From Oscillospiraceae bacterium (GTDB lineage Bacteria; Bacillota; Clostridia; Oscillospirales; CAG-382): a DNA stretch of 64,000 nt. This document shows, piece by piece, positions 1 through 64,000 of the stretch; position 1 is the first letter of the stretch; each line of letters begins with the position of its first letter. The translations under genes and the position numbers were made by a program. Below the pieces are notes generated by a model. It searched no databases. It saw only the letters and a list, made by a program, of their open reading frames with translations, and was not told the DNA's origin. Location of the stretch: positions 15,138 through 79,137 of the forward strand of contig SVRI01000009.1 of the NCBI GenBank assembly GCA_015064895.1, in the 5' to 3' direction.

Positions 1-664
1 CACGGAAAATGAAGTTGCCGGGTGTGATTTCGTTTCTGAAGGACTTACCTATCTGTGCAATACCGAAGGGAACCTTTCTTCTTGTTGTTCTCTGAACATT
101 TGCAAAGTTTACGAAAATACCCTGTGCTGTTTCGGGTCTGAGATATACCGTATTCTTTGCATCCTCGGTTACGCCCTGGAATGTCTTGAACATGAGGTTG
201 AACTGACGGATATCTGTAAAGTTGTGCTTGCCGCATGTGGGACAGGGAATGTTATGCTCATCTATAAAGTTCTTCATTTCTTCCTGGCTCATGGCATCTG
301 CACTTGTACCGAGTTCAAAGCCTGTTTCAGCACACCAGTCTTCGATAATCTTGTCTGCTCTGAATCTTTCGTGACATTCTCTACAGTCCATAAGAGGGTC
401 GGAGAATCCGCCAAGGTGACCGGAAGCAACCCAAGTCTGAGGGTTCATAAGGATAGCCGCATCAAGACCTACGTTGTAGGGGTTTTCCTGAACAAACTTC
501 TTCCACCATGCCTTCTTTACGTTGTTCTTGAGTTCAACGCCGAGAGGACCGTAGTCCCAAGTGTTTGCAAGACCGCCGTAGATTTCACTGCCTGCGAATA
601 CATAACCTCTGTTCTTACAGAAGGCTACGATTTTGTCCATTGACTTTTCTGTGTTCTTTAACAT
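1..664 (-). CDS. glyQS: Glycine--tRNA ligase (alpha2 type), 5' part; runs off the window start
   Basis: Not in the ORF track; translated by hand from ATG at 664: [48 protein letters not shown]... and near the window start [14 protein letters not shown]...[23 protein letters not shown] (class II GlyRS motifs). Confidence 0.96.
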
Positions 665-713
665 TGTCTTTTCTTCCTTTGTTTATGATAATATTTTATT
701 TTCTCAATTCCAT

Positions 714-832
714 GGCTTCCCCTTTTCTAAGGGGGAGCTGTCAGCTTTAGCTGACTGAGGAGGTTAAAACCGATTTCTTTTTTCAACCTCATCCGTCACT
801 TCGTGACACCTTCCCCATTCCTTGGGGAAGGC
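714..832. repeat. Multi-hairpin REP/MITE-like intergenic element
   Basis: Consecutive inverted repeats: GCTTCCCC/GGGGGAGC, GTCAGC-ttta-GCTGAC, GAGGTT/AACCTC, GTCAC-ttc-GTGAC, CCTTCCCCA/TGGGGAAGG. Confidence 0.65.
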
Positions 833-872
833 AGTCAGCAACTTCACTTAAGTACCATTGTGTAATTGTTCT

Positions 873-1199
873 TTAATTATCAATATCATAAAGATATTTT
901 TCATCAAACAAACACAATACATCTACAATTGCATTATTATATCCACTCAGTTTGTCAGCATCATCAATCTGCCTGCCCTCATTTATTGCTGTTTCAAATC
1001 TATCTCTAAGTGCTTTTGAAATTCCATCGTACTTTTTGATAAAATCATCTTCAGACATATTTGAATCATCAAGCATTTCTTTGAATCCGCAAACGTACCC
1101 GCAATACATATCTTGAAACTCGTCTTTTGCGTTGTTTTGATAATACAACATTTTTCTTTGGAGTATATCCTGAAAAGAAATATTTGCTACACTTTTCAT
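873..1199 (-). CDS. Hypothetical protein (~108 aa)
   Basis: ORF directly downstream of lysA with GAGAGGGTG RBS before ATG 1199; no recognised family motif. Confidence 0.7.
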   Translation of the reverse strand: MKSVANISFQDILQRKMLYYQNNAKDEFQDMYCGYVCGFKEMLDDSNMSEDDFIKKYDGISKALRDRFETAINEGRQIDDADKLSGYNNAIVDVLCLFDEKYLYDIDN

Positions 1200-1210
1200 A
1201 AAACACCCTC

Positions 1211-2515
1211 TCAAACATCGTTCCTTGTAAGATCCTCAAGCGTTTCTCGCTTAACCCCTACCCTGACACCGTCTTTTGACACAAGCACGAGTGCGGGCTT
1301 CAAGAAGCGGTTGTAATTTGACGACATTGAATAGTTATACGCACCCGTTACGCATACTGCAAGTATATCGCCGTACTGTGCCTTTTGAATATCCACATCG
1401 GGCTGAATGATGTCTCCGCTTTCACAGCAGGAGCCTACAACATCCGCATGGAAATTCATTTCCTCGTTTGCTTTGTTTGCAATAAGGCAGTAGTAAGGTG
1501 ATTCATAGAGTGCATATCGGGGATTGTCACTCATACCGCCGTTTACGGGAATGTAGTTTTTATATCCGGGGATTGTCTTGATATGACCGACAGTGTAAAG
1601 TGTCACACCTGCCGCCGCAACAAGGCTTCTACCGGGTTCAAACATAATCTTTGGCATTGAAATTCCGTTGTCGGCAACTGTTTTCTTTACCGTCTTTGCA
1701 ATCTCACAAATCATCCATTCGATGTCGAGATTTTCTTCGGTAGGTAAATATCTTACACCAAAACCGCCGCCAAGGTCAAGTACTTTTATTTTGTAAGAGC
1801 ACTTTTCTTTGATTTCTGCAGCAAACTTTGTCATAATCTCGCAGGCATCAATGAAAGGCTGCGGGTCAAAGCTCTGTGAACCTACGTGGCAATGTATACC
1901 TAGAAGGTTTACGTTTGCCTTACTGAGGGCGTGCTTTACAAAGTCTAGAGCCTGTCCCGTTTCTATTGCTTCGCCGAACTTTGAATCCACATTACCCGTT
2001 GCAATCTTTGCGTGGGTATGAGGGTCAATGCCGGGAGTAATTCTTAAAAGTACATTCTGTGTTTTGCCGTATTTCTTTGATATTTCGTCGATGAAATCAA
2101 GCTCCTCGCAGTTATCGGCAACAAAACAGCCGACGCCGTTCTTTATTGCAAATTCGATGTCCTCATACATCTTGTTGTTGCCGTGGAAATATATACGCTC
2201 TGCAGGAAAACCTGCGGAAATTGCAGTATAAATCTCGCCAACCGATACGGCATCGACGCACATTCCCTCCTCTTTTGCAATTTCGTACATTCCCTTGAAG
2301 GAAAGTGCTTTACTTGCATAGAGAATATCGGCATCGTCAAAGTGTTTTTTTACGGCATTTTTGTAGGTTCTGCACATCTCTCTTACTTTATCTTCGTCGA
2401 TAACATAAAGAGGTGTGCCGTATTTTTCTGCAAGTTCTACGGTATCATGTCCTCGAACTGCAAAATGACCTTTTTCGTTTATTGAATAGTTGTCATGTAA
2501 AAGTTGTGTGTTCAC
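1211..2515 (-). CDS. lysA: Diaminopimelate decarboxylase
   Basis: YGTPLYV, YASKAL (PLP Lys), HCHVGSQ, DLGGGFG, EPGRSLV, CCESGD, GAYNYSMSSNYN; GTG start at 2515 after AAGGA RBS preferred over 2566. Confidence 0.95.
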   Translation of the reverse strand: MNTQLLHDNYSINEKGHFAVRGHDTVELAEKYGTPLYVIDEDKVREMCRTYKNAVKKHFDDADILYASKALSFKGMYEIAKEEGMCVDAVSVGEIYTAISAGFPAERIYFHGNNKMYEDIEFAIKNGVGCFVADNCEELDFIDEISKKYGKTQNVLLRITPGIDPHTHAKIATGNVDSKFGEAIETGQALDFVKHALSKANVNLLGIHCHVGSQSFDPQPFIDACEIMTKFAAEIKEKCSYKIKVLDLGGGFGVRYLPTEENLDIEWMICEIAKTVKKTVADNGISMPKIMFEPGRSLVAAAGVTLYTVGHIKTIPGYKNYIPVNGGMSDNPRYALYESPYYCLIANKANEEMNFHADVVGSCCESGDIIQPDVDIQKAQYGDILAVCVTGAYNYSMSSNYNRFLKPALVLVSKDGVRVGVKRETLEDLTRNDV

Positions 2516-2528
2516 GGGTATTCCTTCT

Positions 2529-3176
2529 TTATTTCGCTTCGTTCTGTTCGGGTGTCTGTTCTTCATCCATCGGCACGCCGTTTACGAAGTCCACAAATTC
2601 GTTTATGATTTCCCAAAGCACGTCAACACCCTCACCCGTTTCGGATGAAAAGGCAATTACCTCCGCATCTTCGGGGATAGCAGGATGATTTCTTATTGCT
2701 TCGAGATTCTTTATTCTGTTTGTTTTATTAAGCTTGTCCGCCTTGGTGCAGACAACGGCAAAGGGCAAATCCTCGTTTACAAGGAAATTAACCATTGCCT
2801 CGTCGTCCTTTGTAAGTCCGACCTTTAAGTCCACCAGCTGAAGATACAATCTTTCGCCGGGAGTTTCAAAATACTTGTCAATAAGCTTTTTCCATTTCTC
2901 ACGCTCCGAGAAGGAACGCTTTGCGTAGCCGTAACCGGGAAGGTCTACAAGATACACCGTCGAGTCTATATCATAGCAGTTGACGGTGATTGTCTTACCG
3001 GGTTCAGCGCTGACACGGGCAAGCTTTTTTCTGTTTAGCATTTTATTGATAAGCGAGGATTTTCCCACATTGCTTCGTCCGCACATGGCAACCTGAGGAA
3101 TCTCGGGACGCATAATACCCGGAAGCTGTTTGGGGAGTCCTGCCGTCATTATAAGATTTGCTTTTTGAATATTCAT
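2529..3176 (-). CDS. engB: Ribosome biogenesis GTPase YsxC/EngB
   Basis: GRSNVGKSSLIN, PGKT, DLPGYGY, TKADK; directly downstream of lon (conserved synteny). Confidence 0.95.
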   Translation of the reverse strand: MNIQKANLIMTAGLPKQLPGIMRPEIPQVAMCGRSNVGKSSLINKMLNRKKLARVSAEPGKTITVNCYDIDSTVYLVDLPGYGYAKRSFSEREKWKKLIDKYFETPGERLYLQLVDLKVGLTKDDEAMVNFLVNEDLPFAVVCTKADKLNKTNRIKNLEAIRNHPAIPEDAEVIAFSSETGEGVDVLWEIINEFVDFVNGVPMDEEQTPEQNEAK

Positions 3177-3195
3177 ATTTATCTTCCTTCCGGAA

Positions 3196-5607
3196 TTAAA
3201 CGGTAGCATTGTGGCACACCGTCACCACGTTATCGTGTGCATACATCTCGGGGTTTGTTTCCTCAGCCGTATCCCCTGATACAGGCTCAAGCACAACCTC
3301 CAGCACCTCGGATACGTGCTTTACGGGAATAAATGTAATTGCTTCCTTTACAACAGGGTCAACCTCGTGAAGGTCTGAAATATTATCATAAGGAATAAGC
3401 ACTACTTTCATGCCGTTCTTGTATGCCGCCATGGTCTTTTCGCGAAGTCCGCCTATAGGTAAAACTCTGCCCGTAAGTGTAACTTCACCCGTCATTGCAA
3501 CGTCACATCTTGCTTTTCTTCCCGAAAGCTCACTGACAATGGCACTTACCATGGTAATACCGGCACTTGGGCCGTCCTTGGGAATTGCACCTTCGGGAAC
3601 ATGGATATGTAAATCTGTATCCTTGAAAAACTCAGGATTTTTAATTCCAAGCTCGCCTTGATGCTTTCTGATAAAGCTCTCGGCCGCCTGCGCCGATTCC
3701 TTCATTACGTCGCCGAGGCTTCCCGTCAGTACAAACTTACCTGTACCCGGCATTGAAAGCACTTCAATCTGAAGCATTTCACCGCCAAGGGCAGTCCATG
3801 CAAGACCGTTTACAACACCCACGGTATTTTCCGTGAGCATCGGGTCGGGCTTTGACTTTCTCGGCCCCATAAGTTCGGGGACATGCTTTACAGAAACAGT
3901 AAAGCTCTTCTTTTCACCCGTAGCAATCTTCATTGCAATCTTACGGATAAGCGAAGCAACCTCTCTTTCAAGGTTTCTGACACCTGCTTCCTTTGTGTAA
4001 CCGTCGATAAGTTCAAAGATTGCATCGTCCGAAAGCTTTAAGTTTCTCTTTGTAAGACCGTGTCTCTTTAACTGTTTGGGAAGAAGGTGGTCTTTACAGA
4101 TAGCCAGTTTTTCGTTTCTCGTATAAGAAGGAAGATTTATAACTTCCATTCTGTCATAAAGTGCATCAGGGATTGTTTCTGCATTGTTTGCAGTTGCAAT
4201 AAAGATACATTCCGAAATATCAAGAGGTATTTCAAGGAAATGGTCGCGGAAGGACTTGTTCTGGTCTGAATCAAGTACTTCGAGAAGGGCAGATGCAGGG
4301 TCGCCGTGGCTATCACGGGACAGCTTATCAATTTCATCGAGAAGTACAACGGGGTTCATACTCTTTGCCCTTGTCATACCTTCAGCAATTCTACCCGGCA
4401 TTGCACCGATATATGTCTTTCTGTGGCCTCTGATATCTGCTTCATCCCTTATGCCGCCGAGAGAAATTCTGACAAAATTTCTGCCCATTGCACGTGCTAT
4501 GGAGGAAGCAATGGAGGATTTACCTACACCGGGAGGACCTACAAGGCAGATTATCTGTCCCTTAAGGTCGGGGCTTAATTGCTTTACTGCGATATATTCC
4601 AGTATTCTTTCCTTGACCTTCTGCATGCCGTTATGGTCTTCGTCAAGGATTTTTCTTGCCTTTTCAACGTCAAAGACATCCTTGGTGTAAACACCGACAG
4701 GAAGCTCTAAAATTGTTTCAAGGAAGTTTCTTATAACGCTGCTCTCGGATGAGCCGAAGGGCATTTTATTAAGCTTGTTTGCTTCCTTGGCAAGCCTTTC
4801 CTTTACTTCGTCGGAAAAGGCAGACTTTTCAATTCTTTCAAAGAAGCCGTCCTCGTCCGCATCGCCTGACATTCCGAGCTCGTCGTGAATAACCTTTAAC
4901 TGTTCCTTGAGGAAATATTCTCTCTGATTGTCATTAAGTCTTTCTCTTACCTTGTCATGAAGCTCACTTCTCATGGAAAGGACTTCCCTCTCCTGTTCTA
5001 AGATTACAATGAGTCTTTCGAGTCTCTTTAAGGGGTCGCATTCTTCGAGAATCTGCTGCTTGTCCTCATATCTGAAAAGCACATTTGCCGCAATGAAGTC
5101 GGAAAGAAGCCCCGGGTCTGTTATTGCCTGAACCGAAACAACAACCTCATTCGAAATCTTGGGCATGAATTTGATATAGCTCTGGAATGCTTCAATTGCT
5201 TCTGCCACAAGAGCCTGTCCCTTTATACCGCCGTCATCGGGAAGATATACGCTCTTTACGAGAACATTGACGGTGGGATATTCTTCTTCTCTGACTATTT
5301 CAACAATTTCTGCTCTTTTTTTTGCTTCAACAAGAAGTCTGTAATTGCCGTCGGGAAGTTTAAGCGACTGCTTGAGTCTTGCAACAACACCCATTGTATA
5401 CATTTCGGGCTTTTCGGTGGGTTTGTCGGCATTTTTTACGCAGGAAAGAAAGATATTTCCTCCGTACATTGCCGCAGCCTTCATTGCCGCAACCGAACGC
5501 TTATTGTTGATTTCAAAGCTTGTGGGCACTCCGGGGAAGATTACAAGTCCTCTCATGGGAAGTGCCGGAAGCGTCATATTTTCTACTTTTTCTATGTATC
5601 TTGACAT
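3196..5607 (-). CDS. lon: ATP-dependent Lon protease
   Basis: N-terminal LPALPMRGLVIFPG, Walker A GPPGVGKS, LLDEIDK, PKDGPSAG catalytic Ser, IGGLREK. Confidence 0.97.
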   Translation of the reverse strand: MSRYIEKVENMTLPALPMRGLVIFPGVPTSFEINNKRSVAAMKAAAMYGGNIFLSCVKNADKPTEKPEMYTMGVVARLKQSLKLPDGNYRLLVEAKKRAEIVEIVREEEYPTVNVLVKSVYLPDDGGIKGQALVAEAIEAFQSYIKFMPKISNEVVVSVQAITDPGLLSDFIAANVLFRYEDKQQILEECDPLKRLERLIVILEQEREVLSMRSELHDKVRERLNDNQREYFLKEQLKVIHDELGMSGDADEDGFFERIEKSAFSDEVKERLAKEANKLNKMPFGSSESSVIRNFLETILELPVGVYTKDVFDVEKARKILDEDHNGMQKVKERILEYIAVKQLSPDLKGQIICLVGPPGVGKSSIASSIARAMGRNFVRISLGGIRDEADIRGHRKTYIGAMPGRIAEGMTRAKSMNPVVLLDEIDKLSRDSHGDPASALLEVLDSDQNKSFRDHFLEIPLDISECIFIATANNAETIPDALYDRMEVINLPSYTRNEKLAICKDHLLPKQLKRHGLTKRNLKLSDDAIFELIDGYTKEAGVRNLEREVASLIRKIAMKIATGEKKSFTVSVKHVPELMGPRKSKPDPMLTENTVGVVNGLAWTALGGEMLQIEVLSMPGTGKFVLTGSLGDVMKESAQAAESFIRKHQGELGIKNPEFFKDTDLHIHVPEGAIPKDGPSAGITMVSAIVSELSGRKARCDVAMTGEVTLTGRVLPIGGLREKTMAAYKNGMKVVLIPYDNISDLHEVDPVVKEAITFIPVKHVSEVLEVVLEPVSGDTAEETNPEMYAHDNVVTVCHNATV

Positions 5608-5742
5608 TTTTTCACTCCGTGTTTTTTCGCTTAAAAACGATATTTCGCCTTATATAGATATTCTATTGTATTATAACACAATCTTGTCAAGATGAATAAT
5701 AAAAAAGTCAAATGTTTATATATTATTTACAATATTCCCGCT

Positions 5743-6423
5743 TTATTTGTCTTCTTCACCATTATCTGCAGGATAATCCCCCGACAAAACGTCACAAAGC
5801 TTGTCGTAACCGAGAACAAAATTGCTTGTTCCGTACTTTATGGGCGAAAGAATACCTGCGTTTACATAAAAGCAAAGTCCCTTGGGTACGGCAAAGCAGT
5901 TATGTACATCAAAATGCTTTGACAAATTCACAAGATAGTCTGAATAATATCCGAATGCAGGATTTTCTGCGTTTTCTGCGGCTGATGTACAAACGAGGGA
6001 AAAAATCTTTCTCTTGGAAGCTCTGTCAAGCTTAATTATGTCGGAAAGCGGCAGAATACAATTGTTTTTCACACTCCACATCTGTGAAAAACGGCGTGTT
6101 TTTATGCTTTTCCCCTCTGAAAAAGTAAGGTCAAGCACAATGCTTACAATGTCGTCCTGACAAAGTGAGACGGTGTAGCTCATAGATAAAGCAATGGGAA
6201 GCCTACAGGTGAGAAGCTTAAATTTCAACTTTCTCGGCAGCTTGTTTCTGGCATGGTACGAATATTTTTCGGCTATAGATGAGTAAAAATCGTTCATTTT
6301 TTTACAGAGCTTTTTATGTTTTTCACTTTCAAAATACGGATACTTTATATTTTCGACAACAGCCACTCTTTCACCGAGTCTGACCTTGCTCTTAATCTTT
6401 TTTTCGGTAATGGATATTGACAT
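5743..6423 (-). CDS. Hypothetical basic protein, weak DUF3298/RsiV-like C-terminus
   Basis: 226-aa ORF with AAGGAG RBS; NCFAVPKGLCFYVNAGILSP loosely resembles the DUF3298 C-terminal pattern. Confidence 0.55.
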   Translation of the reverse strand: MSISITEKKIKSKVRLGERVAVVENIKYPYFESEKHKKLCKKMNDFYSSIAEKYSYHARNKLPRKLKFKLLTCRLPIALSMSYTVSLCQDDIVSIVLDLTFSEGKSIKTRRFSQMWSVKNNCILPLSDIIKLDRASKRKIFSLVCTSAAENAENPAFGYYSDYLVNLSKHFDVHNCFAVPKGLCFYVNAGILSPIKYGTSNFVLGYDKLCDVLSGDYPADNGEEDK

Positions 6424-6482
6424 AGTACTGCTCCTTTCGGCTGATAGTACAGTTTATGCCGACATATGTATTCTTTATGTGT

Positions 6483-6517
6483 AAAAAAATCCCTTGTGCC
6501 GTAGATGACACAAGGGA
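6483..6517 (-). terminator. Intrinsic terminator after GH127 gene
   Basis: TCCCTTGTG/CACAAGGGA stem followed on the minus strand by T7. Confidence 0.7.
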
Positions 6518-6523
6518 AAATTA

Positions 6524-8479
6524 TTATTTCAGCTTTGCTTTCGGGAAATAAGTAAGCCTTAAGTTTGTACATCCGAAGGGCTTGAGAACCAGCGGAAGTT
6601 TATGGGTGACTATCTGATACTCACCGCAAGGCTCACACGTTCTGTTTGGATAGGGAGGCATAATGTAGGGTGCTTTATAACAGTGTGCATGAAGCTTTAT
6701 GGGGGTGTTTTCCCACACATATCCCTTTGGCTCTATTTCTTCAACAGTAAAGTCGGAGGGTTTTATATTCTCGTCAATGGCAAGATTCCAGTTGATGTAG
6801 TTGCGTCTGAGACCTGTTGCTTCGTGATGGCTCTTGTAAGGAGGATCTCGGTAAAACGGCACCAGCTGGTACCATGTCCAGCCATCGGGCAAAGGTGTCA
6901 TGGGGCTTCCCTCAGTGGCAATCCAATCCTCGGGAATGTGATAGGAATAAAGGAGTGCGCCGTATTTTATGGCAATAGGATGAACGGCGGGACCGTCGGT
7001 GTCGTCTACTTTTATTACTTCGATTTCGGCTTTGAATGTAATTTCAACAACATCGCCGCATTTCCATGCCTTGTCAAGCTTTATGTAACCATTTTCATCG
7101 GCAGAGCATTCTGTTTTTTCGCCGTTTACCGTAACTTCAAATCCCTTTGCCCACATGGGGTTCTTAAGATAAAGTGCAAAGGATTTGTCGCAACCAATCT
7201 CAAAACGCACATTGTTTCTGAAAGGATAAAGAGTATTTACGTTTATCTTTATACCGTTATAGTCAAGTCTGCAAGGACCGTATGACTGAACATAAACATT
7301 TCCGTCATTATCTGTCATCATAAAGTCTCTTATAAATTCAGGTACGTTGCAAACGGCATTTACGGGACAGCAGGAAACGGGATAACAGGGTGTATACGCC
7401 TGCATATCCACCTTTGCTCCGGCAGTAGAAGAAGTGGTGGTAGCCATAAACTGATTGGGAGAACTTAAGTATGCTATTGCCTTTTCGTCCTTTTTTCTTG
7501 CACCCATGGCACCGTTATAGTACATTTCTTCCATATAGTCGCCGTAGATTGCCTTACCCGTGATAATGCCCATCATGGTAAAGGTTGCATTGAAATAGGC
7601 ATAGCTGCAATATTCGGTCTCGTTTGTTCCGCCAACAGGCCCGAGATACTCGGATATGGATACGGGACCGCCCGAAAGCTGGGTTGAGTATTTTCTTACT
7701 TTCTGAATACCCTTTTCACTTGCTTTTAAATATTCTTCATTACCAAAGGCAGAGTAAACCATGGCAGGAAGCCTGAGATAATATCCGACAGCCGCAGTAT
7801 GATTGGAGTTATAGTGGAAATCATCCGACAAAAGTGCCTTGTAGGATGATTCGAAAATATCTCTGTCACAAGTCATCTCAAGATATTCTTTTGCATATTC
7901 TGCCAAGGTCTCGTCGCCGGTGTGAAAATATGTCAGAATCATCGGTTCTATAAGATAGGGTGCAGCATAAAATGTCTTATTATCCCCTGCCCATTCTCTT
8001 GTAAACCAAAGCATACACTTGTGTACGGCTTCAAGAACATCTTTTCTTCCCGTTGCTTCATAGAAAGCTATAAGACCTCGCATTGCACAGGCTGTACCCC
8101 AGCCGTTGAAGTCGTCGTATATGTTGGCATCGTCCTCATAGAATGTGCCGAGATAACCGTCTGCCTTCTGATTCTTCATCATGCCGTCAACCCACTCGGC
8201 AGCAGTTTTTTTCATTTCTTCGTCATCAAGGACAAATGCCGATTGGATATAGCCTGTCCAGTAGTTGCCCGAAATTTCGGCACCCCAGCCTGACTGGTCG
8301 CCGGGTCCCCATGCTTTGACGTAAGTCTTTTTAATGTAAGGCAAGGCAATCATTTCGGGTTCCAGGTCTTTAAGATGACCTGTCATGCCGTCTTTACAGC
8401 GAAGAAGCTGGTCTTTAAGGAAACCTTCTGCCTTGACTGCACCGAGAGGAAGTCTTATACATTTGTTGTAGTTTTTCAT
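6524..8479 (-). CDS. Glycoside hydrolase family 127/146 (beta-L-arabinofuranosidase-like)
   Basis: LPLGAVKAEGFLKDQL, ExC motif (TEYCS), SCCPVN Cys pair, TLYPF, LKPFGCTNLRLTYFP. Confidence 0.85.
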   Translation of the reverse strand: MKNYNKCIRLPLGAVKAEGFLKDQLLRCKDGMTGHLKDLEPEMIALPYIKKTYVKAWGPGDQSGWGAEISGNYWTGYIQSAFVLDDEEMKKTAAEWVDGMMKNQKADGYLGTFYEDDANIYDDFNGWGTACAMRGLIAFYEATGRKDVLEAVHKCMLWFTREWAGDNKTFYAAPYLIEPMILTYFHTGDETLAEYAKEYLEMTCDRDIFESSYKALLSDDFHYNSNHTAAVGYYLRLPAMVYSAFGNEEYLKASEKGIQKVRKYSTQLSGGPVSISEYLGPVGGTNETEYCSYAYFNATFTMMGIITGKAIYGDYMEEMYYNGAMGARKKDEKAIAYLSSPNQFMATTTSSTAGAKVDMQAYTPCYPVSCCPVNAVCNVPEFIRDFMMTDNDGNVYVQSYGPCRLDYNGIKINVNTLYPFRNNVRFEIGCDKSFALYLKNPMWAKGFEVTVNGEKTECSADENGYIKLDKAWKCGDVVEITFKAEIEVIKVDDTDGPAVHPIAIKYGALLYSYHIPEDWIATEGSPMTPLPDGWTWYQLVPFYRDPPYKSHHEATGLRRNYINWNLAIDENIKPSDFTVEEIEPKGYVWENTPIKLHAHCYKAPYIMPPYPNRTCEPCGEYQIVTHKLPLVLKPFGCTNLRLTYFPKAKLK

Positions 8480-8557
8480 AATGTACCTCTAAACACGGAT
8501 ATTAATTTGCGGATGCCGTTACCGACATCCGCTTGTTTTACCAAAAAATATAATTTT

Positions 8558-8592
8558 GAGTTTGACCGCTCGCGTTTATGGCGGTCAAACGG
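8558..8592. repeat. Family-A palindrome (GAGTTTGACCGC-loop-GCGGTCAAACGG)
   Basis: Same stem at 41819-41853, 41948-41982, 42076-42110 and 56634-56668. Confidence 0.85.
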
Positions 8593-8663
8593 TGCTTGTT
8601 ATGCGACACAAACATCGGTTAATCACAGAAATTGCCCGCGAATTTGCCCGCGGGGGCTCCCCG

Positions 8664-9938
8664 CTAAAGAGAAAGTAAGGCCTGCTTGATATCGTCTATA
8701 ATATCGCCTACGTATTCAATGCCGACGGAAAGTCTGAGAAGGTCGGGGCTTGTTCCGCATTCAATAAGCTGCTGGTCGGTAAGCTGACGGTGGGTTGTGC
8801 TTGCGGGATGAAGGATACAGGTTCTTGCATCGGCAACGTGGGTTACAATTGCCGCAAGCTTTAGAGAATCCATAAACTTTGTAGCCGCTTCTCTGCCGCC
8901 CTTAACGCCGAAGGAAATTACACCGCATGTGCCGTTAGGCATATACTTTTTAGCTCTTTCGTGGTACTTTGAGGACTCGAGTCCGGGATATTCCACCCAT
9001 GCAATTCTGTCATCACTCTCTAAGAACTTTGCAACTTCAAGAGCGTTGGCACAATGTCTTTCCATTCTTAAGTGAAGTGTCTCAAGACCGAGATTTAAAA
9101 GGAATGCGTTATGGGGTGAAGGAATAGAACCAAGGTCACGCATTACCTGTGCAAGAAGCTTTGTCATAAATGCACTCTTGCCGAACTTTTCTGTATATGT
9201 GATACCGTGATAGGAATCGTCGGGAGTTGTAAGACCGGGGAACTTGTCTGCATGTGCATTCCAGTCGAAGTTGCCGCTGTCAACCACGCATCCGCCTACG
9301 CTTGTTGCATGACCGTCCATGTACTTTGTTGTGGAATGTGTTACGATATCCGCACCGTGTTCAAAGGGGCGGCAGTTGATGGGTGTGGGGAATGTGTTGT
9401 CAACGATGAAGGGTACGCCGTGCTTGTGAGCAGCATTTGCAAACTGTTCAAAGTCAATGATATTGAGCGAAGGGTTTGAAATACTTTCGGCAAATACAGC
9501 CTTGGTGTTTTCTTTGAATGCCGCTTCAAGTTCTGCATCCGAAACATCGGGTGTAACGAAGGTAAAGTCAATGCCCATCTTTCTCATTGTTACATTAAAA
9601 AGATTGAATGTGCCGCCGTAAATTGCAGAGGAACAAACAACGTGGTCGCCTGCAGAGCAGATATTGAAGATTGCATAGAAGTTTGCAGCCTGACCCGAGG
9701 ATGTAAGAAGTGCACCTACACCGCCTTCAAGGTCGCAGATTTTTGCCGCAACACAGTCGTTTGTGGGGTTTGCAAGACGTGTGTAGAAGTAGCCGCTTTC
9801 TTCGAGGTCGAAAAGTCTGCCCATCTGGTCTGAGGATTCGTATTTATATGTTGTACTCTGTACAATGGGAAGAATTCTGCTTTCGCCGTTTTTAGGTGTG
9901 TAACCTGACTGGATACACTTTGTATAAATGTGACTCAT
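8664..9938 (-). CDS. metY: O-acetylhomoserine aminocarboxypropyltransferase / cysteine synthase
   Basis: PIVQSTTY, YTRLANPT, SSGQAA, DNTF, HSTTKYMDGH (PLP Lys), HPASTTHRQL, RLSVGIE; start at ATG 9938 after GAGG RBS. Confidence 0.92.
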   Translation of the reverse strand: MSHIYTKCIQSGYTPKNGESRILPIVQSTTYKYESSDQMGRLFDLEESGYFYTRLANPTNDCVAAKICDLEGGVGALLTSSGQAANFYAIFNICSAGDHVVCSSAIYGGTFNLFNVTMRKMGIDFTFVTPDVSDAELEAAFKENTKAVFAESISNPSLNIIDFEQFANAAHKHGVPFIVDNTFPTPINCRPFEHGADIVTHSTTKYMDGHATSVGGCVVDSGNFDWNAHADKFPGLTTPDDSYHGITYTEKFGKSAFMTKLLAQVMRDLGSIPSPHNAFLLNLGLETLHLRMERHCANALEVAKFLESDDRIAWVEYPGLESSKYHERAKKYMPNGTCGVISFGVKGGREAATKFMDSLKLAAIVTHVADARTCILHPASTTHRQLTDQQLIECGTSPDLLRLSVGIEYVGDIIDDIKQALLSL

Positions 9939-9957
9939 GGTTTTTGCCTCCGATAAT

Positions 9958-10764
9958 TTATTTCTTTGATACTTTATACTTTGTTTCTTTCTTCTTTTTC
10001 TTTGCCTTATAAACCTTGGTTTCAGACTCTGTTTCGTGCTCTGTTTCAGATTCTTCGCCTTTATCCTTTTTCTTGAAGGCAAACTTTGTTTCCTTGCCGT
10101 TTGCAAGTCTGTAAAGGTTGGCATGATGCTTACAGATTACAAGAATCGCCATAAGGAACGAACAGATAAATGCAATTCCCCAATTGGGAAGTTTACCTGC
10201 AATGGAATAGAATGTCATAAAGGGGAAAATTGCCGCCGCAAGACACGAACCCAAGGAAACGTATCTTGTGAGTAAAACCGTAAGTGCAAAAACACCTATT
10301 ACTACAAGGAAAACCAAGGGGTTCACAACAAGTATTACCGCCGCTGCGGTTGCAACACCCTTGCCTCCTCTGAAACCGTAGAATATCGGGAAAACATGAC
10401 CTATAACGCAGAAAAGACCTGCCAAATATCCGCCAAGTGTAACACCCATGAGGAAAGAACCGATTACTACCGAAAGTACGCCCTTGAGAATGTCACCCAA
10501 AATGGTGAAAAGAGCCGCTTTCTTTCCGTAGGTTCTTGCCATGTTGGTAGTACCTGCGTTTTTACTGCCGAATTCTCTGATATCTTCACCGTACATTCTT
10601 TTTGAAAGAATAAGTGCAAAGTTCAATGAACCCAACAAGTATGCAATCACTGCCGTTAAAACAAGGCCTATGATTATAAATGCCGTACCCATTTTCCCCG
10701 AACCCGAGGAAAGAAGCGTAATCGCTCCGTTTACATAGGCATTCCCTATTACTTCAAAAAACAT
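9958..10764 (-). CDS. plsY: Glycerol-3-phosphate acyltransferase PlsY
   Basis: AYLLGS, GSKNAGTTN, DILKG, GHVFP, FRGGKGVAT, KHHANLYRL..GKE. Confidence 0.95.
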   Translation of the reverse strand: MFFEVIGNAYVNGAITLLSSGSGKMGTAFIIIGLVLTAVIAYLLGSLNFALILSKRMYGEDIREFGSKNAGTTNMARTYGKKAALFTILGDILKGVLSVVIGSFLMGVTLGGYLAGLFCVIGHVFPIFYGFRGGKGVATAAAVILVVNPLVFLVVIGVFALTVLLTRYVSLGSCLAAAIFPFMTFYSIAGKLPNWGIAFICSFLMAILVICKHHANLYRLANGKETKFAFKKKDKGEESETEHETESETKVYKAKKKKKETKYKVSKK

Positions 10765-11249
10765 ATTTTTTCCCCTTTTCCAAAAAGATGATTTCAATAT
10801 GTTAATTACATATTCAACTGCAAAGTTACGTAAATTTCAAACACTTACCCACTATTCTATTTTATTTTATCACACATTTTGGAAGTTTACAAGGGATTTT
10901 TATGTTTTGAGGTAAAAAAATGAAGGATTAGGAAAAATCGTAAGACAAAAAAATACAGACATGTTTTTTTTAACCTATTATATAAACATTTTTCTTATAT
11001 GTTACTCTTTTTTCTGTACTTTTGTATCGACAAAAGTACCAAAAACGCCCACTCAAAAAGAAGGGATGGCTCGGTTGGGGTTATATATGAGCAAAAAAAT
11101 GCCGCATTCGACCATTAATGAGGTCAAATGCGGAGTTATTCTATAGTTTTAGTAAAGTGCTCCCAACCTCCGCTGACTTCCCTTCTTTCGCCGTGGCGGC
11201 TTATCTTCCCTCATTGGTGTGTGCTTTAAATGCAAAAAAGAGAAAGACA

Positions 11250-11426
11250 TCAGTCTTCCTCTATTTCAATAATTCCATTTTCTTCTTCGTACTTTGAAAC
11301 ACGTTTCTTTATATACTGCTCAATGGTTTTATTTGCCGAGCGTCCTTCCGACTCTGCAATATATTTGAATTTTGCAAACATATCTCTGTTCACTCTTAAT
11401 GTATATCTTAAAACCTTTTCATCCAT
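11250..11426 (-). CDS. Arc/ribbon-helix-helix DNA-binding protein (58 aa)
   Basis: YTLRVNRDMFAKFKYIAESEGRSANKTIEQYI matches the Arc-like strand-helix-(GRS)-helix pattern. Confidence 0.85.
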   Translation of the reverse strand: MDEKVLRYTLRVNRDMFAKFKYIAESEGRSANKTIEQYIKKRVSKYEEENGIIEIEED

Positions 11427-11450
11427 TGCAATGTCTCTTTTCCACCAAAA

Positions 11451-11531
11451 TGACGTTATTATGACATTATTATAGTGGAATATTTTTTTCAAAACAAAAA
11501 TAGTGGTATAATGACGCAATAGTGACGCAAT
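11451..11531. promoter_or_regulatory. Divergent promoters with phased TGACRYWAT direct repeats (probable RHH operator)
   Basis: TGACGTTAT 11451, TGACATTAT 11462, TGACGCAAT 11512 and 11523; TGGTATAAT extended -10 at 11504-11512 (+); TATAAT at 11469-11474 (-). Confidence 0.65.
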
Positions 11532-11548
11532 AAAAAGGAGTCAAAAAA

Positions 11549-11878
11549 ATGAAGGTTGCAGTTATAGGGTCAAGGAATCTGACAATAGATGATTTGGGGA
11601 GATATTTGCCGGCAGAAACCACGGAAATAGTATCGGGCGGTGCAAAAGGAATAGATACTTCGGCGCGTAAATATGCACTTGCCAATTCAATAAAACTCAC
11701 AGAATTTCTGCCCGATTATGAAAAATATAAACGCGGTGCACCACTGAAAAGGAATATGCAAATTATTGAATATGCCGATGTTGTCATTGCCTTTTGGGAC
11801 GGTAAGTCAAAGGGAACAAAATTTGTGATTGATAATTGTAATAAAATTGGTAAAAAAGTTGTGGTGTTCACTATATAA
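11549..11878 (+). CDS. Small SLOG-superfamily protein (DUF2493/YspA-like)
   Basis: VAVIGSR, IVSGGAKGID, APLKRN, AFWDGKSKGT; AAGGAG RBS. Confidence 0.85.
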   Translation: MKVAVIGSRNLTIDDLGRYLPAETTEIVSGGAKGIDTSARKYALANSIKLTEFLPDYEKYKRGAPLKRNMQIIEYADVVIAFWDGKSKGTKFVIDNCNKIGKKVVVFTI

Positions 11879-11885
11879 AATTTCA

Positions 11886-12111
11886 CCCACGTCGGCGTTT
11901 GACGTGGGGCGGCGAGTCGCCGCTGACATTTCACGGGACATCTTTGTCTAATATTTTGTCTTTGGTGTCGCACAATTAAGATACTGCCAATCTAAATATA
12001 ACAAATTCCCCGATGTCGGCGTTTGACATCGGGGAATAGTTCGTTACGCGATAATTATTGTTTGTTAACCGAAAAGCCCTGCCCGCGAAATTGCCAGCGG
12101 GGGCTCCCCGC
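11886..12111. repeat. Mosaic of palindromic repeat modules
   Basis: CCACGTC-ggcgttt-GACGTGG and CCGATGTC-ggcgttt-GACATCGG; GGCGGCGAGTCGCCGCTGACA (also ~14712); GCCCGCGAAATTGCCAGCGGGGGCTCCCCGC (variant at ~8634). Confidence 0.75.
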
Positions 12112-12137
12112 AAAAAAGCCGTTCCTTTGGGAACGGC
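12112..12137 (-). terminator. Intrinsic terminator of rplK-rplA
   Basis: GCCGTTCC/GGAACGGC stem with T6 on the minus strand just after the rplA stop. Confidence 0.8.
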
Positions 12138-12153
12138 AATTTTAATCTGCAAA

Positions 12154-12846
12154 TTACATATACTTAGCTGTGTTAACCTTAACGCCGGGGCCCATTGTGG
12201 AAGCCACTGCGCAGGACTTGATGTACTGACCCTTAGCAGCAGCGGGCTTAGCCTTAACAACTGCATTCATGAGTGTATCAAAGTTTTCAGCAAGCTTTTC
12301 TGCACCGAAGGAAGCCTTACCAACGGGACAGTGGATGATGTTCTGCTTGTCAAGACGGTATTCAATCTTACCGGCTTTCGCTTCAGCAACTGCTTTCGCT
12401 ACGTCCATAGTAACAGTACCTGCCTTGGGGTTAGGCATGAGGCCCTTAGGACCGAGAACCTTACCGAGTCTACCGATAACACCCATCATGTCGGGAGTTG
12501 CGATAACTACGTCGAAATCAAACCAGTTTTCGCTTGTGATCTTAGCAACCATATCTTCAGCACCAACGTAATCGGAACCTGCTTCTTCAGCTGCCTTTGC
12601 GTTGTCGCCCTTAGCGAATACGAGTGTACGAACAGTCTTACCTGTACCGTGAGGAAGAACTACCGCACCTCTAACCTGCTGGTCAGCATGACGGCTGTCA
12701 ACACCGAGCTTTACGTGTACTTCAACTGTTTCGTCGAACTTTGCCTTGGAAGTCTTGCATACCATATCAAGAGCTTCTACTGTTTCATAAAGTTTTGTTC
12801 TATCAATAAGCTTTGCGCTTTCCTGATACTTCTTTCCCTTAACCAT
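12154..12846 (-). CDS. rplA: 50S ribosomal protein L1
   Basis: [52 protein letters not shown]. Confidence 0.98.
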
Positions 12847-12861
12847 TGTCAATTACCTCCC

Positions 12862-13287
12862 TTAGTCAGCAACAACAACGCCCATGCTGCGTGCAGTACC
12901 AGCAATCATGCTCATAGCTGCTTCAAGAGAAGCTGCGTTGAGGTCGGGCATCTTTGTTTCTGCGATTTTCTGAACCTGTTCCTTTGTGATTGTAGCAACC
13001 TTGTTCTTGTTAGGTTCGCCGGAAGCAGTTTCGATACCTGCAGCCTTCTTGATAAGTACAGCTGCGGGGGGAGTCTTTGTGATGAAAGAGTAGGAACGGT
13101 CTGCATATACTGTAATAACTACAGGGATGATAAGACCCATATCGTTCTTTGTTCTTTCGTTGAATTCCTTACAGAAGCCGGCGATGTTAACACCGTGCTG
13201 ACCGAGTGCAGGACCTACAGGGGGAGCAGGAAGAGCCTTTCCTGCGGGGATCTGAAGTTTAATATAACCAGTTATTTTCTTTGCCAT
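12862..13287 (-). CDS. rplK: 50S ribosomal protein L11
   Basis: [44 protein letters not shown]; GGAGGTG RBS. Confidence 0.98.
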
Positions 13288-13302
13288 TTTCTTACACCTC
13301 CA

Positions 13303-13340
13303 AATGTGGTAAATAATTCGGGATCTTGTCCCTCCCACAG
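13303..13340 (-). promoter_or_regulatory. Probable L1-binding autoregulatory leader of rplK-rplA
   Basis: Minus strand TGTGGGAGGGACAAGATCCCGAATTATTTACCACA: GTGG/CCAC outer stem, GGGAG internal loop, GGGA/TCCC inner stem, just upstream of the rplK RBS. Confidence 0.65.
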
Positions 13341-13434
13341 ACAAAACATTTTGTTTTGCCCTCGCAGCCTTTACGATTTGTCCGCACTATGGCAATCGCT
13401 TGCGGACATAACTGCGATGAATTTCTTTGTGCTT

Positions 13435-14037
13435 TTAGGAATTTAAGGGTTCAACCTCATTTGCGTTCATTTCAACTGCTGTTTCCTTGCCGCCGATGAG
13501 TGCAGTTACCTTGATTCTTCCTGTTTCATTGTTGATTTCCTTAACTGTGGCAACAGAGCCTGCAAGGAAACCTGCGACTACGATTACGCTGTCGCCCACA
13601 TTGTATGCGGCTTCACGTACGCGTACGTCAACTCCGAGTGCCGCAACCTCTGCCTCTGTAAGAGGCACGGGGCGGGATCCCGGTCCGACAAAACCTGTAA
13701 CACCGCGGATATTTCTGACCACGTGCCAGCTTTCGTCATTCATAATCATTTTTACGAGTACATAGCTGGGGAACATTTTATGTTCAGTAGGCTTCTTTTC
13801 TTTGGGAGCCTTCTTCACTTCGTTTCCGTCATCATCATACTCTACTTCAAGTGAATCGAAATATTCGTCTGCCTCTTCCTGTGAGTCAACAACAACTTCG
13901 ATGGGGATTCTTGTCTCAAAAATGAGATTTTGAAGTCCTCTGTACTCAACAAGACGCTGGATATTTTCCGCAACCTTGTTTTCGTAGCCCGAATATGTGT
14001 GAACTACATACCAGAGTGCCTGTGCTTCGTTAGACAT
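13435..14037 (-). CDS. nusG: Transcription elongation factor NusG (divergent)
   Basis: WYVVHTYSGYENKV, FPSYVLVKM, VRNIRGVTGFVG, PVPL; lies between secE and rplK. Confidence 0.93.
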   Translation of the reverse strand: MSNEAQALWYVVHTYSGYENKVAENIQRLVEYRGLQNLIFETRIPIEVVVDSQEEADEYFDSLEVEYDDDGNEVKKAPKEKKPTEHKMFPSYVLVKMIMNDESWHVVRNIRGVTGFVGPGSRPVPLTEAEVAALGVDVRVREAAYNVGDSVIVVAGFLAGSVATVKEINNETGRIKVTALIGGKETAVEMNANEVEPLNS

Positions 14038-14058
14038 AATTATTCTCCTTTTCGGAAA

Positions 14059-14268
14059 TTAAATAATTTTGCCGAGCCATTCCAAGAGCTTAGCGAAGCC
14101 TGTATCAAGCAAGAAAATAGCCGCGCCAACTACGATGATTGACACAATTACGATACCGCTCTGCTTGAGTGTATCACCCTTTTCAGGCCATACAATCTTC
14201 TTGAACTCACTCTTGTAGTCCTTGAAAAACTTTTTGATTTTCGATTCCTTCTTAATCTGATCTGCCAT
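14059..14268 (-). CDS. secE: Preprotein translocase subunit SecE
   Basis: FFKDYKSEFKKIVWP followed by one TM helix; rpmG-secE-nusG synteny. Confidence 0.95.
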   Translation of the reverse strand: MADQIKKESKIKKFFKDYKSEFKKIVWPEKGDTLKQSGIVIVSIIVVGAAIFLLDTGFAKLLEWLGKII

Positions 14269-14296
14269 TACTTCTTCCTCCTTTCAAATTCAATCC

Positions 14297-14446
14297 TTAC
14301 TTGGATTCCTTGTGAAGGGTGTGTTTACGGCAGAAACGACAATACTTGTTAAGTTCAATACGATCGGGATCGTTCTTCTTATTCTTTGTAGTGTCGTAAT
14401 TTCTTTGTTTGCATTCTGTGCAAACGAGTGTGATTTTCACTCTCAT
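14297..14446 (-). CDS. rpmG: 50S ribosomal protein L33 (Zn-binding type, 49 aa)
   Basis: Below the ORF-track cut-off; translated by hand: [49 protein letters not shown]; GGAGGTG RBS. Confidence 0.97.
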
Positions 14447-14555
14447 TCTGTACACCTCCCGGTAAATATATGTGTTTTACCTCCCTCGAAAATGGAGCCT
14501 TATGCCATACCTTTTTTTGGGCATAACAAAAAAACTCTCCAACAGAGGTAGATAG

Positions 14556-14584
14556 ATTATACTACAAGGATTTTCATTTGTCAA
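14556..14584 (-). promoter_or_regulatory. Sigma-A promoter of rpmG-secE-nusG
   Basis: TTGACA-17 nt-TATAAT on the minus strand. Confidence 0.85.
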
Positions 14585-14649
14585 GAGTTTTTTGAGAATT
14601 TTTTGTTTGGCGGTTTTCTTTGCTACAATGTATAAATATACACAACCTT

Positions 14650-15195
14650 TTTCTTCGTACTTTTGTCCCGAAACAAAAGTACCAAAAGTTCTCCGCTCAA
14701 AAGGAGAGATGGGCGGCGAGTCGCCGCTGACAAACCGTCATTTTGACGGCATACCGAAAACCGTCAAAATGACAAATATTGCTGTCGGGTTATCCCGACC
14801 CGCGGTGGCTTACCTCTCTCACTATTTGTGCGACACCAATAATTGGTGAATAGATGAAATGCCCCGTGTATTTGCTGTCGGGTTTTCCCGACCCGCGGCG
14901 GCTTACCTCTCTCATTTGGTGTGGTGCAAAAACAAATGTCCACGGTTCTCTTTTCTTTTTGCCCTTGCAAAATCCCCTGCCCTGTGATATATTATATAAT
15001 GTAATAAAAATTACAAACGGGACGTCGAGGACGCCGTCCCTACGACAAAGACCACGCACTCATTTTGCCGTCCGCCTTATTGACGGCAAAATGAAATAAC
15101 AATCGAGCACCGATGACAGGCTAAAGTCTTGCCCTGAAAGGTGCTAATACATTTTCTTTTTGCTTACTTTTTCTTTTTATCAAAGAAAAAGTAAG
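14650..15195. repeat. BIME-like mosaic of palindromic repeats
   Basis: GTACTTTTG/CAAAAGTAC, GCGGCGAGTCGCCGC, two CATTTTG-CGG/CCG-CAAAATG-type stems, two ~41-bp direct copies (14781, 14874), a GTAG-type REP and a CTTACTTTTTC/GAAAAAGTAAG stem. Confidence 0.8.
15019..15043 (-). repeat. GTAG-type REP element
   Basis: Minus strand GTAG-GGACGGCG-tcct-CGACGTCCC: GTAG foot plus imperfect hairpin, the architecture of RAYT-associated REPs. Confidence 0.7.
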
Positions 15196-15204
15196 GGAGG
15201 TATT

Positions 15205-15837
15205 ATGTCACAAGGCTATAAAACAGTCCTCGCCGATTATGCCGAGGATTCATTTATCGAAAAAAAGAGCGAATTTATTTCCTACGTCAAGCGTGTTGAA
15301 AACGAAGACGAGGCAAAGGAATTTATCGCCTCCATAAAAAAGAAGCACGCAGATGCCACCCATAACTGCTATGCATATATATTAAAGGGAACGGAAATTG
15401 CTCGCTTTTCCGATGACGGCGAGCCTCAGGGTACGGCAGGCATGCCGATTCTTGAAGTTATCAAGCGTGAGGGCTTGGTCGGAGTTTGCGTTGTAGTCAC
15501 AAGATACTTCGGCGGAATACTTCTGGGTGCAGGCGGACTTGTAAGAGCCTATGCCAAGGGTGCAAAAATCGGCATCGACAAGGCAGGAACGGCTGAATTC
15601 TGCGAACATGTCACCTTCGACTTTGAGGTGTCATACAGCGATTACGAAAAAGTTTTGAGAGATTTAGACAAGCAAGGCGTTCTCAACGCAGGAGTAGATT
15701 TCGGCGAAAACGTTGTATTCCACCTTTCGTGCGTTGAGGAAAACTATCCCGGATTTCAAAGCTATGCCGCAGATCTGACGGGCGGTAAATGTGCACCTAA
15801 ACTTACAGGTAAAACTTTTGCACCCAAAACCACGTAA
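15205..15837 (+). CDS. yigZ: YigZ / IMPACT family protein
   Basis: EKKSEFI, HADATHNCYAY, SDDGEPQGTAG, VVTRYFGGILLGAGGLVRAY; GGGAGG RBS before ATG 15205. Confidence 0.93.
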   Translation: MSQGYKTVLADYAEDSFIEKKSEFISYVKRVENEDEAKEFIASIKKKHADATHNCYAYILKGTEIARFSDDGEPQGTAGMPILEVIKREGLVGVCVVVTRYFGGILLGAGGLVRAYAKGAKIGIDKAGTAEFCEHVTFDFEVSYSDYEKVLRDLDKQGVLNAGVDFGENVVFHLSCVEENYPGFQSYAADLTGGKCAPKLTGKTFAPKTT

Positions 15838-15890
15838 ATGCGTGGTTTTTTCTTTTACAAAAATTTTTTCAAAAAAAATTGAAAAACCTA

Positions 15891-15919
15891 TTGACAAAAT
15901 CGAAAGTTGTTGTTATAAT
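15891..15919 (+). promoter_or_regulatory. Sigma-A promoter of rubrerythrin gene
   Basis: TTGACA-17 nt-TATAAT; the overlapping TTATAATAATTTTGT partially matches a PerR/Fur box (weak). Confidence 0.8.
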
Positions 15920-16032
15920 AATTTTGTAATCAGTACAAAACAGTAAATTCCGAACAGAAATGTAATGGTTCGGCTGGTTACAGACATAAATTTAAAAATA
16001 ATAAAATTCTTACTTAAAAGGAGAAATGAAAA

Positions 16033-16617
16033 ATGAAAAAGTATGTATGTTCCGTATGCGGTTATGTTCACGAAGGTAATGAACCCCCCGAAAAGTGCCC
16101 CGTTTGTAAGGTTCCCGCAGAAAAGTTCAAGGAAATGGTAGAAGGTTCAGCTCTTGCAGCTGAACACGAATACGGTGTTTACGGCAAAACCGTAAAGAAC
16201 AACCCCGATATTTCCGAAGAAGACAAAAAGTACATTTTTGAACAGCTTATGGCTAACTTCAACGGCGAATGTGCAGAAGTAGGTATGTACCTCTGCATGG
16301 CAAGAATTGCTCACAGAGAAGGCTATCCCGAAGTAGGTCTCTACTGGGAAAAGGCTGCTTACGAAGAAGCTGAACACGCAGCAAAGTTTGCTGAACTCCT
16401 CGGCGAAGATCTCGAACCCAACATGAAGGCTACCACAAAGGACAACCTCAAGTGGAGAGTAGACTGCGAATACGGTGCAACTCAGGGCAAGTTCGACCTT
16501 GCTGCTTGTGCTAAGAAGAACGGTCTTGATGCTATCCATGACACTGTTCACGAAATGGCAAGAGATGAAGCTCGTCACGGCAGAGGTCTTGAAGGACTTC
16601 TTAAGAGATACTTCTAA
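16033..16617 (+). CDS. rbr: Reverse rubrerythrin (N-terminal rubredoxin domain + ferritin-like diiron domain; NADH peroxidase type)
   Basis: CSVCGY...CPVC, GECAE, EEAEH, DEARH; strong RBS. Confidence 0.92.
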
Positions 16618-16629
16618 ATAAACAAAACA

Positions 16630-16660
16630 AAGGGTTCGGAATTTCCGAACCCTTCTCTTT
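16630..16660 (+). terminator. Terminator after rubrerythrin gene
   Basis: AAGGGTTCGGA/TCCGAACCCTT stem. Confidence 0.7.
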
Positions 16661-16720
16661 AATATAGTAAATTATACAAGCGCTTATCTATAATAGTATG
16701 TTCTCTTCAATCTGTTTATA

Positions 16721-17053
16721 CTAATGCATTTCAAATCCTACAATGTCAAAATCTTCTTGATTCGGGTTATACGTAACAGTTGCATCATAGTTTTTTGTAA
16801 AAATATCGTCATATTCATCTGAAAATGTAATTTTTCCTGAAATTTCAAAAGTATTTTCGCTTGTTTCATCAACATTGTATGTAATATCTTTTAGGTTTGC
16901 CCTATATTCGTCTCCGATCCGCACCATAACGTAAGTTCTCAAAAATCCACACGCTTCATCTTCCAATGACATTGTTGTACCTTCGTCACCTCCACAAGCG
17001 CAAAGGATTGAAATCATTGTTAATACTAATAGCAAACTTAAAATCTTTTTCAT
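16721..17053 (-). CDS. Small acidic lipoprotein (110 aa) in an AT-rich islet
   Basis: MKKILSLLLVLTMISILCACGG lipobox-type signal; GAAAGGA RBS before ATG 17053. Confidence 0.8.
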   Translation of the reverse strand: MKKILSLLLVLTMISILCACGGDEGTTMSLEDEACGFLRTYVMVRIGDEYRANLKDITYNVDETSENTFEISGKITFSDEYDDIFTKNYDATVTYNPNQEDFDIVGFEMH

Positions 17054-17219
17054 AATAAAATTCCTTTCTACATTTATTAGCATTATTATACTACAAACGT
17101 ATATTGAAGTCAATAAAAATGTAATATTTGCAAATTTTGGATATTTACAAATATTGTGCAAAATACTGTGTATCATTAAAAAGCATACTTCAAACGCCCT
17201 ATTTATGCGGTAGGTCTGT

Positions 17220-17276
17220 GACGAAGCTCGCCACGGTCGTGGTCTTGAAGGACTTCTTAAGAGATACTTCAAATAA
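17220..17276 (+). repeat. Duplicated 3' end of rubrerythrin gene (att-like direct repeat of 16564-16617)
   Basis: Encodes [18 protein letters not shown]; 46/51 nt identical to 16564-16614 with a 30-nt perfect block; followed by its own terminator at 17300-17330. Confidence 0.9.
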
Positions 17277-17419
17277 TCGAAATTCCATTATATCAAACCA
17301 AAAGAAGCAGATTTCTCTGCTTCTTTTTTTACGTCTTCCCTCTCAGCAGGGTTGTTTTTTGCATTTTTGTGTGATATAATATGGTTCAATCAACAAATAA
17401 CACGAAATCGGGAGGCAAT

Positions 17420-19378
17420 ATGAAAAAAATATTCAGCAAACAAACCATATTTAATATATTGTCCTTCGTTGTCCTCCCGTTCATTATAAACATTGCCTTG
17501 GAATCGCTTGGAAGCAAGGACTTATTACACGGTTTTGAAAAGTTGTTTGCCGACCCGTACATTTTTCTGTGCAACACATTAATCATTGCCTCTACCCTCT
17601 CGATAGGTGTGTTTTTTAAACGCTTCCGAGTATTATGGCTCAGTCTTGTAAGCTTTTGCTGGATAGCACTCGGAACGGTAAACTATTTCATACTCTGCAA
17701 CAGAACCCTGCCGTTTACTGCATACGATTTGCGGTTGTTCAATTCATTACCGAACATTATAAAAAAATACTTGAGTCCGTTTTTGCTGGCAGTTGTTTGC
17801 CTGGGGCTGATTGCGGTAATTCTCGGCATATTCATAGTGTTTTTCAAGGCACTGGAATCACCGAAAAAAAAGACAAACTTCATAAAACAGGCAGCATACT
17901 TTGTATTCACAATACTGTTAACCTTCACAAACCTCAAATATGCCGTCAATGCGGGGGTTCTTGAAACACGTTTTCCCGAGCTTGCCGGCTCCTTTGTGAA
18001 AAACGGTTTTGCATATTCATTTACAGTCAGCATAATGGATAACGGAATAAACAAGGTTGACAGGTATTCTGAAAAGCTCATCACTTCAATAACGGCAGAA
18101 TTTGAAGAGTCCGACGCAAAGCAAGTCAAGACACCTAACATTGTTTTTGTTCAGATGGAATCCTTCTTTGACCTTAATTCTCTTAGCAGCGTAGAGTTCA
18201 GCGAGAACCCTGTTCCGAATTTCACCAAGCTCAAAGACGAATGTCAGGGCGGACTTCTCACCGTTCCCGTCATTGGTGCAGGCACGGCAAACACAGAGTT
18301 TGAAGTAGTAACCGGAATGAGAATTTCCGATTTCGGTGCCGGCGAATATCCGTACAAAACAATACTGACGGACACCGCCTGCGAAAGCATTGCGACAAAT
18401 CTTAAAAACCATGGGTATACTTCCCACTTTATACACAACTACAAAGGCTCCTTTTACGGGCGTAACAAGGTCTATTCTTATCTTGGATACGACAACTTTA
18501 TTTCACTCGAATACATGTCAGGATACAAAAAGAACGGAAACGGCTGGGCAGAAGACCTTGTTCTTACCAAATACATAGAAGAATGTTTAAACTCCACGGA
18601 AGGAAGCGACCTTATTACTACCATTTCCGTTCAAGGACACGGTGGCTACAGCGGAGTTTCGGATTTTGAACGCCATGTTACTGTGACGAAATGTGAAAAA
18701 GAACATCTTCATGAAGCTTACGAGTATTATGCCAACCAAATATATGAAATGGACACTTTTATAGGAAAGCTCATAGACACGGTTTCAAGCCGCGACGAAG
18801 AAACAATCGTTGTCATTTACGGCGACCACCTGCCCTCTCTCGAAATTGAAAACGATGATTTATCAGGCAGAACCATTTATCAGACAGATTATATAATCTG
18901 GAATAACATGGGCATAGAATACTCCGAGGAAAATATTGGTTCATATCAATTGAATTCCAAAATTCTAGAATCCATAAATGTAAAAGACGGTATAATCAAT
19001 GCCTGCCACCAATACTACAAAAACGACAAGCAGTATTTATACAATCTCAAAGCTTTGGAATACGACATGCTGTACGGAAAGCATTATGCTTTTGACGGCA
19101 ACAATCCTTATGTCAAATCCGACATGTCCATAAACCAAAGAAAAATAACAATCTACGACATAAAACAAAAAAGCGACGACTCCGACATATACGTCATTAA
19201 CGGCGAAGGCTTTACACAAGCAAGTCTCGTAAGAATTGGTTACCGTATAGTTTCCACACATTACATAGACGAAAACACTCTTGCATTCAGATGTACTCCC
19301 CGTGATTCGGAAAAGGCAATTGCTGTATGGGAAAAGGATGCAGGCTCATCCAACACGGTTATGATTGAAAGCAAATAA
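17420..19378 (+). CDS. LTA synthase family protein (LtaS-like sulfatase fold)
   Basis: N-terminal TM helices, PNIVFVQMESF, GAGTANTEFE (catalytic Thr), QGHG, YGDHLP. Confidence 0.88.
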   Translation: MKKIFSKQTIFNILSFVVLPFIINIALESLGSKDLLHGFEKLFADPYIFLCNTLIIASTLSIGVFFKRFRVLWLSLVSFCWIALGTVNYFILCNRTLPFTAYDLRLFNSLPNIIKKYLSPFLLAVVCLGLIAVILGIFIVFFKALESPKKKTNFIKQAAYFVFTILLTFTNLKYAVNAGVLETRFPELAGSFVKNGFAYSFTVSIMDNGINKVDRYSEKLITSITAEFEESDAKQVKTPNIVFVQMESFFDLNSLSSVEFSENPVPNFTKLKDECQGGLLTVPVIGAGTANTEFEVVTGMRISDFGAGEYPYKTILTDTACESIATNLKNHGYTSHFIHNYKGSFYGRNKVYSYLGYDNFISLEYMSGYKKNGNGWAEDLVLTKYIEECLNSTEGSDLITTISVQGHGGYSGVSDFERHVTVTKCEKEHLHEAYEYYANQIYEMDTFIGKLIDTVSSRDEETIVVIYGDHLPSLEIENDDLSGRTIYQTDYIIWNNMGIEYSEENIGSYQLNSKILESINVKDGIINACHQYYKNDKQYLYNLKALEYDMLYGKHYAFDGNNPYVKSDMSINQRKITIYDIKQKSDDSDIYVINGEGFTQASLVRIGYRIVSTHYIDENTLAFRCTPRDSEKAIAVWEKDAGSSNTVMIESK

Positions 19379-19390
19379 ATAAACACGTCC

Positions 19391-19425
19391 AAAAAAGGGA
19401 TGAGCTTCAAATGAAGCTCATCCCT
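19391..19425. terminator. Hairpin terminator between convergent genes
   Basis: AAGGGATGAGCTTCA/TGAAGCTCATCCCTT perfect stem. Confidence 0.75.
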
Positions 19426-19441
19426 TGACTATATGTCTACA

Positions 19442-20314
19442 TCATGCATCGAGAAAATCTTGGAAGCCGGGTCCCTCAAGGATAACCCATTCCTTTCCGA
19501 TTTCAGCGACAATAAAGTCCACAGTCTCCTCATAGCTGTTCTTTTTGCCGTCAATCTCGATTTCAACTTCAACCTTGTATGCCGACTTTACTTTCAGTTT
19601 TTCCATTGATTCTATGAATTCTTCAAATTCACCCTGATCCTTTTCGCTATCAAGTTCAAACGTCAAATCCTCATAGTTCTCAATGATGTTTTTTAATTCA
19701 TCCTGTAAATTCCGGGTTCTTCCTTTGGAAAGCTTTGCTGTATCTTTGATTTCATATTTGAGTTCCCAGTCGCCGTAAACATCTTCAAGAGCGTTATAAA
19801 AGTCACCTATCAAAGCGTCTTCGGTATAGTCTTCCCAATCATATCTACCCTTGCCGTAACCATAGTAATCATACCCTATATCAGGTTCGTCGTTCCCGTT
19901 AGAGCTGAAGTTTGCCTTAAGAAGAATTTCGTGCAGCTTTGCAGCATCGCTGCCTTTATAATACTGACCAAATTCACCGCCGAAATACATGTTCGAAAGA
20001 AACTCGGAAACATCGTTTTCTTCATCGGCAATATAATCAAGATACGCTTCAACCTCTTCAACATACTGTTTTTTGCTGAATTTATTTCCCAACATAAGTA
20101 CAACAACCACCGCCGCAGCAACCAAAACAGTCGCAAGCACACAAATAAGTACAATTATACCTGCCTTACTCTTTTTCGGCTTTGCCTCGGAAACAGGCGA
20201 AGAAACTTCGGGAGACTCGTTTGAATCGGTGCTTCCTGAAAGGATGGGGGTTCCACATTTCGGGCACTCTTTCTCATTGTCGGAAAATTGAAAACCGCAA
20301 TTTCTGCAAAACAT
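19442..20314 (-). CDS. Zinc-ribbon, single-TM protein with acidic external domain
   Basis: MFCRNCG...CPKCG, linker, one hydrophobic helix, D/E-rich remainder. Confidence 0.8.
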   Translation of the reverse strand: MFCRNCGFQFSDNEKECPKCGTPILSGSTDSNESPEVSSPVSEAKPKKSKAGIIVLICVLATVLVAAAVVVVLMLGNKFSKKQYVEEVEAYLDYIADEENDVSEFLSNMYFGGEFGQYYKGSDAAKLHEILLKANFSSNGNDEPDIGYDYYGYGKGRYDWEDYTEDALIGDFYNALEDVYGDWELKYEIKDTAKLSKGRTRNLQDELKNIIENYEDLTFELDSEKDQGEFEEFIESMEKLKVKSAYKVEVEIEIDGKKNSYEETVDFIVAEIGKEWVILEGPGFQDFLDA

Positions 20315-20343
20315 AGTTTTTCTCCTTTATACGTATTGGAATT

Positions 20344-21342
20344 TTAAAAAAATGATTTACATTTCCCCTTTGCCTTTTCAAAAAGCCACGAAAAAGCAAA
20401 GCTAAATGACATAAGAAATACAAAGAAAACAGGGAAACCAAGCCATGCACTAAACTTGGTAATGTCTATATTTTCCTGAACAATGTCGAGGAAAAACACA
20501 TGCATCATATAAATATTGAATGAATGATACGATATTGAAGAAATCCACTTGTTGCCTTTGGGTTCCTTCATCTTCATACACAAATAGAACACCGACATTG
20601 CGGCAACGCCTATAAATACACTTCTGAAATCAGAATAGCTCTCAACGTGTGCTCTTGATTTCAGCGACGAAAACAGTGTAAGGAGATTAGTTGCCGTAAC
20701 GCAAAGCACCCATACAACGGCGGGTATCCACTTTTTTATTTTGATTTCATCAATATAATGACGAATAACATACCCCATGATGAAATATCCTGCATAAACC
20801 GAACTGCCGATAAGCGGTATTTCATATGTTGCATGCATTTTCAGCATCTTGAGAACAAAGCTTACAGTCATGACAGCAATAAACAAAACCGAAAAATACT
20901 TCATGAGTTTTTTAGAATCACCGCTTACAAGCTTTTGCCAAAGCGGAATTGTAATGTATATACCGAACATTACAAACAAAAACCAAAAATGTACTCGTAC
21001 CGGTGTTGCAAATATTTCCCTGAAATTATATCTCTGTCCTAAGTAGAAAAAATCCCACACTATAAACACTATTGTCCAGACAACTGTTTTTATCAGTATA
21101 TTTACCGTTCTCTTGTTGTTCTTCTTATAATCCGTCGGCTGCTCCAAAATGAGAGCACCGCTTATCATAAAAAACAACGGCACACTGATACGGCAAAGTC
21201 CGTTGAACAACAATGCACATATATACGAGTCCATCGGTAGTTTTGGATATTCCCTCATATACCAGTTTGAAATATGACCGAGAACCACCATAAAGCACGA
21301 AAAGACTCTCAGATATTCCAAACGTTCATCCTTATGTGATAT
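20344..21342 (-). CDS. Acyltransferase family 3 (membrane O-acyltransferase); start uncertain (ATA 21342 or TTG 21321)
   Basis: RLEYLRVFSCFMVVLGH, RISVPLFFMISGAL, HFWFL, SFNIYMMH; about 10 TM helices. Confidence 0.88.
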   Translation of the reverse strand: MSHKDERLEYLRVFSCFMVVLGHISNWYMREYPKLPMDSYICALLFNGLCRISVPLFFMISGALILEQPTDYKKNNKRTVNILIKTVVWTIVFIVWDFFYLGQRYNFREIFATPVRVHFWFLFVMFGIYITIPLWQKLVSGDSKKLMKYFSVLFIAVMTVSFVLKMLKMHATYEIPLIGSSVYAGYFIMGYVIRHYIDEIKIKKWIPAVVWVLCVTATNLLTLFSSLKSRAHVESYSDFRSVFIGVAAMSVFYLCMKMKEPKGNKWISSISYHSFNIYMMHVFFLDIVQENIDITKFSAWLGFPVFFVFLMSFSFAFSWLFEKAKGKCKSFF

Positions 21343-21498
21343 AACCGTTCACCTCACACAGCGTCAGTATGCTGCCGCAACAAAAAATGAACATTTTCGA
21401 TTTGTTCCATCAAATTATACCGCTGTTCGTCAAAAAAGTCAATAGTTGTAAGATTTGAGTAAACTGTAATACATTGTTTCCGTAAATCAATAAAACTG

Positions 21499-21527
21499 TT
21501 GATATGTCCGCAAAAACATGGTATAAT
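21499..21527 (+). promoter_or_regulatory. Sigma-A promoter
   Basis: TTGATA-17 nt-TATAAT with TG extension. Confidence 0.65.
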
Positions 21528-21567
21528 CATAATGTGATCTGCACTATACCCACAAACACAACCTCAT

Positions 21568-23088
21568 TTGAAAGGCATCGTTCCGGCGATGACGGTAAAA
21601 AGCATGGCTTATTATGCTGAAATGTTAAATGTCAATGACAACACACTGACTGCTGACTTCTGGGCAGGAGAACACTACTGTCCGATTTGCAAAAGCAAGC
21701 AGCATTTTCACCTGAAACACACAACGGCACGCTTTTCGTTGCTTTTTATAGGAATCATTCCCCTTCCCCTGCCGCGAATTAATATAATAGATGACAGATA
21801 CATACTTTGCGACAAGTGCGGTTTCGCAAACAAGTTGACAATTCACGAATACAGCACAATACGCAACCTGCAGCTACGGTCCATGGCATCACTTGAATTT
21901 CCAAAAGAAATCATCGAAGAGGATTTTGTTCCCAATAAAACAAAATTCGGATATGCTGTACGCAAAAGTATATTTGCCGGCATACCTCTTTTACTCGTTT
22001 TACTGTTCGGCATATTATTGATATTATCTATTTCTGAGCCATCAGGAATCCCCTCGGCAATTCTAATGCCTGTGTTAATAGCAATACCCTTTGGGCTAAA
22101 ATTGATATTTGCGCTGAGATACCTTGGCTTTTGCAATGCAAAAAGAAATGCATACAAGTCTGCACAGGAATATCCGCCGCTTGCCTCGTTTGACGGCACA
22201 CAGCTTCAGCAAACTGTTCAACAAATGGAAATTTTGGTTCTTCCCAAAGGCTTTGAGGAGTATTTGGAAACCACAAAATCCGTCATGCCCGAATCGGCTG
22301 TTCCGACAAACGTCGATGCTTCCTCTCAGATCTACGAAAAAAAATTATCGGAAATCGCAGAGTCGGGCCAAGAAGTGAATTTTGTTTCGGATATGCCTGC
22401 AGATTCACATGCGGAAGATTATAAGGTAAAAAAATACAACTACAAATTCTCTGCTCTTTCCTTTACCGTTCCAAAGGATTTTCCCAAGCACAAAGAGCTT
22501 CATTCCGCATGCTCTTACATGGCAGGCAAAAAGCATATGGCTTTATTGGTGTGGCAGTATCTGTTTATTGTCTTCGGTCTGTTATGCTTGATTGCCGCCA
22601 TAGTCGGTTCAGCAATGGAAGCTATGTTTGGGACTATGCTTTTCTTGGCTTTTGCAGTCATGTTTAACATAATCAACAGACGTCAGATGACCAGAATAAT
22701 AGAGTCGCTTTATACACTTGAAAGGACGGGAAACATACAATATCTGGGTGAAGTTATACCGGCTTATTGCAATTCCGAAAAGAAATTTGTTTTTTCCGAC
22801 AGATTATTCTATGACCGTGCTTCGCGTATAGTGACGGCATATGACGACATCCGCCTTGTATATCCCAAGAACAATCCGAGAATGGAAAATGCAGAAAATT
22901 CAAACAACAACGATATAAACGTCATATACCTCTCCACGGTAGACGGCTCGGAGCATCCGTCGGAAATCAACATTTATACTTTCCTTGAGGCAACCAAGGA
23001 TAAGCAGAATTATCTGGTGGGATACAGTGTCGAAAATCAACATCAATATCAATCAGACGTTTTCGATTTTCATAAAAAGCAAAACTGA
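21568..23088 (+). CDS. Hypothetical multi-domain membrane protein with N-terminal zinc ribbon; start uncertain
   Basis: CPICK...FSLLFIGIIPL...CDKCG and two separate pairs of TM helices. Confidence 0.7.
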   Translation: MKGIVPAMTVKSMAYYAEMLNVNDNTLTADFWAGEHYCPICKSKQHFHLKHTTARFSLLFIGIIPLPLPRINIIDDRYILCDKCGFANKLTIHEYSTIRNLQLRSMASLEFPKEIIEEDFVPNKTKFGYAVRKSIFAGIPLLLVLLFGILLILSISEPSGIPSAILMPVLIAIPFGLKLIFALRYLGFCNAKRNAYKSAQEYPPLASFDGTQLQQTVQQMEILVLPKGFEEYLETTKSVMPESAVPTNVDASSQIYEKKLSEIAESGQEVNFVSDMPADSHAEDYKVKKYNYKFSALSFTVPKDFPKHKELHSACSYMAGKKHMALLVWQYLFIVFGLLCLIAAIVGSAMEAMFGTMLFLAFAVMFNIINRRQMTRIIESLYTLERTGNIQYLGEVIPAYCNSEKKFVFSDRLFYDRASRIVTAYDDIRLVYPKNNPRMENAENSNNNDINVIYLSTVDGSEHPSEINIYTFLEATKDKQNYLVGYSVENQHQYQSDVFDFHKKQN

Positions 23089-23242
23089 TTCTAACGGAGA
23101 ACAAAAATAATGCGGTTAATTTATGTATGTCTGATGGTTTTCACTTATCATGTCAGCAGCCATACTGCCTTAAGTAAGCAGCGAAAAACATTCCATATTA
23201 TCAAAAGCAACGGGCAGACCAAACACGGTCTGCCCTATAATT

Positions 23243-23848
23243 TTATTTCAATGTTACCGCATGGATAACATAATCGTCAAAACTGAAGTTTTCCACCCTG
23301 ATGCTTTCTGAAAAAACATCAACACTCTTAAAATCGGTAATGCCTGTGCCGATACATTTGAAATATGCCTCTTTTATTGTCCATATTTCAAAAAAGCGGG
23401 ATAGTTCCTGATATGATGCTTCCCTTTCATAGTCCCCGTCATCGGGTATTCTTCCGAACAAATACTCAAGTTCTTTATCTGTACACACCTTTTTGAAAAG
23501 TTTTGGTCTGACAGCATGGATTTTTTCCACATCTATACCGACTTTATCTGTGTGAACTGCTGCGACAACTATATTTTCCGAATGGCTGATGTTAAATTCA
23601 AGCGGAATGTTTTCCGGCTTCGGTTTTCCTTTTTGGTCTGCAACAATTACAATTTCCTCAAAAGGTATCCCCGACATATCTGACACAAGTGTCCTTGCAA
23701 GATATTCCCCCGCAAGACTTCTTTTTTTGTCATCTTCGTGCCTGAGGCGGTCAATTTTGGCTCTGCGTGTCGGATGCATTGCAGCATATGTTTTGTTATA
23801 TATATCGACAGTTATATCATCTATAAAACATTTTTCGTGCTTTACCAA
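23243..23848 (-). CDS. 4'-phosphopantetheinyl transferase (Sfp type)
   Basis: GKP, FNISHS, VGIDVE, FFEIWTIKEAYFKCIGTG. Confidence 0.93.
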   Translation of the reverse strand: MVKHEKCFIDDITVDIYNKTYAAMHPTRRAKIDRLRHEDDKKRSLAGEYLARTLVSDMSGIPFEEIVIVADQKGKPKPENIPLEFNISHSENIVVAAVHTDKVGIDVEKIHAVRPKLFKKVCTDKELEYLFGRIPDDGDYEREASYQELSRFFEIWTIKEAYFKCIGTGITDFKSVDVFSESIRVENFSFDDYVIHAVTLK

Positions 23849-23917
23849 AACTTCTCACCTTCTTTCGACAAATATGTGTTGCATTTTAGTTATATATATG
23901 TTAAAATAACCTTAACA

Positions 23918-24895
23918 TTATTTCTCGTAAAAATCAACAAGTTTGCGAATATATGTTTCAAGGTTTTCGTCCTTACGTGTGAACAGGCAATGTCTTGCAC
24001 CTTTAATCATCACATATTCGCATCCAAGCAACTTCGCAAGCTTCTGCTGAGGCTTGACTTTTACGGAATTATCGTTCTCGGCACTTATCAAAAGAATTTG
24101 TGAATTCATTTTCTCTGTGGTTTTTTTGTTGAGAAGCTTGTATCTTACACCGAGAGTTTCATAATTCCATCTGTTCGACGAGCAGGAGTTTTGGTATCTA
24201 GGCTCATTGATTCTCATATTCAGATTGTAGAAGAATCTGGCTTCGCTTTCGTCTCCGCTGTTTTCGCTCTTTGCATTGGGTTTGAAATCAGACGAGTATT
24301 TGAGTCTTGCCTTCCAACCGTTTTTCTTGACGTCTCCTTTTATGAGAAAACGCAAAACACGACCGGGTATTTTCATGCAGACAGGATATACCAAGGGCGC
24401 CGAAAGTACTGTCTTTTCTATCTTATCTCCAGTCTGTGCAAGATACAGCGAAGCAACTGCACCCCCCATGGAATGGGAATATATATTTACAGGAATCCCC
24501 TCTGAGTTGGGTTTTACGATTTTATCCATAAAACACTGCAAATCGTATGCATAATCCTCGTACTTATCAACATGGGTAACTTGAAAATCTTCCACATCGC
24601 GGTGTGAATATCCGTGTCCGCGCTGGTCATATAAAAATATATTATACCCCATATTCATGAAATAACTGCCTATTTCATAGTATTTTTTCAAGAATTCGGT
24701 ATAACCGTGAACCATAACAATGCTTGCTTTCGGGTTTTCAACAAGGAAATATTCGTAATATATTTTTGCGTTATCAAAAGACTCGAAAAAGCCCTTGTTG
24801 CAGTATGTATCCAGCTCATTTACCAAATTCTGCATATGGTTTTCATAGTTTTCTTCGTCAATGAGGCTGAGTTTTCCTGATGGTTGATACAACAT
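23918..24895 (-). CDS. Alpha/beta hydrolase, lysophospholipase (PldB-like)
   Basis: VHGYTEF..KY.E, DQRGHGYS, SHSMGG, AEND, GARH. Confidence 0.88.
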   Translation of the reverse strand: MLYQPSGKLSLIDEENYENHMQNLVNELDTYCNKGFFESFDNAKIYYEYFLVENPKASIVMVHGYTEFLKKYYEIGSYFMNMGYNIFLYDQRGHGYSHRDVEDFQVTHVDKYEDYAYDLQCFMDKIVKPNSEGIPVNIYSHSMGGAVASLYLAQTGDKIEKTVLSAPLVYPVCMKIPGRVLRFLIKGDVKKNGWKARLKYSSDFKPNAKSENSGDESEARFFYNLNMRINEPRYQNSCSSNRWNYETLGVRYKLLNKKTTEKMNSQILLISAENDNSVKVKPQQKLAKLLGCEYVMIKGARHCLFTRKDENLETYIRKLVDFYEK

Positions 24896-24942
24896 TTTTT
24901 CGCTTCCTTTATTTTAATTAATGTATATTTTTAAAACAAGAG

Positions 24943-25890
24943 GTGATACTAGTGACATCTTCAAAAAAGAAATCTTTATTAAAGGTCTTAAAGGTCAGTA
25001 TCATAATTGTTTTAGTTTTCATAACAGTTTCTATGATTGCAACGGTATTTATCTACAACGGTGTTTTTCAAACGTACCGTGAAAATACCGATAACATGTC
25101 CGTTGCCGTTTCCGCAGATGTTGCGAGTTACTCATCTCATGGCTATATGAGCGGTGAAAACAAGCTTTCAGGACATCTGTATGAAACAAATTCCGATTCA
25201 GTTATAATAATTATCCCCGGTTTTCATGCCGAAACAGATGCATTCATTCCGTATGTGGATGAATTCTGCCGTAACGGCTTTGACGTTTTCACCTTTGACT
25301 GCACAGGTCACGGTGAAAGCGGCGGCAATTCGTCGGTGGGATTTCCGCAGGTTATCAAGGACCTTGACGCGACACTTGAATATATCAGTGAAAAGTCGTC
25401 TTACAAAAACATCTATCTTTTCGGACACAGCCGCGGCGGTTATGCTGCCTGCTGTGCACTAAAAGACAACAAAAACATTTCAGCCGTTGTTTCCGTAAGC
25501 GGTGTCAACAGTGCCATGGACGGGATAATGGCATATTCAACAGACACCATAGGTCCCATTGCATACGGGAATTACCCCTTCCTGTGGATCTACCAATCCA
25601 TGCTTTTCGGCACCGAGCTTTCAAGCAGAAGTGCTTCAGACTGCATACAGGATACGGATGTTCCCGTGTTAATTATTCAGGGAAAGCACGATGAACAAAT
25701 TCCTTCAGACGATTTTTCAGTATATTCACACATGGAAGATGCTGATTCGTCAAACGCAAAGCTTGTTTTATATGACAATCCCGGATGTGACGGTCATACT
25801 ACCATACTTTTCCCGCAAGACGGCACTGCAAATCCCGATATTACAAGCTACGCCGTTAATTTTTTCAAAAACAATATTGCCAAGGAGTAA
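24943..25890 (+). CDS. Membrane-anchored alpha/beta hydrolase
   Basis: N-terminal TM, DCTGHGES, GHSRGG, QGKHD, DGH. Confidence 0.85.
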   Translation: MILVTSSKKKSLLKVLKVSIIIVLVFITVSMIATVFIYNGVFQTYRENTDNMSVAVSADVASYSSHGYMSGENKLSGHLYETNSDSVIIIIPGFHAETDAFIPYVDEFCRNGFDVFTFDCTGHGESGGNSSVGFPQVIKDLDATLEYISEKSSYKNIYLFGHSRGGYAACCALKDNKNISAVVSVSGVNSAMDGIMAYSTDTIGPIAYGNYPFLWIYQSMLFGTELSSRSASDCIQDTDVPVLIIQGKHDEQIPSDDFSVYSHMEDADSSNAKLVLYDNPGCDGHTTILFPQDGTANPDITSYAVNFFKNNIAKE

Positions 25891-25898
25891 ACCCGAAA

Positions 25899-26936
25899 AT
25901 GAAAGACGTTGTTCTCATTCCAGCCTATCAGCCTGACAAGCAATTGATTCAGGTTGTTGAAAATCTTAGTGAAAATGATCTGGGTATTCTTATTGTCGAT
26001 GATGGCAGCGGTTCCGACTATGCTGATATATTCGATGCTGTCAAAGACAAAGCACAGGTTGTTCACATACCCTGCAACGGAGGAAAGGGTGCTGCACTCA
26101 AAAACGGCATGGCATCAATAAAAAGAATCTATCCCGATTGTGAATTCTTTGTGACAGCAGATGCAGACGGGCAACACAAATGTGAAGACATTCTGCGTGT
26201 TTTTAAGGAACTTCACCACGGTGCTGAATTTGTACTTACCGTAAGACAGTTCGACCGAGACATGCCCTTTCGTTCCAAATTCGGAAACAATCTTTCCAAA
26301 TGGATATACACTATTCTGAACGGTCATTTTTTTGAAGACAATCAGTCTGGTCTAAGGGGTTTTTCAACAAAGCACATTGAATGGCTTTTAAAGGTCGGAG
26401 GAGACAAATACGATTATGAAATGAACATGCTTTATTATGCCGATAAGCAAGGTGTCTCCATTACCACAATACCCATAGAAGCAATTTACATAGACAACAA
26501 CAGCTCATCTCATTTCAATCCCGTAAAAGATACTCTGCGAATTTACGCACGTCTTTTTTGGAGTGCACGTATAACCTTTGCGGCAATTCTGATTATTGAA
26601 CAGCTGCTGCTTGCCGCAACATTCATTTACGGGTACAAGCATCTGCATATTACAATCCCGACAATAGGTTCTGTCGGCGTAGTATTTACTTTTATACTCA
26701 ATCAATTTGTCGTATTCAGAGGCTTTAAATACCGAGACCACTACCGTCTTATTATCTATTCAATACTAAGGTATACTGCATATACATGGGCATTGATTAT
26801 GATTTCATTTGTGGCTCCGAAAATACCCTTGATAATTGCTTTCAATCTTATAGCAATTGCAATAATGCCACTTGAGTACATTATGCATAAGCTTCTTTAT
26901 CGTGCCAAGTACAAAGATATCAACAGAACAGCTTAA
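25899..26936 (+). CDS. GT2 (polyprenol-phosphate glycosyltransferase-like) with C-terminal GtrA-like TM domain
   Basis: LIPAYQP, VDDGSG, GKGAALK, DADGQH, DNQSGLRGF, SHFNPVKD; 4 C-terminal TM segments. Confidence 0.88.
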   Translation: MKDVVLIPAYQPDKQLIQVVENLSENDLGILIVDDGSGSDYADIFDAVKDKAQVVHIPCNGGKGAALKNGMASIKRIYPDCEFFVTADADGQHKCEDILRVFKELHHGAEFVLTVRQFDRDMPFRSKFGNNLSKWIYTILNGHFFEDNQSGLRGFSTKHIEWLLKVGGDKYDYEMNMLYYADKQGVSITTIPIEAIYIDNNSSSHFNPVKDTLRIYARLFWSARITFAAILIIEQLLLAATFIYGYKHLHITIPTIGSVGVVFTFILNQFVVFRGFKYRDHYRLIIYSILRYTAYTWALIMISFVAPKIPLIIAFNLIAIAIMPLEYIMHKLLYRAKYKDINRTA

Positions 26937-26974
26937 AAACAATAACCGGTGCGGGAAAAGCACCGGTTTAATTT

Positions 26975-27952
26975 TTATTCGGCGATTGCCTGTGCCACCT
27001 TTGCAGAGAATCCTCTGTCTTCAATACGAATTATCTGCCTGATGCAGGCACCGACAGTATCGGCTACCGCACAGCCGTGCATTTTGACTACCGTTTTTTT
27101 GAGCCCCAGGAAGGTTGCCCCTCCCCTTGTGTTGAAGTCAAACTTTTCCACGATGGCATTTCTGATGTTTTTACAAGCTTCACTACCGTCGGAATAACTG
27201 TCAATTATTCTGAGAGCCGCTCTTCCGCACTCCTCTGTGTTTTTAAGAAGAATGTTTCCCGTAAACCCGTCGGTAACAACAACATCAAGCTCAGTATCAG
27301 CAAGATCACTGCCCTCAACATTTCCGACAAAGTTAAGATCTAACGGTTTAATAAGCTCAAATGCAGCCTTTGTAAGGGTATTGCCTTTGCCGTCTTCACG
27401 ACCGACAGACATAAGTCCTACCTTGGGATGTTCTTCACCCAAAAGACTCTGCATAAATGCATTTCCCATTAGAGCGTATCTTTTCAAATCTTCGGGGGTA
27501 CATTCAACATTTGCTCCGCAGTCAACAAGACATACAAGTCCGTTCTTTCCGCAGGGAATTGCAGTAGAAAGTGCAGGAGCCATAAGTCCCTTTACAAGAC
27601 CCACTCTGAAAATCGAGCCCACCATGAGTGCACCCGTATTACCGGCACTTATCATGCCCATGACATCGTCGCTCTTTGAAAGCCTGTCAAGACTCATGAC
27701 CATGGATGTGTCATCCTTACCCTTGAACACGCACGTCGGCGGATCATCATTGGTGACATATTTATCGGTATGCACTATCTCAACTCTTGATTCATCGGTG
27801 CCGTATGTTTTCATCATGTCTCTGATAATTCGTTCGTCGCCCACAATGACAACATGCAAATCATCAATTTCCATGACTGCATCCAATGTACCTCGGATTA
27901 TTTCGACATGACCAATATCTGCACCGTATGTATCAACAATAATTTTCTTCAT
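26975..27952 (-). CDS. plsX: Phosphate acyltransferase PlsX (divergent)
   Basis: SAGNTGA, DCGANVEC, GKGN, FVGNVEG, VVTDGFTGNILLK..E, GGATFLGL...VVKMHG. Confidence 0.88.
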   Translation of the reverse strand: MKKIIVDTYGADIGHVEIIRGTLDAVMEIDDLHVVIVGDERIIRDMMKTYGTDESRVEIVHTDKYVTNDDPPTCVFKGKDDTSMVMSLDRLSKSDDVMGMISAGNTGALMVGSIFRVGLVKGLMAPALSTAIPCGKNGLVCLVDCGANVECTPEDLKRYALMGNAFMQSLLGEEHPKVGLMSVGREDGKGNTLTKAAFELIKPLDLNFVGNVEGSDLADTELDVVVTDGFTGNILLKNTEECGRAALRIIDSYSDGSEACKNIRNAIVEKFDFNTRGGATFLGLKKTVVKMHGCAVADTVGACIRQIIRIEDRGFSAKVAQAIAE

Positions 27953-27962
27953 ACAAACCCCG

Positions 27963-29603
27963 TTATTCAACCGCTATATAGAAATCGTATACCTTCTGAC
28001 CGCCGAAAATACATCCGGATTCCATATGGGGATAAATTTCCCCTATCCTTTCTATAAGCATGAGTGCTTCTTCTTCGGAAGCATCTTCGCCATAGAATAT
28101 TGTAAGAACTTCCTTATCTTCAACATCGGATATCTTTGAAATAAGACCGAGTGCCGCCGATATTTTATCAGCCGCCGCAAAACAAATCTTTCCGTCAAGG
28201 ACACCGATGTATTCCCCGCTGTCAACATGAACGCCGTCAACATCCGAGTCATGTACCGCCTGTGCAACAGAACCGGTAGCCACACTTTCAATGCCGTCCA
28301 CCATACCTGCGATGATTTCGTCGATATCATCGCTCCAGGGGTTGTACATGGAAAGTGCACTGTAGCCTTGAGCCATGGATTTGGTGGAAATCACCCTGAC
28401 ATCTGTCTTATCATACATCTTTGCTGCAAGCTCTGCTGTCATGACAATGTTGGAGTTATTTGGAAGAACAATAATGTGTTCTGCTTCAATTTCATCAAAT
28501 GCCGCAATAAACTCTTCTGCCGAAGGATTCTGAGTCTGGCCGCCGTCAATAATGGCAGTTGCCCCGATTTCGGAAAACAGCTCCTTAAAACCGTCACCCG
28601 AAGCAACGGCAACAATTGCATATTTGACTTTTTCTTTTTTCTTTGCCGGCTTTGCCTCAACACTTTCGTTGTGCTGAACCGACATGTTTTCTATTTTAAG
28701 TGTAATAAACTCACCGAACTGTCTTGCAAATCCGAGCGCCTTTTCGGGGGTAAAGGTATGAACATGAATTTTTACTACATCGTTATCTTTAACCGCAACA
28801 ATTGAGTCGCCTATTGTTTCAAGATAATCAATCAAAACCTTCACATCAAACGAAGCAATATCCGTCTTTGCATTCATGAGCTGAAGAATAAATTCTGTGC
28901 AGTACCCGTATTCAAGAACGCTGTCGGGTCCGAAAGATGAGGAAACAAATCCTGTCGAGAAATTATCCGCAGGCAAATCGGCCTCAATTCGGTTGCCCTT
29001 AAGATGGGAAAGCATGCCTTCAAATATTATAACCATACCTACTCCGCCGCTGTCCACAACTCCCGCTTCCTTTAAAACGGGAAGCATGTCAGGTGTTCTG
29101 GCAAGAGTATTCTTCATTTCGGTAATGACATAGCTGAGCATTGCATCAAAATCTTCAAAGTCATCATGGGCTTCAAGCTTTTCTACAGGTTCGCGTAAGC
29201 ATGTGAGCATGGTGCCTTCCGTAGGCTTTAATACGGAAGAATATGCACATTTTACACCCGATGCAAGCGCCTTACCAAAATCATTTACCGAAAGCTCAGC
29301 CTTGTTATCGGTACCATCGGAAATACCTCTGATAAACTGAGAGAGTATTACACCGGAATTACCTCGGGCAGACAAAAGAACTGCGCGGGAAAAAGTTTTC
29401 ATAAACTCTGACACATCCGACACCGGGTTTTCAACACCATTTACACCGCCGCCGATGGTTCTTGACATGTTTGTACCCGTATCTCCGTCGGGAACGGGGA
29501 AAACATTGAGTGAGTTTACTTCATTTTCGTTACGGCACAGATTTCTGTAGCCGTTGGCAAACATTTCTCTTAATGTCTGTCCGTCTAAACGAGTAATCGC
29601 CAT
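27963..29603 (-). CDS. fakA: DAK2-domain fatty acid kinase catalytic subunit
   Basis: LNVFPVPDGDTGTNM, ARGNSGVILSQ, EGTMLT, VDSGG, YGYCTEF, KIHVHT, GGQTQNPS. Confidence 0.93.
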   Translation of the reverse strand: MAITRLDGQTLREMFANGYRNLCRNENEVNSLNVFPVPDGDTGTNMSRTIGGGVNGVENPVSDVSEFMKTFSRAVLLSARGNSGVILSQFIRGISDGTDNKAELSVNDFGKALASGVKCAYSSVLKPTEGTMLTCLREPVEKLEAHDDFEDFDAMLSYVITEMKNTLARTPDMLPVLKEAGVVDSGGVGMVIIFEGMLSHLKGNRIEADLPADNFSTGFVSSSFGPDSVLEYGYCTEFILQLMNAKTDIASFDVKVLIDYLETIGDSIVAVKDNDVVKIHVHTFTPEKALGFARQFGEFITLKIENMSVQHNESVEAKPAKKKEKVKYAIVAVASGDGFKELFSEIGATAIIDGGQTQNPSAEEFIAAFDEIEAEHIIVLPNNSNIVMTAELAAKMYDKTDVRVISTKSMAQGYSALSMYNPWSDDIDEIIAGMVDGIESVATGSVAQAVHDSDVDGVHVDSGEYIGVLDGKICFAAADKISAALGLISKISDVEDKEVLTIFYGEDASEEEALMLIERIGEIYPHMESGCIFGGQKVYDFYIAVE

Positions 29604-29607
29604 TTAC

Positions 29608-30501
29608 TTATTTGTCGCTCCCTTCAACCGTAACTTCCTTACCAAAGCAATAAGCAGCCACGGTGCCGGGACCTACAGATGAGCCTACAATAGGGCCAAT
29701 ATAGCTTATTACAATTTCTTTAAAAGGTCTCAGCGCCAAAATGCGATCGCGTAAATCCTCTGCATCTTCAATACAATCGGAATGGGTGATGTACAGCCAA
29801 TCCATTCCGTTTTCAGAAGCCGCATCTGCAACAAGCTGAGCAACCCTGTTCTTTGCGTTGTTCAAACCCTTTACCTTTTCAACTGCAAAGTTCTGACCCT
29901 TGGTGTCGGAAATGATAATGGGCTTTACACCGAAAAGATTGCCGAAGAATGCACTGGAAGCAGTTACTCTGCCTGCTCTCTTGAGATATTTAAGATCTGC
30001 AACGGCACCAAACTGGTTGACCTTGAGCTTGTTATTTTCAAGGTATTCGGCAATTTCTTCAATGCTCTTTCCTTCACTTCTCATTTTTGATGCACATAGG
30101 CAGAGCCATCCCTGGCCGAGAGAAGAAATAAGCGAGTCAACGCAAACAACCTTGCCGTCGGGATACTTTTCCGCAAGCTCTTTGACAACCACTCTTGCGA
30201 GATTTACAGAGCCTGAAAGAGCGGATGAACATGAAATATAAAGCACATCCATACCTTGTTCAAGATAATACGTAAACTTTTCCGTATAGGCATTTATGGG
30301 AACCTGTGTTGTAGTAATGTGCTTACCCTGACGCAAAAGATCATACAGTTCCTTTGCAGAGTGATTTTCCCAGTCGAGTGATGCGGGATATTCAGTATCG
30401 TCAATTACGTAGTTCATGGGGACATAATCAATGTCATAACTATCTCTCAAATCTTTTACAAGATCACAAGTGGAGTCTGCAATGATTGCGAATTTTTTCA
30501 T
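29608..30501 (-). CDS. DegV family fatty-acid-binding protein (FakB)
   Basis: IADSTCDL, TTQ, SSALSGS, DS, L.YLKRAGR, VKPII, VGPG. Confidence 0.92.
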   Translation of the reverse strand: MKKFAIIADSTCDLVKDLRDSYDIDYVPMNYVIDDTEYPASLDWENHSAKELYDLLRQGKHITTTQVPINAYTEKFTYYLEQGMDVLYISCSSALSGSVNLARVVVKELAEKYPDGKVVCVDSLISSLGQGWLCLCASKMRSEGKSIEEIAEYLENNKLKVNQFGAVADLKYLKRAGRVTASSAFFGNLFGVKPIIISDTKGQNFAVEKVKGLNNAKNRVAQLVADAASENGMDWLYITHSDCIEDAEDLRDRILALRPFKEIVISYIGPIVGSSVGPGTVAAYCFGKEVTVEGSDK

Positions 30502-30521
30502 ATTATCTGTCTCCTATTTCA

Positions 30522-31466
30522 TTATTTCTTTTTAAGATCTGCGATAACCTCATTCATTGCTGCCTTTTCTGCTTCAAGGCCATCGGAAATCTTGTTTCCG
30601 CAGTAATATGCAGCATATAGGCCGGGGCCGATTGAAGAACCGCATGCCATACCTATACGGTTAAGAATTACTTCCTTGGGTTTAATTTCGTCCTTGATTC
30701 TCTGAACAAGTGTATCGGCAAATTCGGGACGGTTTGAATGAGCAACAAAAACAATCTGATTCTGGGGATCGACAATTGTACGCTTGATGTATTCAACGGT
30801 AGCGTCCATTGCCGACTGCTTGCCCTTAACCTTACCGATAATTTCCGTAAGACCCTGATTCGAGAAATCACCAAGGCAGTTTACTCCGACAAGCGTGCCG
30901 AAAAATGCCTTGAGATTTGAGATTCTTCCTGTTTTTACGGTAAAGAACAAGTCGTCAAGAGGGCCCATCTGGTGAACATGATATTTGAACTCGTTGAGAA
31001 ATTCTGCCGTTTCCTCGATTGTTGCACCCTCTGCACGTTTTTCACACGCCTTTACAAGCATAAATGCAATCGCCGAAGCATATCTCAATGAGTCAACACA
31101 GATAATCTTTCTTTCGGGGTACTTTTCCATAAGTTCCTTGGCAACAAGCAAGCTTGCCTGATATGCACCGGATATGCCGGAAGACAAGAGTACAAGGAGT
31201 ACGTCCTTACCTTCCTTGAGGAAAGGTTCAATTATTCTTATGGAGTCGCCGCGGGACGGAAATGCCGTTTTATATAACAACTTGTTTCCTGTCATGGACT
31301 CATAGTATTCTTCGGGAGTCATTTCTTTCCAGTCGGGATCAGAATATGTCTGTCTTCCGTCGGGCGTATAAAGGATACCGGGCAAATATGCGTCTATACC
31401 GAATCGTTCTCTTAATTCGGCACTGACATCACTTGCCGAGTCTGAAATTATTGCAAAGTTTGACAT
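30522..31466 (-). CDS. DegV family fatty-acid-binding protein (FakB), divergent paralog
   Basis: ISDSASD, KTA, SSGISGA, DSLR, TGRIS, IGPG. Confidence 0.9.
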   Translation of the reverse strand: MSNFAIISDSASDVSAELRERFGIDAYLPGILYTPDGRQTYSDPDWKEMTPEEYYESMTGNKLLYKTAFPSRGDSIRIIEPFLKEGKDVLLVLLSSGISGAYQASLLVAKELMEKYPERKIICVDSLRYASAIAFMLVKACEKRAEGATIEETAEFLNEFKYHVHQMGPLDDLFFTVKTGRISNLKAFFGTLVGVNCLGDFSNQGLTEIIGKVKGKQSAMDATVEYIKRTIVDPQNQIVFVAHSNRPEFADTLVQRIKDEIKPKEVILNRIGMACGSSIGPGLYAAYYCGNKISDGLEAEKAAMNEVIADLKKK

Positions 31467-31616
31467 AAGCCAACCTCCTCGGTTAATAAATTATTATTAA
31501 TTATATCATATAATATGACATTTTTCAACATTTTTTTAAAAAAAGTAGTGCATTTATGTTTTTCTTGTGATATAATGTAGTATATTTTAGTATATGTTTA
31601 TATTTTGGAGGGCAAA

Positions 31617-32573
31617 ATGACTGTATTTTTAATAGTTCTTGCAGTGGTTCTTGTTTCATTAATAGGCGGGCTTGTTGTCATGCTTTCAAAAACAGTACCG
31701 ATAGCAAACAGAGTATATCAGACACAATTGGTACGTACAACCCCTGACAAATGGGGCAGAGTATGTTCAGCACCCGACAACGAAGAACAGCTTGCAATGT
31801 GGCATGCCGGCATCGAATGGGCAAACCAAAACAAAGAATGTATGAAAGAAGTTTCAATAACCAATGACGGACTTCGTCTTTGCGGCGAATACTACGACTT
31901 CGGCTCGGATAAATGCGTCATCATATCCCCCGGCAGATGTGAATGTCTCATGTATTCCTACTATTTTGCTTCTCCCTACAAAGAGGCAGGTTTAAATGTT
32001 CTTGTTGTAGATTCCAGAGCACACGGACACAGCCAGGGTACACATTCCACAATCGGTGTAAAGGAATCGGGCGACATCAAGGCGTGGATGAAGTACATAG
32101 AAAGAGAATACGGCATTAAGGAAATCTGGATTCACGGTATATGCATAGGCAGTGCCTCTGCCCTCTTTATTGCAAGCGGCAGCGACTGTCCCGAAACCCT
32201 TAAAGGTATTGTCACCGAAGGATGCTTTACAACCTTCAGAGAAACCTTCAAGCAGCACATGGTTTATGACAAGAGGCCCTTATTCCCCGTACTTGATCTT
32301 GTTATGCTCAACATTAAAAAACACGCGGGTGTCAATGTTCTCAAGCAGTCACCCATCAAGGTGATTGACAAGGTAAATTGCAGAATGCTTTTCCTTTTTG
32401 GCAAAAAGGATGTATTTTCCCTTCCTCCAAAGAGCCAGATTCTTTTTGACAAGTGTTCCTCAAAGGACAAAAAGCTTGTCTGGTTTGACAAGGGCGGTCA
32501 TTCTCATCTCAGAATCAACAATACAGAAAAGTACGACAGCGAAATCGTAAAATTCGTAACCAATGAACAGTAA
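31617..32573 (+). CDS. Membrane-anchored alpha/beta hydrolase with G-x-C-x-G nucleophile elbow
   Basis: N-terminal TM, DSRAHGHSQG, HGICIG, GKKD, GGHSH. Confidence 0.85.
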   Translation: MTVFLIVLAVVLVSLIGGLVVMLSKTVPIANRVYQTQLVRTTPDKWGRVCSAPDNEEQLAMWHAGIEWANQNKECMKEVSITNDGLRLCGEYYDFGSDKCVIISPGRCECLMYSYYFASPYKEAGLNVLVVDSRAHGHSQGTHSTIGVKESGDIKAWMKYIEREYGIKEIWIHGICIGSASALFIASGSDCPETLKGIVTEGCFTTFRETFKQHMVYDKRPLFPVLDLVMLNIKKHAGVNVLKQSPIKVIDKVNCRMLFLFGKKDVFSLPPKSQILFDKCSSKDKKLVWFDKGGHSHLRINNTEKYDSEIVKFVTNEQ

Positions 32574-33426
32574 ATACGCATTTTTTACAATAGACGTAGA
32601 AAGCTTTTCCGACACGGAATGTGTTGCGGGATCGGGATACTGTTCGAAGGATGACATGCTTGACGGCCTGCAGACTTATATTGATGTTCTTAACAAATAC
32701 AACATAAAGGCAACAATGTTCACACTAAAGGATGTGGCATCAAAATACAAGGGGCTCTTGTCAGAGTTCATATCCGGCGGGCACAAGCTTGCCCTTCACG
32801 GCAACAGACATGTTCCCATGATTGACATGCCGTTATCCCGGTTCAAAAGAGAAACGATACATGCAAAAAACGTACTTGAAGACATCTTCGGAGTAAAAGT
32901 GCGTGGCTTTCGTGCCCCGTTTTTCAGCATGGACAGAGCAAGACTGGACATTTTGCAGAGCCTCGGCTTTCTCTATGATTCGAGTCTTACCGAGTTTTCC
33001 CACGCAAGACACACGACACATGTAAATCTTGACGGATTTTCCAATCCTCAGGGCAGGATTTTTGTCAAGGACGGGTTCTATGAATTCGGTAACTCGGTGG
33101 AAAAAGTATTTGACAGCTCATTTCCCATATCCGGCGGCGGATACATGAGGCTGTCGCCCTGGTTCTTTTCCGGGTCGCTTCTCGGCAAGCATCTCAAAAG
33201 AAATGATTACTATATGTTTTATCTTCATCCCTTTGAGCTTTCAAACCACAAAATGCCCTACATAAAGAATCTCAAAATTCATGATATGATTTATCTTTAC
33301 AGCGGGATTTCAGGTTACAAGACAAGGCTTGAAAGAATAATAGACAATCTTACAAAAGAAGGCTACACATTTTCTACATTTGAAGATGTTGCCGAAAAAA
33401 ACATGTTTAATCAAAAAACGGAATGA
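32563..33426 (+). CDS. Polysaccharide deacetylase (CE4, DUF3473-type)
   Basis: FTIDVE, ATMF, LHGNRH, GFRAPFFS, YDSS, SGGGYMRL, FYLHPFE. Confidence 0.88.
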   Translation: MNSKYAFFTIDVESFSDTECVAGSGYCSKDDMLDGLQTYIDVLNKYNIKATMFTLKDVASKYKGLLSEFISGGHKLALHGNRHVPMIDMPLSRFKRETIHAKNVLEDIFGVKVRGFRAPFFSMDRARLDILQSLGFLYDSSLTEFSHARHTTHVNLDGFSNPQGRIFVKDGFYEFGNSVEKVFDSSFPISGGGYMRLSPWFFSGSLLGKHLKRNDYYMFYLHPFELSNHKMPYIKNLKIHDMIYLYSGISGYKTRLERIIDNLTKEGYTFSTFEDVAEKNMFNQKTE

Positions 33427-33432
33427 GTTTGC

Positions 33433-33843
33433 TCATTCCGTTTTTTTTAGTTTGTTACGTATTGTTTCTCTGACACCATCGAGAAAGGACTTCTTTTCCC
33501 CAAAACAACAGCCGTAAACAAAGTGCTCACAGTTGTTATGAAGAATATGATATCCCGTCTCACCGACATGCGACATTGCTTCTGAAACAATATCATCTGC
33601 CTTTCGGTATGTTCTTTTTTCCTCTGCCGTTTCACAAATTCCCGTCTCAACAAAACCGCCGTTTGCAAAAACATCAATATCTGTAATCAGAACCCTGATT
33701 TCTTCGGGCGGTGTTGTTCCGTTATCGGGAAGTCCGAATTGTATTACAGTCTGTTCGTCAACAAAAATGCCGTAGTGGTAATAAAACTTTACCTGCGTTC
33801 TTACGATACTGCCTCTTACGGGTTGGTCCTGTGTCCAGCGCAT
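33433..33843 (-). CDS. LRAT/PLAAT-like (permuted NlpC/P60) protein
   Basis: HYGIFV...VIQF and YHILHNNCEHFV signature. Confidence 0.88.
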   Translation of the reverse strand: MRWTQDQPVRGSIVRTQVKFYYHYGIFVDEQTVIQFGLPDNGTTPPEEIRVLITDIDVFANGGFVETGICETAEEKRTYRKADDIVSEAMSHVGETGYHILHNNCEHFVYGCCFGEKKSFLDGVRETIRNKLKKTE

Positions 33844-33846
33844 GTC

Positions 33847-34083
33847 TTACAACCTGCCTTCCACTTTGGCAATTACATCCGCAACCTTATTGAGTTTTGG
33901 GAAATCTTCATTCGAAAACTGTACCGAATACTTTTCTTCAAGTATCATTGCCACATAAAGCATACCGATGGAATTGAGTCCGACATCCTTTCTGAGATCC
34001 GATTCCTCGTTAATTCCCTCAAGATTTATTTCATACGGCAAAGCTGTCTTTAACACATTCTTTAATTCATCAACCGTTATCAC
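33847..34083 (-). CDS. Acyl carrier protein
   Basis: Small acidic protein, DLRKDVGLNSIGMLYVAMILEEKY; GGAGG RBS before GTG 34083 (alternative ATG 34110). Confidence 0.88.
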   Translation of the reverse strand: MITVDELKNVLKTALPYEINLEGINEESDLRKDVGLNSIGMLYVAMILEEKYSVQFSNEDFPKLNKVADVIAKVEGRL

Positions 34084-34738
34084 TGCTTTTTCCTCCAAAT
34101 TCTTTTTCATAAAGGCTTCTGCACTCCATCATGCTGTCAAACACCTTCTGTGTCGCCTTTTCTATATCATTCATCGACGGCATACCGCTATCGGAAATGT
34201 GCTCGGTTACGGGATTGCCTATAACCACGCAATTTCTTTTATCGGAAGAATCCCTGTTGTGTATATACAGCGGTATGACAGGAACCTTTGCCTGCATTGC
34301 CATAAGAATTGCTCCCGACTTTATTCCCTGCATTTCGTCCTCACGGTTGATTCCGCCCTGAGGAAATATTGTGACAGTATGACCTTCCTTAAGCAGGGAT
34401 ATAGTTTTTCTTATGGCTTCCATATCGCATATGTTTCTGTCAATTTCAATGCATCCCATAGCTTTGAGAAGCTTACCGAAGCCCTTCTTTTTCATGACCA
34501 CCTCTGCAGCAAGATAGAACATCCTGCGGTACCAGAAGGTACATCCCACAATAAGGGGGTCTGAAAAACCCGAGTGATTGGCAACTACAACCGCACCCGT
34601 GCGAAGTTTTTTCTTTGCTTCGGGAGAAAGGTATCTTCTTCGAACATTAAACCATATATACATGGGTGCACACAAGAAACGCCCCGCATCCATGGGAAAG
34701 TGTTTTATATCAAACAATTTCGGCTTATTCTGATTCAC
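34070..34738 (-). CDS. 1-acyl-sn-glycerol-3-phosphate acyltransferase (PlsC-like)
   Basis: ANHSGFSD (HX4D), IDR, IFPQGG, KSGA, PVIP. Confidence 0.9.
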   Translation of the reverse strand: MNQNKPKLFDIKHFPMDAGRFLCAPMYIWFNVRRRYLSPEAKKKLRTGAVVVANHSGFSDPLIVGCTFWYRRMFYLAAEVVMKKKGFGKLLKAMGCIEIDRNICDMEAIRKTISLLKEGHTVTIFPQGGINREDEMQGIKSGAILMAMQAKVPVIPLYIHNRDSSDKRNCVVIGNPVTEHISDSGMPSMNDIEKATQKVFDSMMECRSLYEKEFGGKSSDNG

Positions 34739-35403
34739 TTTTTGGACTTCCTCGCTTCCAGTATATCTTTTAACTCAAAAGTCTTTTCCTCAAGCAATTC
34801 CAAAAGCTTCTGTCTTTGCTCTTTGGTGGGATTTTCATTATCACAGTAATCTCTGAGATAAATAGGCTCGCCTATAATAAAATGTGCTCTCTTGGTAATG
34901 CCGTAATTTCCGTCGGTATACACAGGAACAATTGGAGCATCCGTTCTGAGTGCCACGGCAACAATACCGGGTTTAAACGGGAATCGGCAACCGTTTACCG
35001 GCAAACGTCCCTGTGGGAATACGCCTATTCTTCCGTTTTTGTCGAGCACTTCAAGGCTGTCTTCCACAAATCCGAAATCGCAGGTATCTCTGTTTATGTA
35101 GATGCCGCCGATTTTGAACAGAAACCAGGAAAAAAGTCTGCCTTTATTGAAAAGCACTTCAGCCATCCAGAACCTTAATGTACAAAAAGGAAACGACATT
35201 AAATAGAGTACAAAGTCCATGAGCGATGTATGATTGGACATAAGTATACAGGGCTTTGGCAAACCGCCCTTGAATGCATTCTTGTTGACATAGTGTTTTT
35301 TAGGCTTGAAAAACAGCATTGCCGGCACATATCCGGTGATTTTTACAAATGCAAGAAACAGTCTGCTTACATTACTCTTTTTTATCAAACTCTTTTTTAA
35401 CAT
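34735..35403 (-). CDS. 1-acyl-sn-glycerol-3-phosphate acyltransferase (PlsC-like), second copy
   Basis: SNHTSLMD (HX4D), INR, VFPQGR, FKPG, PIVP; ATGA overlap with the next gene. Confidence 0.9.
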   Translation of the reverse strand: MLKKSLIKKSNVSRLFLAFVKITGYVPAMLFFKPKKHYVNKNAFKGGLPKPCILMSNHTSLMDFVLYLMSFPFCTLRFWMAEVLFNKGRLFSWFLFKIGGIYINRDTCDFGFVEDSLEVLDKNGRIGVFPQGRLPVNGCRFPFKPGIVAVALRTDAPIVPVYTDGNYGITKRAHFIIGEPIYLRDYCDNENPTKEQRQKLLELLEEKTFELKDILEARKSKK

Positions 35404-35405
35404 GT

Positions 35406-37316
35406 TTATATTTGCCTTTCTATATATTGACACATTTCATGCACTGTATATCGAAATGTGTCGGATTCTCCCGCTTTTACGGAGAAATTTTCCGCCAATG
35501 CGGAAAGAATGGAGAAATACTGCATACTTGTCGCACCAAGGTCAAGCATAATATGTGAGTGAATATCTATATCCTCCGCCGAAATGCCAAGCTCGAAAGC
35601 CACTATTTCTTTAACGCTATTCAAAAGTTCAGCACTGTATTCGGTATTGTCAACCCAAGCGTTTTTATAATTTTCAAACGGAAAGATACAGATGCTGCCG
35701 TTTTCTATTCCGCCGGAAAGGTACTTCCTGCCGACTTTCACTGCATTTGCAGGTGCAATCGGATCGGTTGTGAAATAAAATCTCGAAACTCTTGAAGTTA
35801 TTGGGAGGCTGTTATTTATTTCATAAATCTTCTGTGCAAGAGCGTTCCTCTTTACATCCGACATATAGCGGCTGATTTGTACAACCATAGAAACCGTTTC
35901 CTTGTCGCAGTCTTTGAGACCAAGCACACAGTAATTTTCTGCTTCGGCAAGGACAAACTGTTTCTCAATAACATCAGGATTTATGTTTTCGCCGTTTTCT
36001 CCTATAATAACGTCGCCAAGCCTTCCGATTATGTAGTATGAACCGTCTCTGTATTCAACTTTATCACCGGTGTTGAACCATTCACCCATCGGCACCTCTT
36101 TCCCTTCGATCATAAGACGGTGGCAGACAGAGTTTCCTTTTACATGAAGAATGCCGTCGTCATCTATCTTATATTCCACCGAGGAAAAAGGCAAGCCTAT
36201 AGCATTCCGGTTTGTGTTTTTCGGACCGCATCTAAGCTCTACCGACGTTATACCGATTTCGCTCATGCCGTAACCGTTGTGAAGGTTGTAACCAAGTCCG
36301 TTTATCAGTTCAAGTGCAGAATTTCTTACATAGCTTCCGCCGTTAATGCAGAACCGGATACTCTGACCAAAAAGCTCATCCGTTACTTCATGCATGATTC
36401 TCTGCGAAAGCTTAATACCAATATGCGGAAAAATATTCTGAAGCTTTGTGCAGAATTTTATGCCGTTTTCAAATTTCTTTTGCTTCTTTTCACCCTTCAA
36501 AGCAACCTTTTTTTGAACTTCTGTCTCAATCGTATGCCACAAAAGCGGCACTGCAAACACGTGAGTTACCTTATGTTTGCGACAGGTTTTGAGAATGGTA
36601 TCAGAGCTGTAATCCTTCATGAAAACTACGGCAACACCGTAAAAGGAAAACCAAAAATAGACAGCAATCAGACCAAAAACGTGATAAAACGGCAAAAAAG
36701 CCAACTGCTTGATTTCACCATCATAATCACCGGCAATTTCAGGATATTTTTCGATAAACCCGTTTACATTCAGAATCTGTGCACAAAACTCTTTGCCGGA
36801 ATAAAAGCAAATTACGTCTTTAAGAGAGGTTGCTGATGTGGAAAGTGCTATTTCATCTGCAAAACTGCACTTCAAATCGCCGTCTTCATTTAAATCACAA
36901 ATGTCCACAAACTTTCCGTCCAGCTGTGTTTTGTTTTTGCCGACTATATATTCAATACCGAGTGTGGAAAGCATTTTTTGAGACAAAGCTTTGGGGTGAC
37001 GGCAGTTGACAAGATACGGTTTGTTACCGCTTCTGAGAATTGCCCAGAAAGCAATAATCCATTCGACACAGTTTTCCATTTCCAGTGCCACGTATTCACC
37101 CTGTACACCGATTCTTTTACTAAGAGCAAAAGCAGCTCTTTCGATTCTTTGCTTTGTTTCAGCAAACGTAATCTTTTTTACTCGGAAACCATCGGTATAT
37201 TCTGCCATGACACCGCGATTTTCAAACATGACATTATATATTGCTTCAAAATTTTTCGACGATGACTGTAAGGCATCGCTGTTGCATTTTAAAACATGCT
37301 TCAGTTCTTTGCGCAT
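35406..37316 (-). CDS. AMP-binding (acyl-CoA/ACP ligase-like) protein fused to C-terminal carrier domain
   Basis: FLPFYHVFG, AVPLLW, NGYGMSE, FNTGD, IIGR.....I...GENINP..IE; C-terminal DLGATSMQY carrier motif; degenerate P-loop STSATSLKD. Confidence 0.87.
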   Translation of the reverse strand: MRKELKHVLKCNSDALQSSSKNFEAIYNVMFENRGVMAEYTDGFRVKKITFAETKQRIERAAFALSKRIGVQGEYVALEMENCVEWIIAFWAILRSGNKPYLVNCRHPKALSQKMLSTLGIEYIVGKNKTQLDGKFVDICDLNEDGDLKCSFADEIALSTSATSLKDVICFYSGKEFCAQILNVNGFIEKYPEIAGDYDGEIKQLAFLPFYHVFGLIAVYFWFSFYGVAVVFMKDYSSDTILKTCRKHKVTHVFAVPLLWHTIETEVQKKVALKGEKKQKKFENGIKFCTKLQNIFPHIGIKLSQRIMHEVTDELFGQSIRFCINGGSYVRNSALELINGLGYNLHNGYGMSEIGITSVELRCGPKNTNRNAIGLPFSSVEYKIDDDGILHVKGNSVCHRLMIEGKEVPMGEWFNTGDKVEYRDGSYYIIGRLGDVIIGENGENINPDVIEKQFVLAEAENYCVLGLKDCDKETVSMVVQISRYMSDVKRNALAQKIYEINNSLPITSRVSRFYFTTDPIAPANAVKVGRKYLSGGIENGSICIFPFENYKNAWVDNTEYSAELLNSVKEIVAFELGISAEDIDIHSHIMLDLGATSMQYFSILSALAENFSVKAGESDTFRYTVHEMCQYIERQI

Positions 37317-37457
37317 AATCCTAATCATCTCCATGTTTTCGCAAAGTGTGAACAACTGCACAACTAACTAGTTTATTATATCACATCTTTCCCGAAAAAG
37401 CAACAAAAAGATGTGTCTTTCGACACATCTTTCGCTACTTAAATATTATACTGGTTT

Positions 37458-38042
37458 TTATATGCCGTAATAACCTAAATCCATACCCAAATCGATACCT
37501 ACAGCCAACATGATAATTGAAAGGAAAAGACCGACACCGCAAACAATTACACCGATAAGACCTGTAATCTTTGCCGCCTTTGTCATACCGTTACACGTAC
37601 CTCTTTCGATTGCTTTCTTCGAAAGAATCATGGCTGCAATACCCGATGCAAGGGATTCAATTCCAATGCCCCATGTAACAGAGAAAAACATAGGCATAAC
37701 AGAAGCGAAGGCATATATAAGTGTCAGCAACGCACCGACTGCACAGTTAATGCCGAGTGCCATGCCGATGATTGCCATAACCTTACCGCCCTTTGAAGGC
37801 TGTACTTCAGGTGTGGCATACATGGGTGCAGGTGTGGGCTGAGCATACGCAGTTCCTGTGTAAACGGGTGCTGCGGGAGCTACAGGGGTAGCAGGTGCCG
37901 CAGGAGCAGCGGGTGCCGCAGGGGCAACGGGTGCTGCAGGAGCAACGGGTGTGTTAGGCTTTAAAACTTTACCGCAGCTTTTACAAACTGCAGGTACTTC
38001 GGAGTCCTGATAGGGTGCTCCGCAATTACCGCAAAAATACAT
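37458..38042 (-). CDS. Zinc-ribbon + Pro/Ala-rich linker + multi-TM (DUF4190-like) protein
   Basis: MYFCGNCG...CKSCG, (PVAPAA)n repeats, three hydrophobic helices; AGGAG RBS. Confidence 0.8.
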   Translation of the reverse strand: MYFCGNCGAPYQDSEVPAVCKSCGKVLKPNTPVAPAAPVAPAAPAAPAAPATPVAPAAPVYTGTAYAQPTPAPMYATPEVQPSKGGKVMAIIGMALGINCAVGALLTLIYAFASVMPMFFSVTWGIGIESLASGIAAMILSKKAIERGTCNGMTKAAKITGLIGVIVCGVGLFLSIIMLAVGIDLGMDLGYYGI

Positions 38043-38306
38043 AATATCTCTCCTTATTATCCGGAAAACCTCCGGTACTTGACTAAAGTATATCACATAC
38101 TTTTGCAAAAATCAACAATTATTTTGATGTTTCGCTAAAATCATCCATAATTACGTTGACTTTTAGGTAACTCTGCAAAAAACAACACATCTCATGCAGA
38201 AAACGCCAAAAAACATCTAAAAATGTTGAATAATTATACAAAAAGCTATTGATTTTTCAGAAAATATGTATTAAAATGAAAATAAAGAAAGAGTGAGGTG
38301 TAAAAG

Positions 38307-38630
38307 ATGAAAAACACACAGCCAATCGGAGAACAAGTTTCCGGTCTTACATATACAGAAAAACAAAAGGTTTTGAAAATCGGAGATTCTGAAAAAATAG
38401 TAGGCGGAGTTATGCTCACCGTAGGTTGTCTTTGTCTTATACCCGTCTTCAGTCATGTTTTCAAGGTAGGTCCGAAAAAGCTTCGCGGTCTTTTCCCTGC
38501 CGCAACAATCACATGCGGTGCAATGGCAATACTTACTGTTTGTTATGAAATTTACAGAAGAAGAAAGTTCCCCTTCTATTCACGCAAAAAATATGCTTAT
38601 CTAAAAAAACAGCAAAAAGGAAAAATCTGA
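38307..38630 (+). CDS. Small hypothetical membrane protein
   Basis: GAGGTG RBS, two hydrophobic segments, basic tail, terminator at ~38638-38668. Confidence 0.7.
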   Translation: MKNTQPIGEQVSGLTYTEKQKVLKIGDSEKIVGGVMLTVGCLCLIPVFSHVFKVGPKKLRGLFPAATITCGAMAILTVCYEIYRRRKFPFYSRKKYAYLKKQQKGKI

Positions 38631-38796
38631 GTTTTATGGTCTGTCGAATACGGCAGACCTTTTATTTTGATTTCACACAATGACCGTTGCTTTTTTTACA
38701 AAACCATGATATTATATATAACTGTAAAACATTCCGTTTATTTCATGGTTTGTTTTTTATTTTATCGGGCAGACTCTTTTATCAGGGGGTGATTTT

Positions 38797-39582
38797 GTGC
38801 TCAAAAGGATTATGTGTATAATTTTTTCATTGACGGTATTTTTAGCGGCAATGAGTTTTTCGGCATTTGCCGTCGGCGAAACGGATAAAAGCCACGATTA
38901 CATTATACATGGCGGCGGAAAATACAAAGGTCATGCCGCCACCAACAGTCTGGATGCCCTTGAAAACGCATATGCCGCAGGCAACAGATATATTGAGCTT
39001 GATTTCAATTTCACCCATGACCTTCGTCCCGTTTGCATACATGACTGGAATTATTTATCATATTCGGGATATGACGGCAAACGCCCCACCCTCAAAGAAT
39101 TTTCTCAAAACACGGTTTACAGTTCATTTAAGTCCATGACTCTTGAAGATGTTGCCGACTATATGAGAAAGCACAAAGATTTGTATATTATAACGGATGT
39201 AAAGGACTTAAACATCTACTTCATGGGAATAATCCAAAGGGAATTTCCCGACCTCAGAAACAGGTTTATCGTTCAGGTCTATTCGGAGATTGAATACAGC
39301 TTTGCAAGCCGTATGAAATTTGACAAAATCATCTTTTCCCTGTACAAGCTCGATTGGAACAGCAAGACAAACACAAACAGGCTGGTTGAATTTGCAAAAA
39401 ACCACCGTCTTTACGGATACACGTTCCCATCGTCTCTTTGCGATATAGACGGATATGTTGACAAAATGCTGGAAAGCAACACAAGGCTCTTTGTTCACAC
39501 GGTGAATGACAAATCCGAACAGCAAAAGTATTTCGATATGGGAATCTCGGGCGTATATACCGATAATGTAACGCATAATTGA
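38797..39582 (+). CDS. Secreted glycerophosphodiester phosphodiesterase-like protein
   Basis: Signal peptide ending AFA, IHGGG, TNSLDA, IELD, CIHDW, ITDVK, HTVND, GVYTD. Confidence 0.85.
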   Translation: MLKRIMCIIFSLTVFLAAMSFSAFAVGETDKSHDYIIHGGGKYKGHAATNSLDALENAYAAGNRYIELDFNFTHDLRPVCIHDWNYLSYSGYDGKRPTLKEFSQNTVYSSFKSMTLEDVADYMRKHKDLYIITDVKDLNIYFMGIIQREFPDLRNRFIVQVYSEIEYSFASRMKFDKIIFSLYKLDWNSKTNTNRLVEFAKNHRLYGYTFPSSLCDIDGYVDKMLESNTRLFVHTVNDKSEQQKYFDMGISGVYTDNVTHN

Positions 39583-39614
39583 CAACGAGAATTATACGAC
39601 AAAGGAGTGCTTCT

Positions 39615-40364
39615 ATGAATTGCACGTACTGTAATGCGAAAATCCCTCCAAAAAGCAAATTCTGTAATAACTGCGGAAAAAAGGTGCAGTTGGCAAATAC
39701 TCAGGTTGCCGCAAAAACAAAAAGAATTACCGGTCCGAAGGTTCTTCTTATCTGTCTTTCGGGTATTATTGCAACTCTCTTTCTGGCAATTGCCGTTATA
39801 CTCGGATTAAAGTTTTATGAAAATAACGACATGTCAAAGGTAAGAGAATTCAAGGGTACATTTTCGGATAGTGAAGATTATTTGCTGATTTCTCAGGACG
39901 GATACGGCGAATTCCACAAATTTGAAGCTTACGACGAAAACGACGAACTTATAGTATATCGGGAATTCAAATATACCAAGGACGGAAAAGTGAAAGAATG
40001 GACATATTATGATTCCGAGGACAGGCCTTTTCTGAAAGTTGAATATAAATACAACAGCGACGGAACAAAAAAAGAAGCTCTGAACTATAATTTCGACAGC
40101 AACGGAAATGAAATCCCCAAATCCGTTCATACTACTTACTATATTGAAAAAGGAAAAGAGCATGAGCTGGACGACGATATCAAACAATATACCGTCATAG
40201 AGTATGATAAATACGGAAGAATGATAAAAGGTGAAAACTATAATGACGGGGAACTCATTTCAACGTGGATTGACGAGTATGACAAGCACGGTCTTGTAAA
40301 AGAAACGTCATGGAGTGAGGGAGATTCAGAAAAATCCATTTTAACATTAAAGCCTCTTGACTGA
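39615..40364 (+). CDS. Zinc-ribbon, single-TM protein with YD-like beta-hairpin repeats
   Basis: MNCTYC...FCNNCG, TM, repeated xEYDxxG motifs; AAGGAG RBS. Confidence 0.78.
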   Translation: MNCTYCNAKIPPKSKFCNNCGKKVQLANTQVAAKTKRITGPKVLLICLSGIIATLFLAIAVILGLKFYENNDMSKVREFKGTFSDSEDYLLISQDGYGEFHKFEAYDENDELIVYREFKYTKDGKVKEWTYYDSEDRPFLKVEYKYNSDGTKKEALNYNFDSNGNEIPKSVHTTYYIEKGKEHELDDDIKQYTVIEYDKYGRMIKGENYNDGELISTWIDEYDKHGLVKETSWSEGDSEKSILTLKPLD

Positions 40365-40431
40365 TTATACATATACCTAAGGCAGCCTGTTAAACGGCTG
40401 CCTCGTTTTGTCAAAAACTGATTTTTGGATA

Positions 40432-40460
40432 TTGACCTATATGGTGAAAAATGGTATAAT
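40432..40460 (+). promoter_or_regulatory. Sigma-A promoter of GH29 gene
   Basis: TTGACC-17 nt-TATAAT with TG extension. Confidence 0.75.
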
Positions 40461-40495
40461 TCCAATGTAAATTAATCTTCAAGGAGGACAAACAA

Positions 40496-41743
40496 ATGCT
40501 TATTCCCGAAAAAAGAATTGCGGATTTTGAAAAACTGGGCTTCGGTCTCTTTATACACTGGGGTCTTTATTCTCAGGTTGGCAAGGGAGAATGGTACTTC
40601 TATCACGAAGAAGACCTGGAATTTTCCGAATACATGAAGTTAAAGGACACATTTACCGCAGAGGATTTCGACGCAGAAAGAATCGCAAGAGCGGCAAAAG
40701 AGGCAGGCTGTAAGTACATCACCCTTACAACCCGCCACCACGAAGGCTTCTCTCTTTACGATACATGCGGTCTCAACGATTTCGACGCACCCCACTCCCC
40801 TGCAAAGAGAGACTTAATAGGGGAATTTGTCGATGCCTGCAGAAAGTACGACCTTATCCCCTTCTTCTATCACACAACCCTCGACTGGTACAAAGAAGAA
40901 TACAAGAACAACTTTGACGAATATCTTGAATACTTACGCAAGAGTGTGGAAATTCTTTGCACAAACTACGGCAAAATCGGCGGTCTCTGGTTCGACGGCA
41001 ACTGGGACAAGCCCGATGCCGACTGGAAGCTTGACGAGCTTTACGGCACAATCAGAAAGCACCAGCCCGATGCCATGATTATCAACAACACAGGTCTTTC
41101 CGCAAGAGGCGAACTGGGTCATCCCGAAATCGACGCTGTTACATATGAACAGGGACGTCCCGAACCCCTTGACAGAAGCAAAATGTCAAAGTACATCACA
41201 GGCGAAATGTGCTACACCATGAACGACCACTGGGCAGTAGGCTACAACGACCTTGACTACAAGTCTACCCGCGAGCTTATCGAGTGTCTTTGCGATTGCA
41301 GAAAGGTTGGCGCAAACTTCCTTCTCAACATCGGTCCCTCGGCACAGGGCGGTATTATTCCCATTCAGGAAGAATTCTTAAAGACAATGGGCAGATGGAC
41401 AGACGTTTACGGTGAAGCCATCTACAACGGCAAGCCCTACACAATCTGCGACGGTTCAAAAGACTTTATCTTAAAGAACGGCGAAGATGACAAGGTTCTC
41501 TACCTCTTTGCATACGACCTTGGCAGACTCGGAAGCGAAAACGTAGTTCTCAACGGCGGTGGCGGCGGCAAGGACAGGCAGTTCAAACTCCTTGACGGTG
41601 CAAAAGTTAAGGAACTCAAGTGGATGGACAACGGTGAGGTTCTTGAGTTCAAGCAGGACGGAAACAACCTCGAAGTTGCCTGCACAGGCTTCCCCTACGG
41701 CTGCAATTACTGTGTAAGAGTTGCAAAGGTCTTACTTTCTTGA
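40496..41743 (+). CDS. Alpha-L-fucosidase (GH29)
   Basis: FGLFIHWGLYS, TTRHHEGF, GLWFDG (nucleophile Asp), IINN, FLLNIGP. Confidence 0.93.
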   Translation: MLIPEKRIADFEKLGFGLFIHWGLYSQVGKGEWYFYHEEDLEFSEYMKLKDTFTAEDFDAERIARAAKEAGCKYITLTTRHHEGFSLYDTCGLNDFDAPHSPAKRDLIGEFVDACRKYDLIPFFYHTTLDWYKEEYKNNFDEYLEYLRKSVEILCTNYGKIGGLWFDGNWDKPDADWKLDELYGTIRKHQPDAMIINNTGLSARGELGHPEIDAVTYEQGRPEPLDRSKMSKYITGEMCYTMNDHWAVGYNDLDYKSTRELIECLCDCRKVGANFLLNIGPSAQGGIIPIQEEFLKTMGRWTDVYGEAIYNGKPYTICDGSKDFILKNGEDDKVLYLFAYDLGRLGSENVVLNGGGGGKDRQFKLLDGAKVKELKWMDNGEVLEFKQDGNNLEVACTGFPYGCNYCVRVAKVLLS

Positions 41744-42113
41744 AAGAAAGTAAGCAAAGAACTTTAAATATCGGGGTATCTAGGATAAAATTCTTATTAT
41801 TCTGCCCGAAATGTTATTCCGTTTGACCGCCATTAAGGCAAGCGGTCAAACTCATTTCCAATCCTTTTTAACAGAAAGTAAGCAAAGCCCTTTTTAATTT
41901 CGGGGCATCTCAGATGAAATTCTGATTTTTCTGCCCGAAGTATTATCCCGTTTGACCGCCTTAAATCCAAGCGGTCAAACTCATTACCAGTCCTTTTTTA
42001 CAGAAAGTAAGCAAAGCCCTTTTTAATTTCGGGGCATCTCGGAAAAAATTCTTGTTTTTCTGCCCGAAGTATATTCCGTCTGACCGCCTCAAATCCAAGC
42101 GGTCAGACTCATT
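41731..42113. repeat. Three tandem ~129-bp composite palindromic repeats
   Basis: AGAAAGTAAGCAAAG at 41745, 41873 and 42002, each followed by TCGGGG...CCCGAA and a family-A hairpin. Confidence 0.9.
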
Positions 42114-42140
42114 TTCAATCATGCAAGGAGCTGTGCACCC

Positions 42141-43664
42141 ATGGCATTTGACCCAAAATCAATGTTCCGTTTTCCAAGGGACAAAGAACCGTATGTATTT
42201 GAAAATCCGTATGTGGACGAAAACACATTTTTAAAAGCCAAGGCAAGCCCAAAAGCTTTGCCGAAATATGACGAGATCAAAGAACTTCTTCCAAAGCCCG
42301 TATGGGACGGACATGGGGATGCTCTTGACTGTTACTACAGAACATGGCAGATAGCTTTTGCAAATCTGAAAAGTGCCAGTGAAGAAACCCGCTTTGTTTC
42401 GGATTACATTGACAACGCTTTCTTCAGTTTTTCATTTATGTGGGACTCATGCTTCATGGTTATGTTCGGCAAATACGCAGGACACATTTTTGATTTTCAG
42501 AAGACACTCGACAACTTCTATTCCCACCAGCACAAAGACGGATACATAACACGTCAACTGTTTCAGTCCGATGACGGAGCACGTTTTTCAAAAGACGACC
42601 CTGCATCGACAGGACCCAACATTTTCCCTTGGGCAGAATGGGAATACTACTGCATAACAAAGGACGAAGAAAGACTCGGAAAAGTTTTTCCCGTTCTTCT
42701 TGCCTATCACAAGTGGCTGCAGTTAAACCGCACCTGGCAAAACGGTCTTTACTGGACGACGGGGCTTGCCAGCGGAATGGACAATCAGCCGAGAGTACCC
42801 GAAGGATACAGCCCTCTTTGTTCCCACGCATTTATGGCATGGCTTGATGCCTGCTGTCAGCAATATATAAGTGCCGACATTCTCATAAAAATATCCGGTG
42901 TTATAGGCAGAGAAGATGACACAGAGTGGTTAAAAGAAGAGAAAGAATTGCTTGAAAAAGCAATAAACGAAAACATGTGGGATGACAAGGATGCATTTTA
43001 CTACGACATGCTTCGTGACGGAAGTCTGAACTACGTAAAGAGCGTCGGTGCGTACTGGACACTCCTTGCAGGTCTCGTTTCAAATGAAAGAGCAGACAGA
43101 TTTATTTCCCATCTTGACAACGAAAAGGAATTCAAGCGTCCATTCAGAATCCCCACCCTTTCGGCAGACCATCCCGAATATCAGGAATACGGCGACTATT
43201 GGCGCGGTTCTGTCTGGGCACCGACAAATTACATGGTGCTCAAAGGCCTTGACAAGTACGGATACAACAGTCTTGCTTATGACATTGCCTGCAATTACCT
43301 TGAAAACATAGTTGAGGTTTTCAAAAAAGACGGTACACTTTACGAAAACTATTCACCCGAACACATTGAAAAAGGAAACCATTCACAAGACGAATTTGTA
43401 GGCTGGACAGGTCTTGCGCCCATCAACATAATGTTTGAGTATGTTTTCGGAATAAGACCCGATGCACAAAACAAAAAAATCACATGGCACATTAACAGAC
43501 TTGAAAAACACGGCATAGAAAACTATTATTTCTGCGGAAAGTTCATTACGCTTCTATGCGACAGCCGTTCCTCTGCAAATGAAGAGCCAAACATCACGCT
43601 CACAAATTGCGACGGTATTCAGATTGAACTTATATGGAACGGAAAAAGAAAAACAATATCATAG
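42141..43664 (+). CDS. (alpha/alpha)6 glycoside hydrolase, GH63/trehalase-like (MGH1-like)
   Basis: FMWDSCF, SGMDNQPR, FYYD, YWRGSVWAPTNY, YENY, FVGWTG. Confidence 0.85.
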   Translation: MAFDPKSMFRFPRDKEPYVFENPYVDENTFLKAKASPKALPKYDEIKELLPKPVWDGHGDALDCYYRTWQIAFANLKSASEETRFVSDYIDNAFFSFSFMWDSCFMVMFGKYAGHIFDFQKTLDNFYSHQHKDGYITRQLFQSDDGARFSKDDPASTGPNIFPWAEWEYYCITKDEERLGKVFPVLLAYHKWLQLNRTWQNGLYWTTGLASGMDNQPRVPEGYSPLCSHAFMAWLDACCQQYISADILIKISGVIGREDDTEWLKEEKELLEKAINENMWDDKDAFYYDMLRDGSLNYVKSVGAYWTLLAGLVSNERADRFISHLDNEKEFKRPFRIPTLSADHPEYQEYGDYWRGSVWAPTNYMVLKGLDKYGYNSLAYDIACNYLENIVEVFKKDGTLYENYSPEHIEKGNHSQDEFVGWTGLAPINIMFEYVFGIRPDAQNKKITWHINRLEKHGIENYYFCGKFITLLCDSRSSANEEPNITLTNCDGIQIELIWNGKRKTIS

Positions 43665-43693
43665 AAAAAAGCGGCTGAAAAGCCGCTTTTTTT
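43665..43693. terminator. Bidirectional intrinsic terminator
   Basis: AAAAAAGCGGCT-gaaa-AGCCGCTTTTTT between convergent genes. Confidence 0.85.
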
Positions 43694-43694
43694 A

Positions 43695-44318
43695 TTATTT
43701 TACCAGTTCAAAAGCCTTCATCCATGCTCTCTTAATAAGCTCATGGCCTGCTTCTGTAGGATGAACGCCCTCGTTTGTCCAATAGGGTTCGGGGTGTCTT
43801 TGGGTAGCCTTGTCAAACTCGCTCTGAAGGTCTACAAACACACAACCGTGTTTTTCGGCAAGACGTTTTGCGGTTTCTGCTCTCTTTTTTGTTTCGGGTC
43901 TGAAAACGTCCCATGCCGCCTCTGTAGCACGTCCCTTTGTAACGAATGCACCGAGAAGAATGATTTTAATATTGGGAAGAGCCTCTTTTATTTCCGAAAG
44001 AAGCATATCATAAATCTTTTCAAACTTTTCCGCATCAACGCCGTTCTGCATTTCAACTTCATGCCAGACATCATTGACACCGATATGTATGCTGAGAACA
44101 TCCGGCTTTAAGTTTATAAAATCGGCCTTGATTCTTGCGTAAAGGTCAACAACTCTGTTGCCTGAAATTGCTCGGTTTATAAATTCATATTCTCCGGGAT
44201 GTTCAAAATTCAGTTCGCCCGTAATTCTTAAAGGATATCCGTTTCCTTTAAATCCGTCATGGTCTCTGCTTCTTCCGCAGTCTGTAATGGAATCTCCCTG
44301 AAATAAAATTCTTGTCAT
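43695..44318 (-). CDS. SGNH/GDSL esterase
   Basis: FQGDSIT, ISGN, GVND, EGVHP. Confidence 0.92.
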   Translation of the reverse strand: MTRILFQGDSITDCGRSRDHDGFKGNGYPLRITGELNFEHPGEYEFINRAISGNRVVDLYARIKADFINLKPDVLSIHIGVNDVWHEVEMQNGVDAEKFEKIYDMLLSEIKEALPNIKIILLGAFVTKGRATEAAWDVFRPETKKRAETAKRLAEKHGCVFVDLQSEFDKATQRHPEPYWTNEGVHPTEAGHELIKRAWMKAFELVK

Positions 44319-44332
44319 TGTCTTTTCTCCTT

Positions 44333-45367
44333 TTATATATACAAATCGTGTTTTTCTTCTTGTATACCCAGCGTCCTTGCAACAAGCGAGCCGATTTTAT
44401 CCGCCATTCTCATAAAGCCTATGTCATTGGGGTGACAGCCGTCAAAGGTGCAGGCTGTATAGAATTCGCCCTCAAAAAGAGTTTTGCCGTCGATGAGGTG
44501 TACGTTTTTATCTCCCTGAGCTTTTGCATATTCAAAGTTCTTTGAAATAACATCAAATCTGCGTCTTGCATCATAGGGGTCCTTGAAGCAATCGGGCTTT
44601 GACACCATAATATAGGGAATATCGGGGTGTTTTTCTCGGATTGTCTTGTACATTTCAAGATGTGTTTCTTCCAGGTACTCATATGTATGTGCATTATGGT
44701 CATAGTCGCACACAAAGCAGGACATATCAAGAGATGCCATATAGTCGCATATCGCCTTTTCGCCCTTGGCACTGCCCGAAAGACCGAGGTTTATATAGTC
44801 AAGACCGTATTTCTGAGATATAAGCGAGGTATACGCCATACCGGGACGGGAAGCAAGTCCGCCGTTGGTAATTGACGAGCCGTAGAAAACGACAGGCTTA
44901 GTATATTTATAAGCAATTCCCTTGCCGAGCTCTGCATCCTTTTCAATGCCGAGTTCGACATCTTCTATAAAGGCAAAGCAGGGGAAATTGAGTGTATAAT
45001 ACTGCCATTTTCTATCCCTCTGAACCATGCCTTCGCCGATTCTTGCAGAAAATTCGCCCTCATGCACACCGTAGAATGTATCTCTGTAGCCTGCGGCAAA
45101 GTATTCCTTTCCCGTCTTTTCATCGACTCTGTAAAGGTCAAAGTTCATATCCCAATGAAGCGTCATCTTTGCACGGACAACAATTATATTGGAGTTTGTC
45201 GAAAATCTCGCTCTGCCGCCTGCCGAGTATTTTGCGACAATCTTACCAAGGTCTGTCATGCCCTCTGTCACGCTGTCGGGCAGACGCTTATATTCCTCGT
45301 CCATGTTGTATATATCAAAGTTTTCTTTTGTTACCTTGTACCACTTTATGTTGCTGTAGTCTTCCAT
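44333..45367 (-). CDS. SGNH hydrolase with GxDLY-type N-terminal domain
   Basis: SAGGRARFSTNS, FDLY, FYGSSIT, NLGLSGSA, DYDHN, DGCHP. Confidence 0.88.
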   Translation of the reverse strand: MEDYSNIKWYKVTKENFDIYNMDEEYKRLPDSVTEGMTDLGKIVAKYSAGGRARFSTNSNIIVVRAKMTLHWDMNFDLYRVDEKTGKEYFAAGYRDTFYGVHEGEFSARIGEGMVQRDRKWQYYTLNFPCFAFIEDVELGIEKDAELGKGIAYKYTKPVVFYGSSITNGGLASRPGMAYTSLISQKYGLDYINLGLSGSAKGEKAICDYMASLDMSCFVCDYDHNAHTYEYLEETHLEMYKTIREKHPDIPYIMVSKPDCFKDPYDARRRFDVISKNFEYAKAQGDKNVHLIDGKTLFEGEFYTACTFDGCHPNDIGFMRMADKIGSLVARTLGIQEEKHDLYI

Positions 45368-45531
45368 TATTTTCTCCTTGTCCGAGGTTAATTTTCACAA
45401 GCAAATGATATCACATACAAGTCTAAAAGTCAATAAACCCAAATTATTAACTTTGGGTTTTAAGATTATTTTGTTCTGCATAATAAATTAGGTTTATTAT
45501 TAAATTAAGAACTAAGATATTGAGGTATAAT

Positions 45532-46494
45532 ATGAGTATACGTTCGGACAATGCCAGAATCTTGCGGCAGTTGTCTTTATACTTGAATTTAATGGCTGAT
45601 GCAATAGACGGTGAAATGGTTGACTCCATTGCATTCGGATGTGACAAAGAACAGAGAGAGTACGCATATGCAACTCTCCTTGCCACATATTGCGGTTTTG
45701 ACATAGTTGACTCTAAAGAGGACAAGGCGTTCTTCCGTGAAAGATTCACAAGAATGTGCCATATGCAAGAAAAAGCCGAGTTTGAAAACGACGAGTACTA
45801 CAAAAACATTAAATTTCCCGACGTTACAAATGAAACATGGGAATTTAAGGTAATGTCCTTCAAGCCCTACGAGGCATTTCTTGCCAACGAATCGATTCTT
45901 GACAAAGACGGAAAGCTGTTCCCGCAAATCGGCTTTTTCGAGGAAGAATTCCCATATCCTGCAGCGCTTCAAGACGGGCGTGAATGGATGACGGTAACAC
46001 CCCACGAAATACGAACCACAAAGCCTGCTGTCAGAAAGAGCTTCGGCAATGTTCTGACCTACGGACTGGGACTCGGATATTTTCCCTATATGGCACATCT
46101 TAAAGACAGTGTTACATCTGTCACAATCGTTGAAAAAGACGAGAGAGTAATTGAGCTTTTTACAAAGTACATTCTGCCCCAGTTTCCCGATAAAGACAAA
46201 ATTAAAGTAATATGTGCCGATGCTTTTGAGTTTGCAGAAAAAGAAACGGCAAAAACCTTTTACGACTTCATCTTTGCCGACACCTGGCATGACCCGTCCG
46301 ACGGTGTTGAGATGTATGAAAAGTTTAAAGCATGCGAAAAATACAGTCCCGATTCCGAGTATATGTACTGGATTGAGGACACCCTGAAATACTACATGAG
46401 CCTCGACAAAAACAGCGAGGAGGACACAAGCCCCGTATTCAAGGAAGGAACTTCCTTTTCAATAAAATTCATTGAAAACCAGGTGATAAAATGA
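45532..46494 (+). CDS. Class I SAM-dependent methyltransferase / spermidine-synthase-like fold protein
   Basis: EWM..TPHE, VLTYGLGLGY, VTIVEKD, ADAF, DFIFADTW; GAGG RBS; ATGA overlap with the next gene. Confidence 0.75.
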   Translation: MSIRSDNARILRQLSLYLNLMADAIDGEMVDSIAFGCDKEQREYAYATLLATYCGFDIVDSKEDKAFFRERFTRMCHMQEKAEFENDEYYKNIKFPDVTNETWEFKVMSFKPYEAFLANESILDKDGKLFPQIGFFEEEFPYPAALQDGREWMTVTPHEIRTTKPAVRKSFGNVLTYGLGLGYFPYMAHLKDSVTSVTIVEKDERVIELFTKYILPQFPDKDKIKVICADAFEFAEKETAKTFYDFIFADTWHDPSDGVEMYEKFKACEKYSPDSEYMYWIEDTLKYYMSLDKNSEEDTSPVFKEGTSFSIKFIENQVIK

Positions 46495-47891
46495 GTGAAC
46501 TTAAAAACAAAATCTATGATTGGATGCTTTCCCACAAGGAGGAGTTTTTATCCGACCTTGAAAGCCTCATTGCAATACCGTCCGTTGAAAGCAGAGCCGT
46601 CAACGGCAAGCCCTACGGCGAAGAATGTGCAAGAGCCCTTGATACAATGCTGGATTTATGTAAAAAACACGGTTTTGATACAAAGAATTTTGACTACCAT
46701 GCGGGTACTGCAATATTCAAGGGTAAAAATGATGAAATAAAGCTCGACGTACTTTCTCATCTTGATGTGGTAGCCACAGGAACGGGATGGAACTCGGATC
46801 CTTTCAAGCTGATTGAAAAAGACGGCTTTATATACGGCAGAGGAGTTGCCGACGACAAGGGACCCGCGGTTGCTTCGCTGTATGCCTGCCTTGCACTTAA
46901 AGATTTGGGTCTTTTACCGGAAAACAGTGTAAAGCTAATTTTTGGCTGTGCAGAAGAAACAGGTTCATCCGACCTTAAGCACTATTTCAAGACAGAAAAG
47001 AGTGCCCCCAACACCTTTACACCCGATGCGGACTTTCCTGTATACAACGGTGAAAAAGGAAGATATGTTCCCAATTTCTCGATGACAACTGAATACGAAA
47101 GCGGTGCCAGGGTTACGTCCTTCCAGTGCGGAAATGCACCCAACATTGTGCCTGAAAGAGCAAGATGCACCATTTGCGGTATTGACAAAAAGCTTCTTTC
47201 GGAAAACATCTCGGCTCTTGAAAAGGAACTGGGTGTAACATACGAGCTTTGCGAAGATGAAATCATATGCTTTGGAAAGAGTGCCCATGCATCAACCCCC
47301 GACAAGGGTATAAACGCTTTAACCGCACTCATAAAGCTTATCGTTTCGCTTCCCCTCTCAGATTGCAAGTCAACACGTGCATTCCATTCTCTTGAGGGTC
47401 TTCTTCCCCACGGCGACACAAACGGCACAAACGCCGGAATATATATGGCTGAGGATGTCAGCGGAGAAATTACCGTCGCCTTCAGCATGCTTCATTTTGA
47501 CGGAAGACAAATGCTGGGCGTCTGCGACATGAGGCTTCCATTCTGTGCAACCGAGGAAAACACAAAGGTTGTATTTGAAAAAGCTCTTTCAAACGAAGGC
47601 TTTACACTTTCGGGCGACATGACAAAGCCCCACTATGTAGAAAACGACAGCTTCTTTGTAAAGACACTGCTTAGATGCTACGAAGAGGTAACAGGCGAAA
47701 AGGGACAGACCCATGTAATGGGCGGCGGCACATATGTACACGACATTGACGGCGGTGTTGCATTCGGACCTGTATTTGAAAACATTGACTACAATGTAAA
47801 TCTTCACGGTGCAAACGAATGTATTAAGCTTTCCGACCTGCTTCTTGCGGCAACAATTTATTCCGTGGCAATTCTGGAAGTTACAAAATAA
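46491..47891 (+). CDS. M20 metallodipeptidase (PepV/Sapep family)
   Basis: SHLDVV, GRGVADDKGP, GCAEETG, TPDADFP, GKSAHAS, GGGTY, HGANE. Confidence 0.92.
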   Translation: MSELKNKIYDWMLSHKEEFLSDLESLIAIPSVESRAVNGKPYGEECARALDTMLDLCKKHGFDTKNFDYHAGTAIFKGKNDEIKLDVLSHLDVVATGTGWNSDPFKLIEKDGFIYGRGVADDKGPAVASLYACLALKDLGLLPENSVKLIFGCAEETGSSDLKHYFKTEKSAPNTFTPDADFPVYNGEKGRYVPNFSMTTEYESGARVTSFQCGNAPNIVPERARCTICGIDKKLLSENISALEKELGVTYELCEDEIICFGKSAHASTPDKGINALTALIKLIVSLPLSDCKSTRAFHSLEGLLPHGDTNGTNAGIYMAEDVSGEITVAFSMLHFDGRQMLGVCDMRLPFCATEENTKVVFEKALSNEGFTLSGDMTKPHYVENDSFFVKTLLRCYEEVTGEKGQTHVMGGGTYVHDIDGGVAFGPVFENIDYNVNLHGANECIKLSDLLLAATIYSVAILEVTK

Positions 47892-47895
47892 TATG

Positions 47896-47926
47896 AAAAA
47901 TCCCGAAGCTTTGCTTCGGGATTTTG
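47896..47926. terminator. Bidirectional terminator
   Basis: AAAATCCCGAAGC/GCTTCGGGATTTT. Confidence 0.8.
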
Positions 47927-47930
47927 TTCT

Positions 47931-48890
47931 TTAATCGTAATAATCGTAATTGCTAAAGCTGATACCAACTTCACTATAATCGCTATACTCGTTGAGAGAA
48001 GCATATATGCCGCTGTCACTCCAGGAATATGAGCCGTAGGAACTGTCATAGGTATAATCGTTACCATAGTAAGAAATCAGATTGTCAATCACATTTTCTG
48101 CCTGTGAGTCGGAAATGTCATCTGTGGATACATACATTCTGTAAAGACCGTAATCCGAGAAATAAAGGCTCATGTAATCACAATTTACATAACCGGTTAT
48201 GTTGTAATCTTCATCATAGTATTCATCATCCCAGTCACAAATTGTAATACAGTTGTCTTCGATATCGTATTCGCCGTCAATCACATATTCTGCTTCGTCC
48301 ATGCTCATACCGAAATAGAAACGACCGTATGCCTTTTCGCCGTAGGAGCTTGCATCGGGTTCGGTATCAGGTACAACCTCAACTTCTGTTTCAGTTTCAT
48401 CGCCGCTCACAACAACGTCTTCTGCATTGGGTCCGGAAGCGGGTTCTTCGGTATAGTTGTCAGCCAATTCTTCGAGAAAATCAGCCGCATCATCTTCATC
48501 ACATTCATCGCCGTCAATGTCAATCATACCCTTAGCGGTAAGCTCGTCATCTTCAAGCTCCATGAAAAGATAAATGTCGCCGTCTTCCGTCTTGATACGG
48601 TATGTACATGCTGTAGCATCCTTGGAAACGTCATCTTCTTCGTCAAGATCCTCAGAATCATCCCAGCCTTCTTCGTACTTTACCTTATCGCAGCCGTCAT
48701 AGCTTTCGAGAAGCTTGATGAACTCAACATCATCAAAATCTGTCCATACGGCTTCTTCGTAGATATCTTCGTCTTCGTCATCATCCTTCTTACTTCCGGA
48801 AGAAGAACCGCCCTCGCTACAGGATACTGCAACGAAAACCATGCTTGCACTCACCATAAGTGCGAGTAAAAGTCTGAATAATCTTTTCAT
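47931..48890 (-). CDS. Highly acidic lipoprotein
   Basis: MKRLFRLLLALMVSASMVFVAVSC lipobox; D/E/Y-rich body; AAGGAG RBS. Confidence 0.82.
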   Translation of the reverse strand: MKRLFRLLLALMVSASMVFVAVSCSEGGSSSGSKKDDDEDEDIYEEAVWTDFDDVEFIKLLESYDGCDKVKYEEGWDDSEDLDEEDDVSKDATACTYRIKTEDGDIYLFMELEDDELTAKGMIDIDGDECDEDDAADFLEELADNYTEEPASGPNAEDVVVSGDETETEVEVVPDTEPDASSYGEKAYGRFYFGMSMDEAEYVIDGEYDIEDNCITICDWDDEYYDEDYNITGYVNCDYMSLYFSDYGLYRMYVSTDDISDSQAENVIDNLISYYGNDYTYDSSYGSYSWSDSGIYASLNEYSDYSEVGISFSNYDYYD

Positions 48891-49056
48891 AACCTATTCT
48901 CCTTTAATTAAATATAGGTGCATTATATCACGTTTAGCATAAAAAATCAAGAGGTAATGGCATTTTTTGACAACAATGAGTCAAAATGCCGTTTTAATTC
49001 TCAAAAAAACTCCTTTTTTTGAATTTTCGATTCATTTACAGTTCTAACCCGTCAAA

Positions 49057-49230
49057 GAAATAAGTCCCGACAGCTTTGCGATTATCCGTCTTGCCGAGTT
49101 TTTTCAAGTAAGTACAGACTACCTTCTTGGATATGCTTGTTCAAACATAAAAAACAAGGAAGATATTATGGCAAAACTTTCAAGAATCGAAAAAGAAATC
49201 AACGACATAAAAAGGTATATAAAACAGTAA
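49057..49230 (+). pseudogene. 5'-truncated XRE/HTH regulator remnant
   Basis: Translated by hand: EISPDSFAIIRLAEFFQVSTDYLLGYAC...RYIKQ*; in-frame TAA at 49045-49047 upstream, no start codon before the HTH half. Confidence 0.7.
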
Positions 49231-49264
49231 AGACTTCATCCCTCGTGAGATGAAGTCTTTTTTT
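49230..49264. terminator. Terminator
   Basis: AAAGACTTCATC/GATGAAGTCTTT followed by a T-run. Confidence 0.75.
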
Positions 49265-49274
49265 GGTTGAATTG

Positions 49275-51458
49275 TTAATTCATCAAAGATGACATATCCG
49301 ACATTTCCCTCTGAGCCATAACAAGGCCGTAATATATACCTTCCTTTGCCATAAGCTCATCGTGAGTGCCAACCTCTGCAACTCTACCTTTATCAAGCAC
49401 AACAAGTCTGTTTGCATTTCTGAGTGTGGACAGTCTGTGTGCAATGGCAATGGTTGTTCTTTCCTTTGAAAGCTCCGAAAGGGCATCCTGAATCTGCTTT
49501 TCGGTCTCGGTATCAAGGGATGCCGTTGCCTCATCGAGGATAAGAATCTTAGGATTATGAAGAAGTGCACGGGCAATGGCAATTCTCTGTTTTTCACCGC
49601 CCGAAAGGGTATTACCTCTTTCGCCTACCTTGGTGTTATATCCGTCGGGAAGTCTCATAATAAAGCTGTGACAGCCGGCAAGTTTTGACACCTTTATGAC
49701 TTCTTCACGTGTCGCACCCGCCTTGGCATAGGCAATGTTCTGGTAAACAGTACCCGAAAACAAGAATGTTTCCTGAAGCACAACACCCATCTGGCTTCGA
49801 AGGGATTCCTGAGAAATATCCCTGATATCAACTCCGTCAATGGTGATATTTCCTTCGTCAACGTCATACATACGCATGATAAGATTTATAAGCGTGCTCT
49901 TACCGACCCCCGATGCACCCACAAGACCGATGAATTCTCCCTTTTTGATATGTACATCAATCTTATGCAGTACTTCCTTGCCGCTATCATATCCGAAGGA
50001 AACATTGTTTATGTCAATGTCACCGTTGATTTCAAGACTTTTGGGTTCATCGACATCCTTGACGTCTATTTCCTCATCCAGAATTTCAAAAATCTTGGTA
50101 CATGAAGTCATGAAATTCATGATATTTCTCGGAATATGGGCAATCATACGCAAAGGACCGTAAATCATGGCTGCATATGCCGAGAACTGGCTCATTTCAC
50201 CGAGAGTCATATCTCCGCCGAGTATTTTATTGCCTACATAGTAAAGAATTATAAACTCGCCGAAGCTCATCATGAATCTGAGAACGGGCATGATAATACT
50301 CCAGATACAGTCAGTCTTTTCCTGTAGTTCCTTTTCGTTCCGTGTTACCTTTTCATATCTCTCACCCTCGCGTTTTTCCATACCGTATGCCTTGACAACA
50401 CGGATGCCCGAGAAAATATCGTGAAGGGTTGTGTTAGCCTTCGAACCCGCTTCCCATCTTTTATGGAACAGGGTACGCATGAATTTCCAAAACAGACGGA
50501 AGGATAAAACCACTATGGGTGTCGGTGCTATTATAAACAAAAACAGAAGCGGATCATATAAGAATATAAATACTCCGACAACAATCATTACTGTCAGCTG
50601 TTCAAAAACGCTCGGCAGATAGCTTACCAGAAAGTTATTTACTACGGATGTATCCGTCATAATTCTTCTCATAAGATCCCCTGCCGTTCTTTCGGAAATC
50701 TTTGAAACTGACAACCTCTGAACCTTGTTGAACAGCATGCTTCTCATATCTATAACCATTCTGCTGCTGGAGTATATCAGAAGATGGGATCTTAATCCTG
50801 CCAGAAGTCTTGAAACCAATTCGAGCACAAGCAACAGAATTATCACGAGTGAATAGACGTTTATATCTATCTTTTCGGGATTTTTGCTTGTTATGTAATC
50901 ATCTACAACAATTCTGTTCAAGTACGGATTCAGCAGGTGAAAGGCACTTATTCCGAAGAACATTGCGACAGAGAAAAATACAAACCACTTATAAGGCTTA
51001 ATAAATTTCCAAAGCCGCTTTATGGTCTTGCTTTTGTCCACACAGTGAAGACAAACCGAAGAACCCGGCTTATACGGGCGTCCGCATTTTGGACAGACAT
51101 CCGCAGTTTCCTTTATGTCTGCAGGCATAACACCGTCCTCAAAGAAGAAATTCATCTTTCTGACAGCCTTTATCGCCTTTTTTGACAGCTTTGTATCTGC
51201 TCTGCCAAGAATATGCACGCTGTCATCCTTCTTCATTCTGCACGAAATATAAAGGCAACCGACGCCAAGCTCGGAAATAAGCTCGGATATCTCGTCTGTT
51301 TTTATTTCTTTTTCTGTTTTTTCGTCAATGACAACAATTAGCTTTTCCTTTTCAAGTATAACCTCACCGTTACAACGTCCGTGAGGCAGGATGGGGTGAA
51401 GATTAAACTTAAAGGACATAAGCCTTGCGTCATTCTGATTTGTTTTGTTTTCAGACAT
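49275..51458 (-). CDS. ABC exporter (TMD+NBD) with N-terminal extension and zinc ribbon
   Basis: CPKCG...CLHC before the TMD; GASGVGKST, LSGGEKQR, LILDEAT, IAHRL. Confidence 0.92.
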   Translation of the reverse strand: MSENKTNQNDARLMSFKFNLHPILPHGRCNGEVILEKEKLIVVIDEKTEKEIKTDEISELISELGVGCLYISCRMKKDDSVHILGRADTKLSKKAIKAVRKMNFFFEDGVMPADIKETADVCPKCGRPYKPGSSVCLHCVDKSKTIKRLWKFIKPYKWFVFFSVAMFFGISAFHLLNPYLNRIVVDDYITSKNPEKIDINVYSLVIILLLVLELVSRLLAGLRSHLLIYSSSRMVIDMRSMLFNKVQRLSVSKISERTAGDLMRRIMTDTSVVNNFLVSYLPSVFEQLTVMIVVGVFIFLYDPLLFLFIIAPTPIVVLSFRLFWKFMRTLFHKRWEAGSKANTTLHDIFSGIRVVKAYGMEKREGERYEKVTRNEKELQEKTDCIWSIIMPVLRFMMSFGEFIILYYVGNKILGGDMTLGEMSQFSAYAAMIYGPLRMIAHIPRNIMNFMTSCTKIFEILDEEIDVKDVDEPKSLEINGDIDINNVSFGYDSGKEVLHKIDVHIKKGEFIGLVGASGVGKSTLINLIMRMYDVDEGNITIDGVDIRDISQESLRSQMGVVLQETFLFSGTVYQNIAYAKAGATREEVIKVSKLAGCHSFIMRLPDGYNTKVGERGNTLSGGEKQRIAIARALLHNPKILILDEATASLDTETEKQIQDALSELSKERTTIAIAHRLSTLRNANRLVVLDKGRVAEVGTHDELMAKEGIYYGLVMAQREMSDMSSLMN

Positions 51459-51471
51459 AAAAATCACTTTC

Positions 51472-52041
51472 TTACATATAAAGTTCAATCTTCTTGTGGC
51501 TCTTTTTGTCAAGCCCCATAATGCTTTCAATCACAAAACGGTTGCCGTCAACATCAAGCAGGATTGCTCTGTCGTCACCGACTCTTATTATATTTCTGAA
51601 GGTATCCTGCATGGTGAATTTAACATTTCTGCCGTCCTCACACACAACCTCCCAGTAGGAAAAACCGTATCTTTCCTTGAGAGAAGTAATTGTCTTTATT
51701 ACGGGCTCGTAATACTTGCGTTTAAGTTCTGTGACAAGTATTTCCTTTTCCTCGCCCTCAAACTCGTCTATTTTGTATATAATACCTATTTCAATCTGGT
51801 CGGAATCAAGTACCGAAACATATTCCCACAAGAGCTCAAAGGGAAATGCCCTGTGAAGAAAAACTCTGTCATATACCTTTTCTTCGCCGTTTTCTTCCTT
51901 TTTAGTCATGGAAAGAAATCCGTTTTTCATACAGAAAACAGCATTGGTTTTATCGATTCTTTTCACCTCTGTGGATGTGTCAACAGGACCTCTTGCGTGA
52001 GGACCTCTGCCACCCATGGGCGGTCTTCCGTGTCCGAACAT
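51472..52041 (-). CDS. DUF1854-like protein
   Basis: RAFPF...EYVSV...EIG, EL.RKYY.P.I..I, W.V, DVDGNRF.I...LD..S; lies between two ABC genes. Confidence 0.75.
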   Translation of the reverse strand: MFGHGRPPMGGRGPHARGPVDTSTEVKRIDKTNAVFCMKNGFLSMTKKEENGEEKVYDRVFLHRAFPFELLWEYVSVLDSDQIEIGIIYKIDEFEGEEKEILVTELKRKYYEPVIKTITSLKERYGFSYWEVVCEDGRNVKFTMQDTFRNIIRVGDDRAILLDVDGNRFVIESIMGLDKKSHKKIELYM

Positions 52042-52052
52042 ATTCTTTCCCC

Positions 52053-54350
52053 CTATTCTGCAATACCTGCATTTTTAAGTGCTTCAAGCTGCAGCGTATA
52101 CAGCTTATTATATACGCCGTCTTCTTTGGCTAAAAGCTCTTTATGTGTGCCTTCCTCTGCAACCTTACCGTGTTCGATGACAATAAGCTTGTCAGCGTCT
52201 CTGAGGGTTGAAAGTCTGTGGGCAATCATAATTGTTGTCTTACCTTTGGTAAGCGTTGTAAGTGCATTCTGGATAAGCTTTTCTGTCTTTGTATCCATGG
52301 CAGCGGTCGCTTCATCAAGAATAAGTATCTTCGGGTCTCGAAGTATTGCCCTTGCAATAGACACTCTCTGTCTTTCGCCGCCCGAAAGGTCTTTATATCC
52401 AAATCCGATTTTTGTGTTGTATGCATCGGGAAGCTTCATAATAAACTCGTGTGCACCCGCACATTTTGCCGCCCATATTACTTCATCATATGTAGCATCG
52501 GGTCTTGCATATTTGATGTTATCAAGAATTGTACCTATAAACAGATAAGTTTCCTGGGAAACAATGGCGATGTTTTTATACAGCGATTCAAATGACAAAT
52601 CCTTGACATTTATGCCGTCAATATAAACGCCGCCCTCATCGCTGTCATAAAGACGCATGATAAGGTTTGCAATGGTACTCTTACCTGCACCCGTATGTCC
52701 CACAATGCCGAGGGTGTGTCCCGCCTCGATGTCGAAGGACACGTTATCAATAACCTTTTTGTGCTTTGAATAACCGAAATCAACATTTCTGAATTCAACT
52801 CTTCCCTCCATATTTTCAAGGGTTACCGGATTTTCCTTTTCCGTGACCTCGGGTTCCGTGTCGTATATTTCAAACAGGCGCTGCAAAGCATTCGTGCAGG
52901 AGGCTGACTGGTCAATCATTTGTGCAAAGAAGAACATGGGATTGTAAATCATATTTACATAAGCCGTAAAGGTAATGAGCTTTCCGTATGTAAATCCCCC
53001 TATTCCTTTCATTACCATATAACCGCCGACACCGAGTGCAACAATGTTACCGACATACAGAATAAGTCCTATATAAGGATAGGTGTAATTATTGAAAAGA
53101 CGCATTTTAAGTCCGGTATCAGCAGAGCGTTTATTATATTTGTAAAAGCGTTTTTCTTCTTCGTCTTCCTTTGAAAATGCCTTGACAACTCTTATTCCGC
53201 CGAGAACGTCCGAAAGCTGGCTGTCCATCTTGCGTACTCCCGAATAGTCCCTTGCGTGAAGCTTGCGGGACACCCCGTAGGTTTTTCGAAGCACTACAAA
53301 AAATATCGGAACCGTTACAAGCGACATTGCCGCAAGAATCGGATTCATTACAAACAAAACTACAACAAGCACCACAACCTGTACGATATTCACAAGAAAA
53401 TAAGGCACACCGTCACAGAAAAAGCCGTAAATGGTGTTTGAGTCATTATTGACCTGCGTCATAAGACCGCCTGTCTGACGTGCCGTAAAAAATCCCATGG
53501 ATAATCTTTCGATAGCACCGAAAATGGTGTTTTTCAGGTCGTATACAATTTTTGCCGCAATTTTTGTGGAAATATAGCCGTTAACCATATCGGCAATAAT
53601 CATAAGCACCTGGGTTGCCACAACAATGCCTATGGCAACAAGAACTTCGCCGTAAAGACTACCGTTCTTTTCAAGTACCTCATCAAAGAAGAATCCCTTG
53701 GAGAAATAAGGTGTAAGTATTCCCATGCATGTCATTACAACAAGTGATACAAGAAGAATTACAAGCTCCTTTTTGTACTTTAAAAGAAATACTCCGAAGC
53801 GTGAAAAAAGCTTTCCCTTTTCCATACATCTGGGACAGATTTTTCTGTTTCTGTCGGGATATCTCATGCCGCACTTGGGACAGGCATTTTCTTTGGGGTC
53901 ATCCTCTTTATCTATTTCAAAATCGGGACTTGTAATCTCGCCCTTTTTTATTCTCGAAAGATATTTACAGAAAAGACCTGCATTGCCCTTGCAAAAGTTT
54001 GTCATGGCAGTAAGGAATACCGCATCTCCCTCTGCTGTTTTTGCTACAAGGCGGGAGGATGACATAAGTTCTTCAATTCTTACATCCTCCAAATCCGACA
54101 ACTTATACTCTCTGTAGTCATTTTCGACCCAGCCCCTATCAAGTCCCTTACGGGCATTTTCTTTATGCACCAGAGTTTCAAAACCCGAAAGGACATAGAG
54201 ATATTCATTTGTGGCGGTAATATATGTGTCGCAGAAGTTATGCTCTGCATCCATATCGCAGTATGTAGCAATGTAGATGTTTTCTACATCTGCGCCTTTG
54301 TCCGAAAGTATGTCAAAAACATAGTTCGGTATTTTTTCAAAAGCGTACAC
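52053..54350 (-). CDS. ABC exporter (TMD+NBD) with N-terminal extension and zinc ribbon
   Basis: CPKCG...CPRC before the TMD; GHTGAGKST, LSGGERQR, LILDEAT, IAHRL. Confidence 0.92.
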   Translation of the reverse strand: MYAFEKIPNYVFDILSDKGADVENIYIATYCDMDAEHNFCDTYITATNEYLYVLSGFETLVHKENARKGLDRGWVENDYREYKLSDLEDVRIEELMSSSRLVAKTAEGDAVFLTAMTNFCKGNAGLFCKYLSRIKKGEITSPDFEIDKEDDPKENACPKCGMRYPDRNRKICPRCMEKGKLFSRFGVFLLKYKKELVILLVSLVVMTCMGILTPYFSKGFFFDEVLEKNGSLYGEVLVAIGIVVATQVLMIIADMVNGYISTKIAAKIVYDLKNTIFGAIERLSMGFFTARQTGGLMTQVNNDSNTIYGFFCDGVPYFLVNIVQVVVLVVVLFVMNPILAAMSLVTVPIFFVVLRKTYGVSRKLHARDYSGVRKMDSQLSDVLGGIRVVKAFSKEDEEEKRFYKYNKRSADTGLKMRLFNNYTYPYIGLILYVGNIVALGVGGYMVMKGIGGFTYGKLITFTAYVNMIYNPMFFFAQMIDQSASCTNALQRLFEIYDTEPEVTEKENPVTLENMEGRVEFRNVDFGYSKHKKVIDNVSFDIEAGHTLGIVGHTGAGKSTIANLIMRLYDSDEGGVYIDGINVKDLSFESLYKNIAIVSQETYLFIGTILDNIKYARPDATYDEVIWAAKCAGAHEFIMKLPDAYNTKIGFGYKDLSGGERQRVSIARAILRDPKILILDEATAAMDTKTEKLIQNALTTLTKGKTTIMIAHRLSTLRDADKLIVIEHGKVAEEGTHKELLAKEDGVYNKLYTLQLEALKNAGIAE

Positions 54351-54389
54351 TTACTTTTTCTTTCGCAGAAAAAGTAAGCAAAAAGAACT
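54350..54389. repeat. Family-B palindrome (CTTACTTTTTC-loop-GAAAAAGTAAG-CAAAA)
   Basis: Related copies at 15152-15195, 41731-41765 and 56722-56768. Confidence 0.8.
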
Positions 54390-54484
54390 CGCGGAAATCA
54401 CCTTTCCCACGAAAGACACCTCCTTTACATATTTCTCGAATGGAGTTTCATTTTGCCGCCGACAAGGCAGGCGTCAAAATGATT

Positions 54485-55528
54485 CTAAAGCAGTTTGTTT
54501 TCTTCTATAAGGTCGCCGAGCACCCTTGCCATTGAAGCAAAGCCATGGTCTGTAGGATGGATATTATCGACCAGTCCTTCATCCCCGCAGTATTTGCAAA
54601 GGTCGCGGCCGTCTATAAAGTAGACATTTTTATCGCCCCTTGCCTTTGCATTCTCATATGTTTTCTTTATAATTTCAACCCTTTTCAATTCCTCATCGTC
54701 AAGGTAAAGCTTCGGTCTTGACATCATAATAATCGGCAAATCCGGGTTGCTTTCACGGACAGTTTTGAACATTCTCTCATGTGTTGCTTCAAGAAATTCG
54801 GGGTCATCCGCGTTATAGTCATAATCATAAACAAAGATTGACATATCAAGGTTTGCAATATATTCTGCAATCTCAACCTGTGCCCTTGCTGAACCCGAAA
54901 ATCCAAGGTTTATATGGTCGCAGTCAAATCTACGTGTGATATAACCCTGATAGCAGATTCCGGGGCGGGATGCACATGCACCCTGAGTAATAGATGAGCC
55001 GTAGCAGACAACGGGTTCTGTAATTCTATACTCTGTCGGCGCTTCAACTGCTGCGTTTTCGTCAAGTCCGATATAAAGCTTATCAACCTCGCTGTAAAGG
55101 GGCATATTGATTGTGACTTCCTTCATGCCGTCGTCGGCAAATTCAATAAGCCTTTCATAACCCATTGTTTTGTAGTCTTCAGGAATGAAAGTGCCTGCAT
55201 ATGTACCTCCGAAATACATATCAAATCCGCAGGAGCCTGTATATGCAAAGTGGGGCATCTGTCCCATATCGCCCTCGTAATATATGGCAAATCTCTTGCT
55301 GTTGGTACGAAAACGCACCCTGCCGCCTGCCGTGTTTCTTGAAAGGCTGACATGCCAGCCTCCAAGCCTATCGCCGAGTTCCTGAGGCATTCTTCTGTAC
55401 TTTTCACCGTCGTAGTACACACCGTAAACCTTGAAAGGCGCGTCCTTTGAGTCATAAAACCTGAGACGGTCGGTATTAAGCGAAGTTTCAAACTCCACAT
55501 TACCATTTATTCTGACTTTTGTACCCAT
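54485..55528 (-). CDS. SGNH hydrolase with GxDLY-type N-terminal domain
   Basis: TAGGRVRFRTNS, GFDMY, YGSSITQG, NLGFSGSA, DYDYN, DNIHP. Confidence 0.9.
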   Translation of the reverse strand: MGTKVRINGNVEFETSLNTDRLRFYDSKDAPFKVYGVYYDGEKYRRMPQELGDRLGGWHVSLSRNTAGGRVRFRTNSKRFAIYYEGDMGQMPHFAYTGSCGFDMYFGGTYAGTFIPEDYKTMGYERLIEFADDGMKEVTINMPLYSEVDKLYIGLDENAAVEAPTEYRITEPVVCYGSSITQGACASRPGICYQGYITRRFDCDHINLGFSGSARAQVEIAEYIANLDMSIFVYDYDYNADDPEFLEATHERMFKTVRESNPDLPIIMMSRPKLYLDDEELKRVEIIKKTYENAKARGDKNVYFIDGRDLCKYCGDEGLVDNIHPTDHGFASMARVLGDLIEENKLL

Positions 55529-55548
55529 ATCGGCATCCTCCAAAGCTG

Positions 55549-56592
55549 TTAAAGCAATCCGTTTTCTTGGATAAAATCTCCCAGCGTCTGTGCCATGGAA
55601 GCAAAACCGAAATCCGTAGGATGACAGTTATCAACCGTGCCTTCGTTTCCGCATAGCTTGCAAAGGTCTCTGCCGTCGATAAAATATACGTTCTTGTCCC
55701 CTGCCGCCTTTGCATTTTCATAGGTTTTCTTTATAATTTCAAGGCGTTTTTCTTCGGTAGAGTCAAGATAGAATTTCGGTCTTGACATCATAATAATGGG
55801 AAGGTCAGGGTTCTTTTCCCTGATTATCCTGAACATTCTTTCATGTGTTGCCGTAAGATGCTCAATGCTCGGCGAATTATGGTCATAGTCATATACAAAC
55901 AAAGACATATCAAGAGAAGCAATATATTCCGCCATTTCGTCTTCTGCTTTGGCAGAACCTGAAAAGCCGAGGTTTATGTGGTCGCAGTCAAATCTGCGTG
56001 TGATATACGGTTCATAACACGAGCCGGGACGTGACGAGCAACCGCCCTGTGTTATTGATGAGCCGTAGTAAACGACAGGCTTTTCAACTCTGTAGGGTGT
56101 AGGTGCTTCAATATGTGCATTTTCGTCAAGACCGATATAAAGTTCCTCAACAAAGCTGTAGGTCGGGAAGTTTATTGTAACTTCTTTCATTTCCGAATCG
56201 CATAAATCTATCAGCGACTCATACCCTTTGTTATTACCCATGGGCGGAACAAAGGAGCCGACATATTCTGTGCCGAAATAAAGGTCAAAGCCGCAGGAGC
56301 CGGTAAATGCAAAGTGTGGCATTTTACCCATTTCACCCTTATAATGAATGGCAATAAAGGAACTGTTTGTGCGAAAACGCACTCTGCCGCCCGCCGTATA
56401 TTTTACGCCGTAGTGAATTGCATCGCTTACCGTTTTTGCAACGTCATCAGGCATACGTCTGTATCTTTCACCATCGTGAAATACACCGTAAACCCTGAAA
56501 GGTTCTTCTTTTATGTCGTAAAACTTAAGTCCGTCTTTTTTTATTTCTGTTTCAACCTTTAAGTTCTTGTCTATTTCTGATATGTCTCTCAT
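55549..56592 (-). CDS. SGNH hydrolase with GxDLY-type N-terminal domain (tandem paralog)
   Basis: TAGGRVRFRTNS, GFDLY, YGSSITQG, NLGFSGSA, DYDHN, DNCHP. Confidence 0.9.
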   Translation of the reverse strand: MRDISEIDKNLKVETEIKKDGLKFYDIKEEPFRVYGVFHDGERYRRMPDDVAKTVSDAIHYGVKYTAGGRVRFRTNSSFIAIHYKGEMGKMPHFAFTGSCGFDLYFGTEYVGSFVPPMGNNKGYESLIDLCDSEMKEVTINFPTYSFVEELYIGLDENAHIEAPTPYRVEKPVVYYGSSITQGGCSSRPGSCYEPYITRRFDCDHINLGFSGSAKAEDEMAEYIASLDMSLFVYDYDHNSPSIEHLTATHERMFRIIREKNPDLPIIMMSRPKFYLDSTEEKRLEIIKKTYENAKAAGDKNVYFIDGRDLCKLCGNEGTVDNCHPTDFGFASMAQTLGDFIQENGLL

Positions 56593-56630
56593 TTCGCCGT
56601 CTCTTTTCTGTTTTTTGTTTCGGATTTATC

Positions 56631-56768
56631 AATGAGTTTGACCGCTTGCCTTAATGGCGGTCAAACGGAATACCACTCGGGCATTAACAACGGGTATATA
56701 ATCAAAAAACGTAGTCCCGAATTCTTTTCTTTTTGCTTACTTTTTCTTTTGCGGAAAAGAAAAAGTAA
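56631..56768 (-). repeat. Inverted solo copy of the 41.7-42.1 kb composite repeat unit
   Basis: 56634-56668 is the exact reverse complement of 41819-41853; followed by TCGGG...CCCGA and a family-B stem in mirrored order. Confidence 0.85.
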
Positions 56769-56773
56769 GTAAG

Positions 56774-58183
56774 TTAATTAATCGCCTTATTTTTCCATTT
56801 GCCGAGTCTGTAGAAGAACACCGTAACAAGTGCACCGAGCACCCATGTTGTAAGAAGCGAATACTGGATACATTCCTTCATGCCGTCATTGAGAACGCCT
56901 GTAGGGGATGTAAAGTATGCAATTCCGTAAGCAAGAGGAACACGTACTCCGACTGTGGTTATAAGTGAAATCCACATGGGAGTTACTGTATCGCCTGCAC
57001 CTCTCATGATACCCGAAAGACTCTGGGTTACCGCCATTGCAATATAGCCGACAGCAAGAATTTTCATAAGCTCATAGCTCATTGCAATTACTTCGGGAGC
57101 ATCATTGCTGAAAAGTCCCATAATCTGTCTGCCGAAGATAAGTATTATTACAGTAAGAAGAGATGAACATCCTACTGCCATAAGCGTTCCTTGCTTTGCG
57201 CCTTTAGGAACTCTGTCATAAAGACCTGCACCTACATTCTGACCTGCGTATGTAGTAAGAGCTGTACCAAAGGAAAAGTTAGGCATCATGGCAAAGCCGT
57301 CAACACGCATGACAATTACGTTTGCCGCAACGAACATATCGCCAAAGCCGTTGGTAAGTCTCTGAACAACAAGCATTGCAGAGGAGAAAATCATTTGTGT
57401 TGCACCCGAAGGAAGTCCGAGACGGATGATTGTCTTTACATACTTTGCTTCGGGTTTTAAATACTTTAGTTTAAAATCAAAAAACTCATTCATTCTTGAA
57501 AGCTTCCAAAGGCAAAGTGCTGAGGACACAAGCTGTGCAATTACAGTTGCAAGTGCAACGCCTCCAACACCCATGTGCTTTACAAGAACAATATCAAGAC
57601 CTATATTTATAACCGTCGCAACAAGAAGATAGATAAGTGCCGACATAGAGTCGCCGAGCCCTCTTATGATACCGCTGAGAATGTTATAAAAAGCCATACC
57701 CGCACAACCTACAATGGATATAAACAAATAGTTATAGCACCAGCCTTTTGTGGAATCAGGTGTTTTCAACACATCAAGTATAGGTTTTATTAACGGTGTC
57801 ATAACAACTATGAGGAAAACACAGCTTATAAGAGTTACGGTTATGCAGTTGCCGATTGTTTTTGATAAGTCCTCTCTCTTTTTCGCACCGAAATACTGAG
57901 AAACCATGATGCTTGCACCTGCCGAAATGCCAATAAAGAGTACAAGCAGCATATTGAGTATGGGCATTGCACTTCCGATTGCCGAAAGACCTGTCACTCC
58001 TATGCCCTCTGTGTTGCCGACAACTATACTGTCGACCGTACTGTACAGCTGCTGTGCAATATTACCTATGAGCATTGGAACGGTGAAAATTGCAATGCTT
58101 TTCCAAGGAGAGCCGACTGTCATGTCGGTAGGCTTGTTAAATGTGTCAAGAAAATTCTTAAATTTGCTGTTTGATTTTGCCAC
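56774..58183 (-). CDS. MATE family efflux transporter
   Basis: DMTVGSP, PMLIGNIAQQLYSTVDSIVVG, RGLGDS, GQNVGAG, RGAGDT. Confidence 0.93.
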   Translation of the reverse strand: MAKSNSKFKNFLDTFNKPTDMTVGSPWKSIAIFTVPMLIGNIAQQLYSTVDSIVVGNTEGIGVTGLSAIGSAMPILNMLLVLFIGISAGASIMVSQYFGAKKREDLSKTIGNCITVTLISCVFLIVVMTPLIKPILDVLKTPDSTKGWCYNYLFISIVGCAGMAFYNILSGIIRGLGDSMSALIYLLVATVINIGLDIVLVKHMGVGGVALATVIAQLVSSALCLWKLSRMNEFFDFKLKYLKPEAKYVKTIIRLGLPSGATQMIFSSAMLVVQRLTNGFGDMFVAANVIVMRVDGFAMMPNFSFGTALTTYAGQNVGAGLYDRVPKGAKQGTLMAVGCSSLLTVIILIFGRQIMGLFSNDAPEVIAMSYELMKILAVGYIAMAVTQSLSGIMRGAGDTVTPMWISLITTVGVRVPLAYGIAYFTSPTGVLNDGMKECIQYSLLTTWVLGALVTVFFYRLGKWKNKAIN

Positions 58184-58278
58184 CCTTAATACCTCTATTT
58201 TTTCTCAGATTTATACAAATAACATTTTACCACAAAATGTGCGTTATTTCTTTATCATATTATTAATATTGCAAAAAC

Positions 58279-58304
58279 AAAACCCCGACTTACATCGGGG
58301 TTTT
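58279..58304. terminator. Terminator after ClC gene
   Basis: AAAACCCCGA/TCGGGGTTTT. Confidence 0.75.
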
Positions 58305-58309
58305 CAGAG

Positions 58310-59572
58310 TTAATCAACGCTTTTATCAATATGCTCGTTATTTGTCTTGGAATATACGATTCTCTGGCTTGTGTAAAGCCCAAAGTAGCCCGAAAGCATG
58401 TAACTGATTCCGCATGAAATGGCAAAAAGAAGCAGTCCCTTTGTACCAAATACCTCTACCGACAGTAAAAGCGATGCCAAAGGACAATTTACAACACCGC
58501 AGAAAAGAGCAACAAAGCCTATCGCCGCACCGACAGCAGGATCCATTCCGATAAAGGGTGCAAAAACACATCCAAAAGTAGAACCTACAAAAAATGCAGG
58601 TACAATTTCCCCGCCCTTAAAGCCTGCTGCAAGAGACAGAGCCGTAAACAGAAGTTTCAGTGCAAAGGCAAAGGGTTGCGCCTGTCCCGTCATTGCTCTT
58701 TCAACAACAAACATGCCTGCGCCGTTATAATCATATGTGCCGACAAGAAATGTAAGTGCCACAACAATAAGGCTGCATGAGACGGCTCTGAAATAGCCGC
58801 CGGGAGAAAATTTTCTTGCAAAATATGACGTTTTTTCAATCACAAAACAGAATAATATACTTAATAAAGCAAGAAGAACCGATAAAAGTACCGTTTTTGC
58901 GACAAGAGATACCGTTATGTTTTCAAAATTTATGCCGTCAAATCTCACGGGAGATATTCCGAAAAATCGCGATATTCCGTATGAAACAATTGCCGAAACA
59001 AAACAAGGCAGAAGTGCCGTATAGTAAAGCATGCCGACGCTTGCAACCTCCAGCGAAAACACCGCCGCCGTTATGGGGGTCCCGAAAAGAGCACTGAAGA
59101 CACCCGACATGCCCGCCATTACAATAATCTGCATATTGTTGTCTTTTATTCGGAAAAGTCTTCCCAAATTATAGCCCACACTTCCGCCAAGCTGAAGTGC
59201 CGCACCCTCTCTGCCTGCCGAGCCTCCGAAAAACTGGGTTATTACCGTTCCCAAAAAAATAAGAGGTATCATGATGACGGGTATTTTATTGTTTTCTCTT
59301 AACGATCTTATAACAAGGTTTGTATCAAGATGTACATCGGATTTAAAAATGTGATAAAACCAACGTATCACAACAGCCGCAACCGGAAGAAGCAGCACAA
59401 GCCATGTGTTATGAGATCGGAAATCCGTCGCTGCATCTATGCAAAAATGGAATAAGCTTCCCAAAACACCTCCGATACCGCCGACCAGAAGTGAAATTGC
59501 CACCCACTTCGAAAAATAAAGTGCGTATTCAAAAAGATTCTTTATTCTTTTAACAAACAACTTATATTTCAC
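58310..59572 (-). CDS. ClC/EriC family anion channel/antiporter
   Basis: GGSAGREGA, FGTP, GFKGGEIVP, NCPLAS, GLY.SQ. Confidence 0.9.
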   Translation of the reverse strand: MKYKLFVKRIKNLFEYALYFSKWVAISLLVGGIGGVLGSLFHFCIDAATDFRSHNTWLVLLLPVAAVVIRWFYHIFKSDVHLDTNLVIRSLRENNKIPVIMIPLIFLGTVITQFFGGSAGREGAALQLGGSVGYNLGRLFRIKDNNMQIIVMAGMSGVFSALFGTPITAAVFSLEVASVGMLYYTALLPCFVSAIVSYGISRFFGISPVRFDGINFENITVSLVAKTVLLSVLLALLSILFCFVIEKTSYFARKFSPGGYFRAVSCSLIVVALTFLVGTYDYNGAGMFVVERAMTGQAQPFAFALKLLFTALSLAAGFKGGEIVPAFFVGSTFGCVFAPFIGMDPAVGAAIGFVALFCGVVNCPLASLLLSVEVFGTKGLLLFAISCGISYMLSGYFGLYTSQRIVYSKTNNEHIDKSVD

Positions 59573-59620
59573 CTTGTTTCATGCAAGAATCCGAACACAT
59601 AAGCGTTCGGATTCTTAAGA

Positions 59621-60916
59621 TTATTTCTGGTTCTTTGCTTCCTCAAGCTTTGTCTTACGTCTATTCTTGACCTCATGGGACATAGGCTTTATGTCTCCTG
59701 CCTTAGTGAGTGCCCATCTTGTAAGCATAGGACCGAAGAGTTCATAAACAAGCACTGCAAAGAGCGTAATGTTTCTGATAAGAATTCCTGCCTCACCAAA
59801 CTCCGCACTTGCTATTGTACACATGCCGAGGGCAACACCTGCCTGCGGGAAAAGTGTAATACCGAGGTATTTACAAATGTTAGATTCACATCCTGTTGCC
59901 TTTGCACTCATGAGTGTGCCGAAATACTTACCGAAGCAACGGAACAGAATATAAACAAGACCAATTACAACTACCGCCCCGCTTGTAAATACAGACAGTT
60001 CAAGCTCTGCACCGCTTATTACAAAGAAGAGTGCAAACAAAGGGCTTGTCCACTTATCCGTCTTTTCCATAAGGTCATGGGAAAGAGGACAGATATTACA
60101 GAACACGGTTCCGAGCATCATACATACAAGCAGAGATGAGAAACCAACATGCACATGTCCGATATCGAATTTTATCTGCGAAAGTGAAACTGTAAGGAAC
60201 ACGAAGGCGATTGTCATATTAAGACGGTTTGTATTGGAGTTGAAGAGCTTTTCAAGCTGTGTAAGAAGCCATCCCATAATCGCACCGAGTATAAGAGATG
60301 CAACTATTTCAACAAGGGGATTTACAATAATTGAGATGGGGTCTATTTCGCCTGTGCCGAGTGTCTTGGCAATACCGAAGGATACCGCAAATACAATAAG
60401 ACCCACAGCATCGTCAAGGGCAACGATGGGAAGAAGCAGGTCTGTAAGAGGACCCTTTGCCTTATACTGACGAACTACCATAAGAGTTGCAGCAGGTGCT
60501 GTTGCAGTTGCAATTGCACCAAGTGTTATCGCCTGAGCAACGCTTATCTGCTCGGGCATAAGAAGATGAAGTCCGAAAAGTGCAAGGTCAACAAAAAGTG
60601 TTGCCACAATTGCCTGGAAAACACCGATTACAGTTGCTTTTTTACCGATAACCTTCAGATCTTCCACACGAAACTCATTACCGATTGAGAAAGCAATAAA
60701 GCCGAGTGCCACTTTGGATATAAGACCTAAAAGCTCAACCTCTTGCATAGATCCGAAGCCAAGACCTCCGACACCGAGCTGACCGAGACAATACGGGCCG
60801 ACAAGTACACCGGCTATAAGATATGCCGTAACCGACGGAAGCTTTAACGGTTTAAATGCTCTTGTCATCAAAAGACCACCGAGAAGTGCGATGGATACTG
60901 AAAGCAAAATGTTCAT
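59621..60916 (-). CDS. Cation:proton antiporter (Na+/H+ or K+/H+ exchanger family)
   Basis: LPSVTAYLIAG, ATAPAAT, VALDD, FFVISGA, PQAGVALG; GAAAGAAG RBS before ATG 60916. Confidence 0.9.
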   Translation of the reverse strand: MNILLSVSIALLGGLLMTRAFKPLKLPSVTAYLIAGVLVGPYCLGQLGVGGLGFGSMQEVELLGLISKVALGFIAFSIGNEFRVEDLKVIGKKATVIGVFQAIVATLFVDLALFGLHLLMPEQISVAQAITLGAIATATAPAATLMVVRQYKAKGPLTDLLLPIVALDDAVGLIVFAVSFGIAKTLGTGEIDPISIIVNPLVEIVASLILGAIMGWLLTQLEKLFNSNTNRLNMTIAFVFLTVSLSQIKFDIGHVHVGFSSLLVCMMLGTVFCNICPLSHDLMEKTDKWTSPLFALFFVISGAELELSVFTSGAVVVIGLVYILFRCFGKYFGTLMSAKATGCESNICKYLGITLFPQAGVALGMCTIASAEFGEAGILIRNITLFAVLVYELFGPMLTRWALTKAGDIKPMSHEVKNRRKTKLEEAKNQK

Positions 60917-60949
60917 GATTATACTTCTTTCTGAATATTTTTTTAACAC

Positions 60950-60978
60950 AAAAAATCAAGGACAGGAGTCCTTAGATT
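60950..60978 (-). terminator. Terminator-like hairpin in the antiporter leader (possible attenuator)
   Basis: Minus strand AATC(T)AAGGAC-tcct-GTCCTTGATT followed by a T-run, ~35 nt before the start codon. Confidence 0.55.
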
Positions 60979-61118
60979 GTAGGCGGAAGTGTGCCGATAT
61001 TCGGGAAATTGCGGTTTATGTCAAACAGCACAAACCTATACTATTAAACTACAATTTAATGAACAAAAAGACGTGTATTTGAAACGTTTATGTGAACAAA
61101 AAAATCATTTTTTCAGAC

Positions 61119-61148
61119 AAAAAGCACTTGCATGAAGCAAGTGCTTTT
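61119..61148 (-). terminator. Terminator after LRAT-amidohydrolase gene
   Basis: AAAAGCACTTG/CAAGTGCTTTT. Confidence 0.75.
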
Positions 61149-61152
61149 ATTG

Positions 61153-63468
61153 TTATTTTCGTCTTAAAACCATGCCGGCTCTTTTACCGGTATGTTTTCC
61201 TTTTTGGATTACGGGCGTGCCGTTGACAATTACATAGTCAAATCCCGAACAATACTTACAGGGGTCGGTAAAGGTTGCGTTTATTTTCAGATTTTCAAGG
61301 TCAAATATATTGATATCAGCAAAATAGCCTTCTTTAATCTGTCCCCTCTTTTCGAGTCTGTAGTGGTCGGCAACTCTCTTTGTTGCCTTATTTACAGCCT
61401 TTTCGATGGAAATAACGCCCAGCTCCTTTACATATCTTGTAAAGAAGTACATATATCCCATATAGTCGGACATATTGCCTGTTCTGGCATCGCCCTCCTC
61501 TACGGTGGTGTAGCTGTCGCTCATCCAGAGGTAGATATCGTCGTTGACTACCGTATCTATCATGGTCTGCTCGTCAAACATTACGCCAACCATTTCGATT
61601 GCTCTTACCTGTTCGATGGTTTCTGTTTTCATAAACACGTCAAGGAAGGCATCGCAAGGCTCTCTGTTCCATTCTTTGCAGAGTTCCTCAAAGGACATTG
61701 CCGTAACTTCGGGCATATGGGGTGCAATAATACGAAGAAGTCTGTTCCATTGACCGAAATCGAGAAAACGCCAATATCTGTTCATATCGGCTTTGACTTT
61801 TTTTCTGCCCTCATCATCTGCAAGAATCTTTCTTGCCTCGTCCCAACCGTTCTCATACAGCCATGGCGGAAGCATTGCCTGAGCACAGCCTGTTCCGTAG
61901 GTGGTGGAAAGCATATCAGTGAAGACGTCAAGTCCCTCGTCGGCTCTTGCATCCTTTAGCTTATTCATGCACTTGTCGAGGTAGTCATTTGGTATGCCGT
62001 TATCATATTTTACGTTGAGGTGGGAAATCATACCCCTCATTTTTGTTTTACGTATTACGTTAAGGAACTCCTCAACCGCTTCGAGTATATATGTCCCTTC
62101 ATCACGCATATGGGTGGTATATATGCCGTCATATTCGGCTGCAACCATGGCGAGCTTTTCAACTTCTTCGGGGCGTGATAAAATACCCGGGTCAAATTCA
62201 AGGCCTGTTGAAAAGCCTATGTATCCTGCTTGCATGGCTTCTCTTATAAAGCCTTCCATGACAGCAAACTGCTCGTCGGTGTAGTCGGTGGTGTTAAGTC
62301 CTGCAATAACACGAAGGTCGTTATGTCCTATCAGCCATGCCGTATTTACGGACGAGCCCATCTTTTCCATTTTATCAAGGGTGTTCTTAAATGCCCCCTT
62401 GGGTACGGGTACATCCTTATTTGCAAAGTCATACACACACTCAATTCCGTCGCCCATCTTATCAAAGGGGACTGTAATTGTATGACGCATGGAAAAGCCG
62501 CAGTTTCCGACAATCTCGGTTGTAACGCCCTGACGTACCGAGCTTTGTGCCTCGGGGTTTATCCATATGCTTGAATCGGAATGGGAATGGGTGTCTATAA
62601 AGCCCGGGGTAACATATTTGCCGTCGGCGTTTATTTCTTTTTTTGCTGTCATCCCCTCAGCATTTCCGATAAAGGAAATCTTGCCGTCAAGTATTGCAAT
62701 GTCGGCTTTATATGGTTCATTTCCGCTGCCGTCAACAATCATGCCGTTTTTGATAATTATATCCTGCAGATTATCTACGCTTTTGAAAAACACCTTGCCG
62801 TCAAGTTCTCCGTTTGCCATCATTTTAATGATTCCCGCAACACCGGCAATTCCGTCGCCCATCTGATGGGATTCTGCAAGACCGGTTTTACACCAGACCG
62901 CAAAGTGCTCACAATTATTAAAGGGGAAATTATATTTTGTTTCGCCTATTCTTGATCTTGCTCTTTCAAGCGTTTCCTTGGGTGAATACAGTTTATAGCC
63001 TTCCATTTTCATCAGGTTTCTGACTGTATCCTTCATACTTCCGTATACAATAGAACCCGAAATCTGACGTACTATACCGGCATCTGCATCCTCTTCGGGA
63101 AAATCAAGAACATAAAACTCATTTTGTCCTTCAAGAAATTCACTCATGGGTGCTTCGTGTATGGATACATTTCCCGCAAAATCATCTCCGTCACCCGAAT
63201 AATGTATAACACGGTCATTACCTGCATAAATGCCGAAATGCTCGTACAATCCGCCCTTTCTGATAATGCACAGCACATCGCCTTCACACAGAGTATGGTC
63301 ATGACCATACATTTTGGTTCTTACGGCATGAGGCTTTGACGGATTGATTTTTTCGCCCTTTTCTTTTATGTCCACTATCATTTTTTCGCCCAAGGCACCA
63401 ATTCCGTTATCAAGAATATCCTGAGAAACGGAAAGAGCCCCTCTGACAAATTTCTTTAAATCACTCAT
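61153..63468 (-). CDS. Fusion: N-terminal LRAT/PLAAT-like domain + D-aminoacylase-type amidohydrolase
   Basis: HFGIYAG..RVIHY, YNFPFNNCEHFAVWCKTG; then DIIIKNG.IVDGSG, PGFIDTHSHSD, GVTTEIVGNCG, HMRDE, SH, SD, ADINIFD, VIVNG; GAGG RBS before ATG 63468. Confidence 0.88.
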   Translation of the reverse strand: MSDLKKFVRGALSVSQDILDNGIGALGEKMIVDIKEKGEKINPSKPHAVRTKMYGHDHTLCEGDVLCIIRKGGLYEHFGIYAGNDRVIHYSGDGDDFAGNVSIHEAPMSEFLEGQNEFYVLDFPEEDADAGIVRQISGSIVYGSMKDTVRNLMKMEGYKLYSPKETLERARSRIGETKYNFPFNNCEHFAVWCKTGLAESHQMGDGIAGVAGIIKMMANGELDGKVFFKSVDNLQDIIIKNGMIVDGSGNEPYKADIAILDGKISFIGNAEGMTAKKEINADGKYVTPGFIDTHSHSDSSIWINPEAQSSVRQGVTTEIVGNCGFSMRHTITVPFDKMGDGIECVYDFANKDVPVPKGAFKNTLDKMEKMGSSVNTAWLIGHNDLRVIAGLNTTDYTDEQFAVMEGFIREAMQAGYIGFSTGLEFDPGILSRPEEVEKLAMVAAEYDGIYTTHMRDEGTYILEAVEEFLNVIRKTKMRGMISHLNVKYDNGIPNDYLDKCMNKLKDARADEGLDVFTDMLSTTYGTGCAQAMLPPWLYENGWDEARKILADDEGRKKVKADMNRYWRFLDFGQWNRLLRIIAPHMPEVTAMSFEELCKEWNREPCDAFLDVFMKTETIEQVRAIEMVGVMFDEQTMIDTVVNDDIYLWMSDSYTTVEEGDARTGNMSDYMGYMYFFTRYVKELGVISIEKAVNKATKRVADHYRLEKRGQIKEGYFADINIFDLENLKINATFTDPCKYCSGFDYVIVNGTPVIQKGKHTGKRAGMVLRRK

Positions 63469-63557
63469 AATAACCTCTGTAAACATCCGACGCCGTATTG
63501 GTAAAAGAGCTTTGGCTCTTTATTCTTTATCTTTTACGGCGTTTACATATTTATTGC

Positions 63558-63971
63558 TTATTGTTTTTTCTTTGACTCAAGGGTATTTTCCTGATTTCTG
63601 TAAATAACGAGCTTTGAAAACAAAAACTCGAGTGCAAAATTTGAAATCATAGTTACTGCAAGCACAATATATTCGTTTATACCCGACCCTTCTGCCACAT
63701 GTCCGAGATAGGTTGATACGGGTGTGAAAACAATATAAAAGCCTATAAGCTTCATCATTGCAACAGGGACATTTGCTGCCGATTTAAAGGTGAAACGTCT
63801 GTTGAATGTGAAATTCCAGATTATCGATAAAAGAAGTGATATAAGATATGCCGGCCAGTACTTCATGTGAAGTTTTTCATTCATAAGTGCAAACGATGCT
63901 GCCTGAATAACACCTGCCGATATGGAAAACAGTGTAAATTTCAACACCTGTATAAATGATTGTTTTTTCAT
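63558..63971 (-). CDS. GtrA family membrane protein
   Basis: QVLKFTLFS..AGVIQ, WNFTFNRRFTFKS; four TM helices. Confidence 0.85.
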   Translation of the reverse strand: MKKQSFIQVLKFTLFSISAGVIQAASFALMNEKLHMKYWPAYLISLLLSIIWNFTFNRRFTFKSAANVPVAMMKLIGFYIVFTPVSTYLGHVAEGSGINEYIVLAVTMISNFALEFLFSKLVIYRNQENTLESKKKQ

Positions 63972-64000
63972 TCTTTCATCTCCATTCGTCTGTGAGCACT

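Follow-up and report, generated by a model that had tools for sequence, protein, structure and literature searches.

Five tightly packed genes in the genome of an Oscillospiraceae bacterium form one operon with conserved counterparts in hundreds of gut Clostridia, the majority of which are unable to make fatty acids. The operon encodes an AMP-binding ligase fused to a carrier domain (ligACP), two PlsC-type acyltransferases (PlsC1 and PlsC2), a standalone acyl carrier protein (ACP) and an LRAT-family protein (Table 1). It is best explained as a module for exogenous-lipid salvage and acyl remodelling that resembles a split Aas/LplT system with an added thiol enzyme, a reading to which we assign a probability of about 0.5. 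That the module as a whole serves either the salvage or the remodelling of exogenous lipids is likely. If the salvage reading is true, hosts that mostly cannot make fatty acids probably rebuild their membrane lipids from scavenged fat. In agreement with the sequence-only reading, which knew of no such pathway, no description of the operon was found in print.

The window, which is the whole stretch of 64,000 nucleotides that was analysed, had been reported to carry five closely spaced minus-strand genes, and all of these open reading frames were recovered, with gaps of 2-3 nt or overlaps. The sequence places 2 nt between the ligase stop codon and the ATG of PlsC1 and 3 nt between the ACP stop codon and the ATG of the LRAT gene, and in a GTGA overlap the PlsC2 start lies over the PlsC1 stop. 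PlsC2 and ACP overlap by 14 nt if the ACP starts at the GTG, which is preceded by GGAGGA, or by 41 nt if the alternative ATG at 34110 is used. Terminator-like hairpins flank the operon at both ends (37433-37406 and the one listed in Table 1, which appears to be bidirectional). The TGaTATAAT sequence upstream of the ligase gene is probably an extended -10 element; it is missing from the consensus scan list because its -35 region fits at just 3/6 positions. In the Pfam scan, every one of the five proteins scored above the gathering cut-offs, which bears out the proposed ligase-carrier fusion, HX4D acyltransferases, ACP and LRAT protein. Moreover, a condensation domain was not found in these proteins, as had been claimed, nor in the 45 other window proteins that were scanned.

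Table 1. Features of the operon and its surroundings (positions in the window)
Feature	Position	Strand	Basis and remarks
Ligase-carrier (ligACP)	35406..37316	-	ORF and Pfam; in-frame alternative starts at 37328, 37334 and 37361
PlsC1	34735..35403	-	ORF and Pfam PF01553; HX4D motif HTSLMD
PlsC2	34070..34738	-	ORF and Pfam PF01553; HX4D motif HSGFSD
Standalone ACP	33847..34083	-	ORF and Pfam PP-binding; 78 aa from GTG start
LRAT protein	33433..33843	-	ORF and Pfam PF04970; 136 aa
Putative extended -10 element TGaTATAAT	37375..37383	-	5' of ligase gene; read by eye
Terminator-like hairpin	33413..33446		15-pair stem with T/A runs; common to the operon 3' end and the convergent deacetylase gene
fakB-fakB-fakA-plsX2 operon	26975..31466	-	Pfam DegV twice, Dak2, FakA-like_M and FakA-like_C, FA_synthesis
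Alpha/beta hydrolase with N-terminal hydrophobic anchor	31605..32573	+	Pfam Hydrolase_4, 1.2e-11
Sfp-type 4'-phosphopantetheinyl transferase (PPTase)	23243..23848	-	Pfam ACPS and AASDHPPT_N
Lysophospholipase L2 (PldB)-like alpha/beta hydrolase	23918..24895	-	Adjoins PPTase gene; NCBIfam PRK10749
CE4 deacetylase	32563..33426	convergent with operon	Neighbour of LRAT gene

At least 520 matching loci are present in other genomes, and the 80 that were looked at comprise 54 with a short LRAT and 26 with a long LRAT fused to a PPTase. This second architecture also accounts for 108 of the best 150 family representatives. The ACP gene lies directly upstream of the LRAT gene in 75/79 loci, and among loci with enough upstream DNA the full lig-PlsC-PlsC-ACP-LRAT core is present in 44/45 short-LRAT and 14/17 fused-LRAT cases. 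Conservation of LRAT beside ACP and PlsC, on which the sequence-only reading depended, is thus well established. The arrangement is far beyond chance. Its gene order is found again in the genomes of other species, where the module is single-copy and syntenic in small genomes of 1.3-3.0 Mb. A separate PPTase gene adjoins the operon in 21/54 short-LRAT loci, while the PPTase is fused in 26/26 long-LRAT loci. In 30/37 carrier genomes PF01648 is matched by the fused or adjacent PPTase alone, and in the host genome (G000) by the PPTase of Table 1 alone. A PlsC::LRAT fusion is represented by P0270 and by a 52-member Atlas cluster. [quoted passage not shown]

The LRAT protein matches PF04970 with 9.3e-17 and contains the motifs YHYGIF and NNCEHFV. 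An alignment of 25 sequences shows no variation at H23 and C105 and at least 90% conservation of Q35. The LRAT profile matched human PLAAT3 (4dot) with 7.7e-11, and H23, Q35 and C105 align to the triad positions. The AF2 model (pLDDT 85.7) is predicted to fold like human PLAAT3, the top Foldseek matches being PLAAT3/4 and HRASLS2. Judged from these comparisons, the protein is a permuted NlpC/P60 thiol enzyme and a true member of the LRAT/PLAAT family with a His/Cys dyad, as the sequence-only reading had proposed. It shares with the animal PLAAT/HRASLS and LRAT enzymes the Pfam family, the fold, the permuted His...Cys order and the NCEHF catalytic motif. Unlike animal PLAAT, it has no C-terminal membrane anchor, and the second His of the triad is replaced by Gln, or by Ala in 7/26 PPTase-fused forms. 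In a further difference from the animal enzymes, its gene accompanies those of carrier proteins, and fusions to a PPTase or PlsC domain are frequent. Neither a signal peptide nor a TM segment was detected in the 136 residues, which suggests a cytoplasmic location. The window encodes another LRAT protein, which carries a fused amidohydrolase.

The ligase-carrier protein matches AMP-binding (1.2e-32) and PP-binding (8.9e-6). In an alignment of 70 homologues, conservation extends to GYGM(S/T)E, GRxxD, the carrier Ser and the C-terminal Lys (K..R). A fatty acid as the substrate of the ligase is an assumption because the enzyme is divergent: it scores under every NCBIfam cut-off, its best rows (long-chain fatty-acid-CoA ligase and MenE models) lying far below, the best PDB match is MenE with 4.5e-10, and the P-loop is degenerate (STSATSLK) in the short-LRAT architecture. 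PlsC1, which is conserved across an alignment of 76 sequences, and PlsC2 match PF01553 (9.5e-17 and 1.5e-22) and reach 50.1 and 77 bits with TIGR00530, the cut-off of which is 102.95; the second-best NCBIfam rows of both are acyl-[ACP]-phospholipid O-acyltransferase models. The ACP (PP-binding, 1.1e-6) has an attachment site, Ser38, that is invariant in 29/29 aligned homologues.

The surroundings of the operon belong to primary exogenous-lipid metabolism, with fakB-fakB-fakA-plsX genes, lysophospholipase-like hydrolases and the sole PPTase of the genome. PlsX2 scores 258 bits with TIGR00182, above the cut-off of 243.4. Genes for fatty acid kinase are present in 50/80 related loci, and in locus L107 lig-PlsC1-PlsC2-ACP-LRAT-FakB1-FakB2-FakA-PlsX2 are contiguous and co-directional. 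The PldB-like hydrolase (abH_c), which matches PRK10749 over residues 34-325 of 325 (1.2e-32; 113 bits, under the cut-off of 362), co-occurs in many loci. The anchored hydrolase is a recurrent partner and at times the first gene of the operon; for instance, in L016, L022, L039 and L040 it immediately precedes ligACP in the same direction. A GDPD gene is located close to the operon. The host genome (completeness 98.26%) has no KAS, FabZ or FabD and lacks FASII; PlsY, two PlsX, a canonical PlsC and other ACPs are encoded. A PF00109 (KAS) match is missing from 40/50 carrier genomes, which were chosen for long flanks, versus 100/300 genomes of an even class sample, as raw counts regardless of phylogeny and MAG completeness.

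According to the proposed salvage and remodelling pathway, the ligase would adenylate a scavenged fatty acid and hold the thioester on its own carrier domain, as its domains and conserved motifs suggest. The standalone ACP would be primed by the adjacent or fused Sfp-type PPTase. Two routes for loading it can be envisaged because PlsX2 (28/54 short-LRAT versus 0/26 fused loci) and a second, carrier-less ligase (3/54 versus 20/26) are distributed in a complementary way: acyl-phosphate from FakAB and the linked PlsX2 in the short-LRAT architecture, and the second ligase in the fused one. By their family membership, PlsC1 and PlsC2 would transfer the carrier-bound acyl chains to a lyso-glycerolipid or glycerol-phosphate. 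The Cys105/His23 pair of LRAT would take an acyl chain, most likely from a phospholipid (PLA1/2-type), forming an acyl-Cys intermediate and leaving a lyso-acceptor; the chain would then be released or passed on, giving a Lands-cycle-like acyl exchange. The exact reaction of LRAT is inferred: a phospholipid deacylase or transacylase is our tentative assignment at somewhat below even odds, action on carrier thioesters is slightly less probable, and a different activity is less probable still. The recurrent fusions with PlsC-type and PPTase domains favour LRAT as the deacylation or transacylation partner of reacylation at least as strongly as the previously suggested terminal transferase or acyl-editing enzyme, both of which are possible.

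Several observations speak against salvage. The host already encodes a complete FakAB-PlsX-PlsY-PlsC route and an Acyl-ACP_TE family thioesterase, so that a need for the module is not apparent. KAS is present in 10/50 carrier genomes, and both the missing anchor and the altered third triad residue of LRAT set it apart from PLAAT.

In E. coli, acyl-ACP is used by LplT/Aas to reacylate lysophospholipids, as described in PMC11416262. The operon shares with this system the order of events predicted from its genes, an adenylate-forming enzyme, a carrier-bound thioester and PlsC-family transfer to a lysophospholipid, and in the second architecture an MFS transporter. However, the operon splits these parts and has PlsC and the carrier in duplicate, one of the carriers being fused to the ligase. 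In addition, its proteins score far under the cut-offs of all NCBIfam Aas models, the transporter resembles MFS_2/GPH proteins and not LplT, the set includes a PPTase and an LRAT-family enzyme, and the hosts are Gram-positive-type Clostridia instead of Gram-negative bacteria. The genomic link with FakA, a second PlsX and two FakB genes is a feature in common with the FakAB-PlsX-PlsY-PlsC route of Firmicutes. That route, however, requires neither a ligase nor LRAT, and a single PlsC is enough for it; a complete canonical set of its genes lies elsewhere in the host genome. AcpB of Enterococcus faecalis, described in PMC6509188 as an auxiliary ACP for exogenous fatty acids and a PlsX substrate, is a precedent for the extra ACP. 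Bacteria have other permuted NlpC/P60 proteins with activity on lipids or in acyl transfer: LnsA, which takes part in the N-acylation of lipoproteins in Staphylococcus aureus, and YiiX/Tox-Act1 (PMC7387801 and PMC12994826). Unlike the predicted cytoplasmic LRAT, a true PF04970 member in a carrier-protein operon, LnsA is a secreted protein that resembles the family only remotely and is partnered with a CPBP membrane protein, and Tox-Act1 is a secreted toxin.

As an overall explanation, it is less likely than salvage that the targets of LRAT are acyl-S-phosphopantetheine thioesters on the ACP or on the carrier domain of the ligase. LRAT could then be a proofreading thioesterase that clears carriers on which unsuitable or mis-primed acyl groups are stuck or, as suggested earlier, the third, terminal acyltransferase that passes the chain from ACP to an N- or O-acceptor. 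The close adjacency of ACP and LRAT and the fusion with a PPTase, which docks on the same carriers, fit action on carriers at least as well as they fit a phospholipase. Moreover, unsuitable acyl-ACP would not be elongated in cells lacking FASII, so that editing might be useful. However, the genome already has a thioesterase, L055 and L070 (no space) and L061 (none detected) have LRAT without a standalone ACP beside it, PlsC::LRAT links LRAT to the lipid-acylation step, and fusion with the only PPTase of the cell may reflect linkage at the pathway level only. According to PMC7387801 and PMC12994826, PLAAT/LRAT enzymes take acyl chains via acyl-Cys intermediates from phospholipids, and the donors of characterised members are not thioesters.

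Fatty-acid-amide clusters of gut Clostridia combine adenylation, carrier and condensation domains with an Sfp-type PPTase and lipid accessory genes. It is improbable that the operon is likewise dedicated to a specialised product (an N-acyl amide, an extra-acylated glycolipid or a signalling lipid) instead of bulk membrane metabolism. The ligase-carrier didomain, extra ACP and PPTase are typical of specialised clusters, the lipid accessory genes and the gut host are shared with the amide clusters, a recurrent CE4 deacetylase and GT2 could supply an amino-sugar acceptor, and the amidohydrolase-fused LRAT protein would be in keeping with this. However, condensation, KS and other tailoring domains were not found among the operon and window proteins, PlsC-type transferases and LRAT being present instead; the GT2 resembles a polyprenyl-phosphate glycosyltransferase, and the deacetylase occurs in a minority of loci only. 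The fak/plsX linkage, the neighbouring hydrolases, a PPTase that most carrier genomes encode only once, the host without FASII and the single-copy, syntenic occurrence in small genomes fit this frame poorly. The observation of the sequence-only reading is confirmed and its interpretation partly supported. Least probable of all is a Dlt-like or exosortase-A-linked ligase/ACP/hydrolase/deacetylase system acylating an envelope polymer (teichoic acid, polysaccharide or exosortase-type EPS): the deacetylase matches the XrtA-system model TIGR03006 (2.8e-37), two hydrolases weakly match TIGR03100, and LtaS-like and Acyl_transf_3 genes lie in the window, but all these TIGR03006/TIGR03100 matches are far under their cut-offs, the transferases are PlsC-type and not MBOAT or DltB, and the deacetylase is inconstant while the constant partners are the fatty acid kinase genes and lipases.

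The minus strand between 33433 and 37361 reads as five ORFs, which are listed with their surroundings in the table. The ligase and PlsC1 genes are separated by 2 nt, PlsC1 and PlsC2 share a stop/start overlap (GTGA), and the PlsC2 and ACP genes overlap by 14 nt if the GTG start behind GGAGGA is used or by 41 nt with the ATG start; a gap of 3 nt precedes the LRAT gene. A hairpin with a T-run ends the gene upstream, and a second hairpin is common to the 3' end of the operon and a convergent gene. By eye, the sequence TGaTATAAT (37383-37375) resembles an extended -10 element, which is not listed by a consensus promoter scan. All five proteins exceed the Pfam gathering cut-offs, and Pfam reported no Condensation family in these five or in another 45 window proteins (50 in total). 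The sequence-only reading had described a tightly packed five-gene operon with these domains and no visible condensation domain. This description was right in every particular because Pfam places all five proteins and reports no Condensation domain, and the junctions agree with it.

Operon genes, signals and neighbouring features of the window
Feature	Position	Strand	Remark
Ligase-carrier	35406..37316, or up to 37361	-	636-651 aa
PlsC1	34735..35403	-	222 aa
PlsC2	34070..34738	-	222 aa
ACP	33847..34083, or up to 34110	-	78-87 aa
LRAT	33433..33843	-	136 aa
Hairpin + T-run	37433-37406		end of gene upstream of operon
Hairpin	33413-33446		operon 3' end and convergent gene
PlsY	9958..10797		
Sfp-type PPTase	23243..23848		
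Lysophospholipase-L2-like hydrolase	23918..24895		1.2e-32, below cut-off
Another hydrolase	24943..25890		
plsX2-fakA-fakB-fakB	26975..31466		
Membrane-anchored hydrolase	31605..32573		
CE4 deacetylase	32563..33426		
Zinc-ribbon protein	37458..38108	-	just upstream of operon
GDPD gene	38797..39582		
Four SGNH/GDSL genes	43695..45367 and 54485..56592	-	lipase-acylhydrolases
Two large ABC exporter genes	49275..54350		
LRAT-amidohydrolase	61153..63486	-	777 aa; LRAT at residues 68-204

Judged from its sequence and its predicted structure, the last protein of the operon is a true LRAT/PLAAT family member with a His/Cys dyad. It matches PF04970 with 9.3e-17 (61.9 bits, cut-off 24.3), and both H23 and C105 of the NNCEHF motif are invariant in 25/25 aligned homologues as well as in 26/26 forms fused to a PPTase. 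The dyad His lies N-terminal to the catalytic Cys, which is the permuted order of the family. A profile built from the LRAT alignment detected human PLAAT3 in the PDB (4dot, E 7.7e-11) besides other HRASLS/LRAT entries and aligns His23, Gln35 and Cys105 to His23, His35 and Cys113 of PLAAT3. Moreover, the AlphaFold2 model (mean pLDDT 85.7, pTM 0.77) retrieved PLAAT3, PLAAT4 and HRASLS2 as the top seven Foldseek matches, with E values from 3e-6 to 2.7e-4 and target-normalised TM scores of 0.68-0.81. The earlier assignment to the LRAT/HRASLS(PLAAT) family with a catalytic Cys is thus confirmed. However, the protein differs from its animal relatives in two respects. PLAAT3 uses a second His (His35) as the third triad residue, whereas the operon protein has Gln35, which is conserved at >=90% among the 25 aligned sequences; in the fused forms this position is Gln in 19/26 and Ala in 7/26. 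Furthermore, PLAAT enzymes carry a C-terminal membrane anchor, whereas no hydrophobic segment that could serve as a C-terminal transmembrane anchor was seen by eye in the sequence and the model of the bacterial protein. At its C-terminal end, residues 120-134 (...RETIRNKLKKTE) form a charged helix, and by eye this basic tail looks amphipathic. Members of the LRAT/PLAAT family form an acyl-Cys intermediate from a phospholipid and then hydrolyse or transfer the acyl group, as described in two articles (PMC7387801; PMC12994826).

The remaining proteins would activate, carry and transfer acyl groups. The ligase has AMP-binding (1.2e-32) and PP-binding (8.9e-6) domains and is divergent: all NCBIfam rows lie far under their cut-offs, long-chain fatty-acid-CoA ligase and MenE models being the best, and the best PDB match is MenE (4.5e-10). 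Among 70 aligned homologues, the GYGM(S/T)E and GRxxD motifs and the C-terminal Lys are kept, the Ser of the carrier domain is kept at >=90%, and the Gly of the TGD motif is variable. The P-loop is degenerate (STSATSLK) in the architecture of the window and reads SSGTS..K in the other architecture. The standalone ACP matches PP-binding with 1.1e-6; together with the carrier domain of the ligase it scores 29.2 and 26.3 bits on PF00550 (cut-off 20.8), and its attachment Ser38 is invariant in 29/29 aligned ACPs. PlsC1 and PlsC2 carry the HX4D motifs HTSLMD and HSGFSD and match PF01553 with 9.5e-17 and 1.5e-22 (61.5 and 80.2 bits, cut-off 23). Both fall short of the cut-off of 102.95 for the 1-acylglycerol-3-phosphate O-acyltransferase model TIGR00530 (50.1 and 77 bits), which is a weak test because the separate PlsC of the genome, encoded beside cmk/ispH, falls short too (91.1 bits). 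Motif III (FPxG) was considered as a clue to the acceptor and is uninformative, the canonical PlsC of the genome also having FPQG.

Scanning one genome per prokaryotic species with a degenerate pattern revealed at least 520 places encoding a relative. The best 80 of these loci, all labelled as Clostridia MAGs or isolates, were fetched and searched by local tblastn with the proteins of the window and of a variant locus. Within this set of 80, the ACP gene lies directly upstream of LRAT in 75/79 loci with >=300 nt of upstream sequence, the exceptions being L037, L055, L061 and L070. The full order ligase-PlsC1-PlsC2-ACP-LRAT is found in 44/45 loci with a short LRAT and >=3.7 kb upstream, and in 14/17 loci with a long LRAT and >=7 kb upstream. 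These counts contradict the possibility, raised along with the sequence-only reading, that LRAT is not conserved beside ACP and PlsC in related genomes. No operon partner genes were found beside distant homologues of 25-29% identity (genomes G125, G177, G202 and G273), and therefore the linkage belongs to this LRAT subfamily only. The carriers belong to Acutalibacteraceae, Oscillospiraceae, Christensenellaceae, Lachnospiraceae and other lineages of abundant, mostly uncultured gut Clostridia. In an even sample of the class, the LRAT profile matched in 7/300 genomes, strongly in 2; these matches are too few for a contingency test, and the carriers' own genomes were used instead.

The system occurs in two architectures. 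Among the best 80 of the at least 520 loci, 54 encode a short LRAT of 119-146 aa as in the window and 26 a long LRAT of 279-353 aa, in which Pfam identified a 4'-phosphopantetheinyl transferase domain behind the LRAT domain (locus L073). The Sfp-type motifs of the fused PPTase half are kept in 22/26 aligned proteins, and the half is shortened and degenerate in 4/26. Separately from this, we noted that the latter four (L060, L071, L072 and L074; LRAT ORFs of 279-286 aa) have lost the metal-site and WxxKE motifs and retain an intact LRAT half, and that FASII-type KAS genes occur in their genomes together with an unfused PPTase (204-261 aa). The fused architecture has a second, carrier-less ligase before the ACP gene in 20/26 loci and, in 18/26, an MFS_2 transporter that is placed either within the operon or between the fakB and fakA genes. 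In the short architecture, a separate Sfp-type PPTase gene lies beside the operon in 21/54 loci, and plsX2, a second PlsX gene, lies behind fakA in 28/54 short-LRAT loci versus 0/26 fused loci of the same set. The complementary spread of the second ligase and plsX2 suggests that the standalone ACP could be loaded by either one. Fusions are also frequent beyond these loci: an exhaustive HMMER search in which the LRAT profile was run against 1.84 billion representatives yielded 889 proteins at E<=1e-10. Among the best 150 of them, 108 contain a PPTase part, scored with an HMM built from the LRAT::PPTase fusions, 34 have <=200 aa and lack it, and 2 are long repeat proteins of eukaryote-like type. 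In one representative, P0270, the domains are joined as PF01553::PF04970, and the ESM Atlas holds two bacterial clusters, LRAT+ACPS with 155 and Acyltransferase+LRAT with 52 members.

A shorter MFS_2-type transporter (441-498 aa), which is about 32% identical to the in-operon form of 625-662 aa, adjoins the fak genes, lying between fakB and fakA in seven loci (L053, L059, L061, L064, L067, L070 and L080) and after fakA in L056. This position suggests lipid or fatty acid cargo. Searches of the PDB by sequence and by profile returned no solved relative of the MFS transporter. In locus L073, a DUF7575/DUF4190 protein (10142-10654) follows the variant operon.

The window is a lipid island, and several of its genes recur at related loci. 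The fak genes are present in 50/80 loci (best 80 of at least 520), nine genes from the ligase through plsX2 are contiguous on one strand in L107, and the operon begins with an alpha/beta hydrolase gene in L016, L022, L039 and L040. The genome itself (2.28 Mb, 98.26% complete) encodes PlsY, two PlsX, a canonical PlsC, two further ACPs, an Acyl-ACP_TE thioesterase and six strong acyl-CoA-ligase-like genes; its single PF01648 match is the PPTase of the window. Ketoacyl synthase, FabA/FabZ and FabD gave no match in this 98.26% complete assembly, which suggests that the organism is a fatty acid auxotroph. A further 50 carrier genomes were MAGs of unstated completeness picked from the best 80 loci for their long flanks: 40/50 have no PF00109 match at E<=0.001, and one of the 10 positives is a weak partial match. 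Of 300 genomes sampled evenly from the class with >=90% completeness, 200 matched PF00109 at E<=1e-20 and 100 had no match. The enrichment of KAS-less genomes, 80% of the carriers versus 33% of the class, is only suggestive because the carriers' completeness is unstated, related genomes do not count independently and unequal thresholds were applied. Among the 50 carrier genomes, 37 were searched for PF01648, which matched in 36 of them and exactly once in 30. For 12 genomes of the fused type, this one match falls in a frame of 333-410 aa, namely the LRAT::PPTase; wherever the fused PPTase is degenerate (four genomes), an additional, unfused PPTase of 204-261 aa is encoded.

Taken together, we regard the operon as belonging to primary lipid assimilation and not as a specialised-product cluster, because its conserved partners are enzymes for exogenous fatty acids and (lyso)phospholipids and the cell's only PPTase, and most hosts appear to lack FASII. 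The interpretation made from sequence, a candidate new acyl-lipid pathway compared with fatty-acid-amide clusters, is partly supported: the operon and the absence of a Condensation domain were borne out, and the specialised-product frame was not. NRPS-like fatty-acid-amide clusters have a Condensation domain, whereas none was reported by Pfam for the operon and the window (50 proteins).

Concerning the role of LRAT, the acyl-Cys chemistry of the family and the PlsC::LRAT fusion favour, by analogy, that it may act as deacylation or transacylation partner of the reacylating PlsC enzymes. A cell without FASII would have no other means than such a Lands-cycle-like acyl exchange to adjust its acyl composition. 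It is equally allowed that LRAT is directed at the carriers, either as an editing thioesterase or, as proposed earlier, as a terminal transferase; the adjacency to ACP and the PPTase fusion speak for this alternative. Less probable, indeed unlikely in our estimation, is that LRAT, the carriers and the PlsC enzymes constitute an ATP-sparing, CoA-independent transacylation machine. LRAT would strip an acyl chain off a scavenged phospholipid as acyl-Cys thioester and pass it to the phosphopantetheine thiol of an ACP freshly primed by the fused or neighbouring PPTase, and the PlsC enzymes would then put the chain on another lipid. The hand-over to holo-ACP is likewise allowed by the ACP adjacency and the PPTase fusion. 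If true, such a machine would give a bacterial LRAT-family enzyme a function for the first time, open a new route to acyl-ACP and amount to a Lands cycle in bacteria with which fatty-acid-auxotrophic gut Clostridia tune their membranes. A glycolipid pathway with a GT2 enzyme, the deacetylase and N-acylation by LRAT was set aside because GT2 resembles polyprenyl-phosphate glycosyltransferases and the deacetylase occurs in a minority of loci. Whichever role LRAT has within lipid assimilation, the presence of two FakB, two carriers and two PlsC proteins invites a two-lane model, with lanes for saturated versus unsaturated chains or for sn-1 versus sn-2. FakB proteins of S. aureus show chain selectivity.

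The closest working analogue is Aas/LplT, in which imported lysophospholipid is reacylated by a PlsC-type domain supplied by an acyl-ACP synthetase (PMC11416262). In Aas, PlsC and ligase are fused, whereas the operon has the same domains on separate proteins; the NCBIfam models of Aas (PRK08633, PRK06814 and PRK08043) score 14-53 bits against cut-offs of 886-1349. A precedent for the extra ACP is AcpB of E. faecalis, which is described as an additional ACP for exogenous fatty acids and a PlsX substrate (PMC6509188). We take the operon as a variation on a known kind of system, carrier-dependent acylation of lysolipids and glycerolipids. The new component is a bacterial thiol enzyme of the LRAT family, often fused to PPTase or PlsC. 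No published description of the gene set or of the LRAT-PPTase fusion was found by full-text searches of the main text of open-access papers. A survey of gut microbial lipid genes from 2026 names fakA and fakB2, and the accessible main text makes no mention of LRAT, PLAAT, PlsC, acyl carrier or lysophospholipid (PMC13761379).

One bacterial LRAT subfamily is thus locked into a conserved carrier/acyltransferase operon and repeatedly fused to the cell's only PPTase or to a PlsC domain, and the system is widespread in poorly studied gut Clostridia. To our knowledge, no function has been assigned to bacterial members of the LRAT/PLAAT family. As fatty acid synthesis seems to be missing from most carriers, the module may be central to building their membranes from dietary and host lipids. 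Five small genes and a PPTase make it a directly testable system for acyl-chain remodelling without FASII, for new routes to acyl-ACP and for PLAAT-type chemistry before animals.

Some further genes of the window and the genome deserve mention. A second LRAT protein of the window combines the full His/His/Cys pattern (HFGIY...VIHY...NNCEHF) with an Amidohydro_3/Amidohydro_1 metallo-hydrolase part, which among the NCBIfam models matches PRK09061, 'amidohydrolase family protein', best (6.4e-37, below cut-off); it is possibly an N-acyl amide-handling enzyme. The zinc-ribbon protein has a Pro/Ala-rich linker and C-terminal hydrophobic segments and is found again upstream of the ligase in many short-LRAT loci. 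Elsewhere in the genome, contig C24 (L098:1426-3407) carries a long-chain-acyl-CoA-ligase-like gene followed directly by an 82-aa ACP gene, and contig C32 (L084, L094) has a weak PF01553-like gene roughly 2 kb away from another ligase; both places may hold additional ligase/carrier/acyltransferase sets. Finally, three of the four SGNH/GDSL lipase-acylhydrolases, which share the window with the two ABC exporters, have a GxDLY N-terminal domain, and the esterase density of the window is unusually high.
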